A DNA stretch of 64,000 nucleotides. It comes from Kiritimatiellia bacterium (GTDB lineage Bacteria > Verrucomicrobiota > Kiritimatiellia > UBA8416 > JBFIFS01). The notes under the pieces are model-generated. The model did not search any database and had not been told where the DNA came from. It saw nothing but the letters and a program-made list of their open reading frames with translations. The stretch spans positions 2,644 through 66,643 of the forward strand of contig JBFIFS010000002.1 of the NCBI GenBank assembly GCA_041602695.1. The letters run 5' to 3'. Each line of letters opens with the position of its first letter. Position 1 is the first letter of the stretch. The position numbers and the translations under genes are program-made. Positions 1 through 64,000 of this stretch are shown here, one piece after another.

Positions 1-246
1 ATTAACTGTCGCCCCCCTGCGCCGGTTTCCCAGCGCCGTCAGCTCGAGCGTCTCCTTCAAAACATCTGCAGTAAACCCCCCGCTGATCACATCGCTCACG
101 GTCAGGCAGGCGCCACTCACAGCGATGCTCTCGCCCAGCACAAGCGGCTCGCCCCAGGGCGATGTTGAGATTGTAATCCTGGCGCCATTGCCGCGGCGCT
201 GAATATCTTTTATGCAACCGGTTTTCTCTATCAATCCCGTAAACAT
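1..246 (-). CDS. ribE: riboflavin synthase alpha subunit (RibE/RibC), 5' part only; gene continues beyond window start
   Basis: Minus-strand translation from ATG at 246-244 gives MFTGLIEKTGCIKDIQRRGNGARITISTSPWGEPLVLGESIAVSGACLTVSDVISGGFTADVLKETLELTALGNRRRGATVN. This matches riboflavin synthase N-terminal lumazine-binding repeat (GDSIAVNGVCLTV motif). A GAAGGAA SD lies 7 nt upstream. The track ORF 2..217 is a wrong-frame shadow. Confidence 0.75.
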   Translation of the reverse strand, partial: MFTGLIEKTGCIKDIQRRGNGARITISTSPWGEPLVLGESIAVSGACLTVSDVISGGFTADVLKETLELTALGNRRRGATVN

Positions 247-256
247 GTCTATTCCT

Positions 257-1354
257 TCAGAGACTGTACTCGACAAACAAATCACTGCCGACCTGCCGCG
301 ACTCAACCATTGCCATCTGCGGCGCTGCAGCGAGGGTCCAGCTTACGCCGGCAAGTACTGGGGCCCCCTCATCACCGAGGACCATGGGCGCGCTGTAAAC
401 CTGCAGCCTGTCAACAAGACCCTCCCTCAAAAGCCCCGCCGCCAGCTCGGCACCGCCCTCACAGAAGATATGAAGCACGCCCAATCCGGCGATCTTACGA
501 AGCGCCTGCCTGAGCGAGACCCTCCCCCTCGCTTCGCGCACTCGCAGCACATTCCCGCAGCCTTCGCGCAGGAGGGCCTCTCTGCGCTTCGTGCAGCATG
601 GGCCCACAACCACGACCGTACGGGTCTTCTGAGCATCTTTAAACAACTTCCTGTCTATCGGCACAGTGCCGCGCGTGCTCAGAGTTACACGCAAGGGCTG
701 ATACCCCCTGGCGCCAATCGGATAAAGAGCGGGGTCATCGTCCACTACCGTTCGCGAGCCAACCAGCACGGCATCGACCTTGCCGCGGAAACGCCTTACT
801 CGATCCCGCGAATGCCCGCAGGAAATCCATTGCGACCTGCCGCGCCTGTCCGTGGTTCGTCCGTCAAGGGACATCGCCATTTTAAGGGTCACATACGGCA
901 GACCAGTTTCTATCCACTTGGCGAATGGCGCTATCATCGAATCACACTCGCTCTTAAGGACGCCAACCTGCGTCCTGAGACCGGCCTTCCTCAGGAGAGA
1001 TATCCCGGATCCCTTATGATTCGGATTTGGGTCCACCGCTCCCACAGCCACGCCGGCGATCCCGGCCGTGATGACTGCATCCGTGCATGGACCGGTCCTG
1101 CCTGTTGTACTGCAGGGCTCCAGTGTCACGTATAGCGTGGCGCCGCGTGCCCTGAGGCCAGCGTCCTTGATTGCCGCTACCTCGGCATGATCGCCACCAG
1201 CCTTACGGTGCCAGCCTTTTCCGACGACGGCCCCGCGACGGACAAGCACGGCTCCCACAGGAGGATTCGGACTCGTACGGCCCCTGCCCCGCTCGGCAAG
1301 GTCCAGGGCTATACGCATAAAGTGCTCAGCCTGATGATTTCTGGGATTCGCCAT
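257..1354 (-). CDS. ribD: bifunctional diaminohydroxyphosphoribosylaminopyrimidine deaminase / 5-amino-6-(5-phosphoribosylamino)uracil reductase
   Basis: HAEVAAI and PCSTTGRTGPC zinc-deaminase motifs plus a C-terminal reductase domain. Start chosen at MANPR (1354) because of a GAAGAGG SD; the alternatives 1384 and 1318 remain possible. It overlaps the nusB 3' end. Confidence 0.85.
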   Translation of the reverse strand: MANPRNHQAEHFMRIALDLAERGRGRTSPNPPVGAVLVRRGAVVGKGWHRKAGGDHAEVAAIKDAGLRARGATLYVTLEPCSTTGRTGPCTDAVITAGIAGVAVGAVDPNPNHKGSGISLLRKAGLRTQVGVLKSECDSMIAPFAKWIETGLPYVTLKMAMSLDGRTTDRRGRSQWISCGHSRDRVRRFRGKVDAVLVGSRTVVDDDPALYPIGARGYQPLRVTLSTRGTVPIDRKLFKDAQKTRTVVVVGPCCTKRREALLREGCGNVLRVREARGRVSLRQALRKIAGLGVLHIFCEGGAELAAGLLREGLVDRLQVYSAPMVLGDEGAPVLAGVSWTLAAAPQMAMVESRQVGSDLFVEYSL

Positions 1355-1784
1355 TAGCTTCGGCCTCTTCAGCATCAGCATCAACAGACCGCCTCAAGTT
1401 ATCCAGGATCCCGTTTACAAATCTGCCTGATTCCGTATTGCCGAAATACTTTGCGATATCAACCGCCTCGTTTATTGACACCACGGCCGGAATATCGTCC
1501 CTGAATAGGATTTCATAGATAGCCATGCGGATGACGTTACGCTCGATCACGCCGATCCTGTGCAGGTCCCAGTTGTGCGAGTATTTGCGAAGGACCTCGT
1601 CAAGTTTGTCCATACTGGCGACGATATCATTCACGTGGTCTTCAGTAAACTTTCTCCCTTTCGGCGAGGCGTCTCTGTCCTCCCAGAAATCAGAGTAAAG
1701 CTGGTCCAGCTCCTGCTTATTCATATCGAGGATGAACAGCAGCTGAACGACCCACTCCCTGCACTGTCTGCGTGACGCCATCAA
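1326..1784 (-). CDS. nusB: transcription antitermination factor NusB
   Basis: 152 aa with the typical NusB fold signature (RRxAREWVVQxLF...GILDNL). Confidence 0.85.
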   Translation of the reverse strand: MMASRRQCREWVVQLLFILDMNKQELDQLYSDFWEDRDASPKGRKFTEDHVNDIVASMDKLDEVLRKYSHNWDLHRIGVIERNVIRMAIYEILFRDDIPAVVSINEAVDIAKYFGNTESGRFVNGILDNLRRSVDADAEEAEANGESQKSSG

Positions 1785-2264
1785 TCAGCCCTTCTTCATG
1801 ATCTTATAGAGATTCGCCATCTCCATCGCCGCCTGGGCCGCGCTCCAGCCCTTGTTCCCCGCTTTTGTTCCGCAGCGCTCAATCGCCTGCTCAAGGCTGT
1901 CCGCGACAACCACCCCGTTAATCACCGGTACGCCATTCTCAAGCGCAATCCCGCCGAGGGCCCTTGAGACCTGGGAGTTAATGAGTCCGGCGTGCGAGGT
2001 CGCGCCCTGGACCACAGCGCCTAATGCAACAACCGCGTCAACTTTCGCCTTCCCTTTAACGAAAGCGTGCGCCGCCATAGGCAGCTCATTCGCGCCCGGC
2101 ACCCAGGCCACAGATATGTCGGCGTCCTTAGCACCATGCCTGACAAGGCAGTCAACTGCCCCGTCAAGAAGCTGCTTGGTAAGAAAATCGTTGAATCGGC
2201 TAACAACAATGCCCACCTTCAAGCCGGCGGCAGACAGATTTCCAGAATACTCTCTCATTTGCAT
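1785..2264 (-). CDS. ribH: 6,7-dimethyl-8-ribityllumazine synthase
   Basis: 159 aa with GIVVSRFNDF and VDAVVALGAVVQGATSH lumazine synthase motifs. Confidence 0.9.
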   Translation of the reverse strand: MQMREYSGNLSAAGLKVGIVVSRFNDFLTKQLLDGAVDCLVRHGAKDADISVAWVPGANELPMAAHAFVKGKAKVDAVVALGAVVQGATSHAGLINSQVSRALGGIALENGVPVINGVVVADSLEQAIERCGTKAGNKGWSAAQAAMEMANLYKIMKKG

Positions 2265-2274
2265 CTCCTTTCGA

Positions 2275-3465
2275 TTAAAGCAAGTGGCCGAGCTTTTCTT
2301 TCTTTGTCTTCAGGTACCTGTGACTGTGCTCGGTACCCTCGCAGACAAGCTCAACTCTCTCCGTTATTTGCAGACCGTGTCCTTCCAGTCCAACTATCTT
2401 CCTTGGATTGTTAGTTATAAGACGTATACGGGACAGGCCTAGATGGGTGAGGATTTGCGCCCCCACCCCGTAATCCCTCAGGTCCGCCGCGAATCCCAGC
2501 TTTTCATTTGCCTCGACCGTATCGAGTCCCTCTTCCTGCAGCTGATAGGCGTGGAGCTTATTGGCCAGGCCTATGCCACGGCCTTCCTGCCGCATATAAA
2601 GGATGACACCGCGCCCCTCCTGAGCAACCATCTCCATTGCTGCATCAAGCTGATTGCCGCAGTCACAGCGGAGCGAACCCAGGACATCCCCGGTAAAACA
2701 CTCGCTGTGGACCCGCACCAGGACTGGTTCATCAGTAGTCACGTCCCCCAGCACAAGCGCCATGTGGTTTTCGTCATCCAACGTGGAGCGATAAAGGTGC
2801 AGCTTGAATTCCGCATGACTCGTAGGCAAAGTCACCTTGCGCACGAACTCCACGATGTCCTCGGTCTTACGCCTGTAGGCAATCAGGTCCGCTATCGATG
2901 CGAGCGGGAGGCCGTGCTCCCTGGCGAACACTTCAAGTTCCGGCATGCGGGCCATTTGCCCGTCATCACGCATGATCTCACAAATCACTCCGCCCGGCGC
3001 CAGCCCGGCCAATACAGAAAGGTCGACGGCCGCCTCAGTATGCCCGGCGCGGCGAAGCACACCGCCCTCAACAGCCTCCAGAGGAAAAGTATGCCCCGGA
3101 ACAACAAGATCGTCAGAGGTCGAGGACTCTTCCATCAGGACGCTGATGGTCTTAGCCCTGTCATAGGCGCTGATTCCTGTCGTTACCCCCTCAGCCGCAT
3201 CAACGGACTCCATGAACGCGGTCTGGAACGGGTCATCCTTGCCTTTCGGCGGCATGCGCTTGAGCCCAAGCTTGCTCAACTTGTCGGGAGGGAGCGCCAC
3301 GCATATGAGGCCCCGCCCGTATTTAGCCATAAAGTTAATGGTTTCCGGAGTGGCCTTCGCGGCCGACATGATAATGTCGCCTTCATTCTCCCGGCCTTCG
3401 TCGTCAGTTATGACGACCATTCGGCCTTCGCGAAAAGCATCAATGATTTTCTCTATCTTTTCCAT
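2275..3465 (-). CDS. ribBA: bifunctional 3,4-dihydroxy-2-butanone-4-phosphate synthase / GTP cyclohydrolase II
   Basis: 396 aa. The N-terminal DHBP synthase part has VITDDEGRENEGD; the C-terminal GTP cyclohydrolase II part has the CDCGNQLD zinc site. Confidence 0.9.
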   Translation of the reverse strand: MEKIEKIIDAFREGRMVVITDDEGRENEGDIIMSAAKATPETINFMAKYGRGLICVALPPDKLSKLGLKRMPPKGKDDPFQTAFMESVDAAEGVTTGISAYDRAKTISVLMEESSTSDDLVVPGHTFPLEAVEGGVLRRAGHTEAAVDLSVLAGLAPGGVICEIMRDDGQMARMPELEVFAREHGLPLASIADLIAYRRKTEDIVEFVRKVTLPTSHAEFKLHLYRSTLDDENHMALVLGDVTTDEPVLVRVHSECFTGDVLGSLRCDCGNQLDAAMEMVAQEGRGVILYMRQEGRGIGLANKLHAYQLQEEGLDTVEANEKLGFAADLRDYGVGAQILTHLGLSRIRLITNNPRKIVGLEGHGLQITERVELVCEGTEHSHRYLKTKKEKLGHLL

Positions 3466-3477
3466 CTATCGTATCCA

Positions 3478-3665
3478 ACAAAAAAGCCCGGGAGACAAAG
3501 CCCGGGCTACTCGCAGAATACGCACCCAGTCTCCTCCCATCCAGACTTTACTGTCGGCTCCGTAATTTCACCGGACCAGCCTCCTTTAAACAAGAAGGCT
3601 CGCGGGCTTTAACCGCCGGTCGAGAATTGCCGGCGCCAAGCCGGCTCACTCTGTCCCGAAGACAA
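3478..3665 (-). promoter_or_regulatory. FMN riboswitch (RFN element) with intrinsic-terminator expression platform in the ribBA leader
   Basis: The minus-strand sequence reads CTCGACCGGCGGTTAAAGCCCGCGAGCC...GGTGAAATTACGGAGCCGACAGTAAAGTCTGGATGGGAGGAGA, which matches the conserved RFN core (GACCGGCGGT, GCCGACAGTgAAAGTCTGGATGGGAGA). It is followed by the hairpin AGCCCGGG-CTTTGTCT-CCCGGGCT plus TTTTTTG, ending 13 nt before the ribBA ATG. Confidence 0.85.
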
Positions 3666-3786
3666 TTCACGTGGGATACTATGCCACACATTGCCGCAGA
3701 GCAAGACTAAATCGAAACTGCGCCGCTGCCGCTTCTCAAGATTGACAGCTCACGCCGCCTTGTGCAAATATCACATCCTTCTTTGG

Positions 3787-3863
3787 GGGCGATTAGCTCA
3801 GTTGGTTAGAGCGCTACCTTCACACGGTAGAAGTCGGCAGTTCGAGTCTGCCATCGCCCACCA
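3787..3863 (+). tRNA. tRNA-Val (anticodon CAC)
   Basis: A manually folded cloverleaf with a 7-bp acceptor stem GGGCGAT/ATCGCCC, D-arm, anticodon stem CTACC/GGTAG with loop TTCACAC, T-arm GGCAG-TTCGAGT-CTGCC, discriminator A and an encoded CCA. Confidence 0.9.
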
Positions 3864-3948
3864 CGCTTTCCCGCCACCATGAGCTTTATCTATATGACCC
3901 CTTGAGTCCCTGGCGCGGTTTTGGTATATTCGACTGTTTATATATGCC

Positions 3949-6900
3949 ATGAATTTACCCTTTACCCAGAAGAAGCTCATCGATTGGGCGGGAGAACAGG
4001 TTTTCAAGGACGCTGAGGTGGTCGCTCACAAGGGCGCTGTCATCAAAGCGGAATACGAGGAGCCTTTCATCACGGGCTCAGTCGTATGGAACAACCGTCC
4101 CGTCGATACAGCACTTGAAATCCTGCCCGACGGGAATGTCGAGAACCACTGCCCCTGCTGGATAAACCAGGAAAGAGGCATCATATGCCCGCACGTTATC
4201 GCAATGGCGCTCGTAATAATCAAACGGTCTACTGACCCACTCCGGGAGCAGAAGTATCAGGCAGAGCAGAGAAAGGCTTCCCGAATCAACAAGTACAAGG
4301 AAGAGGACTATATTCAGCGCGTAATGAGGGGGACTCCCGGGTGTGCTATCGCCGACATACACATTGAAGTCGATGGCGATATTGCCGAGCAGGTCCAAAA
4401 AGGACTGCTCCTCCTGAAGTGCTCGGTCAAGAGCGGAAGCCAGACCATCCCGTTCAGCGAAGTCAGCAGGGACGTCCCCTTCTGCTTTAACAAGAAGGAT
4501 GAGTCACTCCTTTACGTCCTAGAAGACATCGCCGAAGGCCCGCCTGAGGACTTCATAGAGGTGTCGACAGCTGATTTCATCAACATTCTTGAGCTCCTGG
4601 GAAGCGGAGCGATAACCGTGAGCGGCGCCCCGGCCCTCATCAACCCGGCTCGCCTGCCGACGACCCTTATGATCGACCTCGACCGGGAAAACGGAGAGCT
4701 CCTTCTCATAGTGCAGACCCCCACTCCCCTGACAGGCCCGCAGCATCTTCCTCTCTACTTGCTCTCTACCGACAAAGGCTGGATATACCAGAGCGGAAAC
4801 TTCTGGCCGCTTGAAACTATACTCCCCCTCCCCTACCACCCCGTATACAGGGAGACTATTCCTGTGCGCCGCGATGATGTCGTGCAATTCATTAAAAGCG
4901 AGCTGCCCCAGCTTGAAGAGAGAATCACAATACAGCCGGAAATCCCCCTGGACCTGTTCACATTTGAGCCTGCCCACCCGCGCATGGAGCTCAGGGTACA
5001 GGGCAGCCCGGCATCGCTCTCAGGGTCTCTCTACGCGCTCTACGGAAACCAGGAGTTCCCATGCTGCAAGCCTGATCCGGCCGAAAACTTCGGCATACCC
5101 GACCCTGATGATCTTCTTCGGTACGAGACACGGAACCCGCATGCTGAAAAACAGGCCTTGGAAATACTGGCACCTACCGGATTCCGGGGTGAAATCGGCG
5201 ACGCGCTGACTCCAATCATCGACAACAGGCTTGTAACCAACTTTCTTGCCGGCGCGATGCCGAGGCTCCGGAGGCACGGATGGCGGATAAAGATTTCCGG
5301 TAAAGTTGAAAACTATGTAGAGGGAGCAGACTTTGCTACTCCCGTAGTTCATGTCGAAAGCGGGTCCGGACAAGGATGGTTCGATGTCGGCTTCAGTTTC
5401 GAAGACTCGTCGGGAAACAGCATTTCCCAGGCGGAGATTCAGCAGGCGCTTCAGCGCGGTGAATATTTCATCCGCAAGAACAACTCGACTGTTCTTATAG
5501 ACGCGGATGCTGTCGAATCCATGTACGATGTCTTCAGCGACTGTGACGCATCCGACGGAAGCGCTCCCGGGTTCTTCCGCCTGTCGGACGTTTACGCGCC
5601 CTTCGTAAAGTCCTCCCTTGATGCCCTGGACGGCATAGATGTTGAGAACCCCGCGCATTGGCAGAATCGTGCATCAAATTTCAACCGCACAGCGAAACTC
5701 GAGCCGGTAGCAGTTGCACCGTCTTTGCAAAAGACTCTGAGGGGATACCAGCACGATGGAATCGCCTGGCTCTATTTCCTCGAAAAGAGCGGTTTCTGCG
5801 GCATCCTTGCCGACGAGATGGGGCTCGGCAAAACGATCCAGACTCTTGCCTGGCTGGACGTCGACCGGGCCCGGGAAGATGTGCGAGGCCGGCCCGCGCT
5901 TGTCGTGTGTCCGACCAGCCTCGTTCAGAACTGGATTGAAGAGGCGGCAAAGTTCACACCGGACATGAACGCAATACCCATGATCGGCTCAGATCGCCAT
6001 GAACACTGGCCGGAGATCGGCGCAACGGATCTGGTCGTAACATCCTACGCCCTGCTTCGGCGCGATTTGGAAAAATATCTCGAGCATGAGTTTTCGGTGG
6101 CAATCCTTGATGAAGCACAGCATATCAAGAACAGGTCTACCCAGAACGCCCAGGCCGCAAAGCAGATCAACGCCTTCAACCGCCTTGTCCTGACAGGAAC
6201 ACCTGTCGAGAACAGTGTTTCTGATCTTTGGTCTATTATGGACTTTTTGATGCCCGGCTATCTCGGATCACACGAATTGTTCCGGCGAAAATACGAACTT
6301 CCCATCTCAAAGGGCGGCCCGGAGGCGCAGGACGCGCAGGTGAAGCTCAAACGCAAGCTCCACCCCTTCCTTCTGCGGAGGCTCAAAAAGACTGTGGCCA
6401 AAGAGCTTCCTGACAAAATCGAAAAGGTAGCACACTGCCAGCTCACGGCGGACCAGAAGGCCGTCTACACAACTATACTGCAGTCCGCGCGCAAGAACAT
6501 AAGCAATCTCGTCGCGAACAAGGGCTTCAATAAAGTGCGAATGGAAGTGCTGACGACTCTACTCAAACTGCGCCAGGCCTGCTGCCATCTGGATCTCCTT
6601 AAAATGCCCGGGCTCAACGCGAAGGCACCATCCGCAAAACTTGACCTTTTTATGGAGCTCGTAGACGAGGCAGTCGACGGCGGTCACCGCATCCTGGTCT
6701 TCAGCCAGTTCGTCTCGATGCTCAGCATATTGAGAAAGGAACTCGAGGACCGCGGATACTCCTACTGCTATCTTGACGGCTCAACAAAAAACCGAATGGA
6801 AGTGGTTCACCAATTCAACAGCAGCAGGGACATACCACTGTTCCTTATAAGCCTTAAAGCGGGCGGCACAGGCCTGAACCTTACGGGAGCCGACATGGTA

Positions 6901-7140
6901 ATCCATTTCGACCCCTGGTGGAACCCCGCCGTCGAGCAGCAGGCAACAGACAGGGCCTATAGAATTGGACAGAAGAACACTGTATACAGCATGAAGCTGA
7001 TAACAACCGGTACTGTAGAGGAAAAGGTGCTAGCGCTGCAGGAACGGAAAAGAGAAGTAATAAATGCCACTGTTGAAAGCGACGAGGAGATCATGAGCCG
7101 CCTTTCATGGGAGGACATGCAGGAGCTGCTTGAGCTATAA
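3949..7140 (+). CDS. SNF2-family DNA helicase/translocase with N-terminal SWIM zinc finger
   Basis: 1063 aa. It has a SWIM CxC...CxH motif (CPCWINQERGIICPHV), SNF2 N-terminal motifs (LADEMGLGKT, DEAQHIKN) and helicase C-terminal motifs. The upstream promoter is TTGAGT-17-TATATT. Confidence 0.85.
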   Translation: MNLPFTQKKLIDWAGEQVFKDAEVVAHKGAVIKAEYEEPFITGSVVWNNRPVDTALEILPDGNVENHCPCWINQERGIICPHVIAMALVIIKRSTDPLREQKYQAEQRKASRINKYKEEDYIQRVMRGTPGCAIADIHIEVDGDIAEQVQKGLLLLKCSVKSGSQTIPFSEVSRDVPFCFNKKDESLLYVLEDIAEGPPEDFIEVSTADFINILELLGSGAITVSGAPALINPARLPTTLMIDLDRENGELLLIVQTPTPLTGPQHLPLYLLSTDKGWIYQSGNFWPLETILPLPYHPVYRETIPVRRDDVVQFIKSELPQLEERITIQPEIPLDLFTFEPAHPRMELRVQGSPASLSGSLYALYGNQEFPCCKPDPAENFGIPDPDDLLRYETRNPHAEKQALEILAPTGFRGEIGDALTPIIDNRLVTNFLAGAMPRLRRHGWRIKISGKVENYVEGADFATPVVHVESGSGQGWFDVGFSFEDSSGNSISQAEIQQALQRGEYFIRKNNSTVLIDADAVESMYDVFSDCDASDGSAPGFFRLSDVYAPFVKSSLDALDGIDVENPAHWQNRASNFNRTAKLEPVAVAPSLQKTLRGYQHDGIAWLYFLEKSGFCGILADEMGLGKTIQTLAWLDVDRAREDVRGRPALVVCPTSLVQNWIEEAAKFTPDMNAIPMIGSDRHEHWPEIGATDLVVTSYALLRRDLEKYLEHEFSVAILDEAQHIKNRSTQNAQAAKQINAFNRLVLTGTPVENSVSDLWSIMDFLMPGYLGSHELFRRKYELPISKGGPEAQDAQVKLKRKLHPFLLRRLKKTVAKELPDKIEKVAHCQLTADQKAVYTTILQSARKNISNLVANKGFNKVRMEVLTTLLKLRQACCHLDLLKMPGLNAKAPSAKLDLFMELVDEAVDGGHRILVFSQFVSMLSILRKELEDRGYSYCYLDGSTKNRMEVVHQFNSSRDIPLFLISLKAGGTGLNLTGADMVIHFDPWWNPAVEQQATDRAYRIGQKNTVYSMKLITTGTVEEKVLALQERKREVINATVESDEEIMSRLSWEDMQELLEL

Positions 7141-7184
7141 CAGTTCGTGGTTGAAATACACTGAACACCCCATAAACTCTGACA

Positions 7185-8244
<1,060 letters not shown>

Positions 8245-8247
8245 GCA

Positions 8248-8754
8248 TTGATGGACTCTTTCGATCCCGGCACTCAAATCTGGACGCTGATCACATTCGT
8301 GGCACTTTTGTCACTGCTCTCGCGTTTTGCATTCAAACCGCTTCGAAAGATCCTTCTAGAGCGGGAAGAGCGGATCGAGCAGGCGCTCCGTGATGCCGAC
8401 GATGCCCGGGACGAAGCTAAGCGTATTCTCGCCGAAAACGAGGAGAAACTCGACTCAGCCCGCGATGAAACCCGGAAAATCATCAACGAGGGACACCGTA
8501 TCGTCGCACAGATGAAGAAGGAAGCCGAGGAACAGGCCAAGCGAAGCGCTGAAGTTATCACAAACCGTGCTCAGACAGAAATAGATCGGGAAGTCCAGAA
8601 AAGCCTTGAATCACTCAAGGCAACTATTGCCAATGTATCTGTAAACATCTCCCGTCAGTTTCTTAAGGACAATATCGATGAGAAAAAGCACATGGAGCTC
8701 GCTGATGAGTTTGTCGAAAGGCTGAAGAAACGAAATGCGCCGCGCAAGTCATAA
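8248..8754 (+). CDS. atpF: F0F1 ATP synthase subunit b
   Basis: N-terminal TM helix followed by a long charged coiled coil, typical of the b subunit. Confidence 0.85.
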   Translation: MMDSFDPGTQIWTLITFVALLSLLSRFAFKPLRKILLEREERIEQALRDADDARDEAKRILAENEEKLDSARDETRKIINEGHRIVAQMKKEAEEQAKRSAEVITNRAQTEIDREVQKSLESLKATIANVSVNISRQFLKDNIDEKKHMELADEFVERLKKRNAPRKS

Positions 8755-9274
8755 TTCTGAAAAATACGCAGCTGCCCTGCTCAGCATGGCCGAGGCTGCA
8801 GGAAGACTCAACGGCATTGAGTCTGATCTTAAGAACATAAGCGATGCCGTCACCGAGAATCCTCAACTCCTTGCGTTCCTTGCAGACAATCTAATTCGCA
8901 ATGAAGGGAAGCAGGAGGCCCTGAGTGAGATTTTCTCAGGCAAAGCCGACCCAATTTTAGTCATGTTTCTCCGGATCCTGCAAATCGAGGATGAAATATC
9001 CCATATTGCCGAGGTATCACGGCTTTATTCAGACCTCGTGGCCGCAAAGCAGCACCGCGTGTCAGGTGAGATTGTCTCAGCATGCCCCCTACCTGAAGAA
9101 AAGATAAATGAAATCGAAGAGCAGACCTCAAAAATCCTCAACAAAGAGGTCTCGCTGACACAAATTGTTGAGCCCGAAATGCTTGGTGGCATTATTGTCC
9201 GGGTAGGAAATTTCGTCATCGACGGGAGCGTCGAAAGAGAGCTGGCGAGGGCCCGCGCGACCCTCTCCAGCTAG
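8735..9274 (+). CDS. atpH: F0F1 ATP synthase subunit delta (OSCP)
   Basis: 179 aa, OSCP-like, ending in the conserved GSVERELARARATL-like region. It overlaps atpF. Confidence 0.8.
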   Translation: MRRASHNSEKYAAALLSMAEAAGRLNGIESDLKNISDAVTENPQLLAFLADNLIRNEGKQEALSEIFSGKADPILVMFLRILQIEDEISHIAEVSRLYSDLVAAKQHRVSGEIVSACPLPEEKINEIEEQTSKILNKEVSLTQIVEPEMLGGIIVRVGNFVIDGSVERELARARATLSS

Positions 9275-9367
9275 CAATCACATCCCCAGCAAATTCCCTT
9301 GATTTTCTTAAGATTGCGTGCATAATTGTCGCAACTGGGGTTCACAGTCTAAAAGAAGGAGAAGACT

Positions 9368-9643
9368 ATGACGAAATCGCAGGTACTATCAGGTCTTGCT
9401 GAGCGCACAGGTCTGCCGAAGGCTCAGGTCGCATCAATTCTAGAAGAACTGGCAAAAATGGCTTATGCCGACGCCAAGAACGGGTTTGTGCTCCCGGGCT
9501 TCGGCAAGCTTGTTCTCGTAGACAGGAAAGCTCGCATGGGGCGCAACCCTATCACGGGTGAGACCATACAGATTCCGGCTAAGACAGTCGTAAAGTTCCG
9601 TCTTTCAAAGGTTTGCAAGGAGTCCGTTCTGGCAGCCAGCTGA
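9368..9643 (+). CDS. hupB: DNA-binding protein HU
   Basis: 91 aa with the HU/IHF fold signature (GFGKLVLVDRKARMGRNPITGETIQIPAKTVVKF). An AAGGAG SD and a TTGATT-17-CATAAT promoter lie upstream. Confidence 0.9.
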   Translation: MTKSQVLSGLAERTGLPKAQVASILEELAKMAYADAKNGFVLPGFGKLVLVDRKARMGRNPITGETIQIPAKTVVKFRLSKVCKESVLAAS

Positions 9644-9696
9644 TTCTTTTCCAGTGGGGGACGGACTCCGTCCCCCACTCACTTCTCCCTCCTCCT

Positions 9697-11874
9697 ATGA
9701 AGAAACCCCCAGTTATCACCTCAATAGTCCTTTGTCTCCTGGTCGCATTTGCCTGGGCAATAGACCTGGCTCCCAGTGATGAACAGGAATACGTGACACG
9801 TTACATGGCGCGCTTTTTCCCACGCCAGCACCTCAGTCAGCTCACTCTCGACGATGACCTCTCAGAGCGCATTTGGAACAATTACTTAAACGCCCTGGAC
9901 TATGAGCGGATATTTTTCCTCCAGTCAGACATTGCAGGCTTCCGGGAAGAAATGCTGAACCTTGACGACGCGATGAAGGAAGGCGACCTGTCCTTCGCAT
10001 TTAAAATATACGACGTGTTTCGGCAGCGCCTTACGAACCGCTGCGAATACGTGAAAACACTGGTAGAGCGCGACTGGGACTTCGAGAAGAAAGAGGAGTA
10101 CTTGTGGAAGCGAAAGAACTCTCCATGGGCCGGCGACGAAGCGGAGTGGAATGAGATCTGGCGAAAAAGAATAAAAAACGAATTTCTGCGACAGAAGGTC
10201 TCTGAAATAATAAAAGAGGAAGAGGAAGAAAAGAAGAAAGAGAGCCCGGTCGTCGAGCCGGAGCCCTCCTCCACCAACGCCACTGAGGAGGCCTCCATTG
10301 CCGATCCGCCCCCCACACCAAAGGAGTCCATCCTCAAGCGGTATGACCGGCTCCGCACGATTATCGAGGACAACGACTCCGACACCGTTGTCCAGCGCTT
10401 CCTGACTGCATTCGCCAATGCTTACGATCCGCATTCGAGCTATCTCTCACCCACGTCACTTGATGATTTCGACATCGAAATGAAGCTCTCGCTCGTTGGC
10501 ATAGGAGCCGTACTTCAGGCTGAAGACGGCGCTGCCAAGGTCGTGCGCCTCATTGCTGGAGGACCGGCAAGCAGGGACAAGCGGGAAGTTCGCCTGCGTG
10601 AGGGCGACAAGATCATTGGCGTTGGACAAGGCAATAAGCCCATTGTCGACATGCTTCACTGGCCCCTGTCCAAAATCGTCCAGAACATCAGGGGGAAGAA
10701 GGGCACAAAGGTTGTCATGCGGGTCATTCCTGCTTCCGATCCCTCAGGGTCCACCACCAAAATCGTCGATTTGATACGCGATGAAGTCAAACTGGAAGAG
10801 CAGGCTGTCAAGTGGACCCTTCATACAGTCAAAGACAGCGATGGCAACGATCGAAGGCTGGCTCTTATTGATGTGCCTGCTTTCTACGCCAATCTGAAAG
10901 CAAAAAAGGGCGCTTCCGACTACAGAAGTTCCGCTGACGATGTGGCAAAAGCCCTGAAGGAAATAGCCACTAACAACGTCGACGGCGTAGCCCTTGATTT
11001 ACGAAACAATGGCGGCGGATCCCTTGTCGATTCCGTTCGCATGACAGGACTTTTCATCCATTCAGGCCCGGCGGTACAGATCAAGGAGTCATCCAACCAG
11101 GGACGTATTCTTACCGATGACGACCCTGACATCGCATACGCCGGACCGCTGCTGATTATGGTCAATCGACTCAGCGCATCTGCATCCGAGATTCTTGCAG
11201 CGGCCCTTAAGGACTACGGCCGCGCGGTTGTTGTTGGCGACACCAGGACCCATGGTAAAGGAACCGTCCAGACCGTGGTAAACGTGGGAAGAAACCCCAA
11301 GTTCGGTGCCATAAAGCTTACCACAGCCGTCTTCTACCGGATTACGGGAGATTCGACGCAGCTCAGGGGAGTTATTCCCGATATCTATATCCCCTCGCCT
11401 TACGACTATATGGAACTCGGGGAGGACTCCTTAAAGTATCCTGTGGAGTGGAACAGGATAGCTCCCTGCCGTTACCAGCCGTACGATGATCCATCAGATA
11501 TGATCGATGAGCTCAGGGAACGGTCCATCAGCCGCCGCGAGAACTCTGAGGAGTTCACAGTGTACGAGAAGCTCCTATCCCAGATCCGCTCGGTTTATGA
11601 GTCCGAGGCGCTGCCGCTCGACCTGCCGTCCAGGCTCAAGCAGTCCAGAAGCGAGAGAGAAATACTCGACCTCCAGAGAAAGCTCGCAGAAAAGGCAACC
11701 GACGACGAAGACAGCGAGGAAAAGAGCAAGGACCTGATGATGCAAGAAAGCTTGCAGATACTTGCCGATATGGTTTCATTGGAAGTCGCAACGGGACCGG
11801 CACAGGCGCCTCCTGAACCTGAGGATGAGGGTGTGTTCAATGCGATTAAGGAATGGCTGAAGAATGAAGATTAA
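9697..11874 (+). CDS. ctp: carboxy-terminal processing protease (S41 family, Prc/Tsp-like) with PDZ domain
   Basis: Signal peptide MKKPPVITSIVLCLLVAFAWA, a PDZ domain, and the S41 catalytic region (GPLLIMVNRLSASASEI). The track ORF starts at 9613. It contains an acidic/Pro-rich low-complexity insert. Confidence 0.8.
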   Translation: MKKPPVITSIVLCLLVAFAWAIDLAPSDEQEYVTRYMARFFPRQHLSQLTLDDDLSERIWNNYLNALDYERIFFLQSDIAGFREEMLNLDDAMKEGDLSFAFKIYDVFRQRLTNRCEYVKTLVERDWDFEKKEEYLWKRKNSPWAGDEAEWNEIWRKRIKNEFLRQKVSEIIKEEEEEKKKESPVVEPEPSSTNATEEASIADPPPTPKESILKRYDRLRTIIEDNDSDTVVQRFLTAFANAYDPHSSYLSPTSLDDFDIEMKLSLVGIGAVLQAEDGAAKVVRLIAGGPASRDKREVRLREGDKIIGVGQGNKPIVDMLHWPLSKIVQNIRGKKGTKVVMRVIPASDPSGSTTKIVDLIRDEVKLEEQAVKWTLHTVKDSDGNDRRLALIDVPAFYANLKAKKGASDYRSSADDVAKALKEIATNNVDGVALDLRNNGGGSLVDSVRMTGLFIHSGPAVQIKESSNQGRILTDDDPDIAYAGPLLIMVNRLSASASEILAAALKDYGRAVVVGDTRTHGKGTVQTVVNVGRNPKFGAIKLTTAVFYRITGDSTQLRGVIPDIYIPSPYDYMELGEDSLKYPVEWNRIAPCRYQPYDDPSDMIDELRERSISRRENSEEFTVYEKLLSQIRSVYESEALPLDLPSRLKQSRSEREILDLQRKLAEKATDDEDSEEKSKDLMMQESLQILADMVSLEVATGPAQAPPEPEDEGVFNAIKEWLKNED

Positions 11875-12676
11875 TTTCTGGAAAATGCATGGTGCGTCAA
11901 ATGACTTCATCATGATTGACGACCGCGAGGGATCTTTTCCGGTACAGGACGCGGCGTGGCTGACCGAGATTGGATCCCGCAGGACAGGTGTCGGATGCGA
12001 GGGGATAATTCTTATCCAGAACTCAGAATCGGCCAGCTTTCGAATGCGCTTTTTTAACCCCGACGGGAACGAGGTGGAAATGTGCGGAAATGGCGCGCGC
12101 TGCGTCGCGCGTCTCGCCGCTGATATCGGCGCGGCACCATCAGACATGACCATCGACACCGTAGCTGGCCAACTCAGGGCCAGTGTATCGGGGGCCTCCG
12201 TAACCCTCGGCATGACCGCCCCTAAGGACTGGGCCATTGACGAGGAACTTGAGATCGACGGGCATACAGTTTCCATATCCTCGGTGAACACGGGCGTGCC
12301 CCATGCCGTCATGCAGGTGCAGGACTTGGCAAATATCGACATAACGGCGCTGGGCTCCTCGATTCGCTATCATGAAAGATTTGCGCCCGCCGGGACCAAC
12401 GCCAACTTCATGCAAGTTACTGCGGAGGGGGTTGTCCACATTCGTACTTACGAGCGGGGGGTTGAGGGCGAAACACTGGCATGCGGGACAGGCATGACTG
12501 CCGCCGCCCTGATAGCCGCTAAGAACGGCCTCTCAACGGCTCCCGTTACAGTTATTCCGGCAAGCGGTGATACGATCATCGTAAACTTCACTCTTTCAGA
12601 TGACGGCGCCTCTGATGTCACCATGAAGGGCCCAGCGGAATACGTGTTCACTGGCGAGCTCGAATACAGCGCCTGA
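11864..12676 (+). CDS. dapF: diaminopimelate epimerase
   Basis: KMHGASNDF motif and two catalytic Cys regions. Confidence 0.85.
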   Translation: MKINFWKMHGASNDFIMIDDREGSFPVQDAAWLTEIGSRRTGVGCEGIILIQNSESASFRMRFFNPDGNEVEMCGNGARCVARLAADIGAAPSDMTIDTVAGQLRASVSGASVTLGMTAPKDWAIDEELEIDGHTVSISSVNTGVPHAVMQVQDLANIDITALGSSIRYHERFAPAGTNANFMQVTAEGVVHIRTYERGVEGETLACGTGMTAAALIAAKNGLSTAPVTVIPASGDTIIVNFTLSDDGASDVTMKGPAEYVFTGELEYSA

Positions 12677-12677
12677 C

Positions 12678-13454
12678 ATGCGAATCGCCACGTTCAATGC
12701 GAACTCGATACGTGCGCGCCTGCCGATAGTCCTCGACTGGCTTCGCAAGCACCAGCCTGACATTCTGTGCATCCAGGAAACAAAGGTCCAGGACGAGGAC
12801 TTCCCCACCCTCGCCTTTCAGGGGATAGGATATGCTGCCGCCTTTCGCGGCCAGAAATCCTATAATGGCGTCGCCATTCTCTCCAGAAGCAAACCGAGCA
12901 GTGTGGGAAGTGGTTTCGACGAGGACCCAAAAGACGACACGAGACTGATCTATGCCAGCTTCGGCAAACTCCATATTGTAAATACATACGTCCCACAGGG
13001 GCGAGAGCTCGATCACGAAATGTTCGAATACAAGCTCAAATGGCTGGCGCGACTGAAGAAGCTCTTTGCAAAGAACTATTCTCCTGAGGACCTGGTTCTG
13101 TGGTGCGGCGACCTGAACGTCGCAAGGGACTACATTGACATACACAATGCCGAGCTCCAGGAAAATCACGTCTGCTTTCATAAAAGCGCCCGCACGGCGT
13201 TCGAGAAGACCGTAAGCTGGGGGTTCGTCGACGTATTTCGCGAGCGGCATCCAGAGAAAGACCATTACACTTTCTTTGACTATCGTACAGTCAATGCCGT
13301 TAAAAGAAAGATGGGCTGGAGGATCGACATGATAATGTGCACCAGGCCCCTCGCAGCCATGTGCACTGACTCATTCATTGACCTTGAGCCGCGACTGATG
13401 GAAAAACCCTCCGACCACACTTTTTTGGTCGCGGATTTCGATTTAAAGCAATGA
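12678..13454 (+). CDS. xthA: exodeoxyribonuclease III
   Basis: The EEP-family AP endonuclease N-terminus MRIATFNANSIRARLP...ILCIQETK. Confidence 0.85.
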   Translation: MRIATFNANSIRARLPIVLDWLRKHQPDILCIQETKVQDEDFPTLAFQGIGYAAAFRGQKSYNGVAILSRSKPSSVGSGFDEDPKDDTRLIYASFGKLHIVNTYVPQGRELDHEMFEYKLKWLARLKKLFAKNYSPEDLVLWCGDLNVARDYIDIHNAELQENHVCFHKSARTAFEKTVSWGFVDVFRERHPEKDHYTFFDYRTVNAVKRKMGWRIDMIMCTRPLAAMCTDSFIDLEPRLMEKPSDHTFLVADFDLKQ

Positions 13455-15028
13455 CCAAGACGCCGCTAGCCCGACGGGTTCCGGAGCTGTATCCCGACTT
13501 CCTTCGTGACGAATCACGAAAGACAGGACACGCCGACGCGATCGCGTTCCCCGCACGCGAGGAGGAAGTCCTCGACCTTATCAAGTCTACCTCTGGCCCG
13601 ATAACCATCCAGGGCGCCAGGACCGGCATAACAGGGGGCGCCGTGCCCAATGGCGGACTGATAATCAACATGTCAAGAATGTCGCGGATCACAGGGCTCC
13701 GGGAGAGCTCTGATCCCGAAAAGCCATACACCTTGTTCCTGCAGCCGGGCGTACCCCTGAGGAACCTGCGCTCCGCTGTATCCGATGCCGACTTTGAGAC
13801 GTTGGGGTGGTCTAAATCCTCCATTGCAGCACTGACCGCATTTCGCGAGGATGGCCGATGCTTCTTTTTTCCGCCTGACCCAACCGAAGATACGGCCTCG
13901 CTGGGAGGAATGCTCTCCTGCAACGCGTCCGGAGCCCGATCCTACAAATACGGTCCGACCCGGAATTACGTGGTTTCATTGCGCCTGGTAACCGCCGAAG
14001 GCTCGCTCATCTCCCTCAGACGGAATTCTAATCGCGCCACAGGAACGCATTTCCACATAAGCGCAAACGACACCGAATACTGCGGCGAAATACCTTCCTA
14101 CAGCATGCCGCGGGTAAAGAACGCCTCGGGCTACTTCGCCCAGCATGATATGGACATGCTTGACCTCTTTATAGGTGCCGAGGGCACTCTCGGCGTGATC
14201 ACAGAGATTGAAATTGCCCTCGCCGCTGCCCCGGCCATCAATTGGGCCGTAATGGCGTTCTTCCCCGATACAGCCTCAGCTGAGCATTACGTCAGGGCCT
14301 GCAGGAACCTGGAGAGCAACAGCCTGGCATCCATAGAGTTTTTTGATGACAAGTCCATTGACCTGCTGCGAAAGCAGAAGAAAAACAACCCAGCCTTCGC
14401 ATACCTGCCGGACATGAAGGCAGATTGGTTTAATTGCGTGTTCGTCGAGCTGGACGGCTTCAAGGAAGAGCGCGTAGAGACGGCGGCGATGCAGCTCGCC
14501 GACCTTATTAATGCCTGCGGCGGGTCCGAGTCCGCGACATGGATGGCGACTGAGCCAGCAGAAATGGAGCGGATGAAGAAGTTCCGCCACGCGCTCCCCG
14601 AGTCCGTCAACCTCACCATAGACGCCGCACGGAAGCGGGACCCTTCACTGACAAAACTCGGAACCGACTTTGCTGTTCCCAATGAGCATATGCATGCCAT
14701 GCTCAGCACATACAAGCTGGATCTCGACTCCGCAGGACTGGACTACGTTATCTTTGGTCATATCGGTAATGACCATTTGCACGTCAACATCCTGCCGACA
14801 TCTATCGAAGATTACGAACGGGGCAAAAGCCTCTATCTGAAGTGGGCAGGCCTGGCTACCAGGGTTGGAGGAACCGTCTCTGCTGAGCATGGGATCGGAA
14901 AGCTGAAGACGGCCCTGCTGGAAAAGATGTATGGCATCAAAGGCATAGAGCAGATGCGCAGGCTGAAGGCCGTATTTGACCCTGAATCGCGACTTAATCG
15001 CGGCAACTTGTTTGAGGTACCCCTATGA
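13451..15028 (+). CDS. FAD-binding oxidoreductase (FAD-linked oxidase, GlcD/D-lactate dehydrogenase family)
   Basis: N-terminal FAD_binding_4-like region and a C-terminal FAD-oxidase domain. It is translationally coupled (ATGA) to the downstream cupin gene. Confidence 0.6.
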   Translation: MTKTPLARRVPELYPDFLRDESRKTGHADAIAFPAREEEVLDLIKSTSGPITIQGARTGITGGAVPNGGLIINMSRMSRITGLRESSDPEKPYTLFLQPGVPLRNLRSAVSDADFETLGWSKSSIAALTAFREDGRCFFFPPDPTEDTASLGGMLSCNASGARSYKYGPTRNYVVSLRLVTAEGSLISLRRNSNRATGTHFHISANDTEYCGEIPSYSMPRVKNASGYFAQHDMDMLDLFIGAEGTLGVITEIEIALAAAPAINWAVMAFFPDTASAEHYVRACRNLESNSLASIEFFDDKSIDLLRKQKKNNPAFAYLPDMKADWFNCVFVELDGFKEERVETAAMQLADLINACGGSESATWMATEPAEMERMKKFRHALPESVNLTIDAARKRDPSLTKLGTDFAVPNEHMHAMLSTYKLDLDSAGLDYVIFGHIGNDHLHVNILPTSIEDYERGKSLYLKWAGLATRVGGTVSAEHGIGKLKTALLEKMYGIKGIEQMRRLKAVFDPESRLNRGNLFEVPL

Positions 15029-15516
15029 GAGAACCAAGTCCATGGATCGAGAAGCTTAACCTGATGCCCCACCCTGAAGGCGGCTTCTACAGGGAGATCT
15101 ACCGCTCTAAAAAGAACATTACGCCGGGATCCCCCATAGACGGCGAGCGAAGCCTCTCAACTTGCATCTATTACCTCTTGCCTTCCGGCGCCTTTTCAGC
15201 CTTCCACCGGCTGCGATCAGATGAACTCTGGAGTCACCTCGACGGAGGAACCATCACGCTGCACGTGGTCTCACCAGACGGGTCCTACACAAGGCACGAG
15301 CTGGGCAGCGATTCACGCAGCGACGCGAGACCCGTAGTTGTCGTCCCGGCAGAACACTGGTTTGCCTCCGAGCCTGCCCCGCATATGGACTCCCTTGCCG
15401 CCTGCTTTGTGGCGCCTGGGTTCGACTTCAAAGACTTTGAGATCGCTGCGGCTGAACAACTCGCCTCGCTTTGTCCCGGCCAGTCAAAAGTAATCGAAAG
15501 ACTCTGCATTCGTTAG
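15025..15516 (+). CDS. cupin superfamily protein (DUF985-like)
   Basis: The LMPHPEGGFYREIYRS motif is characteristic of the DUF985 cupin family. Confidence 0.55.
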   Translation: MREPSPWIEKLNLMPHPEGGFYREIYRSKKNITPGSPIDGERSLSTCIYYLLPSGAFSAFHRLRSDELWSHLDGGTITLHVVSPDGSYTRHELGSDSRSDARPVVVVPAEHWFASEPAPHMDSLAACFVAPGFDFKDFEIAAAEQLASLCPGQSKVIERLCIR

Positions 15517-15582
15517 AGGCGCTTATCTTGACTTGAGAGGCCCCATCGAGCAATATCACTCCTGTACGATAGAGCGATCATA

Positions 15583-18486
15583 ATGAAACCAGCGACAACA
15601 CCAGACATCCTAGTTTCCCTGCCCCCAGGCATGAGCCGGGGATTTGCAAGCGTCTACCCGGAACGTGCCGACAGCCTGTTCGTCACCTCGGACCCTGAGG
15701 GCTCACAGCTCGGCTCCGGCGGCGGCACTGTACACCTGCTGCTGGAGGCCTATCGTAAAACAGGCAGTGGTAAGAGCTTTCTCGACTGGCTGTCTGCAGG
15801 ACAGAAATGCCTCATCCACGGTAGCGGTGAGAGCCGGCGCCTTCAGTCCTATTCCTCGCAGGGCAAGCCGATGATCCCCTTGCCGGATATGCCCTCCCGC
15901 AAGGCCATACCCGCGCAGCCGGCGCTTATTGACCTCCAGATAGAAAGCTACTCTCGAATCGCCCGGATCGCTCCGGAGAGCTATCGCGTAATGGTCACGT
16001 GCGGGGACGTCCACCTCTCCTTTTCCGAGCTTATCCCGGCTTTTCCTGAAGCTGATATTCTTTTTGTAGGCATGCTGGCTCCTCCGGAAGAGGCCCAGCA
16101 CCATGGCGTTATGATCTGCGATGCTTCGAACCCCTCTCATCTGCTCAGATTCCTTCAGAAGCCGGAACCGGAGACTCTGTGCTCCCTCGACAGCACCGAA
16201 ACGTTTCTCCTGGACACTGGTGTCTGGCTGTTCAGCGAGAAGGCCGTCCTCGCCCTGATGGGCAAGTGCGGTATCGACCCCGAATCTGTTCGCGCCAGTG
16301 ATCTGATTCTGCCAAAGAACTATGATATGTTCTCGACCTTTGGCCCCGCCCTCGGTGATGAACCCGTTCAGAACGATCCTGATATTTCCCCGCTTCGCGG
16401 CGCCGTGCTGGCCCTGCCTGACTCCAAGTTCTACCACTTTGGCTCTTCAAGCAGCATCATCGCCTCTACGGCTGCACTTCTGGCTCCGGCTGAAGACAAG
16501 CGCTCTTTCGCAAATGCCTCGCTCAATACCGATGGTGCTCCAATCCTGGTAGGATCCACCGTCGCCGCCCCGCTATCAAATGACAACCGGCATATCTGGA
16601 TTGAAAACTCGTTCATCGGATCCGACTGGAGCCTGTGCCACAGCCATATAATAACAGGTATACCCGAGAACAGCTGGGCGCTAAGCGTTCCCGCCTCAAC
16701 CTGCCTGAGCCTGCTCCCGCTGCAGGATGGTTCGGCGCTGAAATTCTACGGTTTCGAAGATGCAATGCGGGGCACACTGGCGGGCGGCGTGCAATTTATG
16801 GGAGCCCCCCTCTCAGATTGGCTTTCGGCACGAAATCTTTCTTCCAGCGACTTGAGCTTTGCGCTTGAAACCGATATTTATGACCTGCCGCTTTTTCCTG
16901 TCCTTCACGACTTAGTTGACGCTGGTCCGATGGTCCAATGGCTGATCGCCAAGGCTCCAGAGACTGCCCCGCATCTGGCTGAAGCCTTCATCAACAGCAC
17001 AAGGGTATCAGCCCGTGATACGCTTTCCATAACCAATCTGGAAGCACTTCAGCAAAGCCGAATCGGGCCCGTCCAATCGATGTTGGAACATTCGGCCTGC
17101 GATCCAGCGGCCTGGAGCGCGCACTGCCGCGCCCACGATCTATCTTCACTTGCCAAGCTCGTATCCTGCAACTCGCTAGCTCTCCCCCCTGCCGGCATAG
17201 AATGGAAGCCGGGAGAGGCACCCTCTCTTGCACTGGGAGCTATTCATGAAAAGATGCTACAAGACGAGTGTGGTTTCGCCGGCCAATCAGAGGCCGCGTT
17301 TTCGCTTCTTCGCGACCTGATCGTGCACGAGATGGAGATTTCACCGATCGCACCCAAACGAAATGTGATGGAGGACCAGTTGGTCTGGGGCCGGTCACCG
17401 CTTCGCCTCGATCTGGCCGGAGGCTGGTCTGACACTCCGCCATACTGCCTTGAGCATGGTGGTCGCGTTGTCAACCTCTCCGTTGATCTCAATGGACAGC
17501 CCCCCATCCAGGTCTTTGCGCGTATCAACAACCGCAAGGACATTCTCCTTAGAAGCATCGACCTCGGTGTCAGTGAGACAATCCCGTCATACGAGGCACT
17601 CCTTGAACCCGCCGCACTGGGAAGCGAGTTTGGAATCGCGAGAGCCGCTCTTGCTCTATGTGGATTTGACCCCAGGTTCCATACGAACCACAGCTACCGG
17701 ACGCTCCAGAAGCAGCTCGATGCTGAATTTGGTGGCGGCATTGAGCTGAGTATGGTCTGTGCCGTTCCTAAAGGCTCAGGCCTCGGCACCAGCAGTATCC
17801 TGGCCGCCACTGTCATAGGAACCCTAAATGAGCTTTGCGGCCTGGGGCTTAATACCAAAGCTATCTCTCAACGAACACTGGCCTTGGAGCAGCTTCTTAC
17901 CTCCGGCGGCGGCTGGCAGGACCAGATTGGCGGCATCACTCCCGGAGTCAAAATCCTGAAGACAGGCCCAAGCATAGCACAGGACGCTGAAATCAGCTGG
18001 CTTCCCGGAAATTTATTCGAGAGCGAATACGCCAACAGGACGGTCCTCCTGTACTACACTGGAATCACCAGGGTCGCACACGATATACTTGGCGAGATTG
18101 TAAGAAACATGTTCCTTAATTCAGCACCCCATCTTTCAATCATTGATGATATTGCGGCTAACGCGCTTTACGCCGCGGAAGCCTGCCAGAAGAACAATCT
18201 CGAACAATTGCACGATGCGGTAAGGCGCAGCTGGAGGCTGAACCAGCTGCTTGATGCCGGTACGAACCCGCCGGCAGTACAGGCGATTCTCGACAGAGTC
18301 GGCGACGCGATTGCAGCATGCAAGCTTCTTGGAGCAGGCGGCGGAGGGTATATGCTGATCTTCGCCAAGGACGAGAGCGCCGCACATCACATACGCGACA
18401 CCCTCAACGCCGCGCCGCCAAACAAAACATCACGGTTTGTTGACCTGGCCCTGTCCTCAACAGGACTTCAGGTGACAAAAAGCTAG
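15583..18486 (+). CDS. fkp: putative bifunctional L-fucokinase / fucose-1-phosphate guanylyltransferase (Fkp-like)
   Basis: 967 aa. The C-terminal GHMP kinase domain has motif I (PLRLDLAGGWSDTPPY), motif II (PKGSGLGTSSILAATV) and motif III (GAGGGGYMLIF). The long N-terminal pyrophosphorylase-like domain gives the same architecture as Bacteroides Fkp. Confidence 0.6.
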   Translation: MKPATTPDILVSLPPGMSRGFASVYPERADSLFVTSDPEGSQLGSGGGTVHLLLEAYRKTGSGKSFLDWLSAGQKCLIHGSGESRRLQSYSSQGKPMIPLPDMPSRKAIPAQPALIDLQIESYSRIARIAPESYRVMVTCGDVHLSFSELIPAFPEADILFVGMLAPPEEAQHHGVMICDASNPSHLLRFLQKPEPETLCSLDSTETFLLDTGVWLFSEKAVLALMGKCGIDPESVRASDLILPKNYDMFSTFGPALGDEPVQNDPDISPLRGAVLALPDSKFYHFGSSSSIIASTAALLAPAEDKRSFANASLNTDGAPILVGSTVAAPLSNDNRHIWIENSFIGSDWSLCHSHIITGIPENSWALSVPASTCLSLLPLQDGSALKFYGFEDAMRGTLAGGVQFMGAPLSDWLSARNLSSSDLSFALETDIYDLPLFPVLHDLVDAGPMVQWLIAKAPETAPHLAEAFINSTRVSARDTLSITNLEALQQSRIGPVQSMLEHSACDPAAWSAHCRAHDLSSLAKLVSCNSLALPPAGIEWKPGEAPSLALGAIHEKMLQDECGFAGQSEAAFSLLRDLIVHEMEISPIAPKRNVMEDQLVWGRSPLRLDLAGGWSDTPPYCLEHGGRVVNLSVDLNGQPPIQVFARINNRKDILLRSIDLGVSETIPSYEALLEPAALGSEFGIARAALALCGFDPRFHTNHSYRTLQKQLDAEFGGGIELSMVCAVPKGSGLGTSSILAATVIGTLNELCGLGLNTKAISQRTLALEQLLTSGGGWQDQIGGITPGVKILKTGPSIAQDAEISWLPGNLFESEYANRTVLLYYTGITRVAHDILGEIVRNMFLNSAPHLSIIDDIAANALYAAEACQKNNLEQLHDAVRRSWRLNQLLDAGTNPPAVQAILDRVGDAIAACKLLGAGGGGYMLIFAKDESAAHHIRDTLNAAPPNKTSRFVDLALSSTGLQVTKS

Positions 18487-18740
18487 AACAGCGATCCTTC
18501 TTCCTCTTCGCCTTCATCGAAGTCCTCGGTTTCAACTCCCCCGTCTTTCTTAACCAGGACTTCGACCTTCTTCTGGACTTCGTTCAGCTTCTTTCTGCAC
18601 TCTTTCAGCAGGCCCTGTCCCTCCTCGAACCTGGCGATCATATCGTCGAGCGGTAAATTGCCCTGCTCCATCTCCTCAACAATCTTCTCCAGCCTTTCCA
18701 GCGACTTCTCGAAACTCTTGGTTTCCTTCTTAGCCGGCAT
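18483..18740 (-). CDS. xseB: exodeoxyribonuclease VII small subunit
   Basis: 85 aa with the XseB signature FEKSLERLEKIVEEMEQGNLPLDDMIARFEEG. Confidence 0.85.
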   Translation of the reverse strand: MPAKKETKSFEKSLERLEKIVEEMEQGNLPLDDMIARFEEGQGLLKECRKKLNEVQKKVEVLVKKDGGVETEDFDEGEEEEGSLF

Positions 18741-18760
18741 CAGCGCCTCCCCTTGCGTAG

Positions 18761-20032
18761 TTACGTTGTAGACACATCATCAACAGTCGAGCGGACTTCA
18801 CCGTCCGCAAGCACGGTGGTAATTCTTTGTCCCTTGGCGAGCCCCTCAACCGAAGTAAGGCATTTCCCGTTAGCCCCCTGCGTAAGGCTATAGCCCCGCT
18901 TAAGGACACCCTTGGGGTTCATTGCCCGCAGGGCGCTCTCTGCCCGGCCAAGGACTGCCGCGGCCCTCTCGCATCTGAGCTGTGCCCCGGCAGTGAGACG
19001 CTGCGAGGCCTCATCAAGCACCTGAGTGATCTCGCGGGTGGAAGACACCAGCTCATGCCGCAGCGTAACGCTTAGACTCTTCAGGCGCTCCCTGTACTGC
19101 CTCACGAGGTTCTGCGGTTCCCGGAAAACATAGCTGCCGGCCATAGTATTGAACCTGCCCTCATACAGCGTGATCGCCTCCCTGAGAATGCGCACCATGG
19201 AAACAGACCTCTCATTTAGCGCGCCCAGAAACTCTTCTTTTCTACCGACCACCAACTCAGCAGCCGCAGAAGGAGTAGGCGCACGAAGATCGGCCACGAA
19301 ATCCGAAATCGTAAAATCAATTTCGTGCCCCACAGCGGATATAACTGGAACTCGAGAGCGCCAGATCGCACGCGCGACCGCCTCCTCATTGAACGCCCAT
19401 AGATCCTCAATACTTCCCCCACCGCGCCCAACGATCATAACATCCAGACCGCCACGCGCATTCAAGAGGTCTATCCCTTCAGCGATCTCGTCTGCCGCTC
19501 CATCACCCTGCACCCTGACAGGCGCTATGGTCACATGGATATTCGGAAACCGCCTGTCTATAACATTCAGGATATCCCTTATCGCAGCACCCGTGCGCGA
19601 GGTGACGACGCCTACATGGCGAGGAAGCAAAGGGAGCTGCTTCTTCGCAGAGGCCTCAAAAAGGCCCTCTTTTCTGAGCTTCTCCTTAAGCTCCTCGAAC
19701 TTCTTCTGGAGGTCTCCTTTGCCCACCTCCTCGACTGTCCTGACCAGAATCTGATAGTTCCCGCCCCGCTCGTAGACCGTGGCCCTTCCGTAGACGCGCA
19801 CCATGTCGCCATCCTTGATTACCTGACCGGGCTTCTGGCTGCCGCGAAAGAGGACCGCCGATATCTGCGAAGAGGCATCCTTAAGCGTGAAATAGCAGTG
19901 GCCTGAGCTTGGACGTCGAAGGTTTGAGACCTCTCCCTCGATCCAGACGCTCCCTATCTCGCCCTCCAGCAGGGCCTTGATGCGCCGGGTGACCGCGCTG
20001 ACAGACAGAACTTTGCGCTGTGTGTCACTCAT
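18761..20032 (-). CDS. xseA: exodeoxyribonuclease VII large subunit
   Basis: N-terminal OB fold (SVWIEGEVSNL) plus the catalytic region. Confidence 0.85.
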   Translation of the reverse strand: MSDTQRKVLSVSAVTRRIKALLEGEIGSVWIEGEVSNLRRPSSGHCYFTLKDASSQISAVLFRGSQKPGQVIKDGDMVRVYGRATVYERGGNYQILVRTVEEVGKGDLQKKFEELKEKLRKEGLFEASAKKQLPLLPRHVGVVTSRTGAAIRDILNVIDRRFPNIHVTIAPVRVQGDGAADEIAEGIDLLNARGGLDVMIVGRGGGSIEDLWAFNEEAVARAIWRSRVPVISAVGHEIDFTISDFVADLRAPTPSAAAELVVGRKEEFLGALNERSVSMVRILREAITLYEGRFNTMAGSYVFREPQNLVRQYRERLKSLSVTLRHELVSSTREITQVLDEASQRLTAGAQLRCERAAAVLGRAESALRAMNPKGVLKRGYSLTQGANGKCLTSVEGLAKGQRITTVLADGEVRSTVDDVSTT

Positions 20033-20822
20033 GGCATTCCGGGACCTTTACCCTGATCCTCTCGATGGAAGACGCCTCCCTAGCGCCCCGCGCCACATCG
20101 ATAATGGCCCCTTCAAGTGCAACATCCTTTTCGGCAACCTTAAAGGGGGCAGGCATTCCGGTGAGAAACATCTCTGTAATACTCTTGAGATCACGGCCGA
20201 TGGCAGAATCCTTTGAGCCGGTCATCCCTAGATCGGTGATGTACGCCGTACCGCCGGGGAGGATAGCCTCATCGCTTGTCTGCACATGGGTATGCGTTCC
20301 GTACACACAAGTCACCCGCCCATCAAGATATCGACCCATCACTATCTTCTCAGAGGTGGCTTCAGCATGCAGGTCCACGAAAATAGGGCCATCAGGCAAG
20401 ACCTTCGACTCCAGAAGCGCATCAACAGTGCGAAATGGACAGTCATGCGGCTTCGTCCCCATAAACACCCGCCCGACAAGATCCACGACTGACAGCGGCC
20501 CGAAGTCGGTATTGATCGTAGTGAACCCCTTCCCCGGACACGCCGGCGGCATGTTCAAGGGCCTGACGACGCGGTATTCCTGCTCCAGATAGGACTTAAT
20601 CTCCTTCTGGTCCCAGACATGATCACCTGTAGTAAGAACGTCCGCACCCGCCTCGAACAGCTCCTCGCCGAGGGCCCTCGTCAGGCCCCTGCCTCCTGCC
20701 GCGTTCTCCGCGTTGACAATCGCTATATCTATCCGGCCCTCACTCCTCAACGCGGCACAGACCTGGGCAAACGCCTTCCTCCCCGGAGCCCCTACAATAT
20801 CACCAACTACAAGTATCTTCAT
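20025..20822 (-). CDS. ymdB: YmdB-family metallophosphoesterase (2',3'-cyclic-nucleotide phosphodiesterase, TIGR00282)
   Basis: MKILVVGDIVGAPGR...VNAENAAGG calcineurin-like motifs. It sits immediately downstream of rny, as in Bacillus. Confidence 0.75.
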   Translation of the reverse strand: MKILVVGDIVGAPGRKAFAQVCAALRSEGRIDIAIVNAENAAGGRGLTRALGEELFEAGADVLTTGDHVWDQKEIKSYLEQEYRVVRPLNMPPACPGKGFTTINTDFGPLSVVDLVGRVFMGTKPHDCPFRTVDALLESKVLPDGPIFVDLHAEATSEKIVMGRYLDGRVTCVYGTHTHVQTSDEAILPGGTAYITDLGMTGSKDSAIGRDLKSITEMFLTGMPAPFKVAEKDVALEGAIIDVARGAREASSIERIRVKVPECHE

Positions 20823-20831
20823 ATTGGGCGC

Positions 20832-22385
20832 CTATTTAGCATATTCGATGCAGCGAGTTTCGCGGATAACCGTCACCCGGATCTGGCCCGGATATTGCAG
20901 GTCGGACTCGATCTTCTTGCTTACGTCGCGTGCGAGGACCATAGCACTGTCGTCATCAATGCTGCCTGGTTCCACGAGCACGCGAATCTCACGACCGGCG
21001 TGAATAGCGTAACTCTTTGTGACACCCTCAAAACCGTTGGCGATGGCCTCCAATTTCTCAAGCCGCTTCACATAGATGTCCGTAGTTTCCGCACGTGCAC
21101 CCGGCCGCGAACTCGATACAGTATCCGCGGCCGATGCAAGGATAGCGTAAACACTCTCAGCCGGGACCTCCTCGTGGTGGGCAGCAACAGCATTAACAAC
21201 AACAGCCTTCTCGTTGTGCTTCTTGAGGAGATCCGCCCCGATGAGTGCATGCCCGCCCTCGACTTCATGGTCAAGCGCCTTTCCTATGTCATGAAACAAC
21301 CCTATCCGCTTGGCCAGGGAGACATCCATATTCAGCTCACCAGCCATAACCCCCATAAGGTTTGCTACTTCGATTGAGTGCTTCAGTACGTTCTGCGTGT
21401 AGGACGTCCTGAACATCAGGCGACCGATCATCCTCAGCACGTCAGGATCCAGGCCCTGCTGGCCGCATTTGAAACAAGCCTCTTCACCCGCGAGGCGAAT
21501 CGTCTCGTCCATGCTCTCCTGAACATTAGCAACGATCTCCTCGATGCGGGCGGGATGGATCCTGCCATCATTAATCAGCTGCTCGAGCGCCTGCCTGGCC
21601 GTCTCCCGCCTCACAGGGTCAAAGGCCGATATAACAACTGCTTCAGGCGTGTCGTCGATGAGGATACTTACACCCGTCAATGCTTCGAGAGACCGGATAT
21701 TGCGGCCATCCCTGCCGATAATCCTGCCCTTCATGTCCTCATTTGGGAGCGGCACCGTGCTAGTCATCACCTCGCTGGCGTGCGAGGACGCATTGCGCTG
21801 TATTGCCTCGGAAATAATTTTCCGGGCATCGCGCTCTGCGTTCTCCTTTGCCTCATCCTGCGCCCTCCTGATCAGGGCCCCCATCTCCGAATGAAGCTCT
21901 TTTTCCATCCTCTCGAAAAGCACCTTGCGGGCCTCCTGCTCGCTCAGCCCGGCAACCTTCTGGAGTTTCTGGCTCTCTTCTTCTATAAGCTTAGCCAGGT
22001 CCTGACGCTCATCGTCAATTCTCGCCGTCTTGTCCTCAATCTCCTGCGTCTTCTCTTCAATCGTCTTCTCTTTTTTCTCGAGCAGCGAGACCTTGCGGTC
22101 CAGGTTGATCTCCTTTTGCTCTATCCTCTCCTCGAGTGCACTCATCTCTTTCTTTCTGGACTCGACAGATTTCTCGAACTCTTCCCTGAGCCGTATTGTT
22201 TCCTCTTTGGACTTAAGCTCATATTCCTTCTTCATCGAGTTCACGTCCCGCTCAGCCTGGTCCAATACTGCCTGCGCCTTTTGCTCAACTGCATTAGCGC
22301 TCGACTTCCCGACCAGATGCCGAACTAGATATCCGGCTCCAACGCCAGCGGCACCAGCAACAATCCCGATCAATGCACCACTCAT
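20832..22385 (-). CDS. rny: ribonuclease Y
   Basis: An N-terminal TM helix, a coiled coil, a KH domain (NEDMKGRIIGRDGRNIRSLE), an HD domain (LFHDIGKALDHEVEGGHALIG) and the C-terminal VTVIRETRCIEYAK. Start placed at MSGAL, which has a GGGGAGG SD; the track ORF extends to 22445. Confidence 0.9.
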   Translation of the reverse strand: MSGALIGIVAGAAGVGAGYLVRHLVGKSSANAVEQKAQAVLDQAERDVNSMKKEYELKSKEETIRLREEFEKSVESRKKEMSALEERIEQKEINLDRKVSLLEKKEKTIEEKTQEIEDKTARIDDERQDLAKLIEEESQKLQKVAGLSEQEARKVLFERMEKELHSEMGALIRRAQDEAKENAERDARKIISEAIQRNASSHASEVMTSTVPLPNEDMKGRIIGRDGRNIRSLEALTGVSILIDDTPEAVVISAFDPVRRETARQALEQLINDGRIHPARIEEIVANVQESMDETIRLAGEEACFKCGQQGLDPDVLRMIGRLMFRTSYTQNVLKHSIEVANLMGVMAGELNMDVSLAKRIGLFHDIGKALDHEVEGGHALIGADLLKKHNEKAVVVNAVAAHHEEVPAESVYAILASAADTVSSSRPGARAETTDIYVKRLEKLEAIANGFEGVTKSYAIHAGREIRVLVEPGSIDDDSAMVLARDVSKKIESDLQYPGQIRVTVIRETRCIEYAK

Positions 22386-22398
22386 ACTTGCCTCCCCA

Positions 22399-23001
22399 TT
22401 ATTCGTTCCGCGCCGCGTCATCCGACGCCGCACGAATCGATTCACTTTCAGTTACTACAACATCCACACCCAAATCATACTTATCGACGGGGACCTTCTC
22501 AAAGACGGCCGCGTCATAGATCACGCCAAAACTGACCATATCAGTCGCGCTTCCCATAAGGCCGGCGAGGATCCTGTCATAGTAGCCGCCCCCTCGGCCC
22601 AGCCGCCGCCCCTCCCTGTCAAAAGCCAAACCTGGAACAATTGCCAGAAGCCGACCGGCGGGCACGCAGCCATGTTTACCCAGCGGTTCCAGAATCCCAT
22701 ACTTTCCCGGCGCCATGCTGTCCTCACGCCGATGTTCAGCCAGCGCGTATGCGTCCCCTTTGAAAACGGGGACAAGAACCCTCTTCCGGTCTCTCCACGC
22801 CCGTTCAATCAATCCTGCCGTGCCTACCTCGGTACCGAATGACAGATAGACAAAGACCTCCTCGCAGTCCCGGTATTCATTCGATCCCAAGACCGCATCC
22901 TGTATAAGCGTCGATGCCGCTTGCCGTTCCTCCGCACTCATGCCGGCTATCCTTGCCATTGCGTCGATGCGCATGGCACCCTTTTTTTCAGCAGTCGTCA
23001 C
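22399..23001 (-). CDS. 5-formyltetrahydrofolate cyclo-ligase
   Basis: 200 aa with the GGGYYDR C-terminal motif of the MTHFS family. Confidence 0.7.
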   Translation of the reverse strand: MTTAEKKGAMRIDAMARIAGMSAEERQAASTLIQDAVLGSNEYRDCEEVFVYLSFGTEVGTAGLIERAWRDRKRVLVPVFKGDAYALAEHRREDSMAPGKYGILEPLGKHGCVPAGRLLAIVPGLAFDREGRRLGRGGGYYDRILAGLMGSATDMVSFGVIYDAAVFEKVPVDKYDLGVDVVVTESESIRAASDDAARNE

Positions 23002-24326
23002 TTCTTTTCACCCTCTTTACGCAAGCGCCGCATCCTCTTAGCAATAATTTCCTCATAGCCCTCAGTTGAGGGCTCATAGTAAACAGCAGAGGTCCCAACA
23101 TACTCCTGGTCAACAAAGTGGCCCGAGTACGAGTGCGGATATAGGTATTCCGCCTCGGACTTTTCCGTGTCGCCGTCGTCCTTCAGCCGCTTATTCTTAA
23201 GATGCTCCGGGACTGGCAGCGATCGGCCCGCCTCGATGTCCCTCTGGGCGCGGTTGATTGCCTCGTATGAAGCATTGCTCTTCGGCGCTGTCGCCAGATA
23301 AGCAGTTGCGTGAGACAAGGTTATCCTGGCCTCGGGCATCCCGACAAAGTCGACAGCCTGCATGGCCGCAACCGCTACCGTCAGTCCTCGCGGATCGGCA
23401 TTTCCAACATCCTCTGACGCCAGTATGACCAGCCGCCTCGCGATGAACCTGGGGTCCTCCCCTGCATGCAGCATCTTGGCCAGCCAGTAGACCGCCGCGT
23501 GCGGATCCGAGCCTCTTATGCTCTTGATGAAGGCGGAAATCGTATCATAATGCCCGTCCTCATCCCGGTCATAGATAACGGCCTTCTTCTGCATGGAGTC
23601 CTCAATCACGGCCCTGGTAAGACGCCTCACCCCGCAATCATCGGGAGCCGTAGTCAAAGCCGCAATTTCAAGAGCGTTCAGGGCCCGTCGAGCGTCACCC
23701 TCACACATGTTTGCCAGGTGCGCTGCCGCATCCTCTTCGATTTCCGAACGCAGCGCAGCCAAACCCCGATCTTCCTTGAGCGCCCTCGCAATGAGGATCC
23801 GAATGGCGTCCACCGAAACAGGGTTCAGCTGAAAGATCAGGGACCGGGAAACCAGCGGCGAGTTAACAAAGAACATGGGATTGTGGGTCGAAGCGCCAAT
23901 AAGCGTAACTACGCCTTCCTCAACATGAGGCAGCAGGACGTCCTGCTGGGCCTTGTTGAATCGATGAATCTCATCAATAAAGAGGATGGTCTCAGTGGCG
24001 GCAGTATCACGCTCATAGCGTGCCTTATCCATAAGGGACCGAAGCGTTGCCACATTGGAAAGCACGCCACTGGTTCTTCGGAAAGCTCTCTTAGTAGTTG
24101 CCGCGATGACTTCGGCGAGCGAGGTCTTGCCGCATCCCGGCGGGCCATAAAGGATAATGCTGTTGAGCCGGTCAGCTTCTATTGCGCGGCGGAGCAGCTT
24201 GCCTTCTCCGATGATATGATCCTGGCCGACTATCTCGTCCAGAATACGCGGGCGCATGCGGCTCGCAAGCGGAGCCGTGCTCTGGTCATCGATTCTTGCC
24301 TCTTGGCCACTTTCAAACAGGTCCAT
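22998..24326 (-). CDS. rarA: replication-associated recombination protein A (AAA+ ATPase)
   Basis: Walker A ILYGPPGCGKTS plus the MgsA/RarA C-terminal domains. Confidence 0.85.
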   Translation of the reverse strand: MDLFESGQEARIDDQSTAPLASRMRPRILDEIVGQDHIIGEGKLLRRAIEADRLNSIILYGPPGCGKTSLAEVIAATTKRAFRRTSGVLSNVATLRSLMDKARYERDTAATETILFIDEIHRFNKAQQDVLLPHVEEGVVTLIGASTHNPMFFVNSPLVSRSLIFQLNPVSVDAIRILIARALKEDRGLAALRSEIEEDAAAHLANMCEGDARRALNALEIAALTTAPDDCGVRRLTRAVIEDSMQKKAVIYDRDEDGHYDTISAFIKSIRGSDPHAAVYWLAKMLHAGEDPRFIARRLVILASEDVGNADPRGLTVAVAAMQAVDFVGMPEARITLSHATAYLATAPKSNASYEAINRAQRDIEAGRSLPVPEHLKNKRLKDDGDTEKSEAEYLYPHSYSGHFVDQEYVGTSAVYYEPSTEGYEEIIAKRMRRLRKEGEKK

Positions 24327-24482
24327 TTCGGCACCAAAAAAATACCCCGCCTAGACGTAGTGGCCAGAATCTCTGAACCTCGCGAACGAGGTGGGGAATC
24401 TAGTTACCTTCATGGGTTCCCGGCTCAAAATCGACCGGGCATCCGCATCCAGCACATTCAACTCCCCAAGACAATAATTGGG

Positions 24483-24728
24483 TCAGAGATTTTCGCCAAT
24501 TAACGTACTTCGGCAGGGTACTTTTTTGCTCGATTCAAATAGCGCCTGTGTAAAAGAACACCCCTCAGATCCATCTGAAGTATACAACAAGCGTGAATGA
24601 CGCACAAGCATCACCCGCAAAACAGTGTAAGAAATAAAAATCCCGACAGTCATTAGACAGTACATCGTCATCATGCCAGCCAGGTTATCAATCCAGTCAA
24701 ACACGGGTTTCACCCCAAAAGTACGCAA
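24483..24728 (-). CDS. hypothetical small membrane protein (81 aa; questionable, atypical codon usage)
   Basis: An ORF with one hydrophobic helix (MMTMYCLMTVGIFISYTVLRVML) lying in an AT-rich 410-nt intergenic island. Its third codon positions are T-rich, unlike the neighbouring genes. Confidence 0.2.
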   Translation of the reverse strand: MRTFGVKPVFDWIDNLAGMMTMYCLMTVGIFISYTVLRVMLVRHSRLLYTSDGSEGCSFTQALFESSKKVPCRSTLIGENL

Positions 24729-24739
24729 ATAAGCGAGGC

Positions 24740-27127
24740 CTAGCCCTCTCTAATCTCAGCGTTCAATTTACTTACTATTCCATCCCTTAATCGATCACGG
24801 AAGCCATTCGCTTCGTCATCGGTAAGGGTCCTATCAGAGGCCTGGAATGTAAAGGAATAAGCCATGCTCTTCCTTCCATCTCCTGTTCCTCCACCTCTAA
24901 AAATATCAAACAGCTCAATGCGTGTCAATTCGGGGCACTTGATTCCCTGCACGGCCTCAAGGATGTCGCCATGCGCCACATCCTCACTGACAACAATCGC
25001 TATATCCCTGGAAATCGCGGGAAACACGGGGATTTGATCAATTCCCGCCTCCCGCACAGGACTCTCGATCACTGCCTCAAGATCTATTTCCCCCACGACC
25101 GCCGGCTCAATCATTCTATATTCCTTGCGAGCAGCATCGGAAAGCACGCCTATCCAGCCTCGGGGCGCCCCATCAATCATAACTCTGGCACATGCGCCCT
25201 GCTTCAAAAGGGACGCGGAGAAAGGCTCAAGGTCCATGCTCCTTCCGTTTATGGCTATCAGCGCCTCGAGGATCCCCTTACCCCATAGAAATACTTCTTC
25301 ATCCTTCGTTTTGGACACTCGATCCAGCGCATATCGGCCAGCGTGCCCGATCAGGCCTACACAAATCCGCTCGCCTTCAGAAATGCCGCCTCTCCCTGAT
25401 GAGAAAACCTTTCCTATCTCGAAACACGCGCAGTCGTGGTTCTGGTGCGACAGGTTCCTTCCCAGCATATCCACCATCTGCGGAGCAAGGCTCCCCCGCA
25501 TAACTGAATAGTCCGCACTCACAGGATTAGGGAGCGGCACTCCCGGCTGATCCGGCAGCATCTCTGACAACTTCTTTGAAAGAAAACTGTAGTTGACCGT
25601 CTCAGTCAGGCCGAGCCCGATCAGCTGGTCGCGTATTTCCTCCCGTCGCAGTGATCTCTGGTCATCCACTGTTCCAACCGCGTGACACCCGGGCATTGCG
25701 GCGGGAATCGCATCAAGACCCTTCATTCGCGCGATCTCTTCGATGAGATCAGCCTCAATAGTGACATCCCCCCGAAATGACGGCACAGTCACGGAGAAGC
25801 CTATATCAGTCTCAAACACCGAGAACTGGAGCGAAGAGAGGATTGATGCGCAGTCCTCGCGATGGACCTCTATGCCCATGACATCCGACACTGTTTTCAC
25901 TGAAAGGTCGACAACTCGCGCCTGTGGCGGGCCTTCGTGCCTGTCGACAACTCCAACCGACACCTCGGCCCCTGCCAGTTCGGCCATCAGTTTCGCCGCA
26001 CGGCGGCTGGCAAAATCAACCCAGTCGAAGTCAACCCCGCGCTCGAATCGATGCGAGGACTCGCTCGTAAGGCCCAATTTCGAAACGGTTCTATGGATGC
26101 CTGGGGCAGCAAACGTGGCACTCTCCAGAAGAACGCGGCTGGTCGTATCGCCGATCTCGCTGCCGGCGCCGCCCATTACCCCCGCCACTGCAAGCGGTTT
26201 ATCTGAATCCGCTATGACAAGAATCCGATCATCAAGCTCCCGCTCTGCGCCGTCGAGAGTCGTGATCTTCTCTTTCTCCTCTGCATACCGGACTATAATT
26301 CCACCATCCTTGACTTGCGTGTAGTCAAAAGCATGAAGCGGATGCCCCGTCTCGAGCAGAACATAGTTAGTGATATCAACGATGTTGTTAATCGGCCTTA
26401 TCCCGCAGGCCGCGAGGCGCGCTTTCATCCATCCAGGCGATTGCCCGACTTCAACGCCACTCAGGTAGCGGGCCGTATAGCGTGGACAAGCCTCATAGCT
26501 GCGGACCTCAACCGAAACCTTCTCAGTGCATCGGCTTTCACTCTCGCAAAGCTCGGCATCCGGCAGCCTAAGATCCGTGCCATACAAAGCCGCAACTTCA
26601 CGGGCTATGCCCAGGATGCTCAGGCAGTCCGAGCGGTTCCACGTGATCTCGAGGTCCAGGACATCATCCGGCTCTCCAATTACATCATTTATCCTTGCTC
26701 CTGCCGGCGTTTCCGGATCGACGAGGAACAGCCCCGAATGATCGTCCGAAAGGCCAAGCTCGTCCTCCGCACAAAGCATGCCGAACGATTCCTCGCCACG
26801 GACCTTCGCCTTTTTGATCTTGATCCCGACCGGCAGCTTCGCGCCTACCGGTGCAAACGCCGCTCGGTCACCCTCCTTCACATTGGGAGCGCCGCAAACG
26901 ACCTGAACGATCTCCCTTCCGTCGTTTACCATGCAGATCTTGAGCCTGTCGGCCCCGGGATGATCCTTCACCTCGGTGACCTCGCCCACGATAACGCCTT
27001 CCAAACCATCGCGGACGCGTGCGATCCCCTCCACCTCGATACCGGAGAACGTCAGCTTGTCCGCCAGACCCTGAACGTCGTCGTCAAACTCAACGTACTC
27101 CCTCAGCCAGTTTAGCGGTACTTTCAT
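24740..27127 (-). CDS. pheT: phenylalanine--tRNA ligase beta subunit
   Basis: 795 aa with the characteristic N-terminus MKVPLNWLREYVEF; B3/B4, FDX-ACB and tRNA-binding domains are present. Confidence 0.9.
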   Translation of the reverse strand: MKVPLNWLREYVEFDDDVQGLADKLTFSGIEVEGIARVRDGLEGVIVGEVTEVKDHPGADRLKICMVNDGREIVQVVCGAPNVKEGDRAAFAPVGAKLPVGIKIKKAKVRGEESFGMLCAEDELGLSDDHSGLFLVDPETPAGARINDVIGEPDDVLDLEITWNRSDCLSILGIAREVAALYGTDLRLPDAELCESESRCTEKVSVEVRSYEACPRYTARYLSGVEVGQSPGWMKARLAACGIRPINNIVDITNYVLLETGHPLHAFDYTQVKDGGIIVRYAEEKEKITTLDGAERELDDRILVIADSDKPLAVAGVMGGAGSEIGDTTSRVLLESATFAAPGIHRTVSKLGLTSESSHRFERGVDFDWVDFASRRAAKLMAELAGAEVSVGVVDRHEGPPQARVVDLSVKTVSDVMGIEVHREDCASILSSLQFSVFETDIGFSVTVPSFRGDVTIEADLIEEIARMKGLDAIPAAMPGCHAVGTVDDQRSLRREEIRDQLIGLGLTETVNYSFLSKKLSEMLPDQPGVPLPNPVSADYSVMRGSLAPQMVDMLGRNLSHQNHDCACFEIGKVFSSGRGGISEGERICVGLIGHAGRYALDRVSKTKDEEVFLWGKGILEALIAINGRSMDLEPFSASLLKQGACARVMIDGAPRGWIGVLSDAARKEYRMIEPAVVGEIDLEAVIESPVREAGIDQIPVFPAISRDIAIVVSEDVAHGDILEAVQGIKCPELTRIELFDIFRGGGTGDGRKSMAYSFTFQASDRTLTDDEANGFRDRLRDGIVSKLNAEIREG

Positions 27128-28137
27128 TTGAACTGCCCCAGGAACCTTAAGTCGTTTTCATAAAGCATGCGGATATCCGGTATTCCATATTTGATCATCG
27201 CAATCCGCTCCACACCCATACCAAAAGCGAAACCGCCGACTTTCGCCGGGTCATAACCGACCTTCTCGAAAACCCGCGGATCGACGATCCCCGCGCCCGA
27301 TATCTCTATCCAGCCGCTTTGCTTGCACACGCGGCACCCTTTGCCTGCGCAAACGTGACATGAGAAATCAAACTCAACGCTCGGCTCAGTGAATGGAAAG
27401 AAATGGGGACGAAAGCGGACCTGAACGTCCTTCCCCATCATCGCCTGTGCAAAATAAGTTATCGTGCCCTTAAGTTCGGCAATAGACACGTGCCTTTCAT
27501 CCACATAAAGCCCCTCAATCTGGTAGAAGTTGGCGCTGTGTGTTGCATCCGTCGTATCGCGCCTGTAGCAGCATCCGGGAGTGATCACCCTGATCGGCGG
27601 CTTGACGCTCTCCATAACGCGGATCTGCACAGGCGAAGTCTGCGTTCTAAGCAGGGTCTTCTCGTCAAACCAGAAAGTATCCTGCCCATCCAGAGAGGGG
27701 TGATGTGCGGGCGTATTCAAAGCTTCAAAATTGTGATAAGCGGTCTCAATATCCGGTCCCTCAGCTACAGAAAACCCGATGCGGCTGAAGATCTTGATGC
27801 TGTCCGAGATAACCCGGTATATCGGATGTTTCAGCCCGAACGACTTCCAATTGCCCGGCAGCGTGTAATCTATCCCGTTGCCCTGCGCCCCCTGTGAGAG
27901 CGCCGCAGTCCTCGCTTTTACAGCGTCGCCGACTCGGACTTTGAACTCATTCGCGAGTTTGCCGATCTCCGCCTTCTGGCTTCTCTCCGCCGATCCAAGA
28001 GCTTTCATGACAAGCGGAAGCATGCCTTTTTTGCCAAGGTACTTGATCCTCAGGCATTCGAGCGAATCAGAGTCCGTCGCTGCAGCTATTTCAGCCACCG
28101 CCGTCTCTGTGCTTTTTCGTATGTCGTCAGGCGTCAT
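27124..28137 (-). CDS. pheS: phenylalanine--tRNA ligase alpha subunit
   Basis: Class II aaRS motifs (FRPHFFPFTEPSVEFD) with a 4-nt overlap with pheT. Confidence 0.9.
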   Translation of the reverse strand: MTPDDIRKSTETAVAEIAAATDSDSLECLRIKYLGKKGMLPLVMKALGSAERSQKAEIGKLANEFKVRVGDAVKARTAALSQGAQGNGIDYTLPGNWKSFGLKHPIYRVISDSIKIFSRIGFSVAEGPDIETAYHNFEALNTPAHHPSLDGQDTFWFDEKTLLRTQTSPVQIRVMESVKPPIRVITPGCCYRRDTTDATHSANFYQIEGLYVDERHVSIAELKGTITYFAQAMMGKDVQVRFRPHFFPFTEPSVEFDFSCHVCAGKGCRVCKQSGWIEISGAGIVDPRVFEKVGYDPAKVGGFAFGMGVERIAMIKYGIPDIRMLYENDLRFLGQFK

Positions 28138-28143
28138 AATTTC

Positions 28144-28175
28144 ACAATAAAAAAAGGGTCATCTCCAGGATGACC
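28144..28175 (-). terminator. intrinsic terminator/attenuator between rplT and pheS
   Basis: The minus strand reads GGGTCATC-CTGGA-GATGACCC followed by TTTTTTTATT. The pheS ATG follows 8 nt later with no SD. Confidence 0.6.
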
Positions 28176-28206
28176 CTTTTACCTTATCCAAAGCCAATCG
28201 ATAAGG

Positions 28207-28563
28207 CTAGCCCAGAGTCGCCCTGGCCATGGCCACTATCGATGTAAAGCCTTCCGGATCATGGATAGCGATTTCAGAAAGCATCTTGCGGTTAAGAGCT
28301 ACTTCCGCCTTCTTCAAGCCTTCCATGAATCGGCTGTATGAAATGTCATTCGCGCGACACGCGGCCGAGAGGCGCTGGATCCAAAGCGAACGATAGTCGC
28401 GCTTCTTGAGCCGCCGGTGCTGAGTCGCCATAACCATGGCGCGATCTACAGCTTCCGTCGCCGTTCTGTAAAGTTTGCTTCTGGCTCCGCGAAATCCGCG
28501 CGCCTGCTTAAGTACTCTCTTGCGCCTTTTTCTTGAGGCTGGCGCGTTGGTTGACCTTGGCAT
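28207..28563 (-). CDS. rplT: 50S ribosomal protein L20
   Basis: 118 aa with the typical L20 sequence (RKRRKRVLKQARGFRGARSKLYR). Confidence 0.95.
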   Translation of the reverse strand: MPRSTNAPASRKRRKRVLKQARGFRGARSKLYRTATEAVDRAMVMATQHRRLKKRDYRSLWIQRLSAACRANDISYSRFMEGLKKAEVALNRKMLSEIAIHDPEGFTSIVAMARATLG

Positions 28564-28586
28564 TCCCGTTCCTCCCGCTGAAAAGA

Positions 28587-28781
28587 CTAGCTATCCAGCA
28601 TGGCTCCGATTCGTTTGGCTGCGCCCCCTTCGAGGACACCCTTCTTCCGGAGTTGTCTTTTTCTCTTTCTCGTCTTACCACCAAGCAAATGGCCGGTCCC
28701 AGACTTGGAGTACAGGACCTTACCCTTGGCTGTCTTCTTAAAGCGCTTAGCCGCAGCTTTTCTTGTCTTCTTTTTTGGCAT
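28587..28781 (-). CDS. rpmI: 50S ribosomal protein L35
   Basis: 64 aa, MPKKKTRKAAAKRFKKTAKGK. Confidence 0.95.
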   Translation of the reverse strand: MPKKKTRKAAAKRFKKTAKGKVLYSKSGTGHLLGGKTRKRKRQLRKKGVLEGGAAKRIGAMLDS

Positions 28782-28869
28782 AAAATACCTCTAACCTATA
28801 CGTGTCGCTTACTCATTTCGGACACGAAAGAGCGTAATCTAGACGAAACAGGGCCGTCCGTCCAGTCTT

Positions 28870-29394
28870 TTACTCACCTTTTTTTGGTGTTTTGCCGGAA
28901 ATCATGGCATTAATGCTTCTTCCCATGATTCTAGGCTGCATATCTATCACAGCCAGCTCCGAGCAATCTTCCAAAACACGCTTAATTAGCTCGAAGCCAA
29001 GCTCCCTGTGGGCGTTCTCTCGTCCCCGGAAAGTAAGCGTCAGCTTCACCTTGAACCCCTTTTCGAGGAACTCCTTTATGTGGTTCACCTTGGTATCGTA
29101 ATCATGCTCAGCGACGTTGGCGTGAAACTTGATTTCCTTCACCACATGCCCCTGCTGCTTTTTCCGGGCAAGTTTCTTCTTGCGACCTTCCTCATACTGG
29201 AATTTTCCGAAGTCCATTATCCTGCATACAGGCGGTGAGGCATTCGGGGAAATCTCCACCAGGTCCATCCCCTGATCCTCAGCCTTTGCCAGAGCATCAT
29301 GAGTCTTCATGACGCCAAGCATTGATCCGTCAGCGTCTACGCAACGAACCGTTGGTACTCTTATTCTTCGGTTTGTCCTTATGAATGAGCGAAT
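28870..29394 (-). CDS. infC: translation initiation factor IF-3 (AUU start codon)
   Basis: The in-frame upstream extension of the track ORF reads IRSFIRTNRRIRVPTVRCVDADGS-MLGVM..., which aligns to the IF3 N-terminus. An ATT codon at 29394-29392 is preceded by AAGGAGG with a 5-nt spacer. Conserved VDLVEISPNASPPVCRIMDFGKFQYE follows. Confidence 0.85.
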   Translation of the reverse strand: MRSFIRTNRRIRVPTVRCVDADGSMLGVMKTHDALAKAEDQGMDLVEISPNASPPVCRIMDFGKFQYEEGRKKKLARKKQQGHVVKEIKFHANVAEHDYDTKVNHIKEFLEKGFKVKLTLTFRGRENAHRELGFELIKRVLEDCSELAVIDMQPRIMGRSINAMISGKTPKKGE

Positions 29395-29430
29395 AACCGC
29401 CTCCTTAGTTTACAGGGCTTCAGCCCACTT

Positions 29431-31146
29431 CTATTCGACTTTGCTTTCCCTGATTGCCTGTGCGATGAACTCATCGACCTGCATCTGCCCCAAATCACCT
29501 TCTGCCCTGCTTCTTACGGCCACCACGCCTGCCTCGGCCTCCTTTGCGCCGACTATGAGCATATAGGGAACCTTTTCTGTCTGCGCGCGCCTTATTTTAG
29601 CACCGAGCTTGTCTGATTTCCAATCCGCATCGACACGCAGGCCCGCTCCGCGGAACTTATCAAGCAGGTCATCAACAAATGCTTTCTGCTTATCCGTAAT
29701 CGGCAATATGCGCACCTGCTCAGGAGCCAGCCACAAAGGGAATGCACCTCCGTAATGCTCAATCAGTATCCCAAAGAACCTCTCGAGAGAGCCCAGAAGA
29801 GCCCTGTGAACCATGTACGGCTCATGGTCTTTCCCGTCCTCGCCCCTGTAAACCAGACCAAAACGGGAAGGCAGGTTGAAGTCAAATTGTATGGTACTGA
29901 GCTGCCACTCCCTGCCAATACAGTCTTTAATCTTTATGTCAATCTTTGGGCCGTAAAAAGCTCCGCCGCCCTCATCGACCTCATGTTCAAGACCTTCGGC
30001 TTCCAGGGCCGATTTCAGGGACGCCGTCGCCTGGCTCCATCGTTCGGGCTCACCCACTGACTTCTCCGGCCTGGTCGACAGATAGGCCTTCATCTCCGTA
30101 AAGTCAAAAAGCGCCAGCATGTCCAGGGCAAAGCGCAAAGTCCGCCGCACCTCCTGCTCAATCTGCTCGGGCGTACAGAAAATATGCGCATCATCTTGCG
30201 TAAAACCGCGGACCCGGAGCATCCCTGACAGAACGCCGCTCTTCTCATACCGATATACCGTCCCCAGCTCCGCCCATCTCAGCGGCAGGTCCCTGTACGA
30301 GCGCAACTGTGACTTATAGACCTGAATGTGAAACGGACAGTTCATCGGCTTGACGTAGTAATCATTTCCGTCAATCTCCATGGGAGAATACATGCCTTCG
30401 CTGTAGAAATCCAGGTGCCCGGAGGTCTCCCATAGGCCCGCTCGTCCGATATGAGGACTGAATATTATCTCGTAACCCGATTCCAGGTGGCGCTTGCGCC
30501 ACATATCTTCGATGGCGCAACGGATGCGAGCGCCACGTGGATGCCAGTGAACAAGGCCCGGCCCAACCGAATCACTTACGCTATAGAGGTCCAGCTCACG
30601 GCCAAGCTTCCTGTTGTCGCGCTGTTTTGCCTCCTCAAGCTGGCGCAGCTTCTCTTCAAGCACCTCTTCGCTCTCGGCAACAGTGCCGTATACCCGCTGA
30701 AGCATGGGGTTTGTCTCCTTGCCCCGGAAATACGACCCCGCCACGGAGACGAGCTTAAATGCCGCAATCTGACCTGTTGAATCAAGGTGGGGCCCTCGAC
30801 AAAGGTCAACGAAATCACCGCTCCTGTAAAAGGTTATCTCTTCACCTTCCGGTATGTCCGCGAGGCGCTTCAGCTTGTATTCCTGCCCACTGTCCTTAAG
30901 GATCTTCTCCGCCTCCTGCCTCGACATCTCGAGTCTTTCAAAAGGCAAGTCCTCCTTTATGATCCTCGCCATTTCCTTCTCGATGGCAGGAAAATCCTCG
31001 GGGGAAAGCCGATCTTCTAGATCGAAATCGTAATAGAACCCGTCGTCAGTATCAGGTCCAATATCGAGCTGGACGCCCTTGAAGACTCTGCAGACAGCAG
31101 CAGCCATAACATGCGCCGCACTGTGGCGCATCACACTTAAATCCAA
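29431..31146 (-). CDS. thrS: threonine--tRNA ligase (lacking N-terminal TGS domain)
   Basis: 571 aa starting at the N2/editing domain (RHSAAHVMA...DDGFYYDFD). Class II catalytic and anticodon-binding domains follow. A GAGGAG SD precedes the ATG, and an in-frame TAA lies 13 codons upstream of it. Confidence 0.85.
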   Translation of the reverse strand: MDLSVMRHSAAHVMAAAVCRVFKGVQLDIGPDTDDGFYYDFDLEDRLSPEDFPAIEKEMARIIKEDLPFERLEMSRQEAEKILKDSGQEYKLKRLADIPEGEEITFYRSGDFVDLCRGPHLDSTGQIAAFKLVSVAGSYFRGKETNPMLQRVYGTVAESEEVLEEKLRQLEEAKQRDNRKLGRELDLYSVSDSVGPGLVHWHPRGARIRCAIEDMWRKRHLESGYEIIFSPHIGRAGLWETSGHLDFYSEGMYSPMEIDGNDYYVKPMNCPFHIQVYKSQLRSYRDLPLRWAELGTVYRYEKSGVLSGMLRVRGFTQDDAHIFCTPEQIEQEVRRTLRFALDMLALFDFTEMKAYLSTRPEKSVGEPERWSQATASLKSALEAEGLEHEVDEGGGAFYGPKIDIKIKDCIGREWQLSTIQFDFNLPSRFGLVYRGEDGKDHEPYMVHRALLGSLERFFGILIEHYGGAFPLWLAPEQVRILPITDKQKAFVDDLLDKFRGAGLRVDADWKSDKLGAKIRRAQTEKVPYMLIVGAKEAEAGVVAVRSRAEGDLGQMQVDEFIAQAIRESKVE

Positions 31147-31379
31147 TTTGTTGCTCCTCTAATGATTCCTTACTGGAAACCGCAAAAAATTAGCACTTCT
31201 CAGCATATTGTCAATGAAACAGGCAGCTATTTATAAACTCTTTTCATCCATACTGCACCACGCGTCATTGACCTTGCTCTATCTTTTTCTATACTCGGCT
31301 CGTGGATAGATCACTTGCAAAGACGAGCTGGCGCTCCTTCACGCAGGACGAGCGCAACCTGTTTACTGCCGGAGCCTGC

Positions 31380-32012
31380 ATGCTTATCTGCTGGATAGCA
31401 GCGGTGGCAACTCTATGGCGAATGGCACACCCTCTCTGGGACGACCTCCTTACAATGGGCTTCACTGAGATTTTTCTCGGCCGCGCTGCAGCCATTGCCC
31501 AGGCCACCCAAATCGAAATGAATACCACCGTCATAGTCCTCTTTACCACACACATTGACATTATGACCGTCTTCCTGCTCTTCCCGATCCTCACCCTGTC
31601 CTATCGCAGCCTTTTCAAGGAATCTTTCTACCAAAAACACATGAAGCCCGTTTTCGCTGCCGCTACCAAGAGTGTGTCGCGGTTCAGCGAGGCCAAAGTC
31701 GCGGGGGTGTTTCTCTTTGTGTGGTTTCCTTTCTGGGGTACAGGCGTCGTCGTCGGAGCCATTCTCGGGTATCTGCTGGACCTCCGCACCTGGGTCAACA
31801 TGCTCACCGTCAGCCTCGGCACCTTGACCGCTATCCTTTGCTGGGTTTTCGCTTACGACAAGCTGTTCACTTGGCTCGGAGGAATAAGCAACAGCATACC
31901 CGCTATCTTCACCGGGCTTCTACTTGCGGCATTGATCGTGTGGAACGTCGTGCACGGAGTTAAGAACGCCAAGCGGAACGGCGCATCAAAGAGAAGATCA
32001 AAGAGCCGCTAG
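31380..32012 (+). CDS. small multidrug export-like membrane protein (Sm_multidrug_ex family)
   Basis: Polytopic membrane protein with the FPFWGTGVVVGAILGYLLDL motif. A TTGACC-16-TATACT promoter lies upstream. The track ORF starts at a GTG at 31302. Confidence 0.5.
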   Translation: MLICWIAAVATLWRMAHPLWDDLLTMGFTEIFLGRAAAIAQATQIEMNTTVIVLFTTHIDIMTVFLLFPILTLSYRSLFKESFYQKHMKPVFAAATKSVSRFSEAKVAGVFLFVWFPFWGTGVVVGAILGYLLDLRTWVNMLTVSLGTLTAILCWVFAYDKLFTWLGGISNSIPAIFTGLLLAALIVWNVVHGVKNAKRNGASKRRSKSR

Positions 32013-33727
32013 AGCTTGTCTGCGTAAGGTATTTTGAGCCCATAATCCCTCGCAAGTTTCAGCAATGCTCCCCGGTAGGCCTCGTCACCTGTGCGCGCTA
32101 TTTCACCCACAAGATGGTAAGCCTTCTGCATCGCCCATTCCTGCCGCACATCTTTTGCGCCCTTCCTGGCATCGTCCTCAACGGAAAGATCGAAAATCAT
32201 ATCGCATTTCGTGTCCCCCGCAGCACCCATAGCCTGAAAAGTAACGCGCGCCATGCTCTTTGGCAGCCGGCCGTAAATCACGAGCGGATCATCCAAATAC
32301 AAGTGCCGCACCTTTGCCGGATAGACCTCTACTCCATTACCCGCAAACGCAAGCTTAAGATTGGAAAGGACCGGCCTGCTGATTGCCTGCACCTGATTCG
32401 TGAAATCCTCAGCGATTGACCACCGCCCTCCCTTCACGACGTGTGTCGCTCCTCCGTTGCAGTAACTCAGTATATCGAGGAGAAACATGTTCGCGTCTGA
32501 CCTTGTGCCCATCGTATAAACCGACACGCCATGCTCATTGGCCTTGGTGAACTCACGTATTATCGCAGCACTTTCAACGATCCCTGTAGTCGCAAGTCCG
32601 TCTGTGACAAGAAAGGCCACGCAAGGGCGCCCCTTTTCAACCTTCAGGTCCCGCAAAGCACCCATCGAAGCGAGAATGTCGGTATTTCCTGCGGACCGCA
32701 GATTGGAAGCGTATCTCTTTCCTTTCTCAAGGCTGCCCCCGGAAGGCCGGACCCAATCCTCAAAGCAGAAGACCGGCTTGTCACTGAACGAGACTATATT
32801 AAATCGGTCTTCTTCTGAAACGAGGCGCAGGCTCGCGGCAATGCCTTTGCGACAAAAATGCAGCCGCTGCTCAGCCATGCTGGCCGATGAGTCCTGCACG
32901 AAGACGATGTCCTTCGGAAGCACGGGAAGCACGTCTTCCCCCTTCCTCCTGACTTCGAGCTTGAAATATGCATTCTCCGAGCTGAAAAAGGGTGTGTAGA
33001 CAGTCAGTTCCGCGCGCAGGAAGTCGTCAATCGAGCGAATCCTCCTCTCGCCTTTCTCGGCCTCATCAAGGGCCTCGGAAATACCCCCCGTTTCCGGGCT
33101 GGGCCCCCGCACGGGAGCATCTTCCCGCGCCGGCGGAGCAAGCGGCAGGACTTGCTCACCATTCTCGATTTGACGACCCCCGCCTATCGGAGCCGGCGCT
33201 GACGCCCTTCCCAACTCCTCGTAGTCAACGGGATAAACGATATCCGGTGCATCTCCACCCCTTGCGATCTCCGGAATGATTCTCCGGTTTTCCCTGACGA
33301 CATCCTTTCCAATAAGCTTCTCCGATATGTCCAGCAGCTCCCGACGCGGCTGCCAGGAGCCCTCATCTTCCCGCTGTGAGTGCTTCAGCAATGCCGCTTC
33401 AGCCCCCGAAACATTACCGTCCCCCGCATCTACCGGATCTATCAGGCCGGGATCATAATCCCTGCGGAATTCACCTATCTCGCTCCCGGCCTCCCCGCCC
33501 CGCCCGCCACCGGCACCGCTCGTTTCTCTAACCCGGCGAGGGACGGTTTCTTTGACTTCCTGAAGAGCAAATCTCCGCTTCTGCTTTGTTGCAGCACCCT
33601 TGAGCTTCACAAACTCAAAAGTCACACTGGAAAGCCAGACCAGCGCCCCTAAGTGCAGGATTGCCGAAAGAACGATCGAAAGTGCAACAAATATGAAGGT
33701 ATGCGTTGCTTGCCGCTTACTCGTCAT
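32009..33727 (-). CDS. membrane-anchored von Willebrand factor A domain protein with Pro/Gly-rich spacer (TonB-like topology)
   Basis: N-terminal TM helix (FIFVALSIVLSAILHLGALVWL), then about 170 aa of low-complexity Gly/Pro/Ala-rich linker, then a VWA domain with an intact MIDAS (DSSASM ... FLVTDG). It is the last gene of the exbB-exbD-TPR cluster. Confidence 0.65.
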   Translation of the reverse strand: MTSKRQATHTFIFVALSIVLSAILHLGALVWLSSVTFEFVKLKGAATKQKRRFALQEVKETVPRRVRETSGAGGGRGGEAGSEIGEFRRDYDPGLIDPVDAGDGNVSGAEAALLKHSQREDEGSWQPRRELLDISEKLIGKDVVRENRRIIPEIARGGDAPDIVYPVDYEELGRASAPAPIGGGRQIENGEQVLPLAPPAREDAPVRGPSPETGGISEALDEAEKGERRIRSIDDFLRAELTVYTPFFSSENAYFKLEVRRKGEDVLPVLPKDIVFVQDSSASMAEQRLHFCRKGIAASLRLVSEEDRFNIVSFSDKPVFCFEDWVRPSGGSLEKGKRYASNLRSAGNTDILASMGALRDLKVEKGRPCVAFLVTDGLATTGIVESAAIIREFTKANEHGVSVYTMGTRSDANMFLLDILSYCNGGATHVVKGGRWSIAEDFTNQVQAISRPVLSNLKLAFAGNGVEVYPAKVRHLYLDDPLVIYGRLPKSMARVTFQAMGAAGDTKCDMIFDLSVEDDARKGAKDVRQEWAMQKAYHLVGEIARTGDEAYRGALLKLARDYGLKIPYADKL

Positions 33728-36062
33728 TGCCACCCCCATCCCCACCTGATGGATAGCGCCTCGATAATTCTTCCAGTGCCTTATCACCCTCCCTCTTCAT
33801 GCCGGCCAGGCCATAAGCCCTGGCCGCGGAAGCCAGCGCGCGCGGAACAAGAACCTTGTCCTCGAACAGGACTGCGACACTCATAAAGTAGCGCGCAGCT
33901 TTCTCATAATCTTTCTTCAGCTCCGCAGTGTCACCAAGCCCCAGATATGCACGCGCCCTTACAGGCACACCTTCCCCTCCCAACGCGAGCTCAGCGGCCG
34001 CCGCAAAATACTCCTGTGCCGCCTCCAGGTCTTGCGCCTTCAGCGCCCCTTCGCCCAGCGACAGCGCAGCCTCGGCCTTGAAAAGTGATTCCTCCTCAAT
34101 CTGGTAGGCCGCCGCAAACATCTTCAGGGACTCCTTCTCGCTCCCCGCCAGACCGTTCGCCCTGCCCTGAAAACAGAAGGCCTCCTGCCTTTCAACAGGA
34201 AGCTCAGACAAGCGCTGGAGCTTCTCTGCCGCATCAACAGATTTCCTGCCGTCGTTCTGATTGAGGCGATAGCCTGCCAGCCAAGTAAAGATGTTCCTTC
34301 CTGCTGATTTCAGCTCTTCCTCTCCGGACAGGCGCTGCAACTCATCAGCCGCGCGCTTCTCGTCACCTGCCCTGTAGATAGCCAGCGCCCGATAAGCACG
34401 CGCCTTTGCTGCCATGGTTCCCTCCAAACCGAGCTCAAGCGACTTCCCAAACGACTGCTCCGCGGACTTGTGCTGGCCGCGTTCCGCAGCTATGAGCCCC
34501 TTCCAGAACCATGCCTCATTTGCCTTCGCGTCTTCCGCATAGCGGCGCAGGAGAAGGTCTACTGTCACCTCGGCTTCCTTCATGCGCTTCAAACGCACCT
34601 CTGCAGCAGCCAGGTTCAACAGCGACTCAGGAACCAGCTCATGCTCGGAATATTTCGAAACCATTTCCCTCCATGCCGACGCTGCTTCCTCCAGCTGGCC
34701 GGCCTCCATCCGGCAAAGGCCGCAAGCGAGCAGGGCCTTAGGAGCCAGCGCTCCTTTTGAGAAACGTTGCGCTACCTCTGCATATAGGCCAGCAGCCCCC
34801 TTCCAGTCCTTTCTGGAACGAAGGATTCCCGCGAGGCGAAATGACACTTGTTCAATGAACCGCCCTTCCGGAAATTCCTTGAGCAGCTTGCGGTAGAATT
34901 GCACGGCCTGATCGTTTCTTTCTGCCTCTTCACTGGCCCGCCCCTTAAGCCACAACACGTCCTCTGCAACCTTGCTTTCCTTCCAATCCCCGCCTTCCAC
35001 TGACGAGAGAACGGACTCATATTCCTCGAGGGCGAAATAGCATAGGGCACGCTCATATACATATGCATACGAGTTGCCTCCACCCATCTCGATAAGAAAA
35101 CTGTACGTTCGGACGGCATCACGGTTCTTCTTAAGGGCCCGCTCACTGTTGGCCTTGAGGTACAGCCAGTGCCTCTTCATCTCTACCGACTGCTCTTCTC
35201 CCTGCAGCGCCGTTTCGGCGACTTCCAGGGCTTTAGCTGTATAACCGGCATTATACTGGGCCCAAGCGGCATCAAGCTTCGACTCCCTCGCCCGCTTGTC
35301 CTCCGGATATTGCCTGGCAAGTTCAGCGAACGCCCGCGAACTCTCCTCAAATGAGCTGCGCTCAAACTCAAGCCTGCCTATCTGGTACAAGGCCTCAGCA
35401 GCAACCCGATCGGAAATGGTATTGGTGGCCGCAGCCCTGTAATACCTTAAGACCCTGCCGGGACTCTCGCCGCGGGCCGCACCTATCTCGGCTAGGCGGA
35501 GAAGCGCAAAGGGAGCATAATCCGAGGATGGGAAGTCGTTTGCTATCACTCCATATGCCTTCTCCGCGGCATTTGTTTTGTTCACAGCCAGCAGCGCGTC
35601 ACCAATAAAGTAATGACAGGCCGAAGCCACTGGCTCGCCGGGCTTTCGCTCGAGAACCATCCTGTAGAGCTCCACGCCATCTTCATACCTCTTCTCCGAG
35701 ATGAAGATATCGGCGCGCTTCACCCCTGCCTTGGCAGCGTATTCGCTCTCAGGAAACAGCTTGAACACTTTAGCATACTGCTTCTGGGCCTGGCCACTGT
35801 CGCCGAGGTGCCTGTAAGCATCGCCAAGCCGATAATGCGCTGCATCTGCTGCCGGATGAGACGGCTCGGCCTCCAGCAGTTTGGTGTATTCCTCAATCGC
35901 CAGATTGTAAAGCTCCCGTGCAAAGAGGCCGTCGGCAAACTGCATTCGTTCCTGCGCCGACATCGTATTCGCCAACACCGGCATCAGGGTTGACAGGATA
36001 AGCCCGCCAGCCACTGCGAGACGTATGGCGCTGTTTGTATTCGTCCGGTAGCAATACGACAT
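33717..36062 (-). CDS. tetratricopeptide repeat protein (secreted/periplasmic)
   Basis: Signal peptide (AIRLAVAGGLILSTLMPVLANT) followed by more than 15 TPR-like repeats (YbgF/TolA-accessory-like). Start placed at MSYCY; the track ORF starts at 36179. Confidence 0.7.
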   Translation of the reverse strand: MSYCYRTNTNSAIRLAVAGGLILSTLMPVLANTMSAQERMQFADGLFARELYNLAIEEYTKLLEAEPSHPAADAAHYRLGDAYRHLGDSGQAQKQYAKVFKLFPESEYAAKAGVKRADIFISEKRYEDGVELYRMVLERKPGEPVASACHYFIGDALLAVNKTNAAEKAYGVIANDFPSSDYAPFALLRLAEIGAARGESPGRVLRYYRAAATNTISDRVAAEALYQIGRLEFERSSFEESSRAFAELARQYPEDKRARESKLDAAWAQYNAGYTAKALEVAETALQGEEQSVEMKRHWLYLKANSERALKKNRDAVRTYSFLIEMGGGNSYAYVYERALCYFALEEYESVLSSVEGGDWKESKVAEDVLWLKGRASEEAERNDQAVQFYRKLLKEFPEGRFIEQVSFRLAGILRSRKDWKGAAGLYAEVAQRFSKGALAPKALLACGLCRMEAGQLEEAASAWREMVSKYSEHELVPESLLNLAAAEVRLKRMKEAEVTVDLLLRRYAEDAKANEAWFWKGLIAAERGQHKSAEQSFGKSLELGLEGTMAAKARAYRALAIYRAGDEKRAADELQRLSGEEELKSAGRNIFTWLAGYRLNQNDGRKSVDAAEKLQRLSELPVERQEAFCFQGRANGLAGSEKESLKMFAAAYQIEEESLFKAEAALSLGEGALKAQDLEAAQEYFAAAAELALGGEGVPVRARAYLGLGDTAELKKDYEKAARYFMSVAVLFEDKVLVPRALASAARAYGLAGMKREGDKALEELSRRYPSGGDGGGNDE

Positions 36063-36096
36063 GGTTCCGACTAGCTCCCTGTATACACGCCCTGCC

Positions 36097-36519
36097 CTAC
36101 GCGTCATCAGCCTGAATTGTTGCAAAAGATATGTTGCCGATATCCGCCTCCCTGCAGAGGTCCAGGACATGTATGACATGCTCGTAAGCCGTTAGCCTGT
36201 CGGCGCGGATGAGTACCGGCTGCCCCTTGAAGAGGCTTGATACCCGGCTCAACAGCTTTCTAAGTTCCGCATCATCAAACTCTATATCGTTGATGACAAC
36301 ATCGCCACCCGCCTTGATGTTGATGATTATCTCGCCAGGAAGCCTGTCCGGCGGATCGCCCGACGTTGATGTCGGCAGAACAATGCCGATCTCGGTCTCC
36401 CACTGAGAAAACACCTGGCTGGCAATAAAAAAGCACAGCAGCAGGAATATTACGTCAATCATCGGGGCGATCTGAAAAGTCGGCGCCTCGACTTTCTGCT
36501 TTCCGCGAAAATTCACCGC
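36097..36519 (-). CDS. exbD: ExbD/TolR family biopolymer transport protein
   Basis: APMIDVIFLLLCFFIASQVF TM segment plus the ExbD periplasmic domain. A GTG start overlaps the exbB TGA as GTGA, with an AAGAGGG SD. Confidence 0.8.
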   Translation of the reverse strand, partial: AVNFRGKQKVEAPTFQIAPMIDVIFLLLCFFIASQVFSQWETEIGIVLPTSTSGDPPDRLPGEIIINIKAGGDVVINDIEFDDAELRKLLSRVSSLFKGQPVLIRADRLTAYEHVIHVLDLCREADIGNISFATIQADDA

Positions 36520-37310
36520 ACCCTCTTTGCACAAAACGCGTTAAATACATTGGCCGTCTGCGTCTCCAGAATTGATATGAGAAGCGAAGCGCGGCGCCGG
36601 AAATAGGCATAAAACATCATTGCCGGGATACCGACTATCAAACCGAAGGCCGTCGTGATCAGGGCCTCGGAAACTCCGCCGGCCAGGACCACAGGCTTAG
36701 CACTTGCCACATCCAGGGCAACCGCATTGAAGGCCTTAAGCATCCCGAAGACTGTACCCAGAAGCCCAAGCATCGGAGAGACAACCGCCACATCCAGAAG
36801 ATACTGGGTCTGCCCCTGCAGCTTCTCGGCCTCACGGGCGCCGGCCCCCTCCAGGACGTCCTTCACGATGGTTGGGTCCATGTCACTAACGCCCTTGACG
36901 TGATCCAGCCCTGACATGACGATGCCTGACAGGGCGCAGGGCTTGAACTCACAAATCCGCGTGACGTCCTCAAACGCGCCCATCCTGACCAGCTTCAGTA
37001 TTTCAGCTTCCATATCGTACGGACCCGTCTGCGAGGTCCTCAGCGACAGGAAGAAATAGACAACCAACGCCACAGTGAGGATCGAAAGCGCGATTAGAGG
37101 ATACATGACCCAGCCGCCGGCTTCAAAAATCTCACCAAGCTCCATTCTTACGGCCTTTTCAGCCGCTGCGACATCTTCGACATTTTCAGGTCCTGTCGCA
37201 GGATGCTGCGCAAATAGCGGCGCGAAAGCTGTAATCACAAAAACCGCGGCAAAGACGAGGACAAGCATCCTCCCGCCGCACCAACGTGCTGATTCACGAC
37301 TGTTTCGCAT
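36513..37310 (-). CDS. exbB: MotA/TolQ/ExbB proton channel family protein
   Basis: Three TM segments with the PMLGLLGTVFGMLKAF motif. The N-terminus is signal-peptide-like. Start placed at ATG 37310 (AAAGGG SD); the track ORF begins at a TTG at 37343. Confidence 0.8.
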   Translation of the reverse strand: MRNSRESARWCGGRMLVLVFAAVFVITAFAPLFAQHPATGPENVEDVAAAEKAVRMELGEIFEAGGWVMYPLIALSILTVALVVYFFLSLRTSQTGPYDMEAEILKLVRMGAFEDVTRICEFKPCALSGIVMSGLDHVKGVSDMDPTIVKDVLEGAGAREAEKLQGQTQYLLDVAVVSPMLGLLGTVFGMLKAFNAVALDVASAKPVVLAGGVSEALITTAFGLIVGIPAMMFYAYFRRRASLLISILETQTANVFNAFCAKRVR

Positions 37311-37355
37311 CAAATCCACACCCTTTCTTTCACAATGGCTCAACAGGCAATGCCT

Positions 37356-38726
37356 CTACTTTCCTGCGAGCACTTTCTCTTCAGCTTTGTCTATCTTAAC
37401 ACAAGTCTTCTGCAGCCAACCCGCAAGCGACCGTAATTTCAATTTGCATGCATCCAGGTTAAGGTTTCCGGACGAACCCAGGTGACTGCGGGATGCCAGC
37501 GACTGCTTTATTGTCTCTGCATCAACACCGGCCCCAAGCTCAGACTTTACCCTGTCGTAAGCGGCGCGGAACGGCATCCCCGCAGCAACGTATTTCAGCG
37601 CAAGGTCCGTAGCAAACACTTCGGCACTCATTCCGGCAGCCAGCGCCTTCTTGTTGCACGTAATGCCCCCAAACAGCCTGCCTGCGATATGCATACTTTC
37701 CGCCGTGATCCACACACCCTTCATTGCCGGGCCCTTAGTCTCCTGCAAGTCGCGGTTGTAGCCCCAGGGAAGCTTACTCACCACGTCGCCAACCGTTGAC
37801 GCGCAGCCCCTTATAACCGCCGCGCGCGCGCGCACAAGCTCAAGTACATCTGGATTCTTCTTCTGCGGCATAATACTGCTGCCGGTACAGAATTCCGCCG
37901 GCAAATCGAAGTATCCAAACTCCGGAGCTGTGTAGAGGATAGTGTCCTCCGCGAGACGCGACAAGGTCAGCATCGCAAACGAGCAGGCACTCAGCACCTG
38001 CGCTTCGACTTTCCCCCGCGATGCACCCGCAGTCAGCACATTGTTGACCGGACCATCGAAAGCAAGGAGCTTAGCCACCAGCTCTCGATCGATATCGACC
38101 GGCACCCCGTAGCCGGCGGCAGAGCCCAGAGGGCAGTAGTTGATCTGATTAAAGACAGACTGGAGAAACTCGGCGTCAGCGGCTAACGCTTCCGCAAATG
38201 ACGCGGCCCACAGCCCCACAGTACTGGGCATAGCGGGACGGAAATGTGTGCGCCCGGCCATAGGTGTAGACTTGTTCTTGGCGGCAAACTTCAACATAAC
38301 CGATGCCAGCTCCAGCACCCCCCCCGTAACGTCAAGCAGGCCGTCGCGTAAATACATCCGCATATCGAGCGCCGACTGGTCGTTGCGGCTGCGCGCTGTA
38401 TGCACCTTCTTGCCCAGGTCACCAAGATTCTTAGTCAGATGACGCTCAACAGCCATATGAACATCCTGGTCCCGGGCTGTTATGCTGAACTTCCCCTCTT
38501 CGTCCAGGCCTATCACGGTGCGTAAAGCCTTGAGCACACGCTTCAGTTCGGCCTGCGATAAAATAGGTTTGCAGCCCTTTATCCGCGAGAGCATGGTGAC
38601 GTGAGCAGCGGTTCCAATGCAATCGTAGCGCACCAGATTCGCGTCCAGCAGGGCATCCTCCCCTGCCGTGAACTGCAGCACGTCAGGATCTATGCTTCCG
38701 ACGATGGTCTTACTTGCTTTCTTCAT
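37356..38726 (-). CDS. argH: argininosuccinate lyase
   Basis: Fumarate-lyase family signature GSSIMPQKKNPD. Confidence 0.9.
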   Translation of the reverse strand: MKKASKTIVGSIDPDVLQFTAGEDALLDANLVRYDCIGTAAHVTMLSRIKGCKPILSQAELKRVLKALRTVIGLDEEGKFSITARDQDVHMAVERHLTKNLGDLGKKVHTARSRNDQSALDMRMYLRDGLLDVTGGVLELASVMLKFAAKNKSTPMAGRTHFRPAMPSTVGLWAASFAEALAADAEFLQSVFNQINYCPLGSAAGYGVPVDIDRELVAKLLAFDGPVNNVLTAGASRGKVEAQVLSACSFAMLTLSRLAEDTILYTAPEFGYFDLPAEFCTGSSIMPQKKNPDVLELVRARAAVIRGCASTVGDVVSKLPWGYNRDLQETKGPAMKGVWITAESMHIAGRLFGGITCNKKALAAGMSAEVFATDLALKYVAAGMPFRAAYDRVKSELGAGVDAETIKQSLASRSHLGSSGNLNLDACKLKLRSLAGWLQKTCVKIDKAEEKVLAGK

Positions 38727-39954
38727 AGTCTTTCCGATCTCTTTCGATAGCGCTCTTCTCCCTGAGTTGAGCGCCCAATGTCCTTATCTCAAAATCCCGC
38801 AGCTCTTTTTCGGCGTCCTCCAGGTATCCCCTGAGCCGCCAATCCATCTTCTGGTCGATAACACCTCCGAGGAACTTACAATACGCCTTTACGAGCTCGC
38901 GAAAGTCCTCGCTCTTACCGGCAGCCCTCAGGTGCATGGCGACAAACCGGGCCTTCAGCACCTCACGTATATCCCTGTTCCTCTTCAGCCTGATAAGATC
39001 AACAAGTGTAATCTTGTCGGGCAAATCGCTATTCACGGAAATACCATAATCGGCAGGGTAAATCAACAACTGCCCCTTCAGCCAATCCAAATCCTTTATC
39101 GATGTTCCGCCAGGCAAATAAACGGTCCTTCCCTGGCGCAACATCCAAACGTCCCATGCGTAATCCGGGTCAGCGACCCCCGCCTGCGCAAGAAGTTCCT
39201 CCACATCCTCGCTATCCAGCTCGCCCAGCCGAGCAAGGCTCCTGCACGCGCCTTCTAGAAGCGCCTCGTCCCTGCCGAGCGAGAGCATCCATCCGACAAA
39301 CAGGCCGCGGGTCATTCGCAGGACTTCGTCGGACACACCGCTATCATCGGCCAGGACGTCCTGGAAAGGCACCATCTTTCCGGACTTCCATCGAGCGAGG
39401 AGCTTCTCGCTGTTCCTTTTGCGCAGCCCCGGATACAGGTTCTGGGCGATGCCCTGAGTGAGCCACTCGGGAACCTGTATGGCCTGCCCTTCATCCTGTC
39501 CGTTGCGCATTGACCAGGCCACGGTGCTGGTCAGGCAGAAAGACACCATCTCCATAAGACCCTCAGCATCTTCGGCACTGTAGTTCAGGACCGAGACAGA
39601 ATGCGTCAGGACACCCTCTTCGATCCGCGCGCCCAGTTCCATCTTCTGCGAAGGCTCAGCATCTTCGAGGAAATGTATTCGGACCAGGGGCGTTCGCGAC
39701 TTAGGCAGCTGCAACCCCGTCGCACTCACATAACGCTCGCCGAGGTCCTCGATCCAGCGCACAAAGTCATACACCATGATCCTGTCACGGCCTGACGCCA
39801 TGTATCGTCCCGATGAAGACTTGGCCGTGACAATACTTGAGACCAGTTGTCGGGCCGTCTTGACCGGATCATTTCGCGGGGAAAATGACTGACTCGCGGC
39901 TACTGAGGCGCCTGCCAGGAAGACCAATAGACTCTGGCAGGCCGACCGCGTCAT
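38710..39954 (-). CDS. hypothetical secreted protein
   Basis: 414 aa with signal peptide MTRSACQSLLVFLAGASVAASQ and no recognisable domain. It overlaps argH by 17 nt. Confidence 0.5.
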   Translation of the reverse strand: MTRSACQSLLVFLAGASVAASQSFSPRNDPVKTARQLVSSIVTAKSSSGRYMASGRDRIMVYDFVRWIEDLGERYVSATGLQLPKSRTPLVRIHFLEDAEPSQKMELGARIEEGVLTHSVSVLNYSAEDAEGLMEMVSFCLTSTVAWSMRNGQDEGQAIQVPEWLTQGIAQNLYPGLRKRNSEKLLARWKSGKMVPFQDVLADDSGVSDEVLRMTRGLFVGWMLSLGRDEALLEGACRSLARLGELDSEDVEELLAQAGVADPDYAWDVWMLRQGRTVYLPGGTSIKDLDWLKGQLLIYPADYGISVNSDLPDKITLVDLIRLKRNRDIREVLKARFVAMHLRAAGKSEDFRELVKAYCKFLGGVIDQKMDWRLRGYLEDAEKELRDFEIRTLGAQLREKSAIERDRKDYEESK

Positions 39955-40640
39955 TTATTGCTCACGGTGACGCGTACCTGCCCCTCTTCCACCTTGATGT
40001 CGGTGGCGTATTTGAAAGAATCGAAGCCGTTCTTCTCGAGGATCTTCCTGTAGAACATCCTGACAATACGCGTCCTTCCAGGCCCAACCATTCCAAGATG
40101 GCCTTTCTTGACCTTTCTCACGACCAGACTGCCGCCCACACCCACACAATACATGTCGTATGACGTGCCTGGCGAAAGGACTACCCCGAAAATTGTCTTC
40201 TCAAACATCTTGTCGGTTACATGCACCCGGAGATAGCCCGGCATGCATTTTACCCTGACCTCTCCCAGCCCCATTTCCTTGCCCTTTCCATACTGGAAGT
40301 AGCCATTGATGTCTGCCTCTTTGAATACGTATGCGACCGTTCGCCCCTTGCTCAGGCGGCTCATCGCCCTCAGCTGGGAGTCAACTCGCCTCCCGCCAAC
40401 GGATGTGCCCTCGCTTGCCTCAAACGGACTCGTTGGCCAGAATGTAAGGCCAAATATGCCCAGAATGACAACAACCACTCCGATTGCGAACTTAGGCCAG
40501 TGTTTGCGCATGAAGCTGACTTTGACCTGTTCCGCAACCGCTTCACTGGTCATCGCACTAAGGTCAAGTTTACCGCCGCACTGAACGCAGAAAACGCGCC
40601 CCAGCTCATTCTCTGATCCACAGGCTCCACATGTAATCAT
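39951..40640 (-). CDS. zinc-ribbon domain membrane protein (hypothetical)
   Basis: N-terminal CxxC...CxxC ribbon (CGACGSEN...CVQCGG), one TM helix, then an approximately 150-aa extracytoplasmic domain of unknown function. Confidence 0.5.
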   Translation of the reverse strand: MITCGACGSENELGRVFCVQCGGKLDLSAMTSEAVAEQVKVSFMRKHWPKFAIGVVVVILGIFGLTFWPTSPFEASEGTSVGGRRVDSQLRAMSRLSKGRTVAYVFKEADINGYFQYGKGKEMGLGEVRVKCMPGYLRVHVTDKMFEKTIFGVVLSPGTSYDMYCVGVGGSLVVRKVKKGHLGMVGPGRTRIVRMFYRKILEKNGFDSFKYATDIKVEEGQVRVTVSNK

Positions 40641-40663
40641 GGCATTACCTTTCTTAGCGCTTA

Positions 40664-40930
40664 CTAATCGCCCTTTTTGTCATTGTTTTTCGATGTACCA
40701 GTTGAGGAAGAGCTGCTTTCAGCAGACGCTTTCTCAGGCGTTCCGCTCTTCTTCTTATAATCCGTCTCGTAGAATCCGCTTCCCTTGAAAATAATCCCCG
40801 CTCCCGTGCCAAGAAGCTTCCTCACCTTATGCCGGCATTCCGGACATCTCTGCACAGGCTTGTCTTTCATGCTCTGAAACTTCTCAAAAGTGTGAGCGCA
40901 CTTGGTGCACTCATATTCATATGTCGGCAT
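40664..40930 (-). CDS. FmdB-family zinc-ribbon protein
   Basis: MPTYEYECTKCAHTFE...CPECRH matches the FmdB/CxxC_CxxC_SSSS family. It has a Ser-rich tail. Confidence 0.65.
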   Translation of the reverse strand: MPTYEYECTKCAHTFEKFQSMKDKPVQRCPECRHKVRKLLGTGAGIIFKGSGFYETDYKKKSGTPEKASAESSSSSTGTSKNNDKKGD

Positions 40931-41055
40931 CGCATCTCCTCTAAATTGCCTGAGAACCTACCGCTGCCGGTGGCAAATGTCAAGAAACCCAGCACCCGCA
41001 GGAACGTCAACTCTACTCTTTAAACTCCTCCATATGATGACTATACTCCTGACTA

Positions 41056-42333
41056 ATGAACTTGCTCGTTAAGAACGCCCGTATCTGTGACCCCTCAGCC
41101 GGCACCGACGAAGTGCGAGATTTGTGTATAGAGCAGGGCGTAATCGTTGATACCCCCGCCCTGCCGGCGTCTAAATACGTCTCCATGAATGGCGATGACC
41201 TCATTGTCACACCTGGACTTGTAGACCTGCACGTTCATTTCAGGGAGCCGGGCGACGGCAGATCAGAAACCACAGCGACCGGCTCGCGCGCGGCAGCCCG
41301 GGGCGGGTTCACTCACGTTGTCACAATGCCGAACACCACGCCGCCCACCGACAGTCCGGATCTTGTCAGATCGGCACTTGCCGCCGGTCAGGCAGCCGGT
41401 TTGGTAAACGTTCTACCGGCTGCATGCGTAACATTGGGGCGCAAGGGCACTGATCTTGCCCCGCTCTCAGACCTTGCAAGCGCTGGCGCGTGCGCATTTA
41501 CCGATGACGGCGCCGCTGTAGCCGATGCGTCTCTTATGAAGGAGGCACTTGCTGCCGCCTCGGCCCTGCGGATCCCGATCTTCCAACATGCCGTTGACCC
41601 GGACGTCAGCCGCGAGGGCGTCATACGAGAGTGCCAGCTCGCCAGCGAGCGGGATCTCCCGTTATTCGACCCTGAAGCGGAATCGTCAATAGTCGCTCGC
41701 GACATCAGGCTCGCGGGCGAAACTGGCGGACACCTGCACATACAGCACATCTCGTGCGCCAAAACAGTAGAACTTCTCCGCTCTGCCGAAAGATCTCCCC
41801 TGCGGGTTACGAGCGAAGCAACACCACACCACCTTTCGCTCTGCTCTTCCGACATAGCATCGGACGACGCGAATTATAAAATGAACCCGCCCCTCGGAAA
41901 TCCCGAGGACCGCGAAGCCCTTGTCGGGGCCGTTATGGACGGCACCGTAACGTGCCTGGCTACAGACCATGCCCCGCACAGCATGCAGGACAAGGCCTCA
42001 GGTTTTTCACTCGGCGCTTTCGGCGTCATCGGACTCGAGACGGCCGCCGCCGTGACATACGACTTGCTGGTTGCGCCCGGACTCTTGCCGCTCCTGCGGT
42101 GGGTCGCACTATGGACGACAGCGCCGGCCGAAATAATACATTTGGCGGCCCCGAGCGTCTCGGCAGGGAGCCCGGCAAATATTGCCATATTCAAGAAAGG
42201 ATCCCGGACCATCACGACAGACGACATTATGTCCATGTCAACCAATTCGCCCTTCATCGGCAGGAAGACAACCCTAAATCCAGTAGTGACGATCTGCAAT
42301 GGAAGAGAAACGTGGCGTGCTCCCGGATATTGA
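41056..42333 (+). CDS. pyrC: dihydroorotase (amidohydrolase superfamily)
   Basis: The N-terminus MNLLVKNARI...PGLVDLHVHFREPG is the metal-binding signature of dihydroorotase-like amidohydrolases. Confidence 0.75.
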   Translation: MNLLVKNARICDPSAGTDEVRDLCIEQGVIVDTPALPASKYVSMNGDDLIVTPGLVDLHVHFREPGDGRSETTATGSRAAARGGFTHVVTMPNTTPPTDSPDLVRSALAAGQAAGLVNVLPAACVTLGRKGTDLAPLSDLASAGACAFTDDGAAVADASLMKEALAAASALRIPIFQHAVDPDVSREGVIRECQLASERDLPLFDPEAESSIVARDIRLAGETGGHLHIQHISCAKTVELLRSAERSPLRVTSEATPHHLSLCSSDIASDDANYKMNPPLGNPEDREALVGAVMDGTVTCLATDHAPHSMQDKASGFSLGAFGVIGLETAAAVTYDLLVAPGLLPLLRWVALWTTAPAEIIHLAAPSVSAGSPANIAIFKKGSRTITTDDIMSMSTNSPFIGRKTTLNPVVTICNGRETWRAPGY

Positions 42334-42388
42334 CAGGGGATCTTTTTTCTGCATAATTCGCAAATGCTTTAGCTGAAAGGCATAAGGA

Positions 42389-42892
42389 ATGGCATTTCTA
42401 ATATTTTTGAGCGGAGACCTTAAGGGTCGAAAATTCGAGTTTGATCGCGACACTATCACTGTGGGGCGATCGCACGAAAACACAATTCAACTCAACGACC
42501 CCTCAGTCTCCAGCCAGCATTGCCATTTCGAAAGATCGGGAGACAGCTACTCTGTCACTGACCTCGGATCTACCAACGGCTCCTTCGTTAACGGCATGCA
42601 GGTCTCAGAAGACATAGAAATTCACCCGAAAGACATAATCCAGCTGGGTGACATGGAAATCATCTTCGATGCCCCTGAGCTCCTTCAGGGCGACGATTAC
42701 GCGGAGCGCACAACTACCACGGGAATCATCGTCAAACCCGGAGCGGCTGTGGACCGAGACCTTCCTGCTGATGCCGAATCAGGCTTCGCCGTACGCAAGG
42801 ACTCAAAGAAGCTCTGGCTTGTGCTCACGATCTCTGCCGTCGCGGCGGCCACTATTGCTTTCGTCTGGTTCCTGATCCGTCTCTTTAAGTAA
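42389..42892 (+). CDS. FHA domain protein with C-terminal transmembrane anchor
   Basis: FHA core (TVGRSHENTIQLNDPSVSSQHCHF...STNGSFVNG) and a C-terminal TM helix (LWLVLTISAVAAATIAFVWFLI). An AAGGAAT SD precedes the ATG. Confidence 0.7.
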   Translation: MAFLIFLSGDLKGRKFEFDRDTITVGRSHENTIQLNDPSVSSQHCHFERSGDSYSVTDLGSTNGSFVNGMQVSEDIEIHPKDIIQLGDMEIIFDAPELLQGDDYAERTTTTGIIVKPGAAVDRDLPADAESGFAVRKDSKKLWLVLTISAVAAATIAFVWFLIRLFK

Positions 42893-42907
42893 GACCCAGC
42901 GCCGCCC

Positions 42908-43906
42908 CTATACGCGCAGGGGGTCAGTGTCTTTCCTGTCAGATGGGCTCACCTCGACCATCCGGATACCCGTTGCCGATTTCACCCTGATGACAACCTT
43001 GCCGTCTCGCGGCGAATCGCTGTAACTTGCACATATACCCGCCGCAACACGCACGTCCTCATCACTCGCCGTAATCGGAAGGATCGCCGACGGGCCAGGA
43101 ACGCTGTCCGCCTTGAGCAGCAGGTCATAAAGCTCCCGACACGCCTCGATTTCAGCATTCTCCTTGGCGTTCCTGCCAACGACAAGCTTAACGCCGGGCG
43201 CAATCCTGAAATGCCGCCCCACTTTAAGCAGCTCGATGTCCCTTACACCGGCTAAGCCCTCGTGCTCATTCATGTCACGCAGCCGCTCCGCGAAGCGCGG
43301 CTCAGTGAGGCGGCATCCGCCGGTCGGACTGGGATAATTCGTTACACCAAACTCGGAAGCCAGCGCGATCTGCCTCTTTCTTCCCCGCCCGTGCAGGTCG
43401 AGCAGCTTCTCGCGGTCGATCCAGCCGTCCCTCTCCGGCAGGGTCGGCTCAAGTAGGCGCGCACTGAGCGGCCTGACAACCAGGTCCGCGCAGCCGGATT
43501 CTTCCGCTATCACCATCAGGCCGCGCCTGTCCTGCGATCCCGGCCGCTGATCAAGGACTTCGCCTGTGGCAAGAAAATCACAGCCAAGCGGATCCAGCAT
43601 TTCTCCCGCGCGCCTAAGCATCATCACTCGGCACTCGACACATGGGTTAGTGCAAGCGCCTGGGGCAGGCTTCTGAGCTGCCAGTATTGCAATAATGTCC
43701 GGGGCAAAATTGTATGTTGTAAATGGTATTTCCAGCGCATGACAGGCGTCCCTCCCGTCCTCAGACGGAAAGAAAGGACTCTCGAAGACCACTCCGCGGA
43801 CAAGCACGCCGGCACGCCTCAGCACGCAGGCAGCGAGCCGGCAGTCGAGACCGCCTGACATCAGCAGCAGGACCGTATGCGGCTCTCTTCTTTCTACGCC
43901 CTGCAT
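42908..43906 (-). CDS. PP-loop family ATP pyrophosphatase (ThiI/TtuA-like, putative tRNA thiolation enzyme)
   Basis: N-terminal SGGLDC PP-loop motif and conserved cysteines (CTNPCVEC). The family is certain; the specific function is not. Confidence 0.4.
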   Translation of the reverse strand: MQGVERREPHTVLLLMSGGLDCRLAACVLRRAGVLVRGVVFESPFFPSEDGRDACHALEIPFTTYNFAPDIIAILAAQKPAPGACTNPCVECRVMMLRRAGEMLDPLGCDFLATGEVLDQRPGSQDRRGLMVIAEESGCADLVVRPLSARLLEPTLPERDGWIDREKLLDLHGRGRKRQIALASEFGVTNYPSPTGGCRLTEPRFAERLRDMNEHEGLAGVRDIELLKVGRHFRIAPGVKLVVGRNAKENAEIEACRELYDLLLKADSVPGPSAILPITASDEDVRVAAGICASYSDSPRDGKVVIRVKSATGIRMVEVSPSDRKDTDPLRV

Positions 43907-43910
43907 CGTT

Positions 43911-45416
43911 TCACCCTAACGGCTGCGCCCATCCAAGCGCCCGCTCAACAGCTTGCCTCCAGCGCTTATACAGAACATCGCTCTCTGACTTGATCATTGC
44001 CGGACCAAAAGACTTCACGCATTCCCACTTCGATGAAAGCTCGCGCTTACCGCTCCAGAAACCTACGGCAAGCCCCGCAAGGCATGCCGCGCCCAGCGCG
44101 GTCGTCTCCGGGACAGCCGGCACGTCAACTTTCACATTCAGAATGTCGCTCTGGAACTGCATCAGGAAATCGTTCGCGACGGCCCCTCCGTCCGCCCGCA
44201 ACGTAGACAGACCAACCCCGGATTCGCGGACCATCGCCTCAACAACATCCCGGGTTTGATAGCTGATGGCCTCGAGGGCAGCCCTGGCGATATGCGCCCG
44301 CGTCGTACCCCTCGTCAGGCCCACGAGCGCGCCCCTTGCGAAAGGATCCCAATATGGCGCCCCAAGCCCCGTCAGGGCCGGCACAAAATAGACATCATCG
44401 TTCGTGTCCAGTGATTCCGCCAGCGCCTGAGTTTCAGCAGCGGCCCCGATAATGCCCAGGCCGTCGCGCAGCCACTGGACAGCAGCACCGGTAACGAAGA
44501 TCGATCCCTCAAGCGCGTACTCAACAGGCTGATCAGCAATCCCCCAGGCTATAGTCGTAAGCAGGCGCTCCTTGCATGCGACAGCCTCATGTCCAGTGTT
44601 CATAAGCAGGAAGGAACCTGTCCCATACGTGTTCTTCAGCATGCCCCTCTCAAAACAGGCCTGCCCAAAAAGGGCTGCCTGCTGGTCTCCGGCAATACCG
44701 GCCAACGGCACGGACACGCCCAATACTGACGGATCCGTTTCCGCGTAGACTTTTGATGAAGGCTCGACCGAAGGAAGCAGCTGCCTGGGAATATCGAGCC
44801 TGCTCAAGATTTCGGAGTCCCAACTCAGCTCTCTTATGTTGTACAGAAGAGTCCGGGATGCATTGGAGAAATCTGTTATGTGGGCCTTACCCCCAGTCAG
44901 GTTCCATGCCAGCCAGCTGTCGATCGTTCCAAAAGCCAGTTCGCCTTCTTCAGCGCGGGTCCGCGCTCCCGGCACGTTCTCAAGCATCCAATGGAGCTTT
45001 GTCCCGGAAAAGTATGGGTCAAGCAGCAGGCCGGTGCGCGCCCGCCAGTCCTCCTCAAGTCCTTCCTGCCTCAGGGCGCTGCAAAGTTCTGCCGTCCTCC
45101 TGTCCTGCCAAACAATCGCCCGGGACAACGGCTTGCCGCCGATTCGGTCCCAAAGAACGCAGGTCTCACGCTGATTCGTTATGCCAATACCCGCAACGTT
45201 CCCCGGCCCTGCGCCGGCACTGGCCAGGGCCTTACCGATCAGGCCTCGCGTCACTTCCCATATCTCAACGGCGTCATGCTCAACCCAGCCGGGACTTGGA
45301 TAATGCTGAGTGAATTCGGAATAAGCCTTCCCTACGACGCGGGCAGCGTGGTTAAAAACCAAAACGGTCGAACCTGTCGTCCCCTGATCAATAGCAAGGA
45401 TGAGCTTCTCGTCCAT
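43911..45416 (-). CDS. glpK: glycerol kinase
   Basis: FGGY kinase N-terminus LILAIDQGTTGSTVLVF...GWVEHDAVEIW. Confidence 0.9.
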   Translation of the reverse strand: MDEKLILAIDQGTTGSTVLVFNHAARVVGKAYSEFTQHYPSPGWVEHDAVEIWEVTRGLIGKALASAGAGPGNVAGIGITNQRETCVLWDRIGGKPLSRAIVWQDRRTAELCSALRQEGLEEDWRARTGLLLDPYFSGTKLHWMLENVPGARTRAEEGELAFGTIDSWLAWNLTGGKAHITDFSNASRTLLYNIRELSWDSEILSRLDIPRQLLPSVEPSSKVYAETDPSVLGVSVPLAGIAGDQQAALFGQACFERGMLKNTYGTGSFLLMNTGHEAVACKERLLTTIAWGIADQPVEYALEGSIFVTGAAVQWLRDGLGIIGAAAETQALAESLDTNDDVYFVPALTGLGAPYWDPFARGALVGLTRGTTRAHIARAALEAISYQTRDVVEAMVRESGVGLSTLRADGGAVANDFLMQFQSDILNVKVDVPAVPETTALGAACLAGLAVGFWSGKRELSSKWECVKSFGPAMIKSESDVLYKRWRQAVERALGWAQPLG

Positions 45417-45598
45417 GACACAATTGTGTTTGATTATAAGTTCGGTGTCTAGATTCTTCTACAGGCTGCCCTGCCCGCCTGCATTAAACTCTTAAGCCAA
45501 GTGAGAAATAGCCCCTTTATCATTGACCTGACGGGAAATATGCCTATATTGCGTACGTTTCGCAATTGAAAGGCCCGAACACTAATACGGAGGAAGAT

Positions 45599-46699
45599 AT
45601 GGCCATCATTAACTTTGGCGGTACCAAAGAGAAGGTTATAAAGCGCAGCGAGTTTCCGCTGGCGAAGGCGCGCAAAGTCCTTAAGAAGGAAACAATAGCT
45701 GTAATTGGTTACGGCGTTCAGGGTCCGGCCCAGGCGCTCAACATGAAGGACAACGGCCTTAATGTGATCATCGGACAGTCCAAGGCCTACAAGAAGGACT
45801 GGAACAGGGCCATCAAGGACGGCTGGGTGCCGGGCAAAACCCTCTTCGATATCCCTGAGGCCGTTCAGCGCGGCACTATAATCCAGATGCTGGTGACCGA
45901 TGCCGCCCAGCGTGCTATCTGGCCGACAGTCAAGAAGAACCTGAATCCCGGCGATGCCCTATACTTCTCACACGGGTTCTCAATTGTCTACAAGAAGCAG
46001 ACTGGCGTAGTGCCCCCCAAAGACGTGGATGTCATCATGGTAGCCCCAAAGGGCTCGGGCACGTCTGTGCGCCGCAACTTCCTTTCAGGTGCTGGAATCA
46101 ACTCCAGTTTTGCCGTCGAGCAGGACGCCACAGGCAAGGCCATGGAGCGCTGCCTGGCCGTCGGTATCGGAATCGGTTCCGGATACCTCTTCCCCACAAC
46201 ATTCCAGCACGAGGTGACCAGTGACCTCACCGGGGAACGCGGCGTTCTGATGGGTGCCCTGGCGGGAGTAATGGAAGCGCAGTATGACGTTCTGCGCAAG
46301 AACGGCCACACACCGAGCGAAGCCTTCAATGAGACCGTTGAAGAGTTGACTCAGAGCCTGATCCGCCTGGTCGATGAAAACGGCATGGACTGGATGTTTG
46401 CTAACTGCTCTGCGACTGCCCAGCGCGGCGCACTCGACTGGGCCCCTAAATTCAAGAAAGCTGTTATGCCTGTCTTTAAGGACCTCTACAAGGCAGTCAA
46501 GACGGGCAAAGAAGCCGCCCGCGTTCTTAAGACCTGCGGCGGCAAAGACTACAAGAAGCAGCTCGACAAAGAGCTTTCGGTTATCGGCAACTCAGAGATG
46601 TGGCGTGCAGGCAAGGCCGTGCGTGCCCTCAGGCCGAAAGAGAAGGCCAAGGCCATCACAAAGAACACACGCGGCGTCTCTGGTCGCGGCAAGAACTAG
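45599..46699 (+). CDS. ilvC: ketol-acid reductoisomerase
   Basis: IAVIGYGVQGPAQALNMKDNGLNVIIG NADPH-binding motif, DVDVIMVAPKGSG and the KARI C-terminal domain. An ATG with a GGAGGAA SD was chosen; the track ORF starts at 45566. A TTGACC-16-TATATT promoter lies upstream. Confidence 0.8.
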   Translation: MAIINFGGTKEKVIKRSEFPLAKARKVLKKETIAVIGYGVQGPAQALNMKDNGLNVIIGQSKAYKKDWNRAIKDGWVPGKTLFDIPEAVQRGTIIQMLVTDAAQRAIWPTVKKNLNPGDALYFSHGFSIVYKKQTGVVPPKDVDVIMVAPKGSGTSVRRNFLSGAGINSSFAVEQDATGKAMERCLAVGIGIGSGYLFPTTFQHEVTSDLTGERGVLMGALAGVMEAQYDVLRKNGHTPSEAFNETVEELTQSLIRLVDENGMDWMFANCSATAQRGALDWAPKFKKAVMPVFKDLYKAVKTGKEAARVLKTCGGKDYKKQLDKELSVIGNSEMWRAGKAVRALRPKEKAKAITKNTRGVSGRGKN

Positions 46700-46716
46700 A
46701 GCATCACAATCAAGAA

Positions 46717-46749
46717 GGCGCCCCGGTAAAACCGCGGGCGCCTTTTTTT
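46717..46749 (+). terminator. rho-independent terminator after ilvC
   Basis: GC-rich hairpin GGCGCCCCGG-TAAAA-CCGCGGGCGCC followed by TTTTTTT. Confidence 0.7.
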
Positions 46750-46756
46750 GTTTATA

Positions 46757-47548
46757 ATGCCTGCCGAGATCACAACTCAAATACGCGAATGGCTCGACAC
46801 CCATACCGACGGCCACATCTCTGCTGCTCCGGAGTCAGAGCAGCTGCCCATGGTACTGAAACGCGCTCATACCCTCCGTGTCGCGGAGGACGCGCGCGGC
46901 ATCGCCCATGAGCTGGCCTGGAGCAGAAGCGATGTCGACCTCGCCGAGGCAGTCGGGCTTCTGCACGATATTGCGCGCTTTGAACAGTATGTGCGCTACG
47001 GAACTTTTCTCGACGCAGCATCCTTCGATCACGGAATTCGCGGCCGGGATATAGCGTGCGAGTGCCCCGCGCTCAGCGGCCTGGCGGCCCGCGACAAGGA
47101 AACCCTCCTGACCGCAATCCAATTCCATAACAAGCGTGATATTCCCACCCACATTTCAGGGAACGACCTGAAGCACCTGCAGCTCATTCGCGATGCAGAC
47201 AAGATAGACATACTTCATTCCATCACACTTATCCTGAAGGAAGGCTGGCACCTTAAGCACCCCGGCATCCTGCTCAACATAGATCCAGGCGGCGACCTGA
47301 CCCAGGAGCTGGTCGATGAGATGCTGCGAACTTCGACGGGCAGCTACGAGAACGTTAAGACCTTGCCCGATATGCACCTCATGCGGGTTGGGTGGGTCCA
47401 CTCGATCGTCTATACCCCGGCACTTCGAAGAATAGCAGAGAGAAATCTATACGACAGTGCGATTCCCCTGCTTCCTGACACACCGGAAGTCACGGCAATA
47501 TGTGACCGAGCGGTTGCATACGTGAACGACCGGCTACAGTCCGCCTGA
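46757..47548 (+). CDS. HD domain phosphohydrolase
   Basis: LLHDIARFEQY HD motif. Start uncertain; the track ORF begins at 46748 inside the terminator T-tract. Confidence 0.55.
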   Translation: MPAEITTQIREWLDTHTDGHISAAPESEQLPMVLKRAHTLRVAEDARGIAHELAWSRSDVDLAEAVGLLHDIARFEQYVRYGTFLDAASFDHGIRGRDIACECPALSGLAARDKETLLTAIQFHNKRDIPTHISGNDLKHLQLIRDADKIDILHSITLILKEGWHLKHPGILLNIDPGGDLTQELVDEMLRTSTGSYENVKTLPDMHLMRVGWVHSIVYTPALRRIAERNLYDSAIPLLPDTPEVTAICDRAVAYVNDRLQSA

Positions 47549-48268
47549 CAGCCGCGCCTTCACGACCGCCACCGCAGCTATCGCCGCGACATCGCATGGA
47601 AGATGTTCCTCACAGAGGCGGTACGACATAAAGCCGACATCGGCGAAGAGGCCCAGCTCAAAGTCCGTCCACCCCGTTTCCGGGCCAATCGCAACAATCA
47701 CCCGGCCGGCTCCCGCCGATACAGGAAGGCTTTTGGATCCATCAGGAGATGCAAGCAGAAGCTCAGCGCTCCCTCGCATCTCCGCCACGCCATCCATTAA
47801 AAACGGTTTCAATTGCTTCTCAACCCGGATGGCCGGATATCGACAAGCCCCACCCTGTTCAAGCCCGAGCATTACCAGCTCTGCGATAGACTCATCACGC
47901 AGCCAATGCGTTGCAAAGTACTCGCGCTTCACTCCGCAGGCATTGAGCAGCGTGAGCGAGCTGATTCCCATCGCCGTTATCCTGGGAATGAGCCTGCGCA
48001 GGACCTTGGGCCGCGGCAATGCGAGAAGCACGTCTATCTCGGGCACATTCTCCGAACCGCTAATCAGCTCGAAATCGGCCTTCACGGCTTCGCCGGCGCA
48101 TGAGCGTATTGTCGCAATGCCGCGCCCAAGCCCCTCGACCGCTACACGAAACGAAGCACCCGTACCAACTGCTACCGCAGCACTCAAACGGTCGAAGCGG
48201 TCGTCACGCGGCATCGCAATACTGCACCTGTCGTCCACCTGCCCGCTTCGCGCAAAGTAGAAATTCAT
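47534..48268 (-). CDS. rsmE: 16S rRNA (uracil1498-N3)-methyltransferase
   Basis: RsmE-family C-terminal SPOUT motif IAIGPETGWTDFE plus an N-terminal PUA-like region. Confidence 0.7.
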   Translation of the reverse strand: MNFYFARSGQVDDRCSIAMPRDDRFDRLSAAVAVGTGASFRVAVEGLGRGIATIRSCAGEAVKADFELISGSENVPEIDVLLALPRPKVLRRLIPRITAMGISSLTLLNACGVKREYFATHWLRDESIAELVMLGLEQGGACRYPAIRVEKQLKPFLMDGVAEMRGSAELLLASPDGSKSLPVSAGAGRVIVAIGPETGWTDFELGLFADVGFMSYRLCEEHLPCDVAAIAAVAVVKARLSGGL

Positions 48269-49185
48269 CGTCCTTCCTCATGCGGCTCGACGTGAACGAC
48301 AGCATCAACAACGTCAGGGCCCTCACACTGGAGCTTTCGCTTGACCGCTTCCGCTATGTCATGCCCCTCGCGAACCGTCATGTCGGCATCCACCCGCACA
48401 TGCATATCAACATACAGTCCGGGCCCTACGCGCCTGCCTCTGACCGCATGTATATTTCTTACCCCGCTGATGCTTTCCGCGAGGGCCTTGATCTTCTCCG
48501 CATCCTTTGGCGAGGATATCCCGTCCGTAAGCTCGACAAGCGCCCTATGCCCAATCCTGTAAGCAGCACGAACAATGATAACGGCGACAAGCAGTTCACC
48601 GACGTGGTCTACAAACGCCAGCTGCGGCCACACAATCGACACCCCCACGGCAAGCGCTGCAGGAATCGAACTTATAGCGTCACTCCTGTGATGCCACGCG
48701 TTAGCAAGCAGCGCGCGCGATCTGGCCGCACGCCCCTCCCTCGCCGTGAAGTGATACATGATTTCCTTCGCGACCATCGATGTGACGGCCGCGACAAGCG
48801 CTATCATGCCCGGCCCGTCCTGATGCGTCTCGCCAAGGCCCAGTATGCCGTCAACCGCGAGCCAGATTCCGCCCGCACCCAGCACCCCACCGACAAAGAG
48901 AGTCACCAGGGCTTCCATTCGCCTGTGCCCATATGGATGGCACTTGTCCGGGGGCGACATCCACCATTTGACGCCGAATATGATAGCCAAGTCCGTCGAA
49001 AGGTCTGTCAGGGTGTGAAAAGCATCGGCAGTCACAGCCTTACTGCCGCCGACAATACCGGCCCAGAACTTGAAAACCATGAGGGCGACATTAAGGCACA
49101 GACCTGCCGAGGTTATCTTTCTGATTCTGCCGACATCCTGGGAAACGGTATCGAGCGCGGGGCCACGCACGTCAGTCAGCCACAT
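48265..49185 (-). CDS. cation diffusion facilitator family transporter
   Basis: Six TM helices with the CDF signature (HTLTDLSTDLAIIFG...HRRMEALVTLF). Confidence 0.8.
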   Translation of the reverse strand: MWLTDVRGPALDTVSQDVGRIRKITSAGLCLNVALMVFKFWAGIVGGSKAVTADAFHTLTDLSTDLAIIFGVKWWMSPPDKCHPYGHRRMEALVTLFVGGVLGAGGIWLAVDGILGLGETHQDGPGMIALVAAVTSMVAKEIMYHFTAREGRAARSRALLANAWHHRSDAISSIPAALAVGVSIVWPQLAFVDHVGELLVAVIIVRAAYRIGHRALVELTDGISSPKDAEKIKALAESISGVRNIHAVRGRRVGPGLYVDMHVRVDADMTVREGHDIAEAVKRKLQCEGPDVVDAVVHVEPHEEGR

Positions 49186-50608
49186 CGCCGTCTATCTGAA
49201 AATCGATCAGCGCGCTCATCTTGTCACCAGTCAGCTTGGATTCGTTCCTTGCCTTCGAGATGAAACCATCCATAGTGAAATCATCAAAGCCAAACGTCTT
49301 GCAATAGATTGCTGCGCCTGCGTACAGGTCCGCCTTGCTCTTGCCGACATCTTCGTTCTTCTCCAGGTAGTGCGAGAAGAAACCGATAACGCGCTCTTTC
49401 GGTATCTCCACCCACGGAATCAACTTTTCCTGAACATAAATGCCCTGCCCGTCGGCCTTCGGTATGTCCAGGGCGCCGCGCGCAGTCTTCCATCCATAAG
49501 ACATCGGCTTCTTCTCGAACTGCGCTATAAGCCAGGTCATTGCGTTCGCCAGCAGCCTGTAGCGCTCAACAGGTATGTCCAGCGCTGTTACCGCCTCCTC
49601 GAACGTCAGCGATGACTGCAGGTCCTGCACCTGCTGCATTGCATCCGTGAATTGATATGATTTGAGAAGCTCAGGTAGACCGCCATAGAATCCGGCCGCC
49701 CTCGCGACCTCTCGACTTCTGTTCTCCTCACGCTGCTGAGCCAGGCGCCTCTGCTCCGCCTCGGCGTCAGCCGCCCGCTTCTCTTCAGCCACCTCGTCCC
49801 TCATCGACTCGAATTTGGGAAGGATTGCTTCCGCAGCCGCGAGCTCCTCTGCCATTCCATTTCTCAGATTCTTAGCCATTGGCACCAGCTCGGCAAATCC
49901 CGCCTGCGCGGCCGCGGCTTTGAAGGCAGTTGGCGCCTCCTTAACCCTGCCTACGATTTTCTCGCTCTGAGTCAGAATCAGCGCGCTCTCGTCAATCCTC
50001 GCCTCAATTACGCCAACGTGCTCGCACAGCTTTTCATATAGGTCCTGCCCGGCCTTGATTCGCTCTCCAAGCTTGCCGCCTATCTCATGTTGTGCCGCAT
50101 CCCCGGCTCCAGTTGCGCCAGACGTGCCCACAGCCGGTGCCGGCGGCGGCTTTGGCGCACCGTGACCAGTCAGCCCAGCGGGCATCTCCCGGCCCTTCTC
50201 ATCTACCATGACCCCGGTCCTAATAGCACCCCCGGCCTTGTCGCTCTCCGCAGGAACGGCCTTCTTGGTCTGGGCGGCTACGGTCTTCTTCCACGCTTCA
50301 GCCTTCTTCTTCTGGTCGTATTCCCGGTCATAGACCCTCGGCGCATGCTCGTAACCCACTATCTCCGGAACCAGGTTTGATGCGGTACCGAGAACCTTCC
50401 TGGCTTTCGGGGCAAATTCCTCAATACCCTCCAGAGAAGCTGCAATCTCAGCATATTGCACCTCAGCGCTCTCGACCTGCGCTTTGAAGGCCATCGCCTC
50501 CGCCTGCGCTTTCGCCTTATTCTGACTGACTCCGTAAAGGACGCCGCCGACAACCAGACCCAGTATGACAAGTATAATCGCAATCCTCATTGCATGCTCC
50601 TTTGGCAA
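49172..50608 (-). CDS. hypothetical membrane-anchored coiled-coil protein
   Basis: N-terminal TM helix (IAIILVILGLVVGGVLYGV), a long Ala/Glu/Lys-rich coiled coil with a Pro-rich segment, and a C-terminal globular part. No recognisable domain. Confidence 0.45.
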   Translation of the reverse strand: MPKEHAMRIAIILVILGLVVGGVLYGVSQNKAKAQAEAMAFKAQVESAEVQYAEIAASLEGIEEFAPKARKVLGTASNLVPEIVGYEHAPRVYDREYDQKKKAEAWKKTVAAQTKKAVPAESDKAGGAIRTGVMVDEKGREMPAGLTGHGAPKPPPAPAVGTSGATGAGDAAQHEIGGKLGERIKAGQDLYEKLCEHVGVIEARIDESALILTQSEKIVGRVKEAPTAFKAAAAQAGFAELVPMAKNLRNGMAEELAAAEAILPKFESMRDEVAEEKRAADAEAEQRRLAQQREENRSREVARAAGFYGGLPELLKSYQFTDAMQQVQDLQSSLTFEEAVTALDIPVERYRLLANAMTWLIAQFEKKPMSYGWKTARGALDIPKADGQGIYVQEKLIPWVEIPKERVIGFFSHYLEKNEDVGKSKADLYAGAAIYCKTFGFDDFTMDGFISKARNESKLTGDKMSALIDFQIDGDVAD

Positions 50609-50666
50609 TCTAAATGCACAGACTTATTTGCTTTAAAAAAGTTCTTAAGTGTATACTACTAGGACG

Positions 50667-52169
50667 ATGGAGAACCTGCAATTCATCAATCCCAAAAAAA
50701 TCGCCGCCTTGTCAAACCACGCTGCGGCACTGGTAACCATATTTACACTGTCCGCATGCGCCGGCTGCGTCTCTTCGCCCCCCAAGCAGAAGTACTATTC
50801 GGAAAACCTGACCATAACCGCCACTCAGCTTAATTCTATAAACGCAAGGATCTTCGGAAAAGTTCTTGAAAAGTCGGCTGTCCGCGAGCTCGGCCCCGAG
50901 CTCGTTGTAGACCTCAAGACAGGCAGGCTCCCGACAAACGTCCTCGCCCTCATTAAGGATACGCACTCGCCACTGCTCGTATTCCCTGGCCCTGACGCAG
51001 ACCAGTCTGACTGGCGCGACTCAATCAATAACGCGCCCGAAAAGAAGAGGTTCAGGCCCCTGCTGGTCTCGAGGCCCGACGGCAGGCAGATCAACACGCG
51101 ATTTGGCATCGATGAGTTCGGCCGCATGAAGCAGGAACTCGGATTTGAGGCGGTACTGGTCGTTAATCTACTCGACGGCCTGGCCCGAAAAGGGCCCGTC
51201 CGCGAAGCGGCGGAACGCGCAGCCGGACTGATAGCCTACTGCAATGGCCAATACGCAGTAAAACTCCCCCGGGCCCTGCGCCATTGGCCCGGAATCAGGG
51301 CCAAGAACGGCAACCCCATCCCATTTCAGGTCGAATACGTCCAGCTTGGAAGCCACTTGGACTCAGCCGCCTACCAGAGCGCGGTCAGCGCAGCCCTGCC
51401 GCATTTCGACACAAAACAGCTCGCTCAGTGGTATGTCGATTGTCTTACTGTATACATCCAGCATATTCGTTCAGCCGATCCAACTATTAAGATCATCCTC
51501 GATGCTGAAATCGCGCCCGATATTACAGCGACCGTTTACCAAAACAGCTACATTGCGGAGAACATCAATGTCCTTGCGGTTTCCGCCGCTGGGCCGGACA
51601 CACCTGACTCACTCTCCCGCTATGCCGATATTGCCAAAACACTGGGCAAGCCAATTGCCGTAACTGAGTGGATCGGCGCAGCCTCCATACTCGATTCCAC
51701 AAAATATTTAAACGCCCTCATTCGCCACGGCGCCAGCATCGAGTTCGCAGCGCAGTCGCCGCTGCTTGGCCAGACAAGCCCAGCCGCTGTCATCCGGATA
51801 CCAAAGGCCCCCAACGAAAGCCCAAACATCACGGCCACGGGCGCTGCCAGCGCCCTTTATGCCCGACACCACGGCCGGCATCGCCTCGAAGTAACGCGCA
51901 AAAACCAACAGGACAGCGGCGAATTGGACATCGTAGTCACGGCCTCCGAGACCGCTATATACCTGCACGCGGTAAACAGCAGCCCAACACGACGGGCACG
52001 AATAGTCGCAGACTGCAGTGCGCACAAGGTCGCGGACTCATTCAGCATGCGCTCGCTGACCTCAGCGGGCGCGAGCACTACCAGCACGCCAATCAGGTCC
52101 ACGCGAAAGATTCCTGTCGTGCTGCCGCCCGAATCAGTTTCAGTCATCACCCTACCCCTTAAACCATAG
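50667..52169 (+). CDS. lipoprotein, glycoside-hydrolase-like (TIM-barrel plus beta-sandwich architecture suspected)
   Basis: Lipobox LSAC after a hydrophobic h-region. It precedes three sulfatase genes. The hydrolase assignment is tentative. The track ORF uses a GTG at 50649. Confidence 0.45.
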   Translation: MENLQFINPKKIAALSNHAAALVTIFTLSACAGCVSSPPKQKYYSENLTITATQLNSINARIFGKVLEKSAVRELGPELVVDLKTGRLPTNVLALIKDTHSPLLVFPGPDADQSDWRDSINNAPEKKRFRPLLVSRPDGRQINTRFGIDEFGRMKQELGFEAVLVVNLLDGLARKGPVREAAERAAGLIAYCNGQYAVKLPRALRHWPGIRAKNGNPIPFQVEYVQLGSHLDSAAYQSAVSAALPHFDTKQLAQWYVDCLTVYIQHIRSADPTIKIILDAEIAPDITATVYQNSYIAENINVLAVSAAGPDTPDSLSRYADIAKTLGKPIAVTEWIGAASILDSTKYLNALIRHGASIEFAAQSPLLGQTSPAAVIRIPKAPNESPNITATGAASALYARHHGRHRLEVTRKNQQDSGELDIVVTASETAIYLHAVNSSPTRRARIVADCSAHKVADSFSMRSLTSAGASTTSTPIRSTRKIPVVLPPESVSVITLPLKP

Positions 52170-52267
52170 TATTCCGGGACTGGACCTGCCCCCGTTTGCT
52201 ACTTGCATTGCTTTACGCACGACCTAATATTGAGGTTCGCGGGCAGTATTACCCCTTACAACGAATG

Positions 52268-53764
52268 AATATATTACTCATAACCAGCGACCAGCAGCAC
52301 TGGAATACACTCGGAATAAACAATCCTGAGGTCAAGACCCCAAACCTGGACAGGCTGGCCTCGGAAGGGACAGTATTTGACCGCGCCTACACGGTCAACC
52401 CGACCTGCACGCCTACCCGTGCGTCAATCATAACGGGCAAATACCCCAGCCAGCACGGAGCATGGTCCCTCGGGACCAAGCTCCCGGAAGACGAGCACAC
52501 CGTCGGGGAAGACTTTGCGGCGGCCGGCTTCAGGACCGCGCTCGTCGGTAAGGCGCACTTCCAACCCCTTGCATCGACCGAGGAATACCCCTCACTTGAA
52601 GCCTATCCCATCCTGCAGGACCTGGAATACTGGCGCAGGTTCCATGGGCCCTTTTACGGTTTCGAGAGGGTTGAACTCGCCCGCAACCATACTGACGAAG
52701 CGCACGTCGGACAGCACTACGCCATCTGGATGGAAGACAACGGGCTGGACAACTGGCGCGACTACTTCTCGGCACCGACGGGAAACGCGAAAGCACAGAA
52801 ACACACATGGCCTATACCGGAGGAATACCACTACAACGCATGGATTGCCGAGAAGAGCAGCGATGTAATGCAGGAATGCGCCGAGAAGAACCAGCCTTTT
52901 TTCCTCTGGGCCAGCTTTTTTGATCCGCACCCCTCGTACCTCGTTCCCGAGCCTTGGGACAGGATGTATGACCCTGAGAAGATCACGGTGCCATCCGTAA
53001 CTGACGGCGAGCATGACAATAACCCGCCCCACTTCAGGATGACTCAGGAGGAAACACCTGATTTCAGCATATACCAGGAGGCAGACGGCAGCGGCTGCCA
53101 TGGCTTCCGATCACACCTTACTGACAGCGACAGACTCGCGAAGAACATTGCCGTCTATTACGGAATGGTATCCTGTATGGACAAATACATCGGCAAAATA
53201 CTGTCGAAACTTGAAGAGCTCGGAAGCAAAGACGAAACGATGGTTGTCTTCACCACTGATCACGGCCATTTCTTCGGCCAGCATGGGCTAATTGCCAAGG
53301 GCGCATTTCATTATGAGGACATGATCAAAGTTCCTTACATAGTGAGCTGCCCCGGGACAGTACCTGAAGGCAGGCGCTCCGACGCCCTTCAGAGCCTGGT
53401 CGACCTTCCGGTGACCTTCCTCGAGCTCAACAACCTGCCTGTCCCCCGGACTATGACCGGAGTAGATCAGTCAAAGGTCTGGACCGGAATCCGGGAGAAA
53501 GCCAGAGACCACGTAATAGTGGAAAACAGGCATCAACCAACAAAAGTATTCCACAAGACATACGTAGGTCAGAGATACAAAATCACGACTTATTACAACC
53601 AACCCTACGGAGAGCTGTTTGACCTGGAAGACGATCCAGGTGAAACAAACAACCTATGGGACGATCCCGAATCCATGCAACTAAAGAATGAGCTGCTGCT
53701 CAAGCTGATACATGCGGACATGGGCATCGAGCCCATTTGGATGCCTAGGATAGCCGGAGCATGA
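52268..53764 (+). CDS. sulfatase (Cys-type, S1 family) without signal peptide
   Basis: MNILLITSDQQHWN...CTPTRASIITGKYPSQHG contains the C-x-P-x-R formylglycine motif. The track ORF begins at a TTG at 52196. Confidence 0.8.
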   Translation, partial: NILLITSDQQHWNTLGINNPEVKTPNLDRLASEGTVFDRAYTVNPTCTPTRASIITGKYPSQHGAWSLGTKLPEDEHTVGEDFAAAGFRTALVGKAHFQPLASTEEYPSLEAYPILQDLEYWRRFHGPFYGFERVELARNHTDEAHVGQHYAIWMEDNGLDNWRDYFSAPTGNAKAQKHTWPIPEEYHYNAWIAEKSSDVMQECAEKNQPFFLWASFFDPHPSYLVPEPWDRMYDPEKITVPSVTDGEHDNNPPHFRMTQEETPDFSIYQEADGSGCHGFRSHLTDSDRLAKNIAVYYGMVSCMDKYIGKILSKLEELGSKDETMVVFTTDHGHFFGQHGLIAKGAFHYEDMIKVPYIVSCPGTVPEGRRSDALQSLVDLPVTFLELNNLPVPRTMTGVDQSKVWTGIREKARDHVIVENRHQPTKVFHKTYVGQRYKITTYYNQPYGELFDLEDDPGETNNLWDDPESMQLKNELLLKLIHADMGIEPIWMPRIAGA

Positions 53765-55104
53765 CAATGAGCAGCAGGCCCAACATTCTATTCTTTTTCA
53801 CGGATCAGCAGCGCTGGGACACTTGCGGCTGTTACGGGCAGAAGATCGACCTTACGCCGAACCTGGACAGGATGGCAGAAGAGGGCGTTCTGTTTGAGAA
53901 CGCTTTCTCTTGCCAGCCAGTCTGCGGCCCCGCGCGGGCAGCTCTGCAGACGGGCAAATACCCAACGCGCCTCGGCTGCCATACAAACAACCGCATTCTC
54001 CCTCTGGATGAAAACACCATAGCAAAGCAACTCTCCGCCGCAGGCTACGAGACAGCCTATATCGGCAAGTGGCATCTCGCATCACAGGGCGCAAGGGACG
54101 GTGCGGAGAACTTTAGAGAAAAACCCGTCCCCGTTGAACGACGCGGCGGATACAGGGATTTCTGGCTGGCATCAGATGTACTGGAGTTTACTTCCCACAG
54201 CTACGACGGGTACATGTACCAGGACATGGAACGACGCGACTTCCCTGAAGGGAAGTTCAGGGTCGATGTTCAGACCGACTGGACAATTGAATATCTTCAG
54301 GATAGAAAAACCGACAGGCCTTTCTTCCTGTTCCTGTCCTACATCGAGCCGCACCACCAGAACGACCACGGCTGTTACGAAGGCCCTCATGGATCCAAGG
54401 AGCGATACGCCCAATATGAAGTGCCAGGCGATCTCGAAGGAACCAACGGAGACTGGCGGCAAAACTACCCCGATTATCTGGGATGTATCAATGCCCTCGA
54501 CACCGGCCTTGGCCGCATCAGGGATGCACTTGCTGAGCGTGGCGAGCTGGACAACACAATAATAATCTTCACAAGTGATCATGGCTCGCACTTCTGCACC
54601 AGGAACGGTGAATACAAGCGTTCCTGTCACGACGGCTGCATTCGCGTCCCCATGGTCATATCAGGGCCAGGCTTCACGGGTGGTACTCATGTAAAAGAGC
54701 TGGCAAGCCTCATAGATCTTCCCCCAACCATCATTACATCAGCCGGACTGAAGCCCATCGGCATGGACGGCTTTGCACTGAACTCGCTTGCTGCGGGCGC
54801 TGCACAGAACTGGCAGGAGGAAGTCTTTTTGCAGATCAGCGAGAGCCAGTGCGGGCGCGCAATCCGATCTAAGAAATGGACCTACAGCGTGGAGGCACCT
54901 GGCAAGTCAGGAGGAGACGCTTCAAGCGACTTATACGTTGAGGCCTTTCTCTACGATAACGAGACCGACCCACACCAGAAGAACAATCTAGTCGCCGCAC
55001 CCGAAACTGCCGGCATCCGGGCGCACCTGCGCGAGCGCCTGATCAAGCGAATGGTAGCGGCAGGCGAAACCGCACCGAAAATACAAACCGCTCTGCAAGA
55101 GTAA
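53761..55104 (+). CDS. sulfatase (Cys-type) without signal peptide
   Basis: NILFFFTDQQRWD...CGPARAALQTGKYP contains the C-x-P-x-R motif. It is coupled to the upstream gene by an ATGA overlap. Confidence 0.8.
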   Translation: MTMSSRPNILFFFTDQQRWDTCGCYGQKIDLTPNLDRMAEEGVLFENAFSCQPVCGPARAALQTGKYPTRLGCHTNNRILPLDENTIAKQLSAAGYETAYIGKWHLASQGARDGAENFREKPVPVERRGGYRDFWLASDVLEFTSHSYDGYMYQDMERRDFPEGKFRVDVQTDWTIEYLQDRKTDRPFFLFLSYIEPHHQNDHGCYEGPHGSKERYAQYEVPGDLEGTNGDWRQNYPDYLGCINALDTGLGRIRDALAERGELDNTIIIFTSDHGSHFCTRNGEYKRSCHDGCIRVPMVISGPGFTGGTHVKELASLIDLPPTIITSAGLKPIGMDGFALNSLAAGAAQNWQEEVFLQISESQCGRAIRSKKWTYSVEAPGKSGGDASSDLYVEAFLYDNETDPHQKNNLVAAPETAGIRAHLRERLIKRMVAAGETAPKIQTALQE

Positions 55105-55113
55105 GGAGAAGAT

Positions 55114-56586
55114 ATGAGAGTTCTATACCTGGACCTGGACACCCTGCGCCCTGACCATCTCGGCTGCTACGGATATCACCGCAACACTTCGCCAAACATC
55201 GACAGGATCGCCGCCGAAGGAATTAGGTTTGACAATTTCTACGCGTCCGACGCTCCTTGCCTCCCATCGCGTGCCGCCTTGATGAGCGGCCAGTTCGGCA
55301 TTCATAGCGGCGCTGTCGGCCATGGGGGCACCGCCGCTGATATGCGCCTGCAGGGCGAATCCCGCAGCTTCGTCACCAGACTGAGCGGTCACGCGCTACC
55401 TGCCATATTTAAACGCGCCGGCATGCATACCGCGTATATAGGCGGCTTTCCTGAAAGGCACTCCAGCTTCTGGTACTATGCAGGCTTCAGAGAGATACAC
55501 GACACCGGCATGGGAGGCATGGAGTCTGCCCACCACGTCACGCCAACAGCCCTCGATTGGATCGAAAACAACGCGGAAAAAGAAGACTGGTATCTGCACG
55601 TGAACTACTGGGACTCACATACACCCTACCGCGCCCCCGAAGAGTTCGGGAACCCCTTCGAAAAAGAGCCGGCAGCGAAGTGGATCACGCAGGATGTTCT
55701 CGACAAGCATCGTGCAATGCCTGGGCCGCATGGTGCTCAGGAAATCAGCATGTATGACAACAAGACGTCACCCAAATTCCCGCGTCAACTCGGCGAGATA
55801 AAGGATCTCGACGACTTGAAAAAACACTACGACGGCTATGACTGCGGCACTCGTTACATGGACAGCCACATTGGCCAGCTGTTCGAGGCCCTCGAAAAGG
55901 CGGGCGTCATGGATGACCTGGCCGTAATAATCAGTTCCGATCACGGAGAAAACCATGGCGAGCTTGGGCTTTATGGCGAACATGCAACGGCCGACCAAAT
56001 CACTTGCAGAATCCCCATGATAATCAAGTGGCCAGGCGCCCGAAAGGGAACTGTAGACACAGGGCTCCATTACAACCTGGACCTTCCGCCGACCCTCGCC
56101 GACCTGCTGGGGCAAAAACAGCGTCCCGAATGGGACGGGCAAAGCTTTGCTGAAGCCGTTACTGAAGCGAAGGATTGCGGGCGGGAGTACCTCGTCTTGA
56201 GTCAGTGCGCGCACGTATGCCAGCGAAGCGTACGCTGGAAGGACTGGCTTTACATGCGGACATACCACGATGGCTACCACCTCTTTCCTGAGGAAATGCT
56301 TTTCAACCTTAAAGACGACCCTTACGAGCAAGAAGACCTCTCATCCGAGCACCCGGACATAGTCGCAGAAGGATCGGAAACGCTGAAAACATGGCACGCC
56401 GAGATGATGGCGACTCAGCCGTATGGCTACACCAATGACCCGATGCAGACGGTTCTCAACGAGGGTGGACCGTTGCATGCAAAAGGCTTCCTGCCAAAGT
56501 ATATCGAACGACTCAGGCAGACCGGACGCGAGGAGCACGTTGAAGAGCTTATCCGGCGCCACCCTGAGGAGTTCAAGCCCACTTAA
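55114..56586 (+). CDS. sulfatase (Cys-type) without signal peptide
   Basis: MRVLYLDLDTLRPDHLGCYG...CLPSRAALMSGQFG contains the C-x-P-x-R motif. Confidence 0.8.
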   Translation: MRVLYLDLDTLRPDHLGCYGYHRNTSPNIDRIAAEGIRFDNFYASDAPCLPSRAALMSGQFGIHSGAVGHGGTAADMRLQGESRSFVTRLSGHALPAIFKRAGMHTAYIGGFPERHSSFWYYAGFREIHDTGMGGMESAHHVTPTALDWIENNAEKEDWYLHVNYWDSHTPYRAPEEFGNPFEKEPAAKWITQDVLDKHRAMPGPHGAQEISMYDNKTSPKFPRQLGEIKDLDDLKKHYDGYDCGTRYMDSHIGQLFEALEKAGVMDDLAVIISSDHGENHGELGLYGEHATADQITCRIPMIIKWPGARKGTVDTGLHYNLDLPPTLADLLGQKQRPEWDGQSFAEAVTEAKDCGREYLVLSQCAHVCQRSVRWKDWLYMRTYHDGYHLFPEEMLFNLKDDPYEQEDLSSEHPDIVAEGSETLKTWHAEMMATQPYGYTNDPMQTVLNEGGPLHAKGFLPKYIERLRQTGREEHVEELIRRHPEEFKPT

Positions 56587-56797
56587 TGGCCCCGCACCGC
56601 CCGTTTCGGGCGTGCCTACCAAAGGCGGTGCGTCGAACGCCAGGACAGAACGCTTTGTGTGCCTTTTCCATACACAGCGCTACCAGCGACTGAGCACTTG
56701 ATTAACAAGTAAAGAAATATTCACTCGATTCGTATACCAGTCGTTGACAAGATTCACAGAAAGTATAATAATCCTATGCAGTTAATTTAGGAGTTGA

Positions 56798-57919
56798 TTG
56801 ATTGTGAATAGAGCTAAAAGCAACATGCAGAGGCCCCGCCGCGGCCGGCCTCCAAAGTTTGACAAGATTCTGGCAGCAGTAAGGGCGGACATCCTTTCGG
56901 GTAAATTTCAACCGGGAGACAGGCTTCCGACGCGCGAAGAACTCGCCAAGAAGTTTGGCAGCACCAAGGTTACGATGCAGAAGGCAATGGATATCCTTCT
57001 GGAAGAAGGAATTCTGACAGCAAGGCGCGGTGCGGGGACATACGTTACAAATGCCGCGGAATCGAAGCTACCCTACTTCCTTCTTATCGATCAACCTCAA
57101 GGCAAATCCCGGTTCAAAGACGCGGTGGTGAACGAAGCGAAAAAGCATTCCGACAGCCGTCAAGCCCTCAGCACCTGCTACTACAAAGGCCTTCACTACC
57201 GCTCTGACGAGCTTGATCGCCTCTATACCCTGATGGCAAGACAGCGGGTTGCGGGCCTTCTCATTGCCGTATCCGCACTAAAACTTGACGGCTCTCGCCT
57301 GCTCGATTTCCCCGAGATTCCAAAGGTTTTCATTGGCACCCCGCACACCTACGGTGCATACCCGAGCGTTACAAACGCCGGCAGAAGGTCTATTTACCGT
57401 CGGGTGCTTGACTACTTCAAAGAGAAGGAACGCCGCAGTGCGGCGGTAATAATGAGTACGGTGGATGATGATCTGCTGCTGGATTCACCTTTTAAAGGTC
57501 TTGCAGATGAAAGAGACATCCACGCCCCCCCCGAATGGATACAGGCCGCCCCACTGCGCGCGCCAGCAGCCGCGGCCCGACTCGCGCTACTGATGTTCCG
57601 TGACCCAGCCCATCGCCCGGAAGCCCTTCATATTGGGGACGATGGCCATGTGCCCGCGATTACGGAGGCCCTTGCAACCCTCAACATACGTGTACCAGAG
57701 GATCTCCTCGTAACTGCGCACGCAAACTTCCCATACCCTACCAGGTCATGCGTCACCGCGAGACGAATCGGATACGACGCCCGCGAGTTCATCAGCAATG
57801 GGCTGGAATTCCTGGATCAGCAGCGCCGCGGGGAAACCCCTGAAGACCGCGAGGTAGAACCGGTGTGGCAGGAAGAAGTCCCCCGTGGATCAGGCAGGGC
57901 CCAGTCGGACGATGCCTGA
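56798..57919 (+). CDS. GntR-family transcriptional regulator fused to periplasmic-binding-protein-like sugar-binding domain
   Basis: N-terminal winged HTH (ILSGKFQPGDRLPTREELAKKFGSTKVTMQKAMDILLEEGIL) plus a LacI/PBP-type C-terminal domain. A consensus TTGACA...TATAAT promoter lies upstream. Confidence 0.7.
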   Translation: MIVNRAKSNMQRPRRGRPPKFDKILAAVRADILSGKFQPGDRLPTREELAKKFGSTKVTMQKAMDILLEEGILTARRGAGTYVTNAAESKLPYFLLIDQPQGKSRFKDAVVNEAKKHSDSRQALSTCYYKGLHYRSDELDRLYTLMARQRVAGLLIAVSALKLDGSRLLDFPEIPKVFIGTPHTYGAYPSVTNAGRRSIYRRVLDYFKEKERRSAAVIMSTVDDDLLLDSPFKGLADERDIHAPPEWIQAAPLRAPAAAARLALLMFRDPAHRPEALHIGDDGHVPAITEALATLNIRVPEDLLVTAHANFPYPTRSCVTARRIGYDAREFISNGLEFLDQQRRGETPEDREVEPVWQEEVPRGSGRAQSDDA

Positions 57920-57941
57920 GCCAAAAGACAAGGCAGTGGCC

Positions 57942-58235
57942 ATGGCGCATGCATGGCGAAAGTTCATGCGTCTGACGAGAGGCCGCATACCGACACTCCG
58001 CGCGCTGGAGGTGATTCTTCTCGAAGAAAAGGATCCAGAGATTAGTGCGTTCTTTTCGACTCTCAGCAAAGAAATGAATGACGGTTCGACGATGAGTGAA
58101 GCCGTAGAGAAGCACGGAAAACTTGTATCCCCCTCTGTACTGGAACTCCTGCGCTATGCTGAAAAAACCGGCGCGTGGGATGAAATACTGCTCGAGATCG
58201 CAGACGGCCTCGAGGAAGGCACCTTTACGGCATAG
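57942..58235 (+). CDS. stand-alone T2SSF (GspF/PilC) domain mini-protein
   Basis: FMRLTRGRIPTLRALEVIL...MSEAVEKHGKLVSPSVLELLRYAEKTGAWDEILLEIADGLE closely follows the repeat unit of platform proteins (LSEAL...FPPLYVAMVRAGEESGTLDEVLERLADYLE). No TM segments. The track ORF starts at 57885. Confidence 0.4.
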   Translation: MAHAWRKFMRLTRGRIPTLRALEVILLEEKDPEISAFFSTLSKEMNDGSTMSEAVEKHGKLVSPSVLELLRYAEKTGAWDEILLEIADGLEEGTFTA

Positions 58236-58241
58236 GGAGTG

Positions 58242-58769
58242 CTAGAGGCCCCAGCCGTTATACCACGCCCGCTCGGGGAAAGACTTTCGCCCCCTCTGTT
58301 CGCACGACTCTTTCGGAACTCCAATGGGAAGAAGCACCCTTACATCCAGGGCTTCCGGAACGCCAAGGATTGCCCCTATCCTGCTTGCAAGCCCATCTTT
58401 GCGCAACATTCCGTCAAGCCATACTGAGGCATAACCCATAGCAGTTATGGCCAGAAGCATGTTTTCCACGGAAGCCGCGCAATCCTCGACTCCAAACGAC
58501 ATGTCGCCATACACCGCTTTGTGTTCAGCAACACAGAGAATCATTGCCTTGGCCGTTCTTAGATAGACGCGGTCCTCAACGAGCGACGCTATCGCATTCA
58601 GCTTTTCAGGGTCATCTACGATGACAAAGCTGGTCGTCTGCGCGTTACACCCGGACGGCGCCCTTATGCCGGCATCCACAATCCGCTCAAGGTCCTCGCG
58701 CGGCACAAGCCTGTCCTCAAATTCGCCTCGATAGCTGTGCCTCTTTACAACTGCATCAAAGAAATCCAC
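58242..58769 (-). CDS. nitroreductase family protein
   Basis: HSYRGEFEDRLVPREDLERIVDAGIRAPSGCNAQTTSFVIV matches the FMN nitroreductase fold. Confidence 0.75.
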   Translation of the reverse strand: MDFFDAVVKRHSYRGEFEDRLVPREDLERIVDAGIRAPSGCNAQTTSFVIVDDPEKLNAIASLVEDRVYLRTAKAMILCVAEHKAVYGDMSFGVEDCAASVENMLLAITAMGYASVWLDGMLRKDGLASRIGAILGVPEALDVRVLLPIGVPKESCEQRGRKSFPERAWYNGWGL

Positions 58770-58781
58770 GTGGTCCTTACC

Positions 58782-60722
58782 TCAATCTTGCCGGGCTGGA
58801 ATAGACGGATCCTCTTTGCCGGCCGCCTGCATGGCCCTCCAGAAGCACCAGACGAGACCGCCAAAGATAACCACAAGGCCAACAGTGAGAAAGATATAAG
58901 CTGTCGAATTCAGCTGCCCGTCAGCAGTGTAGTCGATCGTCCTGGCGGCGAACCAGCCTCTGCGATGACCAAACTCAATGACGATTGCCGCCAAAGCCAT
59001 AGTCACACCAGAGTAAAGAACACCTGCCCTCGCACTCCCGCCCCGGCCTTCATCCTCATCGACGGACTCACGCCTTCCCCTGCTGAAGATCCAGGCAGCA
59101 AGCGGTATCAGGACAAAAAGGACCATGCCGCCAAGCAGATAGTAAGGCGGATTATACGCTGACGTCGCGCCGGCCTCCTTGAGCTGAGCCATTGTCAGTT
59201 CAATATCGACTATTTCTCCCTCAAACACCGACTTCACGTCTCCGAGGCTCGCGAGTCGCGACTCGAGCTGCTGGTAAGCAATTGAGGCCTCAGAGCCCGC
59301 GGCCCTGTAAGCAGCCAGCTCTTTGTGAAACTCCCCGCTGATGCTCCATACGATAAGGATTGAAAGAAGGGCAGGCGCCACGTACTTCACAACGACATCC
59401 CACCAGCGGTAAAGCTGCCAGTCAGAGCGTTCGTTCGCGTGTTTGCGCATCTCCTTAAGGAAGTCCCCTTTCCATGCCCATCCCACCACTACACACTCCG
59501 CCAGGGCGACGATAAGTATTCCGAAGGGACCATTAATCAGTCCATCAACCAGGCCCAGCCAGTTCACTCCGCCCCTGCTGCATGTAAAGACCACTCCCAT
59601 TGCAGCCCCGACTATGCAGATCCCAGGCAGAACATACTTTCTCGGCCACTTCGGCTTGCTGTCACACACGGAAGCCAGACAGGCTTCTACAATACTGAAC
59701 GCTGAATCAATCCCCAACGTGAGCAGGGCCAGGAAGAAAACGACACTGAAGAATGCCGCGTAAGGAAGCTTTGTAAGACCATATGGAAACACCATGAAGG
59801 ACAGGCCCACGGTGCCGCTCGGCACCAGTTCGGGAACAGGCGTGCCCTGCACCGCGCTCATAGCGCCCAACATGGAAAACACTGCTATGCCGGCGATAAA
59901 GCTGGTCCCCATATCGCCCAGACCGATTATGAGCGCATTGTTGTTCAGGTCGCTTTTCTTATGCAGGAAACTCGCATAGCTCAGCATGACTGCGAAGCCG
60001 AGGCTCATGGAGAAAAAGACCTGCGAAAAGGCAAACCGCCACGTGTCCGGCTCAAGGAGTTTGGCCCATCGCGGCTCGAGATAGAATTCCAGGCCTCCGA
60101 TCGCACCTTCCAGTGTAAGTCCTCTTACGGTCAAAATAATAAGCATTATCCAGGGCAGCGGCACAGTAAGCAGAACAACCTTGCTCACCCACTTGACGCC
60201 CCTGCACAGGCAAAGATATATTAGCGCCCACGACACCAGCGTGGCTATGACCACACCTTTGACCGGCGCTCCAAGAGCCATCGTGTCTTCAAACTTCGTC
60301 AGTCCCCCAAGAAAGTGCTCAGCGGCCACGCTTGACTCTTCACCGGCCCACGGCAGAGGACTTCCGGACAGGCCCTTCACAGCAATCACCAGATAGTCCA
60401 CACAGTACCCCAGGATGACGGCGTAGTATGTGATAATAACAAACGCAAGAGAGACCAGCCACCAGCCCACGAACCGATACTTACGCATTATTCGACCGAA
60501 CGCGTCAGGCGGCGCCTGCTGCGCCCAGTGCCCTACAGAAAACTCCATGATGAGGAGAGGAATACCCATAAGAAGCATCGCGGCAAAATAAGGTATAAGG
60601 AATGCTCCGCCGCCGTATGTGTAAAGCTTGTAAGGGAACCCCCAGAGGTTACCCAGGCCAACGGCCGATCCGATTGCGGCAAGGACAAAAGCGCCTCTAG
60701 TACTCCAGCTTTCTCTACTCAC
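58782..60722 (-). CDS. sodium-dependent transporter, neurotransmitter:sodium symporter (NSS/SNF) family, with long C-terminal extension
   Basis: AIGSAVGLGNLWGFPYKLYTYGGGAFLIPYF is the NSS TM1 signature. There are about 170 extra C-terminal residues with additional hydrophobic helices. Confidence 0.8.
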   Translation of the reverse strand: MSRESWSTRGAFVLAAIGSAVGLGNLWGFPYKLYTYGGGAFLIPYFAAMLLMGIPLLIMEFSVGHWAQQAPPDAFGRIMRKYRFVGWWLVSLAFVIITYYAVILGYCVDYLVIAVKGLSGSPLPWAGEESSVAAEHFLGGLTKFEDTMALGAPVKGVVIATLVSWALIYLCLCRGVKWVSKVVLLTVPLPWIMLIILTVRGLTLEGAIGGLEFYLEPRWAKLLEPDTWRFAFSQVFFSMSLGFAVMLSYASFLHKKSDLNNNALIIGLGDMGTSFIAGIAVFSMLGAMSAVQGTPVPELVPSGTVGLSFMVFPYGLTKLPYAAFFSVVFFLALLTLGIDSAFSIVEACLASVCDSKPKWPRKYVLPGICIVGAAMGVVFTCSRGGVNWLGLVDGLINGPFGILIVALAECVVVGWAWKGDFLKEMRKHANERSDWQLYRWWDVVVKYVAPALLSILIVWSISGEFHKELAAYRAAGSEASIAYQQLESRLASLGDVKSVFEGEIVDIELTMAQLKEAGATSAYNPPYYLLGGMVLFVLIPLAAWIFSRGRRESVDEDEGRGGSARAGVLYSGVTMALAAIVIEFGHRRGWFAARTIDYTADGQLNSTAYIFLTVGLVVIFGGLVWCFWRAMQAAGKEDPSIPARQD

Positions 60723-60820
60723 TGATTATCTCCTAGGCTACGCGATTTTCGATGGCAATACTCTTATCATCAACTGTTTGCACATGCAAGAACGTCATTG
60801 CCCCCGCCTGGGGCACCACC

Positions 60821-62014
60821 CTAATTATCCTGTTGGGCTATGGCCGCGGCCACCACGTTGGCGCACAGCGCATGGCCGGCTGGATTCATGTGAGTATCAT
60901 CCCTCCACCACAAGAGCTCCCGGCTCTCTCGCCATAGCGTCTGTCCCTCGGCAATCATCTTTTCCGAAAGATCTACGTAGTCGACCCCCATCTTTGCGCA
61001 TGTATATTCAAGCGCAGACGAAAACCCGCTTCTTGCCTGGGTTATACCCATCGGCTCCTCTCCATTAAGCATCCATCGATAGACCTCCCCCTTGGCCGGC
61101 ATATAGACAACAATGAGCTCCCACTGTTTCTGTGCGCAGATCCGGTTAATAGCGAGCATCGCGTCGACCATCATTGCGTAGTGTGGATGGCTGCACACCT
61201 CGCTTTCACTCATAATAGACGCCTGCGTATATTCGTTAAGAAAGCATACCTTGCCAGCGGGCGTATCGATGACGGACACTTCGCCGCTGCTTCCTGCCTC
61301 CCCGGACCTTACGCGCCCGCCAAGCAGCGCCAGAACCGGCGAGCGGCTTTTGAATGAATGGAAGCCTACCCTGCACCTGTCTGAGAAACTGGTCCTTTTA
61401 AGGTGTTTAATGTGCTCCACCCTGCGATAAGGCCCCCAGAGATCATTACCGGAACATATTGCCAGTATTACAGACCCGCCAGCCCTCAGGGGCAGCCTGT
61501 CCATTTCCAGCATCAGCAGGAGGAGATGGTGGTAAGGATTCCCCACCTGCGCGAGGCTATAGGTATTGATGCCGTGCCTCCGGTTCAGCAGCGTAACCCA
61601 CGTGGCGTCCTGGTCCGTCCCATTCCCGATAGCAAAGGAATCGCCAAGGACTATCGCATCGAGCGACTCGGCCTCTGCTGCCTCATCTATGTTCCTGTAT
61701 CCGTGGGCGTCCGTCTCAAAGACAAGATGCCGCGGCTCCCTCAGCGAGGCGTTGTCGAGAATGGCGGCAAGGTCTCCATGCGTCTCACCAGCAAACCGCC
61801 TGTTCTTCCTGTAAATTATCAGCTCATTCCATTCCGGGTGGCGCATCGCGAACCTTTCATGCGCCCGATAGAAGAGAATATTTGAATCCGCGAATCTCAG
61901 GAAGACATCAGCAGCGCCGAGCGTAAGACCAACTGCCAACAGTATCAGCAGGATCCTCTGGAGGATAAGCTTGAACGCTGCGCGCTTGGGAGGAACGGGC
62001 TTCATATCGTTCAA
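60821..62014 (-). CDS. membrane-anchored SGNH/GDSL-like hydrolase (putative)
   Basis: N-terminal TM helix (ILLILLAVGLTLGAADVFL) and a GDS block (IVLGDSFAIGNG). Confidence 0.4.
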   Translation of the reverse strand: MNDMKPVPPKRAAFKLILQRILLILLAVGLTLGAADVFLRFADSNILFYRAHERFAMRHPEWNELIIYRKNRRFAGETHGDLAAILDNASLREPRHLVFETDAHGYRNIDEAAEAESLDAIVLGDSFAIGNGTDQDATWVTLLNRRHGINTYSLAQVGNPYHHLLLLMLEMDRLPLRAGGSVILAICSGNDLWGPYRRVEHIKHLKRTSFSDRCRVGFHSFKSRSPVLALLGGRVRSGEAGSSGEVSVIDTPAGKVCFLNEYTQASIMSESEVCSHPHYAMMVDAMLAINRICAQKQWELIVVYMPAKGEVYRWMLNGEEPMGITQARSGFSSALEYTCAKMGVDYVDLSEKMIAEGQTLWRESRELLWWRDDTHMNPAGHALCANVVAAAIAQQDN

Positions 62015-62080
62015 GGTAATAGCCGATTTTGGGTTTGTTTTCCAGAAGGATTGCTTCGTGACTTACGCATCCATCATGCG

Positions 62081-63133
62081 CTAAGAGCGCCATTCGATAA
62101 CTGCGTCACACATGGCTTTCCAGTTCTCCGGCTTGGTATAGCTCGAGATCTGATTTCCGGTCCCTATCGCAAGACCGCCGTGCCCAGCGACCTTCGGGAG
62201 AAGGTCGAGCACGTACTGACGCACTTCTTGCGGTGTATTCAGGGTCATGATGTTCATCTCAATGCCGCCGAAGTTGCCGATTCGACCGCCATACCTTTCA
62301 ACCCACACATCGAAGGTATCAATGGCGTCCTCGTTCGAGTGCTTGGCATCGATTCCGGCGACGTCGATAAGATCGTCCATCACTCCGTATATGCATCCGC
62401 AGGAGTGCAGAAGAAACGGCTTCTCGTAATCATGAACAAGGTCAACAATGCGTTTGTACTGAGGAATAACGTGCTTTCTGATCTCGTCAGGCTGCAGGAG
62501 CGTGGCCGACCTAAACCCAAGGTCATCACCGAATCGACATACTGCAAATGACTCGGCATGATTACGGAGGGCCCATTCCCAGACCTCAAGCAGCATGTCG
62601 CCGATCCTGACCCACAGCAGCTCGTAGGCATCGGTCTCATCGATCTGCAGGTATGCCAACTCCTGAAACGGCACAAAGTCCTGTATCAGCTCGAATGGGC
62701 CGTTCCCTACCCCTCCAACGGCCTTCATCCCGTCAGGGAGCGTCTCGGCCATAGCTGCAAAATGAGGCTCTGCCAAAGCGATGAATTCGGCTGCCTTAGC
62801 TTTCCACGGGTATTCCTCTACATCCTGTAGCTTACTGATTATCGCCGTGGCGCGGCCGCTCAGCCCCGCTCCGCCCTGCACGACGGAATCCAGACAGACC
62901 TCGAACGGCACACAATCGTATCCAAGCTCCACGCCACACTCGGCTTTTCGGCGATACCCCTGCTTCTTATCCTCGTAACTTCCCCTGCAAAGAGGACCTA
63001 CAGGCTCCCCGATAACCTTCTCAACAACACCCGAGTCGAACCCGTGTTCGTAGAGCGGCAAACGGCTCGCCTCACGGTTCCGGGCTGCGTCCACAACGTG
63101 CCTGTAATCTGGTTGAAACTTGCTCATAAACAT
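62081..63133 (-). CDS. uroporphyrinogen decarboxylase (URO-D) family protein, MtaA/CmuA-like methyltransferase type
   Basis: 350 aa with a URO-D-like TIM barrel and no signal peptide. Confidence 0.45.
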   Translation of the reverse strand: MFMSKFQPDYRHVVDAARNREASRLPLYEHGFDSGVVEKVIGEPVGPLCRGSYEDKKQGYRRKAECGVELGYDCVPFEVCLDSVVQGGAGLSGRATAIISKLQDVEEYPWKAKAAEFIALAEPHFAAMAETLPDGMKAVGGVGNGPFELIQDFVPFQELAYLQIDETDAYELLWVRIGDMLLEVWEWALRNHAESFAVCRFGDDLGFRSATLLQPDEIRKHVIPQYKRIVDLVHDYEKPFLLHSCGCIYGVMDDLIDVAGIDAKHSNEDAIDTFDVWVERYGGRIGNFGGIEMNIMTLNTPQEVRQYVLDLLPKVAGHGGLAIGTGNQISSYTKPENWKAMCDAVIEWRS

Positions 63134-63221
63134 GCTCTCTCGCTACGAAAAGCAGGAAAAATACTGAAATTGAGGAGACACATGAAGAAAATAATAACCG
63201 CTGCCATCCAATAGCGTTTAG

Positions 63222-64000
63222 CTACTCGAGGATACGCCCCTCAGCCTCGCTCTCCCTTCTGAATTTCTCAATTAGATGCGCCGTCCTATTGTCCAGGGAT
63301 TGCTTTTTGAGATACCAATATGCACGACGGGCTATAAAGAAATTACCATTATCGAGGAGTTGCGATACCTCCCGAAGCAGAGAACCTGAGGCATACTCAT
63401 GCTTCTCAAGCAGGCTTAGAAACAGATGCACCTCATAATAGCGGTCCATCCTTACAAGCACCTTGCCCATAGCCTCAAGGAGTGAAGCAGGCAATTCCCG
63501 CATTGCGCCGAGCACGCCGACTAGCTGAATGCGCCGTGCGGGCGAGGCATCAATATAAAGCGCTGCGAGCTCGGCACCGAACTGGCCATCGTCCTCCGCA
63601 TTGTTTGCCAGGTAGATAAGAGCCGGTCCCATCACCTCATTGTCGCCGTGCTGCAATATCGCTCTTGTCCTCTTCGCCAATGCAGAATCGTAGATCTTGT
63701 GGCATGAGAGGTGTTCGAGCGCAAAAAGGATCTGGTGCGGCTTTTCGGAGCCCAGCAGCCCTTGAAGCAGATTCTTGTCACACCTCCTGTGCGTCAGCTC
63801 GCGCGCAGTATTCCCGACGTCCCCCTGCGCCCAGTGCCAGAGATGAAAACATGTCAGCGCCGCCCCCTTTACCACCGCCCGACTCAAGGCGGCAGGCGTT
63901 GCCGTCGTCACCGCGTCCACATCCGCCCTCTTTCGCCTAACTGCCAAGTCACCCCATTGCTGTTCACGCAGGATTGATTTCTTATTCGACAGGATTGCAT
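63222..64000 (-). CDS. HEAT-repeat / DNA-alkylation-repair-like protein (5' end beyond window)
   Basis: The reading frame stays open upstream of the TTG at 63947 to the window edge (…AILSNKKSILREQQWGD-). It resembles the AlkD-like helical repeat family. Confidence 0.3.
   Translation of the reverse strand, partial: AILSNKKSILREQQWGDLAVRRKRADVDAVTTATPAALSRAVVKGAALTCFHLWHWAQGDVGNTARELTHRRCDKNLLQGLLGSEKPHQILFALEHLSCHKIYDSALAKRTRAILQHGDNEVMGPALIYLANNAEDDGQFGAELAALYIDASPARRIQLVGVLGAMRELPASLLEAMGKVLVRMDRYYEVHLFLSLLEKHEYASGSLLREVSQLLDNGNFFIARRAYWYLKKQSLDNRTAHLIEKFRRESEAEGRILE

What the first reader, a model, noticed from the sequence alone, without database searches (positions are those of the whole stretch)
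32009..37310. exbB-exbD-TPR cluster ends in a TonB-shaped VWA protein instead of TonB
There are four co-directional, tightly spaced minus-strand genes: ExbB (MotA/TolQ family), ExbD (GTGA start-stop overlap with exbB), an approximately 780-aa secreted TPR protein and a 570-aa protein. The last protein has a TonB-like layout: an N-terminal membrane anchor, about 170 aa of Pro/Gly/Ala-rich low-complexity spacer, then a complete von Willebrand A domain with an intact MIDAS (DSSASM...TDG). ExbB-ExbD-(ExbD)-TonB-TPR is an established arrangement in Bacteroidota and PVC bacteria. Here the TonB C-terminal domain position is occupied by a metal-dependent adhesion/protein-interaction module. That points to a proton-motive-force-driven ExbBD motor that energises a VWA effector spanning the periplasm. 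I do not know this combination as a described system. It differs from the Bat aerotolerance operon, where VWA and TPR proteins occur without ExbBD.
Basis: partly seen in the sequence, partly recalled or inferred. Interest (0 to 1): 0.72.

Follow-up and report, generated by a model that had tools for sequence, protein, structure and literature searches.

The report
ExbBD motor with VWA-headed force transducer
A conserved four-gene operon in Kiritimatiellota/Lentisphaerota-type bacteria pairs a proton-driven ExbB-ExbD membrane motor with a periplasmic TPR protein and a TonB-shaped protein whose outer end is a metal-dependent VWA adhesion domain. This is a distinct, experimentally untested variant of a class of "vWA force transducers" first proposed on computational grounds in 2025.

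Summary
exbB (36513-37310), exbD (36097-36516, GTGA overlap), a secreted 780-aa TPR gene and a 572-aa VWA gene (32009-33727) form one tight minus-strand block.

The VWA protein has no TonB C-terminal domain. It has an N-in membrane helix, about 190 disordered residues, and an inter-alpha-inhibitor-like VWA head with an invariant MIDAS.

Several results support coupling to the motor:
- The helix carries the TonB/TolA S-x3-H signature in all 75 N-terminally complete homologues.
- The proton-path residues of ExbD and ExbB are conserved.
- The four-gene order is kept in 52 of 59 species-level PVC genomes.

The idea is not new. Williams-Jones et al. 2025 (PMC12204202) proposed "vWA force transducers" from AlphaFold 3 (AF3) models. 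Their reference proteins, from Tichowtungia, differ: no detectable sequence homology, no MIDAS, two copies and two tolR genes. Their supplement lists one genome that carries this operon as "tolQ-tolR-???- No TolA found".

I therefore rate this a new variant of a recently proposed, untested kind. The target and physiological role are unknown. A Tol-like role in envelope maintenance is my preferred guess.

The parts
36513..37310 (-). exbB (MotA/TolQ/ExbB proton-channel subunit, 265 aa from ATG 37310; the longest ORF starts at TTG 37343)
   Evidence: PF01618 E 1.6e-28. It is equidistant from solved TolQ (4.8e-12) and ExbB (8.4e-12). Pore residues are conserved across the family: Thr197 in 54/56 (Ser in 2), Thr231 in 56/56, Pro240 in 54/56.
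36097..36516 (-). exbD (139 aa from GTG 36516; GTGA start/stop overlap with exbB)
   Evidence: PF02472 E 1.8e-23. Overlap read. The transmembrane Asp27 (long-ORF numbering, PMIDV) is present in 58/58 sequences and aligns with the FIDV segment of E. coli ExbD. There is only one exbD per locus in every relative.
33717..36107 (-). Periplasmic TPR protein (about 781-796 aa; start ATG 36107, overlapping exbD by 11 nt, or ATG 36062)
   Evidence: TPR_16, TPR_6 and YfiO hits. TIGR02795 ybgF-type scores 175 bits in 6 stretches. It has a Sec signal peptide, 53/55 homologues lack a lipobox, and the mature N-terminus is conserved as ERLQFADGLYxRG.
32009..33727 (-). VWA-headed transducer gene (572 aa; ATG 33727 overlaps the TPR stop by 11 nt)
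33629..33721 (-). Transmembrane helix (residues 3-33) carrying S21-x3-H25
   Evidence: AF2 helix 3-33 with pLDDT about 90. S and H are present in 75/75 N-terminally complete homologues, while the other helix positions vary. Five-residue flanks: N side K+R 101 and D+E 25; C side 25 and 58. This indicates N-in topology.
33554..33625 (-). Candidate motor-box strands just after the helix (residues 35-39 VTFEF, pattern hydrophobic-x-hydrophobic-x-hydrophobic; residues 53-58 FALQEV, family consensus M/I-R/K-L-x-x-V)
   Evidence: Patterns seen in alignments A1 and A4. The assignment as an ExbD-binding strand is inference by analogy with TonB/TolA.
33047..33622 (-). Disordered periplasmic linker (residues 36-227)
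   Evidence: pLDDT below 50. Rich in Gly, Glu, Ala and Arg; 7.8% Pro.
33218..33367 (-). Conserved island inside the linker (residues 121-170; W125, R128, R148, P152, R156, A160, D162)
   Evidence: Conservation of 0.43-0.63 against 0.22-0.44 elsewhere in the linker. Invariant R148 and R156. Its function is unknown; docking to the TPR protein or to ExbD is inferred.
32012..33046 (-). Globular head (residues 228-572): beta hairpin, VWA domain (273-448), beta-sandwich (452-522), helical hairpin (525-562)
   Evidence: pLDDT 84-96. Foldseek best match is ITIH1 6fpy, E 1e-20 over 352 columns, followed by ArnB and integrin beta. TIGR03788 (sortase-target VIT-VWA) matches residues 288-588 of the long ORF.
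32600..32893 (-). MIDAS residues D279, S281, S283 (32879-32893), T349 (32681-32683), D376 (32600-32602)
   Evidence: D279, S281, T349 and D376 are invariant in 73/73 homologues; S283 is Ser in 68 and Thr in 5.

Best explanation
The four genes encode one envelope machine.

Shown or strongly indicated:
- ExbB and ExbD form a proton-driven TolQR/ExbBD-type stator.
- The 572-aa protein is built like TonB/TolA: a cytoplasmic N-terminus, one membrane helix with the S-x3-H motif that TonB and TolA use to dock on the motor, and a long flexible periplasmic tether.
- Its distal domain is an inter-alpha-inhibitor-like VWA head with a functional MIDAS.

Inferred:
- Proton flow through ExbB-ExbD pulls on, or winds, the tether.
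- Force is thereby applied to whatever the MIDAS holds through a metal-bridged bond to an acidic residue. The likely partner is an outer-membrane or cell-wall-associated protein.
- The co-translated secreted TPR protein acts as a periplasmic scaffold or regulator, as CpoB does for TolA. It probably binds the conserved linker island.

The operon is near-universal in this lineage and is embedded among housekeeping genes, and the TPR repeats are CpoB-like. I therefore think the most likely physiological role is envelope maintenance (Tol-like), not nutrient import or gliding. That last step is the weakest.
For: - Gene identities and overlapping or coupled starts.
- S-x3-H in 75/75 complete homologues at 30-60% identity, with the rest of the helix variable.
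- N-in topology from charge bias.
- ExbD Asp27 in 58/58; ExbB Thr197, Thr231 and Pro240 conserved.
- Invariant MIDAS.
- The head is ITIH-like with no TonB_C.
- Four-gene order kept in 52/59 species-level genomes of Kiritimatiellia, Victivallales, Lentisphaerales and 'Verrucomicrobia' MAGs. The downstream neighbour thrS is kept in only 5/47.
- One exbD per locus.
- The TPR protein is secreted.
- The N-terminal module occurs only with this architecture: 216 representatives among 1.84 billion proteins, nearly all 570-620 aa.
- Independent published AF3 models of an analogous class place the transducer helix on the motor via the conserved His: PMC12204202.
Against: - No experiment exists for any member of the class.
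- I could not model a complex.
- Seven of 59 genomes have the VWA gene unlinked from any exbBD within 10 kb. These copies still carry S-x3-H.
- argH upstream is almost as conserved (45/49) as the operon itself, so part of the linkage signal may be inherited synteny.
- Only the S and H of the 'SHLS' motif are conserved.
- The motor cannot be assigned to the Tol or the Ton lineage.
- No target was identified.
- TonB_C and TonB-dependent transporter domains are reported in Pontiella (PMC10880615). The VWA protein is therefore not necessarily the only transducer in this group.
Confidence: 0.7

Rival explanations
1. Specific Tol reading. This operon is the TolQ-TolR-(CpoB)-(TolA) half of the lineage's Tol-Pal system. 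TolA domain III has been replaced by the VWA head, which engages TolB or Pal encoded elsewhere. CpoB has been expanded into a 780-aa TPR protein.
For: - The supplement of PMC12204202 lists Lentisphaerae bacterium RIFOXYA12_FULL_48_11 as 'tolQ-tolR-???- No TolA found', with tolB-pal elsewhere. It lists Kiritimatiella glycovorans as tolB-pal with 'unable to annotate TolA'.
- L013 comes from that same RIFOXYA12 genome and carries ExbB-ExbD-TPR-VWA.
- NCBIfam scores lean towards TolQ (85 against 62 bits) and TolR (52 against 40 bits).
- The TPR protein exceeds the ybgF/CpoB model cutoff (175 against 90 bits).
- The genomic context is housekeeping.
Against: - All TolQ, TolR and ExbB/ExbD equivalog scores are far below cutoff.
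- PDB comparison gives TolQ about equal to ExbB, and ExbD closer than TolR.
- The ybgF score is a sum over six generic repeats.
- No tolB or pal lies in the window or within 10 kb in 83 loci, although this was a low-sensitivity tblastn with E. coli Pal.
- I could not verify that the paper's 'tolQ-tolR-???' locus is L013.
- The paper used a V. vadensis TolA, so some Victivallales may have a normal TolA.
Confidence: 0.25
2. A third, unrelated motor-driven process. The transducer would power surface adhesion or exposure of an adhesin, secretion or release of a cargo, or gliding, as Williams-Jones et al. speculate for their vWA transducers.
For: - VWA/MIDAS domains are typical adhesion modules. 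The head resembles ITIH, pilus-tip adhesins and integrins.
- The paper proposes a gliding-like role.
- In the Myxococcus Agl-Glt machinery, a TolQR-like motor ultimately acts on the VWA adhesin CglB (PMC11761067, listed; own knowledge).
Against: - The operon is a near-universal, single-copy, housekeeping-embedded feature of the lineage.
- The one cultured relative checked here (Pontiella agarivorans) showed no motility; that other cultured Kiritimatiellota/Lentisphaerota are non-motile cocci is own knowledge.
- No adhesin, secretin or glt-like genes are adjacent.
Confidence: 0.3
3. TonB substitute. The VWA head energises TonB-dependent outer-membrane transporters.
For: ExbBD adjacency and the TonB-like N-terminal half.
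Against: - TonB works by beta-strand pairing of its C-terminal domain with the TonB box. No such fold is present.
- TonB_C and TBDT domains are reported separately in Pontiella.
- No TBDT is nearby.
Confidence: 0.05
4. No coupling. The VWA gene is simply a Bat-like or VIT-VWA-like neighbour that happens to sit after exbBD and a TPR gene.
For: VWA and TPR proteins co-occur in Bat operons. Seven of 59 genomes have the VWA gene elsewhere. argH is similarly syntenic.
Against: - S-x3-H is invariant in an otherwise variable helix.
- The starts are overlapping or coupled.
- There is no MoxR or DUF58 in the window.
- The linkage survives where downstream synteny is lost.
- The N-terminal module occurs only with this head.
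Confidence: 0.05

Closest known systems
vWA force transducers of Williams-Jones et al. 2025 (Mol Biol Evol msaf138, PMC12204202), SHLS type; reference proteins from Tichowtungia aerotolerans
   Same: Same architecture class: an N-terminal helix with S-x3-H, a disordered linker and a C-terminal vWA fold. The genes sit beside tolQ/tolR-like motor genes and a TPR gene in PVC bacteria. The function is unknown and the evidence is computational only.
   Different: - No detectable sequence homology (BLASTP E 6; hhalign probability 8% over 88 VWA columns).
- The Tichowtungia proteins are 474-476 aa, lack the MIDAS residues, and come as two copies with two heterologous tolR genes.
- Here there is one 572-aa ITIH-like head with an invariant MIDAS, one exbD, and the TPR gene lies between motor and transducer.
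ExbB-ExbD-TonB
   Same: The motor genes, the S-x3-H helix, the N-in topology and a long periplasmic tether.
   Different: No TonB C-terminal domain. The linker is Gly/Glu/Ala/Arg-rich rather than Pro-rich. No TBDT is nearby.
TolQ-TolR-TolA with CpoB (Tol-Pal)
   Same: A motor plus a helix-anchored transducer plus a periplasmic YbgF-type TPR protein. The genomic context is housekeeping.
   Different: No TolA domain III. tolB and pal are not adjacent. The TPR protein is three times the size of CpoB.
VIT-VWA proteins (inter-alpha-inhibitor heavy chains; TIGR03788 marine sortase targets)
   Same: The head (VWA plus the following beta-sandwich and helices) is homologous: 24-32% identity to VIT-VWA proteins, ITIH1 is the best fold match, and TIGR03788 scores 96 bits.
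   Different: The N-terminal VIT domain is replaced by the membrane helix and linker. There is no sortase signal.
Bat aerotolerance operon (BatA-E)
   Same: Membrane-anchored VWA proteins together with a TPR protein.
   Different: No MoxR ATPase or DUF58 is present. ExbBD are present. The VWA family differs.
TolQ-only 'TPH-vWA' pairs (second family in PMC12204202)
   Same: A VWA protein functionally tied to a TolQ-like pentamer.
   Different: That family has no tolR/exbD and carries an Asp in the VWA helix. Here exbD is present, and the helix has S-x3-H and no Asp.

Membership tests
vWA force transducers, SHLS type (PMC12204202) | N-terminal transmembrane helix with the S-x3-H (SHLS) motor-docking motif | tested here: met
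   S21 and H25 are present in 75/75 complete homologues. The L and the second S of SHLS are not conserved.
vWA force transducers, SHLS type (PMC12204202) | Disordered linker containing a motor (stator) box | tested here: inconclusive
   The linker is disordered. Two strand-like conserved patterns follow the helix. I have no formal definition of the box and no complex model.
vWA force transducers, SHLS type (PMC12204202) | C-terminal vWA fold in place of the TonB/TolA C-terminal domain | tested here: met
vWA force transducers, SHLS type (PMC12204202) | Synteny with tolQ/tolR-like motor genes and a TPR gene | tested here: met
   52/59 genomes. The layout differs: one exbD, and the TPR gene between motor and transducer.
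vWA force transducers, SHLS type (PMC12204202) | Sequence homology to the reference (Tichowtungia) transducers | tested here: not met
   BLASTP E 6. hhalign probability 8%, E 0.004. No tblastn hit in the window or the loci. The reference sequence was transcribed from the paper's supplement.
vWA force transducers, SHLS type (PMC12204202) | Predicted docking of the helix on the ExbB/TolQ pentamer via the conserved His | not testable with these tools
   No multimer prediction was available.
TonB | TonB C-terminal domain (PF03544 / PF13103) | tested here: not met
   No hit at E<=0.1. The whole C-terminal 345 residues are ITIH-like.
TonB | Proline-rich rigid spacer | tested here: not met
   7.8% Pro; rich in Gly, Glu, Ala and Arg.
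Tol-Pal | TolA domain III; tolB and pal in the operon | tested here: not met
   No TolA domain. No TolB or Pal domain among the roughly 34 window ORFs of at least 200 aa that were scanned. No Pal-like hit in 83 loci (low sensitivity).
Tol-Pal | TolQ/TolR equivalogs | tested here: inconclusive
   TolQ 85 bits against a cutoff of 221; TolR 52 against 127; ExbB 62; ExbD 40. PDB comparison is ambiguous.
Tol-Pal | CpoB/YbgF-type TPR protein | tested here: inconclusive
   TIGR02795 scores 175 bits against a cutoff of 90. This is a sum over 6 repeats in a 780-aa protein, and no CpoB coiled-coil was tested.
Bat aerotolerance operon | MoxR AAA+ ATPase and DUF58 genes adjacent to the VWA (BatA/BatB) genes | tested here: not met
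   None in the window or in the annotated relatives.
TolQ-only TPH-vWA pairs (PMC12204202) | No exbD/tolR; Asp-bearing trans-pore helix on the VWA protein | tested here: not met
   exbD is present in every linked locus. The helix has no conserved Asp.
VIT-VWA / inter-alpha-inhibitor-like | VIT domain N-terminal to the VWA domain | tested here: not met
   No PF08487 hit, whereas the distant homologues P0036-P0065 have it. The VWA-plus-C-terminal module itself matches.

The most novel reading that the evidence does not exclude
This operon is the 'missing TolA' of Kiritimatiellota and Lentisphaerota. In this reading it is a Tol-Pal system in which the TolA C-terminal domain has been replaced by a MIDAS-bearing, inter-alpha-inhibitor-like VWA head, so that a metal-ion bond rather than a TolA-TolB contact carries the force. 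CpoB has grown into a 780-aa periplasmic TPR scaffold. The one paper that surveyed these genomes recorded 'No TolA found' for a genome that carries this operon.
Probability: 0.25. Interest if true: 0.75.

Novelty: new variant of a known kind. Interest (0 to 1): 0.55.

Why it matters
TonB and TolA were long the only known ways to deliver inner-membrane proton-motive force to the outer envelope. A 2025 in-silico survey added vWA-ended transducers as a third type.

This locus shows that the same solution arose in a second, unrelated VWA lineage. This lineage keeps a fully functional metal-ion adhesion site, and the operon is a conserved, core-genome feature of two PVC groups.

That gives a well-defined and testable case. 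The conserved residues (His25, the ExbD Asp and the MIDAS Asp) and the cultivable relatives make it possible to ask what a motor-pulled, integrin-like bond does in a bacterial periplasm. They also make it possible to ask whether this protein substitutes for TolA where none has been found.

Tried and rejected
- **Cryptic TonB_C after the VWA domain:** rejected.
- **Bat operon:** rejected; no MoxR or DUF58.
- **Membership of the Tichowtungia family by sequence:** rejected.
- **Tol versus Ton assignment of the motor:** NCBIfam and PDB comparisons were ambiguous. The ExbB homologue search returned only family members in its top 120, so it gave no outgroup.
- **Source record of the window:** proteins 100% identical to the window (P0071, P0079, on a 74,482-bp NCBI contig) are not retrievable.
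- **Positive-inside rule with 15-residue flanks:** no bias on 22 sequences. The 5- and 10-residue flanks on 75 sequences gave a clear N-in signal.
- **Disulfide test:** C292 and C321 are both Cys in 63/73 homologues (Fisher p about 0.01, not corrected for phylogeny). C423 and C508 are not coupled. This is too weak to use.
- **Promoter and terminator scan:** counts were at chance level.
- **afdb50 fold library:** not available.
- **Multimer modelling:** not possible with the tools.

Full report
**1. What is there**

On the minus strand of 32009-37310 lie four co-directional genes.
- exbB: PF01618, E 1.6e-28.
- exbD: PF02472, E 1.8e-23.
- A large TPR gene.
- A VWA gene: PF13768, PF00092 and PF13519.

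Reading the junctions gives these boundaries.
- exbB runs from ATG 37310 to TGA 36513.
- exbD starts at GTG 36516, inside a GTGA overlap, and ends at 36097.
- The TPR gene starts at ATG 36107 (11-nt overlap) or ATG 36062 and ends at 33717.
- The VWA gene starts at ATG 33727 (11-nt overlap with the TPR stop) and ends at 32009, giving 572 aa.

**2. The 572-aa protein**

An AF2 model built on 23 homologues shows the following.
- A confident membrane helix at residues 3-33.
- About 190 residues with pLDDT below 50 (36-227).
- A confident globular part (228-572) made of a beta hairpin, a VWA domain (273-448), a beta-sandwich (452-522) and a helical hairpin (525-562).

Foldseek against the PDB puts inter-alpha-inhibitor heavy chain 1 first (6fpy, E 1e-20, 352 aligned columns). 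ArnB, pilus-tip adhesins and integrin beta subunits follow. NCBIfam's VIT-VWA sortase-target model covers the VWA domain and the region after it.

No TonB_C or TolA family appears at E<=0.1. The 'cryptic TonB domain' is thus excluded. The head is a VIT-less member of the VIT-VWA lineage, and its distant homologues P0036-P0065 still carry VIT.

The MIDAS residues D279, S281, T349 and D376 are invariant in 73/73 relatives; S283 is Ser in 68 and Thr in 5.

The spacer is rich in Gly, Glu, Ala and Arg, with only 7.8% Pro. It holds a conserved 50-residue island (121-170). It is therefore neither TonB-like in composition nor featureless.

**3. Is the protein coupled to the motor?**

Five independent observations say yes.
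- (a) In every N-terminally complete homologue (75/75; the 7 exceptions are truncated by contig ends, fragmentary, or interrupted by Ns) the helix carries S-x3-H. All other helix positions vary. S-x3-H is the part of the SHLS motif through which TonB and TolA dock on ExbB/TolQ (established knowledge, restated in PMC12204202).
- (b) The five residues flanking the helix hold K+R 101 and D+E 25 on the N side, against 25 and 58 on the C side. The N-terminus is therefore cytoplasmic and the VWA head periplasmic, as in TonB/TolA.
- (c) The motor looks functional. ExbD Asp27 is present in 58/58. ExbB Thr197 is present in 54/56 (Ser in 2), Thr231 in 56/56 and Pro240 in 54/56.
- (d) The genes are translationally coupled, both here and in relatives. 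The TPR start often overlaps the exbD stop by 4 nt.
- (e) The order exbB-exbD-TPR-VWA is kept in 52 of 59 species-level genomes with enough upstream sequence, and 9 short contigs are consistent with it. These genomes span Kiritimatiellia, Victivallales, Lentisphaerales and MAGs labelled Verrucomicrobia. VWA identity across them is only 30-41%, and the downstream neighbour (thrS here) is retained in only 5/47.

Every linked locus has exactly one exbD.

A profile of the N-terminal module alone (helix plus linker) finds only 216 representatives among 1.84 billion proteins. Nearly all are 570-620 aa. The module therefore exists only in this architecture.

**4. Caveats**

- Seven genomes have the VWA gene, still with S-x3-H, away from any exbBD within 10 kb. 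In two of them it follows a DUF1015 gene. These loci are scattered in a neighbour-joining tree, apart from one three-member clade.
- argH immediately upstream is conserved in 45/49 genomes, so part of the signal is lineage synteny.
- The motor cannot be assigned to the Tol or the Ton branch.
- No target, TonB, TolA, TolB, Pal, TBDT or second exbB is present in the 64-kb window. Roughly 34 ORFs of at least 200 aa were scanned, and a low-sensitivity tblastn added nothing.
- TonB_C and TBDT domains are reported in Pontiella (PMC10880615). A classical Ton system may therefore co-exist.

**5. The TPR protein**

It has a Sec signal peptide and no lipobox in 53/55 relatives. Its mature N-terminus is conserved. 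It is built from YbgF/CpoB-type and BamD-type repeats: TIGR02795 scores 175 bits in six stretches and TIGR03302 scores 98 bits.

By analogy with CpoB, which binds TolA (established knowledge), I infer that it binds the transducer. The conserved linker island is the obvious candidate site. This is inference only.

**6. Comparison with what is known**

A full-text search found one directly relevant paper: Williams-Jones et al., Mol Biol Evol 2025 (PMC12204202). [quoted passage not shown] AF3 models dock the helix on the motor. No phenotypes have been reported.

The paper's reference proteins from Tichowtungia were transcribed from its supplement. They differ from the protein here.
- They are 474-476 aa and lack the MIDAS residues.
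- They occur as two copies with two tolR genes.
- They show no sequence relationship to this family: BLASTP E 6, hhalign probability 8% over 88 VWA columns, and no tblastn hit in the window or any fetched locus.

The same supplement records Lentisphaerae bacterium RIFOXYA12_FULL_48_11 as 'tolQ-tolR-???- No TolA found', with tolB-pal elsewhere. It records Kiritimatiella glycovorans as tolB-pal with TolA not annotatable. Locus L013 comes from that same RIFOXYA12 genome and carries exbB-exbD-TPR-VWA.

I could not confirm that this is the locus the authors meant. If it is, the '???' is the TPR gene and the VWA transducer.

I cannot exclude that the authors' Foldseek-defined family also swept in members of the present family under 'Verrucomicrobia'.

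**7. Mechanism and role**

Shown:
- Gene content.
- Architecture.
- Inferred topology.
- Conserved motor residues, docking motif and MIDAS.
- Operon conservation.

Inferred:
- The ExbB5-ExbD2 stator pulls on the tether.
- The MIDAS holds an acidic residue of an outer-membrane or cell-wall-associated partner.
- The TPR protein scaffolds or regulates the machine.

For the physiological role I favour a Tol-like envelope-maintenance function. The reasons are that the operon is a core, single-copy, housekeeping-embedded feature, that its TPR repeats are CpoB-like, and that TolA is reported missing in these groups. A separate adhesion- or secretion-type process is about equally likely. Energising TBDTs, or no coupling at all, is unlikely.

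**8. Verdict**

The kind was proposed in 2025 and remains experimentally untested. This family is a distinct variant of it, with these features:
- An ITIH-like head.
- An intact MIDAS.
- One exbD.
- The TPR gene in the middle of the operon.
- A distribution across Kiritimatiellota and Lentisphaerota.

Interest is moderate to high for envelope biologists, chiefly because of the possible TolA replacement.

Noticed in passing
window 37356-40930 (minus strand); L001 2840-6468; L085 2498-6228: A block of four co-directional genes upstream of exbB is conserved along with the operon. It consists of an FmdB-type Zn-ribbon (88 aa), a Zn-ribbon protein with a membrane helix (229 aa), a secreted 414-aa protein without a Pfam hit, and argH. 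argH is upstream in 45/49 linked loci. Neighbouring genes overlap by 4-17 nt. Whether the three small or unknown proteins belong functionally to the motor system is unknown.
   Followed up: partly
[not shown]
   Followed up: partly
L010 8503-11554; L030 8646-11713: In the minority of genomes where the VWA gene is not next to exbBD, it directly follows a DUF1015 gene. It keeps the S-x3-H helix. In L030 the genes further upstream (xseA and a fucose-pyrophosphorylase/GHMP-kinase fusion) are the same pair found at window 15583-20032. This suggests a local rearrangement rather than a different paralogue.
   Followed up: partly
window 52196-57919 (plus strand): Three tandem sulfatase genes are followed by a GntR/periplasmic-binding-type regulator. 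This is typical of sulfated-polysaccharide degraders among Kiritimatiellota and Lentisphaerota, and it fits the taxonomic placement.
   Followed up: no
window 49172-52169: Two divergent ORFs of 478 and 506 aa have no Pfam family. One has only a weak arabinofuranosidase-like NCBIfam hit.
   Followed up: no
window 42389-42892 (plus strand) and 39951-40640 (minus strand): A small FHA-domain protein with a C-terminal membrane helix and a Zn-ribbon membrane protein lie near the operon. The second-best fold match of the VWA head is archaeal ArnB, whose partner ArnA is a Zn-ribbon-FHA protein. This is probably coincidence, because the VWA head is predicted to be periplasmic, but I did not examine it.
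   Followed up: no
window 31302-32012 (plus strand) against 32009-32011: The stop codon of the VWA gene overlaps by 4 nt the end of a convergent gene for a small multidrug-export-family membrane protein (PF06695). This leaves no room for a terminator between them.
   Followed up: no
window as a whole; P0071, P0079: Proteins 100% identical to the window's 414-aa protein and to ExbB are on record from a 74,482-bp NCBI contig. The contig cannot be retrieved. The best database match to the window's VWA protein is only 60% identical. The source lineage has no close representative among the species genomes scanned; the best is 41%.
   Followed up: partly
L083 (JAAYCM010000056.1, 1.6 kb): A contig binned as Chloroflexota carries a VWA gene that nests inside the Lentisphaerae/Kiritimatiellae clade next to L062. 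This is most likely a binning error.
   Followed up: no

Follow-up and report, generated by a model that had tools for sequence, protein, structure and literature searches.

Leaderless sulfatase gene sets are already known from sulfatase-rich bacteria. The ats2 cluster of Bifidobacterium breve UCC2003 reportedly combines an intracellular sulfatase with an anSME, a transporter and a regulator. Later papers summarize it as a set of genes for desulfating GlcNAc-6-sulfate inside the cell (Egan 2016, through PMC7326374, PMC8966484), and formylglycine sulfatases of family S1 that lack a signal peptide and are predicted to be cytoplasmic have been listed for Kiritimatiellales F1/F21 (van Vliet et al. 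2019, PMC6388578). The window analyzed here, a 64-kb stretch of DNA from a Kiritimatiellia bacterium, holds three sulfatase genes and a regulator gene. We consider them best explained, with somewhat better than even confidence, as a self-contained cassette: a cytoplasmic formylglycine-dependent sulfatase operon together with an AraR-type regulator that has its own promoter.

The sulfatase operon and the adjacent regulator gene

The forward-strand genes S1 (52265–53764, 499 aa), S2 (53761–55104, 447 aa) and S3 (55114–56586, 490 aa) form a tightly packed three-gene operon encoding leaderless Cys-type proteins of the formylglycine sulfatase family. Each product contains the Pfam Sulfatase domain PF00884 (E = 1e-47, 1e-56 and 5e-44, respectively) and a CxPxR site, CTPTR at residue 48 of S1, CGPAR at residue 55 of S2 and CLPSR at residue 49 of S3, in agreement with the three consecutive sulfatases recognized in the initial annotation. 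Translational coupling of S2 to S1, also proposed there, is borne out by the ATGA overlap of the S1 stop and S2 start codons at 53761–53764, while S2 and S3 are separated by a 9-nt spacer and the S3 Shine-Dalgarno sequence AAGGAG overlaps the S2 stop. A G+C-rich hairpin positioned directly after the S3 stop (56594–56615, forward strand; palindrome CGCCCG-TTT-CGGGCG at 56598) possibly marks the end of the sulfatase transcript; it has no T-run and went unrecognized in a scan for the terminator consensus.

Downstream lies the regulator gene (56798–57919, forward strand), and the GntR/sugar-binding protein expected from the initial reading is indeed composed of an N-terminal GntR winged-helix domain (PF00392, E = 1e-15, residues 23–83) and a LacI/GalR-type sugar-binding domain (PF13377, Peripla_BP_3, residues 205–365, 30.1 bits against a cutoff of 26.5). 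The AraR N-terminal domain (4egy) was among its PDB matches. AraR of Bacillus subtilis, a repressor of the GntR family, carries an effector domain of the LacI/GalR type, and the two proteins have this two-domain architecture in common, but their similarity is low and the sequence-level match is confined to the HTH domain. By analogy, the window regulator would act as a repressor that a sugar releases. The same domain architecture is found in regulators flanking leaderless-sulfatase clusters in L082, L052, L040 and L081. The sigma-70-like promoter assigned to the regulator gene is TTGACA-N17-AATAAT (56744–56772, forward strand, 11 of 12 matches); of the consensus promoter originally claimed, the TTGACA element stands, but the TATAAT sequence lies at a 14-nt spacing and the partner at 17 nt is AATAAT. 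This is the sole such site in 50400–58400, and it is not statistically remarkable because shuffled sequence yields about 4 per 8 kb on average. A search for an operator common to the region upstream of S1 and the regulator promoter found none.

N-termini and active sites of the three sulfatases

The Sulfatase domain begins at residue 2 of S1 (from the ATG start), residue 7 of S2 and residue 3 of S3. S2 and S3 are preceded by in-frame stops at distances of only 5 and 4 codons, respectively, with no alternative start between, which excludes a leader for both. For S1 the upstream stop is 35 codons away, and the only alternatives are two TTG codons that would add 19 or 23 residues (MLLALLYARPNIEVRGQYYPLQR); this extension lacks a basic n-region, and its hydrophobic run spans just ~7 residues, unlike a signal peptide. 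No twin-arginine motif was found in S1–S3, and public gene calls use identical starts for all three (exact-sequence look-up). The formylglycine cysteine falls at residue 44–57 in 116 of 120 S1-family homologues and at residue 49 in 115 of 120 S3-family homologues, and the closest relatives of S2 mostly align from their own residue 1–8, which supports the leaderless state as a trait of each whole clade rather than a start-codon artefact. Because the proteins are leaderless, a cytoplasmic location is predicted for all three and is well supported by these comparisons, as the initial annotation had anticipated in starting each protein at its catalytic core and placing desulfation in the cytoplasm.

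S1 retains the full canonical catalytic set, with D9, Q10, C48, R52, K96, H98, H222, D332 and K345 invariant in 120 of 120 homologues and H333 in 119; its family comprises >5,700 homologues at ~70% identity across phyla, nearly all of ~500 aa. In S2, the GKWH, PHH and SDHG motifs and the lysine following the last are present. The S3 family, which keeps ~65% identity across phyla, has a non-canonical set, in which the GKxH lysine is replaced, alongside invariant F112, R115 and H116, and invariant E289-H290 take the place of the second lysine. Because both canonical sulfate-binding lysines are missing, S3 may have no sulfate-ester hydrolase activity at all. The named homologues closest to S1 and S3 carry the labels Lentisphaerae, Kiritimatiellae, Planctomycetota and Victivallales. 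S1, S2 and S3 come from three different clades, each of them widespread and characteristically leaderless.

Among solved structures, the best match of both S1 (phmmer E = 6e-41) and S3 (1e-29) is SpAS2 (4upl), and PMH entries are also found among their matches; the PMHs group with SpAS2 and EfAS in a clade of promiscuous enzymes (PMC12421950). SpAS2, which belongs to the AS/PMH clade within the alkaline phosphatase superfamily, also lacks a leader: its native Met aligns with residue 1 of S3. It likewise has a His as fourth metal ligand in the D-H pair, but it keeps a Lys where S3 has His290. Since SpAS2 is a promiscuous arylsulfatase without a known natural substrate, it provides no functional assignment. 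The best matches of S2 are carbohydrate sulfatases, namely the GlcNAc-6-sulfatase 5g2v (2e-44) followed by 7lha and 7stt. With PDB matches of S1–S3 at only about E = 1e-30 to 1e-44, neither a SulfAtlas subfamily nor a substrate can be assigned.

The upstream lipoprotein, the indel and orthologous loci

The gene preceding S1 (50667–52169, forward strand) encodes a lipoprotein whose signal peptide ends in the lipobox L-S-A-C. Its structural model (pLDDT 87.6) finds GH51 arabinofuranosidases at the top of a Foldseek search (E = 5e-26, TM 0.69) and superposes on the (β/α)8 barrel and β-sandwich of GH51 α-L-arabinofuranosidases (e.g. Thermotoga 3s2c/3ug3), with the nucleophile motif TEW retained. 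The lipoprotein differs from these enzymes in being lipid-anchored, in its ~17% identity, in loop deletions that include the loop after the nucleophile, and in the replacement of the acid/base Glu by His230 and of the preceding Asn by Ser (S229-H230 align with N-E). At E ≤ 0.001 the search yielded only 18 relatives (19 matches with the query counted), and the nearest are likewise degenerate at the catalytic positions. The glycoside-hydrolase-like build first noted is thus real as a fold, but the acid/base Glu is absent and the protein is probably not a working glycosidase.

The initial reading of the lipoprotein as part of the sulfatase module is not supported either. In a related genome (L087), its orthologue is followed directly by genes for a nitroreductase (74% at the amino acid level) and an SNF protein (70%), with no sulfatases or regulator between, and orthologues in both L087 and L088 have the same backbone flanks. 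The sulfatase–regulator block is therefore an indel cassette and the lipoprotein a neighbour in the backbone; window positions 52170–58241 constitute a self-contained ~6-kb cassette that is an indel relative to the related genome. Whether the indel was a gain or a loss is not indicated by codon usage. A 116-aa ORF (57885–58235, forward strand) overlaps the 3′ end of the regulator gene. It carries a single incomplete T2SSF domain (PF00482, E = 2e-9, covering profile positions 3–90 of 125), has no counterpart in L087 and is probably what remains of a gene at the right-hand end of the inserted or deleted segment.

Orthologues of S1, S2 and S3 co-locate repeatedly across loci. The order in L082 is sulfatase, S1 orthologue (63%), S3 orthologue (64%), TauE, anSME and GntR/PBP regulator, and that in L060 is S2-like (61%), S1-like (69%), TauE and anSME; S2 orthologues adjoin S1-like genes in L060 and L006, and in L089 an S2 orthologue (74%) lies directly upstream of an S3 orthologue (80%). 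Most S3-family loci are without S1 or S2 orthologues. An anSME gene was found within 8 kb in 30 of 81 S1-family loci (26 of them Poribacteria, the others labelled Victivallis, Armatimonadota, Verrucomicrobia and Zipacnadia) and adjacent in 10 of 80 S3-family loci. S3-family genes have CUT1 ABC sugar transporters (SBP and permeases), GH3, GH20 and AraC regulators as neighbours, and S1-family genes have GH4, GH123-like, DUF4434 and PfkB genes.

Proposed function and comparison with known systems

The cassette most likely removes sulfate intracellularly from imported sulfated sugars. In this proposal S1–S3 would be made without leaders, and a maturase from elsewhere in the genome, most likely a radical-SAM anSME, would convert the CxPxR cysteine to formylglycine by oxidation in the cytoplasm. 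The three enzymes, from different clades, would then each remove a different sulfate ester from imported small sulfated sugars or oligosaccharides, the freed sulfate would exit via an anion exporter such as TauE, also encoded elsewhere, and the regulator would repress the operon until a sugar effector is bound. No sugar transporter, active glycosidase, anSME, FGE or TauE was found in the 64-kb window, so the steps of import, maturation and export are proposed on the basis of other genomes. Support for the earlier suggestion of a sulfated-glycan module with import is indirect and comes from the orthologous loci, where neighbouring anSME, TauE, ABC sugar transporter and GH3, GH4 and GH20 genes make a carbohydrate substrate plausible.

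A less likely competitor keeps the enzymes in the cytoplasm but makes their substrates small non-carbohydrate sulfate esters (aryl, alkyl, choline-type or other organosulfates), or phosphonate or phosphate esters for S3, hydrolysed to obtain sulfur or carbon in the manner of Pseudomonas AtsA, BetC and the promiscuous SpAS/PMH enzymes. The SpAS2 and PMH matches of S1 and S3, the loss of both lysines in S3, the ~65–70% identity across many phyla, suggestive of a common small substrate, and the heterogeneity of immediate S1-family neighbours (commonest classes each 4–6 of 113 ORFs in 32 non-poribacterial loci) are consistent with it. Against it, scores with the NCBIfam models for choline-sulfatase, arylsulfatase and Mn-arylsulfatase fall well short of the cutoffs (179 versus 433, 237 versus 481 and 133 versus 850); the effector domain is of the LacI sugar-binding type and not CysB/Cbl or BetI type, no betaine or sulfonate genes lie nearby, S2 is nearest to carbohydrate sulfatases among solved structures, and orthologues repeatedly have ABC sugar transporters and GH genes as neighbours.

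It is improbable that lipoprotein, sulfatases and regulator make up one PUL-like unit, in which a glycosidase at the cell surface would cleave a sulfated (fuco)glycan and the cell would desulfate the products internally. The shared strand, the 95-nt gap with no terminator predicted before S1 and the GH51-like fold would fit such a unit, but the sulfatase-free loci of L087 and L088, the lost acid/base Glu and post-nucleophile loop, and the degenerate relatives argue otherwise. Fkp is an anabolic GDP-fucose salvage enzyme; the Fkp-like gene, whose presence was confirmed (15583–18486), lies 34 kb from the cassette among the housekeeping genes for DAP epimerase, exonuclease VII and RNase Y, with no fucosidase near the cassette, and the fucose-containing substrate initially suggested is not upheld. 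Export of the sulfatases, through mis-called starts or a non-classical route, to a periplasmic location like that of most PVC/Bacteroidota sulfatases is more doubtful still: signal peptides are carried by most sulfatases of related sulfatase-rich bacteria (96% in Pontiella agarivorans, PMC10880615), but the upstream stops, the S1 extension, the missing twin-arginine motif, the short N-termini of hundreds of homologues and the cytoplasmic partners adjoining orthologues (GH4, PfkB, ABC importers) bring this reading close to refuted at the sequence level.

As a cytoplasmic sulfatase cassette, the locus would resemble B. breve ats2 in its logic, in that a sulfated sugar is imported and then desulfated in the cytoplasm by an anSME-matured formylglycine sulfatase, under a dedicated repressor that responds to sugar; the window cassette differs in that it has three sulfatases and lacks genes for a transporter and an anSME. 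With Kiritimatiellales F1/F21 it shares signal-peptide-less sulfatases, there found in degraders of sulfated polysaccharides (PMC6388578), but those are bulk predictions without assigned operons or substrates, whereas the window presents a defined three-gene operon with a regulator, set in a housekeeping region.

Organization of the sulfatase cassette and its surroundings

Between 50.6 and 58.3 kb of the window, five closely packed genes lie on the + strand: a lipoprotein gene (50667-52169), three consecutive sulfatase genes termed S1 (52265-53764, 499 aa), S2 (53761-55104, 447 aa) and S3 (55114-56586, 490 aa), and a regulator gene (56798-57919). All three sulfatases match the Pfam Sulfatase family PF00884, with scores of 163.3, 192.9 and 151.2 bits, respectively, against a gathering threshold of 25, and the formylglycine motifs named in the initial annotation are located at residue 48 in S1 (CTPTR), residue 55 in S2 (CGPAR) and residue 49 in S3 (CLPSR). 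The coupling proposed for the first two genes is likewise borne out by the ATGA shared between the S1 stop and the S2 start, and S3 begins 9 nt after the S2 stop, preceded by AAGGAG. The 211-nt spacer between S3 and the regulator gene contains a G+C-rich hairpin and TTGACA-N17-AATAAT, the sole sigma-70-like site within 8 kb. The sequence features described at the outset are confirmed in full detail, barring a minor correction to what had been called a consensus promoter: the -10 element at the proper spacing reads AATAAT.

The regulator, whose assignment to the GntR group holds, is composed of an N-terminal GntR winged helix (PF00392, 57.5 bits) and a C-terminal LacI/GalR-type periplasmic-binding-protein fold (PF13377 Peripla_BP_3, 30.1 bits against a cutoff of 26.5). 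This two-domain architecture is that of AraR from Bacillus subtilis, and the AraR N-terminal domain is among the PDB matches of the regulator. A comparison of the regions upstream of the lipoprotein, S1 and regulator genes for a shared operator yielded only trivial matches. The 3' end of the regulator gene overlaps by 35 nt a 116-aa ORF (57885-58235, + strand) with a single partial T2SSF (GspF/PilC-type) domain.

The lipoprotein is 500 aa long, with an N-terminus, MENLQFINPKKIAALSNHAAALVTIFTLSAC, that terminates in the lipobox L-S-A-C. An hmmscan at E <= 0.01 gave no Pfam family for it, and the glycoside-hydrolase-like build attributed to it is upheld by its structural model (pLDDT 87.6), which has the clan GH-A fold and matches GH51 arabinofuranosidases at a TM score of 0.69. 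In two alignments, that of the family and a direct one to 3s2c, S229-H230 takes the position of the acid/base N-E pair, so that the acid/base Glu is missing; the nucleophile TE is retained, and the loop after it is deleted. The two nearest relatives (P0126 and P0127) are likewise degenerate at the catalytic positions, and the search at E <= 0.001 gave no more than 18 relatives (19 matches counting the query). A working retaining glycosidase therefore seems unlikely from the residues present.

The related locus L087 has the upstream 478-aa gene and a lipoprotein orthologue followed directly by genes for a nitroreductase (74% protein identity to that of the window) and an SNF transporter (70%), with no sulfatases and no regulator. 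Because these genes are missing from L087, the segment at 52170-58241, which holds S1, S2, S3, the regulator gene and the 116-aa ORF, is an insertion or deletion relative to that locus, and the lipoprotein belongs to the backbone around it. The T2SSF ORF also has no counterpart in L087 and probably represents the remnant of a gene within the indel segment. No convincing direct or inverted repeats that might mark an insertion scar were found at the edges of the cassette. Codon usage gave no sign of recent transfer, the GC3 of the cassette (0.60-0.66) being within the range of the window background (0.644 +/- 0.022). The 478-aa protein has an N-terminal membrane helix and no Pfam match; its gene (49172-50608, - strand) is divergent from the lipoprotein gene, a pairing conserved in L087 and in a further related locus, L088, where the order cation-efflux gene, 471-aa protein gene and lipoprotein gene is as in the window.

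The rest of the window is occupied by housekeeping genes (riboflavin synthesis, tRNA synthetases, RNase Y, ATP synthase and ilvC). Among them, 34 kb from the sulfatases, is the Fkp-like gene (15583-18486) with Fucose_pyrophosphorylase and GHMP kinase domains, from which a fucose-containing substrate had been suggested. This Fkp-like bifunctional fucokinase/GDP-fucose pyrophosphorylase is an anabolic GDP-fucose salvage enzyme, and it is uninformative on the sulfatase substrate. Apart from the S3 active site, the S1-S2-S3 locus is otherwise an ordinary accessory cassette.

N-termini and active sites of the three sulfatases

The PF00884 domain starts at residue 2 in S1, 7 in S2 and 3 in S3, and by inspection none of the three proteins has a Sec, Tat or lipoprotein leader, which would occupy at least about 18 residues ahead of the catalytic domain. 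For S2 and S3 an in-frame stop precedes the start by 5 and 4 codons, respectively, and neither interval holds another possible start. For S1 the only possible extensions begin at two TTG codons and would add 19 or 23 residues; the added stretch lacks a basic n-region, and its hydrophobic run is just ~7 residues long, unlike a signal peptide. The same three starts appear in the public annotation of the source contig. The catalytic Cys is at residue 44-57 in 116 of the 120 best homologues of S1 and at residue 49 in 115 of the 120 best homologues of S3, and the closest S2 relatives mostly align from their own residue 1-8. The sequences thus appear to leave no room for a leader of any of these types, and its absence is, as judged from the homologues, a trait of each clade, in keeping with the original description of all three enzymes as lacking a secretion signal. 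We regard a cytoplasmic location as highly probable. By contrast, 96% of the sulfatases of Pontiella agarivorans carry signal peptides (PMC10880615).

Pairwise identity among S1, S2 and S3 is only 23-27%, which by sequence places them in three different clades. The S1 and S3 clades are very widespread and highly conserved, at ~65-70% identity over more than 10 phyla in each case. Relatives of S1 (more than 5,700 matches scored, ~70% identity) carry source labels that include Poribacteria, Lentisphaerae, Kiritimatiellae, Planctomycetota, Chloroflexi, Armatimonadota, Spirochaetia and Paenibacillus; the S3 family is also large, at ~65% identity. The S2 clade is smaller and more divergent, with closest relatives that are ~44-60% identical. 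None of the three clades has a characterised member.

Across the best 120 homologues of S1, nine of the ten canonical catalytic positions never vary, and the tenth, H333, is conserved in 119. The invariant ones include the sulfate-binding residues K96, H98 and K345; the metal ligands of S1 are D9/Q10 and D332/H333. The Cys, Pro and Arg of the formylglycine motif are invariant in 120 of 120 in both the S1 and S3 families. S2 keeps the canonical residues as well, with the metal-ligand motifs TDQQ and SDHG and the sulfate-binding residues in GKWH and in the YK that follows SDHG. In the S3 family, the Lys column of the GKxH motif is occupied by G or P and is followed by invariant R115-H116, with F112 also invariant, and the second sulfate-binding Lys is replaced by E289-H290, invariant in the best 120 homologues; these positions are alignment-based rather than taken from a structure. 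Despite both Lys substitutions, the family keeps the formylglycine motif and, without variation in the same set, the metal ligands D7/D9 and D276/H277. It is because an invariant Arg-His and an invariant Glu-His stand in place of the two sulfate-binding lysines that the S3 family would count as a catalytic variant. The substitutions could point to a substrate class that has so far been given to no sulfatase subfamily, such as a sulfamate/N-sulfate, a doubly anionic sugar or a phosphonate-type ester. That the three uncharacterised clades form a conserved cytoplasmic desulfation unit, accompanied in relatives by anSME and a TauE exporter, with the S3 family as a catalytic variant new to the S1 sulfatase fold, is a tentative proposal to which we give rather low odds.

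Maturation, export and sugar-related genes near the orthologues

No sequence resembling anSME, the radical-SAM sulfatase maturase, was found in the 64-kb window by tblastn, and Pfam scans of 40 further window ORFs outside the five genes detected neither an anSME/radical-SAM domain nor one of the alternative maturase FGE. At 30 of 81 genome loci, the S1 orthologue has an anSME gene (radical SAM plus SPASM) no more than 8 kb away. In the 26 poribacterial loci (L005, L016-L018, L020 and others) the anSME gene mostly lies immediately upstream in the same orientation, and the pair looks like a conserved maturase-sulfatase operon. The association recurs in MAGs labelled Victivallis, Armatimonadota, Verrucomicrobia and Zipacnadia, and anSME adjoins the S3 orthologue at 10 of 80 metagenome loci.

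Two compact clusters of leaderless sulfatases, whose logic is particularly near to that of the cassette, also encode the anion exporter TauE. L082, from a Victivallales MAG (5056-12863), has the order IclR, sulfatase, S1 orthologue (63%), S3 orthologue (64%), TauE, anSME and GntR/PBP regulator, and L060, from an Armatimonadota MAG (1076-6944), has a response regulator, an S2-like gene (61%), an S1-like gene (69%), TauE and anSME. These clusters may represent a portable unit for desulfation in the cytoplasm, equipped to export its own sulfate. With the short metagenome contig L089, where an S2 orthologue (74%) is directly upstream of an S3 orthologue (80%), they indicate that the clades co-locate repeatedly and in varying combinations. 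A fixed trio was rejected, as S3-family loci are mostly without S1 and S2 orthologues and an S2 orthologue is present at only 2 of 81 S1-family loci.

Sugar-related genes are found near both widespread families. S3-family genes adjoin CUT1 ABC sugar transporters (a binding protein and two permeases) in about 10-12 loci, and their neighbourhoods also hold GH3, GH20, AraC regulators and further leaderless sulfatases. S1-family genes adjoin GH123-like, DUF4434 and DUF4832 genes in Victivallales and a PfkB sugar kinase gene in a Kiritimatiellae MAG, and in two Chloroflexi loci (L025 and L077) the orthologue has GH4 genes on both sides; GH4 enzymes are cytoplasmic NAD-dependent glycosidases. Across 32 non-poribacterial S1-family loci, the 113 immediately neighbouring ORFs comprise, among others, 6 sulfatase, 4 GH4, 4 TauE, 4 PhyH, 4 methyltransferase, 3 AraC and 3 anSME genes, a heterogeneity that rules out a universal neighbour. 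We consider the link to carbohydrates genuine, though of moderate strength. Elsewhere, at L085/L086, an S3-family orthologue (68%) adjoins a gas-vesicle (gvp) gene cluster.

Proposed function and comparison with known systems

In the model we favour, S1, S2 and S3 would be made without leaders and remain in the cytoplasm, where the Cys of each CxPxR motif would be converted to formylglycine by a cytoplasmic maturase encoded elsewhere, most likely anSME because it often accompanies the orthologues. The three enzymes would remove different sulfate esters from imported small sulfated sugars, the sulfate would leave through an exporter such as TauE, and the AraR-type regulator would hold the operon off until a sugar effector binds. 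The whole picture of a cytoplasmic desulfation unit, carbohydrate substrate included, is in our estimate somewhat favoured. Of the sulfated-glycan module initially proposed, the leaderless, cytoplasmic part stands and the carbohydrate link is moderate, drawn from the contexts of orthologues; neither a sugar transporter nor TauE was found in the 64-kb window.

The main alternative, that the three enzymes act on small non-carbohydrate esters, has rather low odds. For S1 and S3 alike, a PDB sequence search gives as best solved homologue SpAS2 (4upl), a promiscuous arylsulfatase of the AS/PMH clade whose natural substrate is unknown (PMC12421950); the best for S2 are carbohydrate sulfatases, for example the Bacteroides GlcNAc-6-sulfatase 5g2v, with weak E-values. 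Matches to the PDB are weak for all three (E = 1e-30 to 1e-44), with different subfamilies mixed among them. Scores of S1, S2 and S3 fall well below the NCBIfam cutoffs for both the choline sulfatase BetC (TIGR03417; 179.5, 141.1 and 114.8 against 433.45) and the arylsulfatase model PRK13759 (236.9, 182.7 and 129 against 481), and the ABC sugar importers and glycosidase genes near the orthologues are on the side of a sugar substrate. Less likely again is a single PUL-like unit of lipoprotein and sulfatases. The close packing on one strand and the GH51-like fold would fit it, and the lipoprotein was initially counted in the module; that membership fails at L087, where the lipoprotein orthologue occurs without sulfatases. 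Export of the sulfatases despite their sequence we consider very improbable: an upstream signal peptide is ruled out by the in-frame stops, and the TTG extension of S1, the only one available, does not resemble one.

The reading of a cytoplasmic unit matters because the site of desulfation determines which organisms can make use of sulfated glycans, and whether the freed sulfate enters the community or the cell interior. To our knowledge, a sizeable part of the sulfatase repertoire of PVC-type bacteria is leaderless, and almost none of these leaderless enzymes have been studied. The S1-S2-S3 locus offers a compact testable example, with three clades in one operon under a dedicated regulator, and in the comparative data two of the three are linked to anSME, TauE and ABC sugar importers. 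New enzymology could come from one feature alone, the non-canonical active site of the S3 family.

A working precedent is the intracellular sulfatase cluster for GlcNAc-6-sulfate in Bifidobacterium breve, as summarised in PMC7326374. Utilisation clusters of the ats2 type have transporter and anSME genes at one locus with the sulfatase and regulator. Neither a transporter nor anSME is present in the cassette or the 64-kb window; the related loci L082 and L060 do have them, with TauE and anSME beside their sulfatases. SpAS2 is leaderless, like S1, S2 and S3, and leaderless family-S1 sulfatases are already known in bulk (PMC6388578). What the locus adds to these is the spread and conservation of the S1 and S3 clades and the active site of S3, which could indicate a different substrate class.
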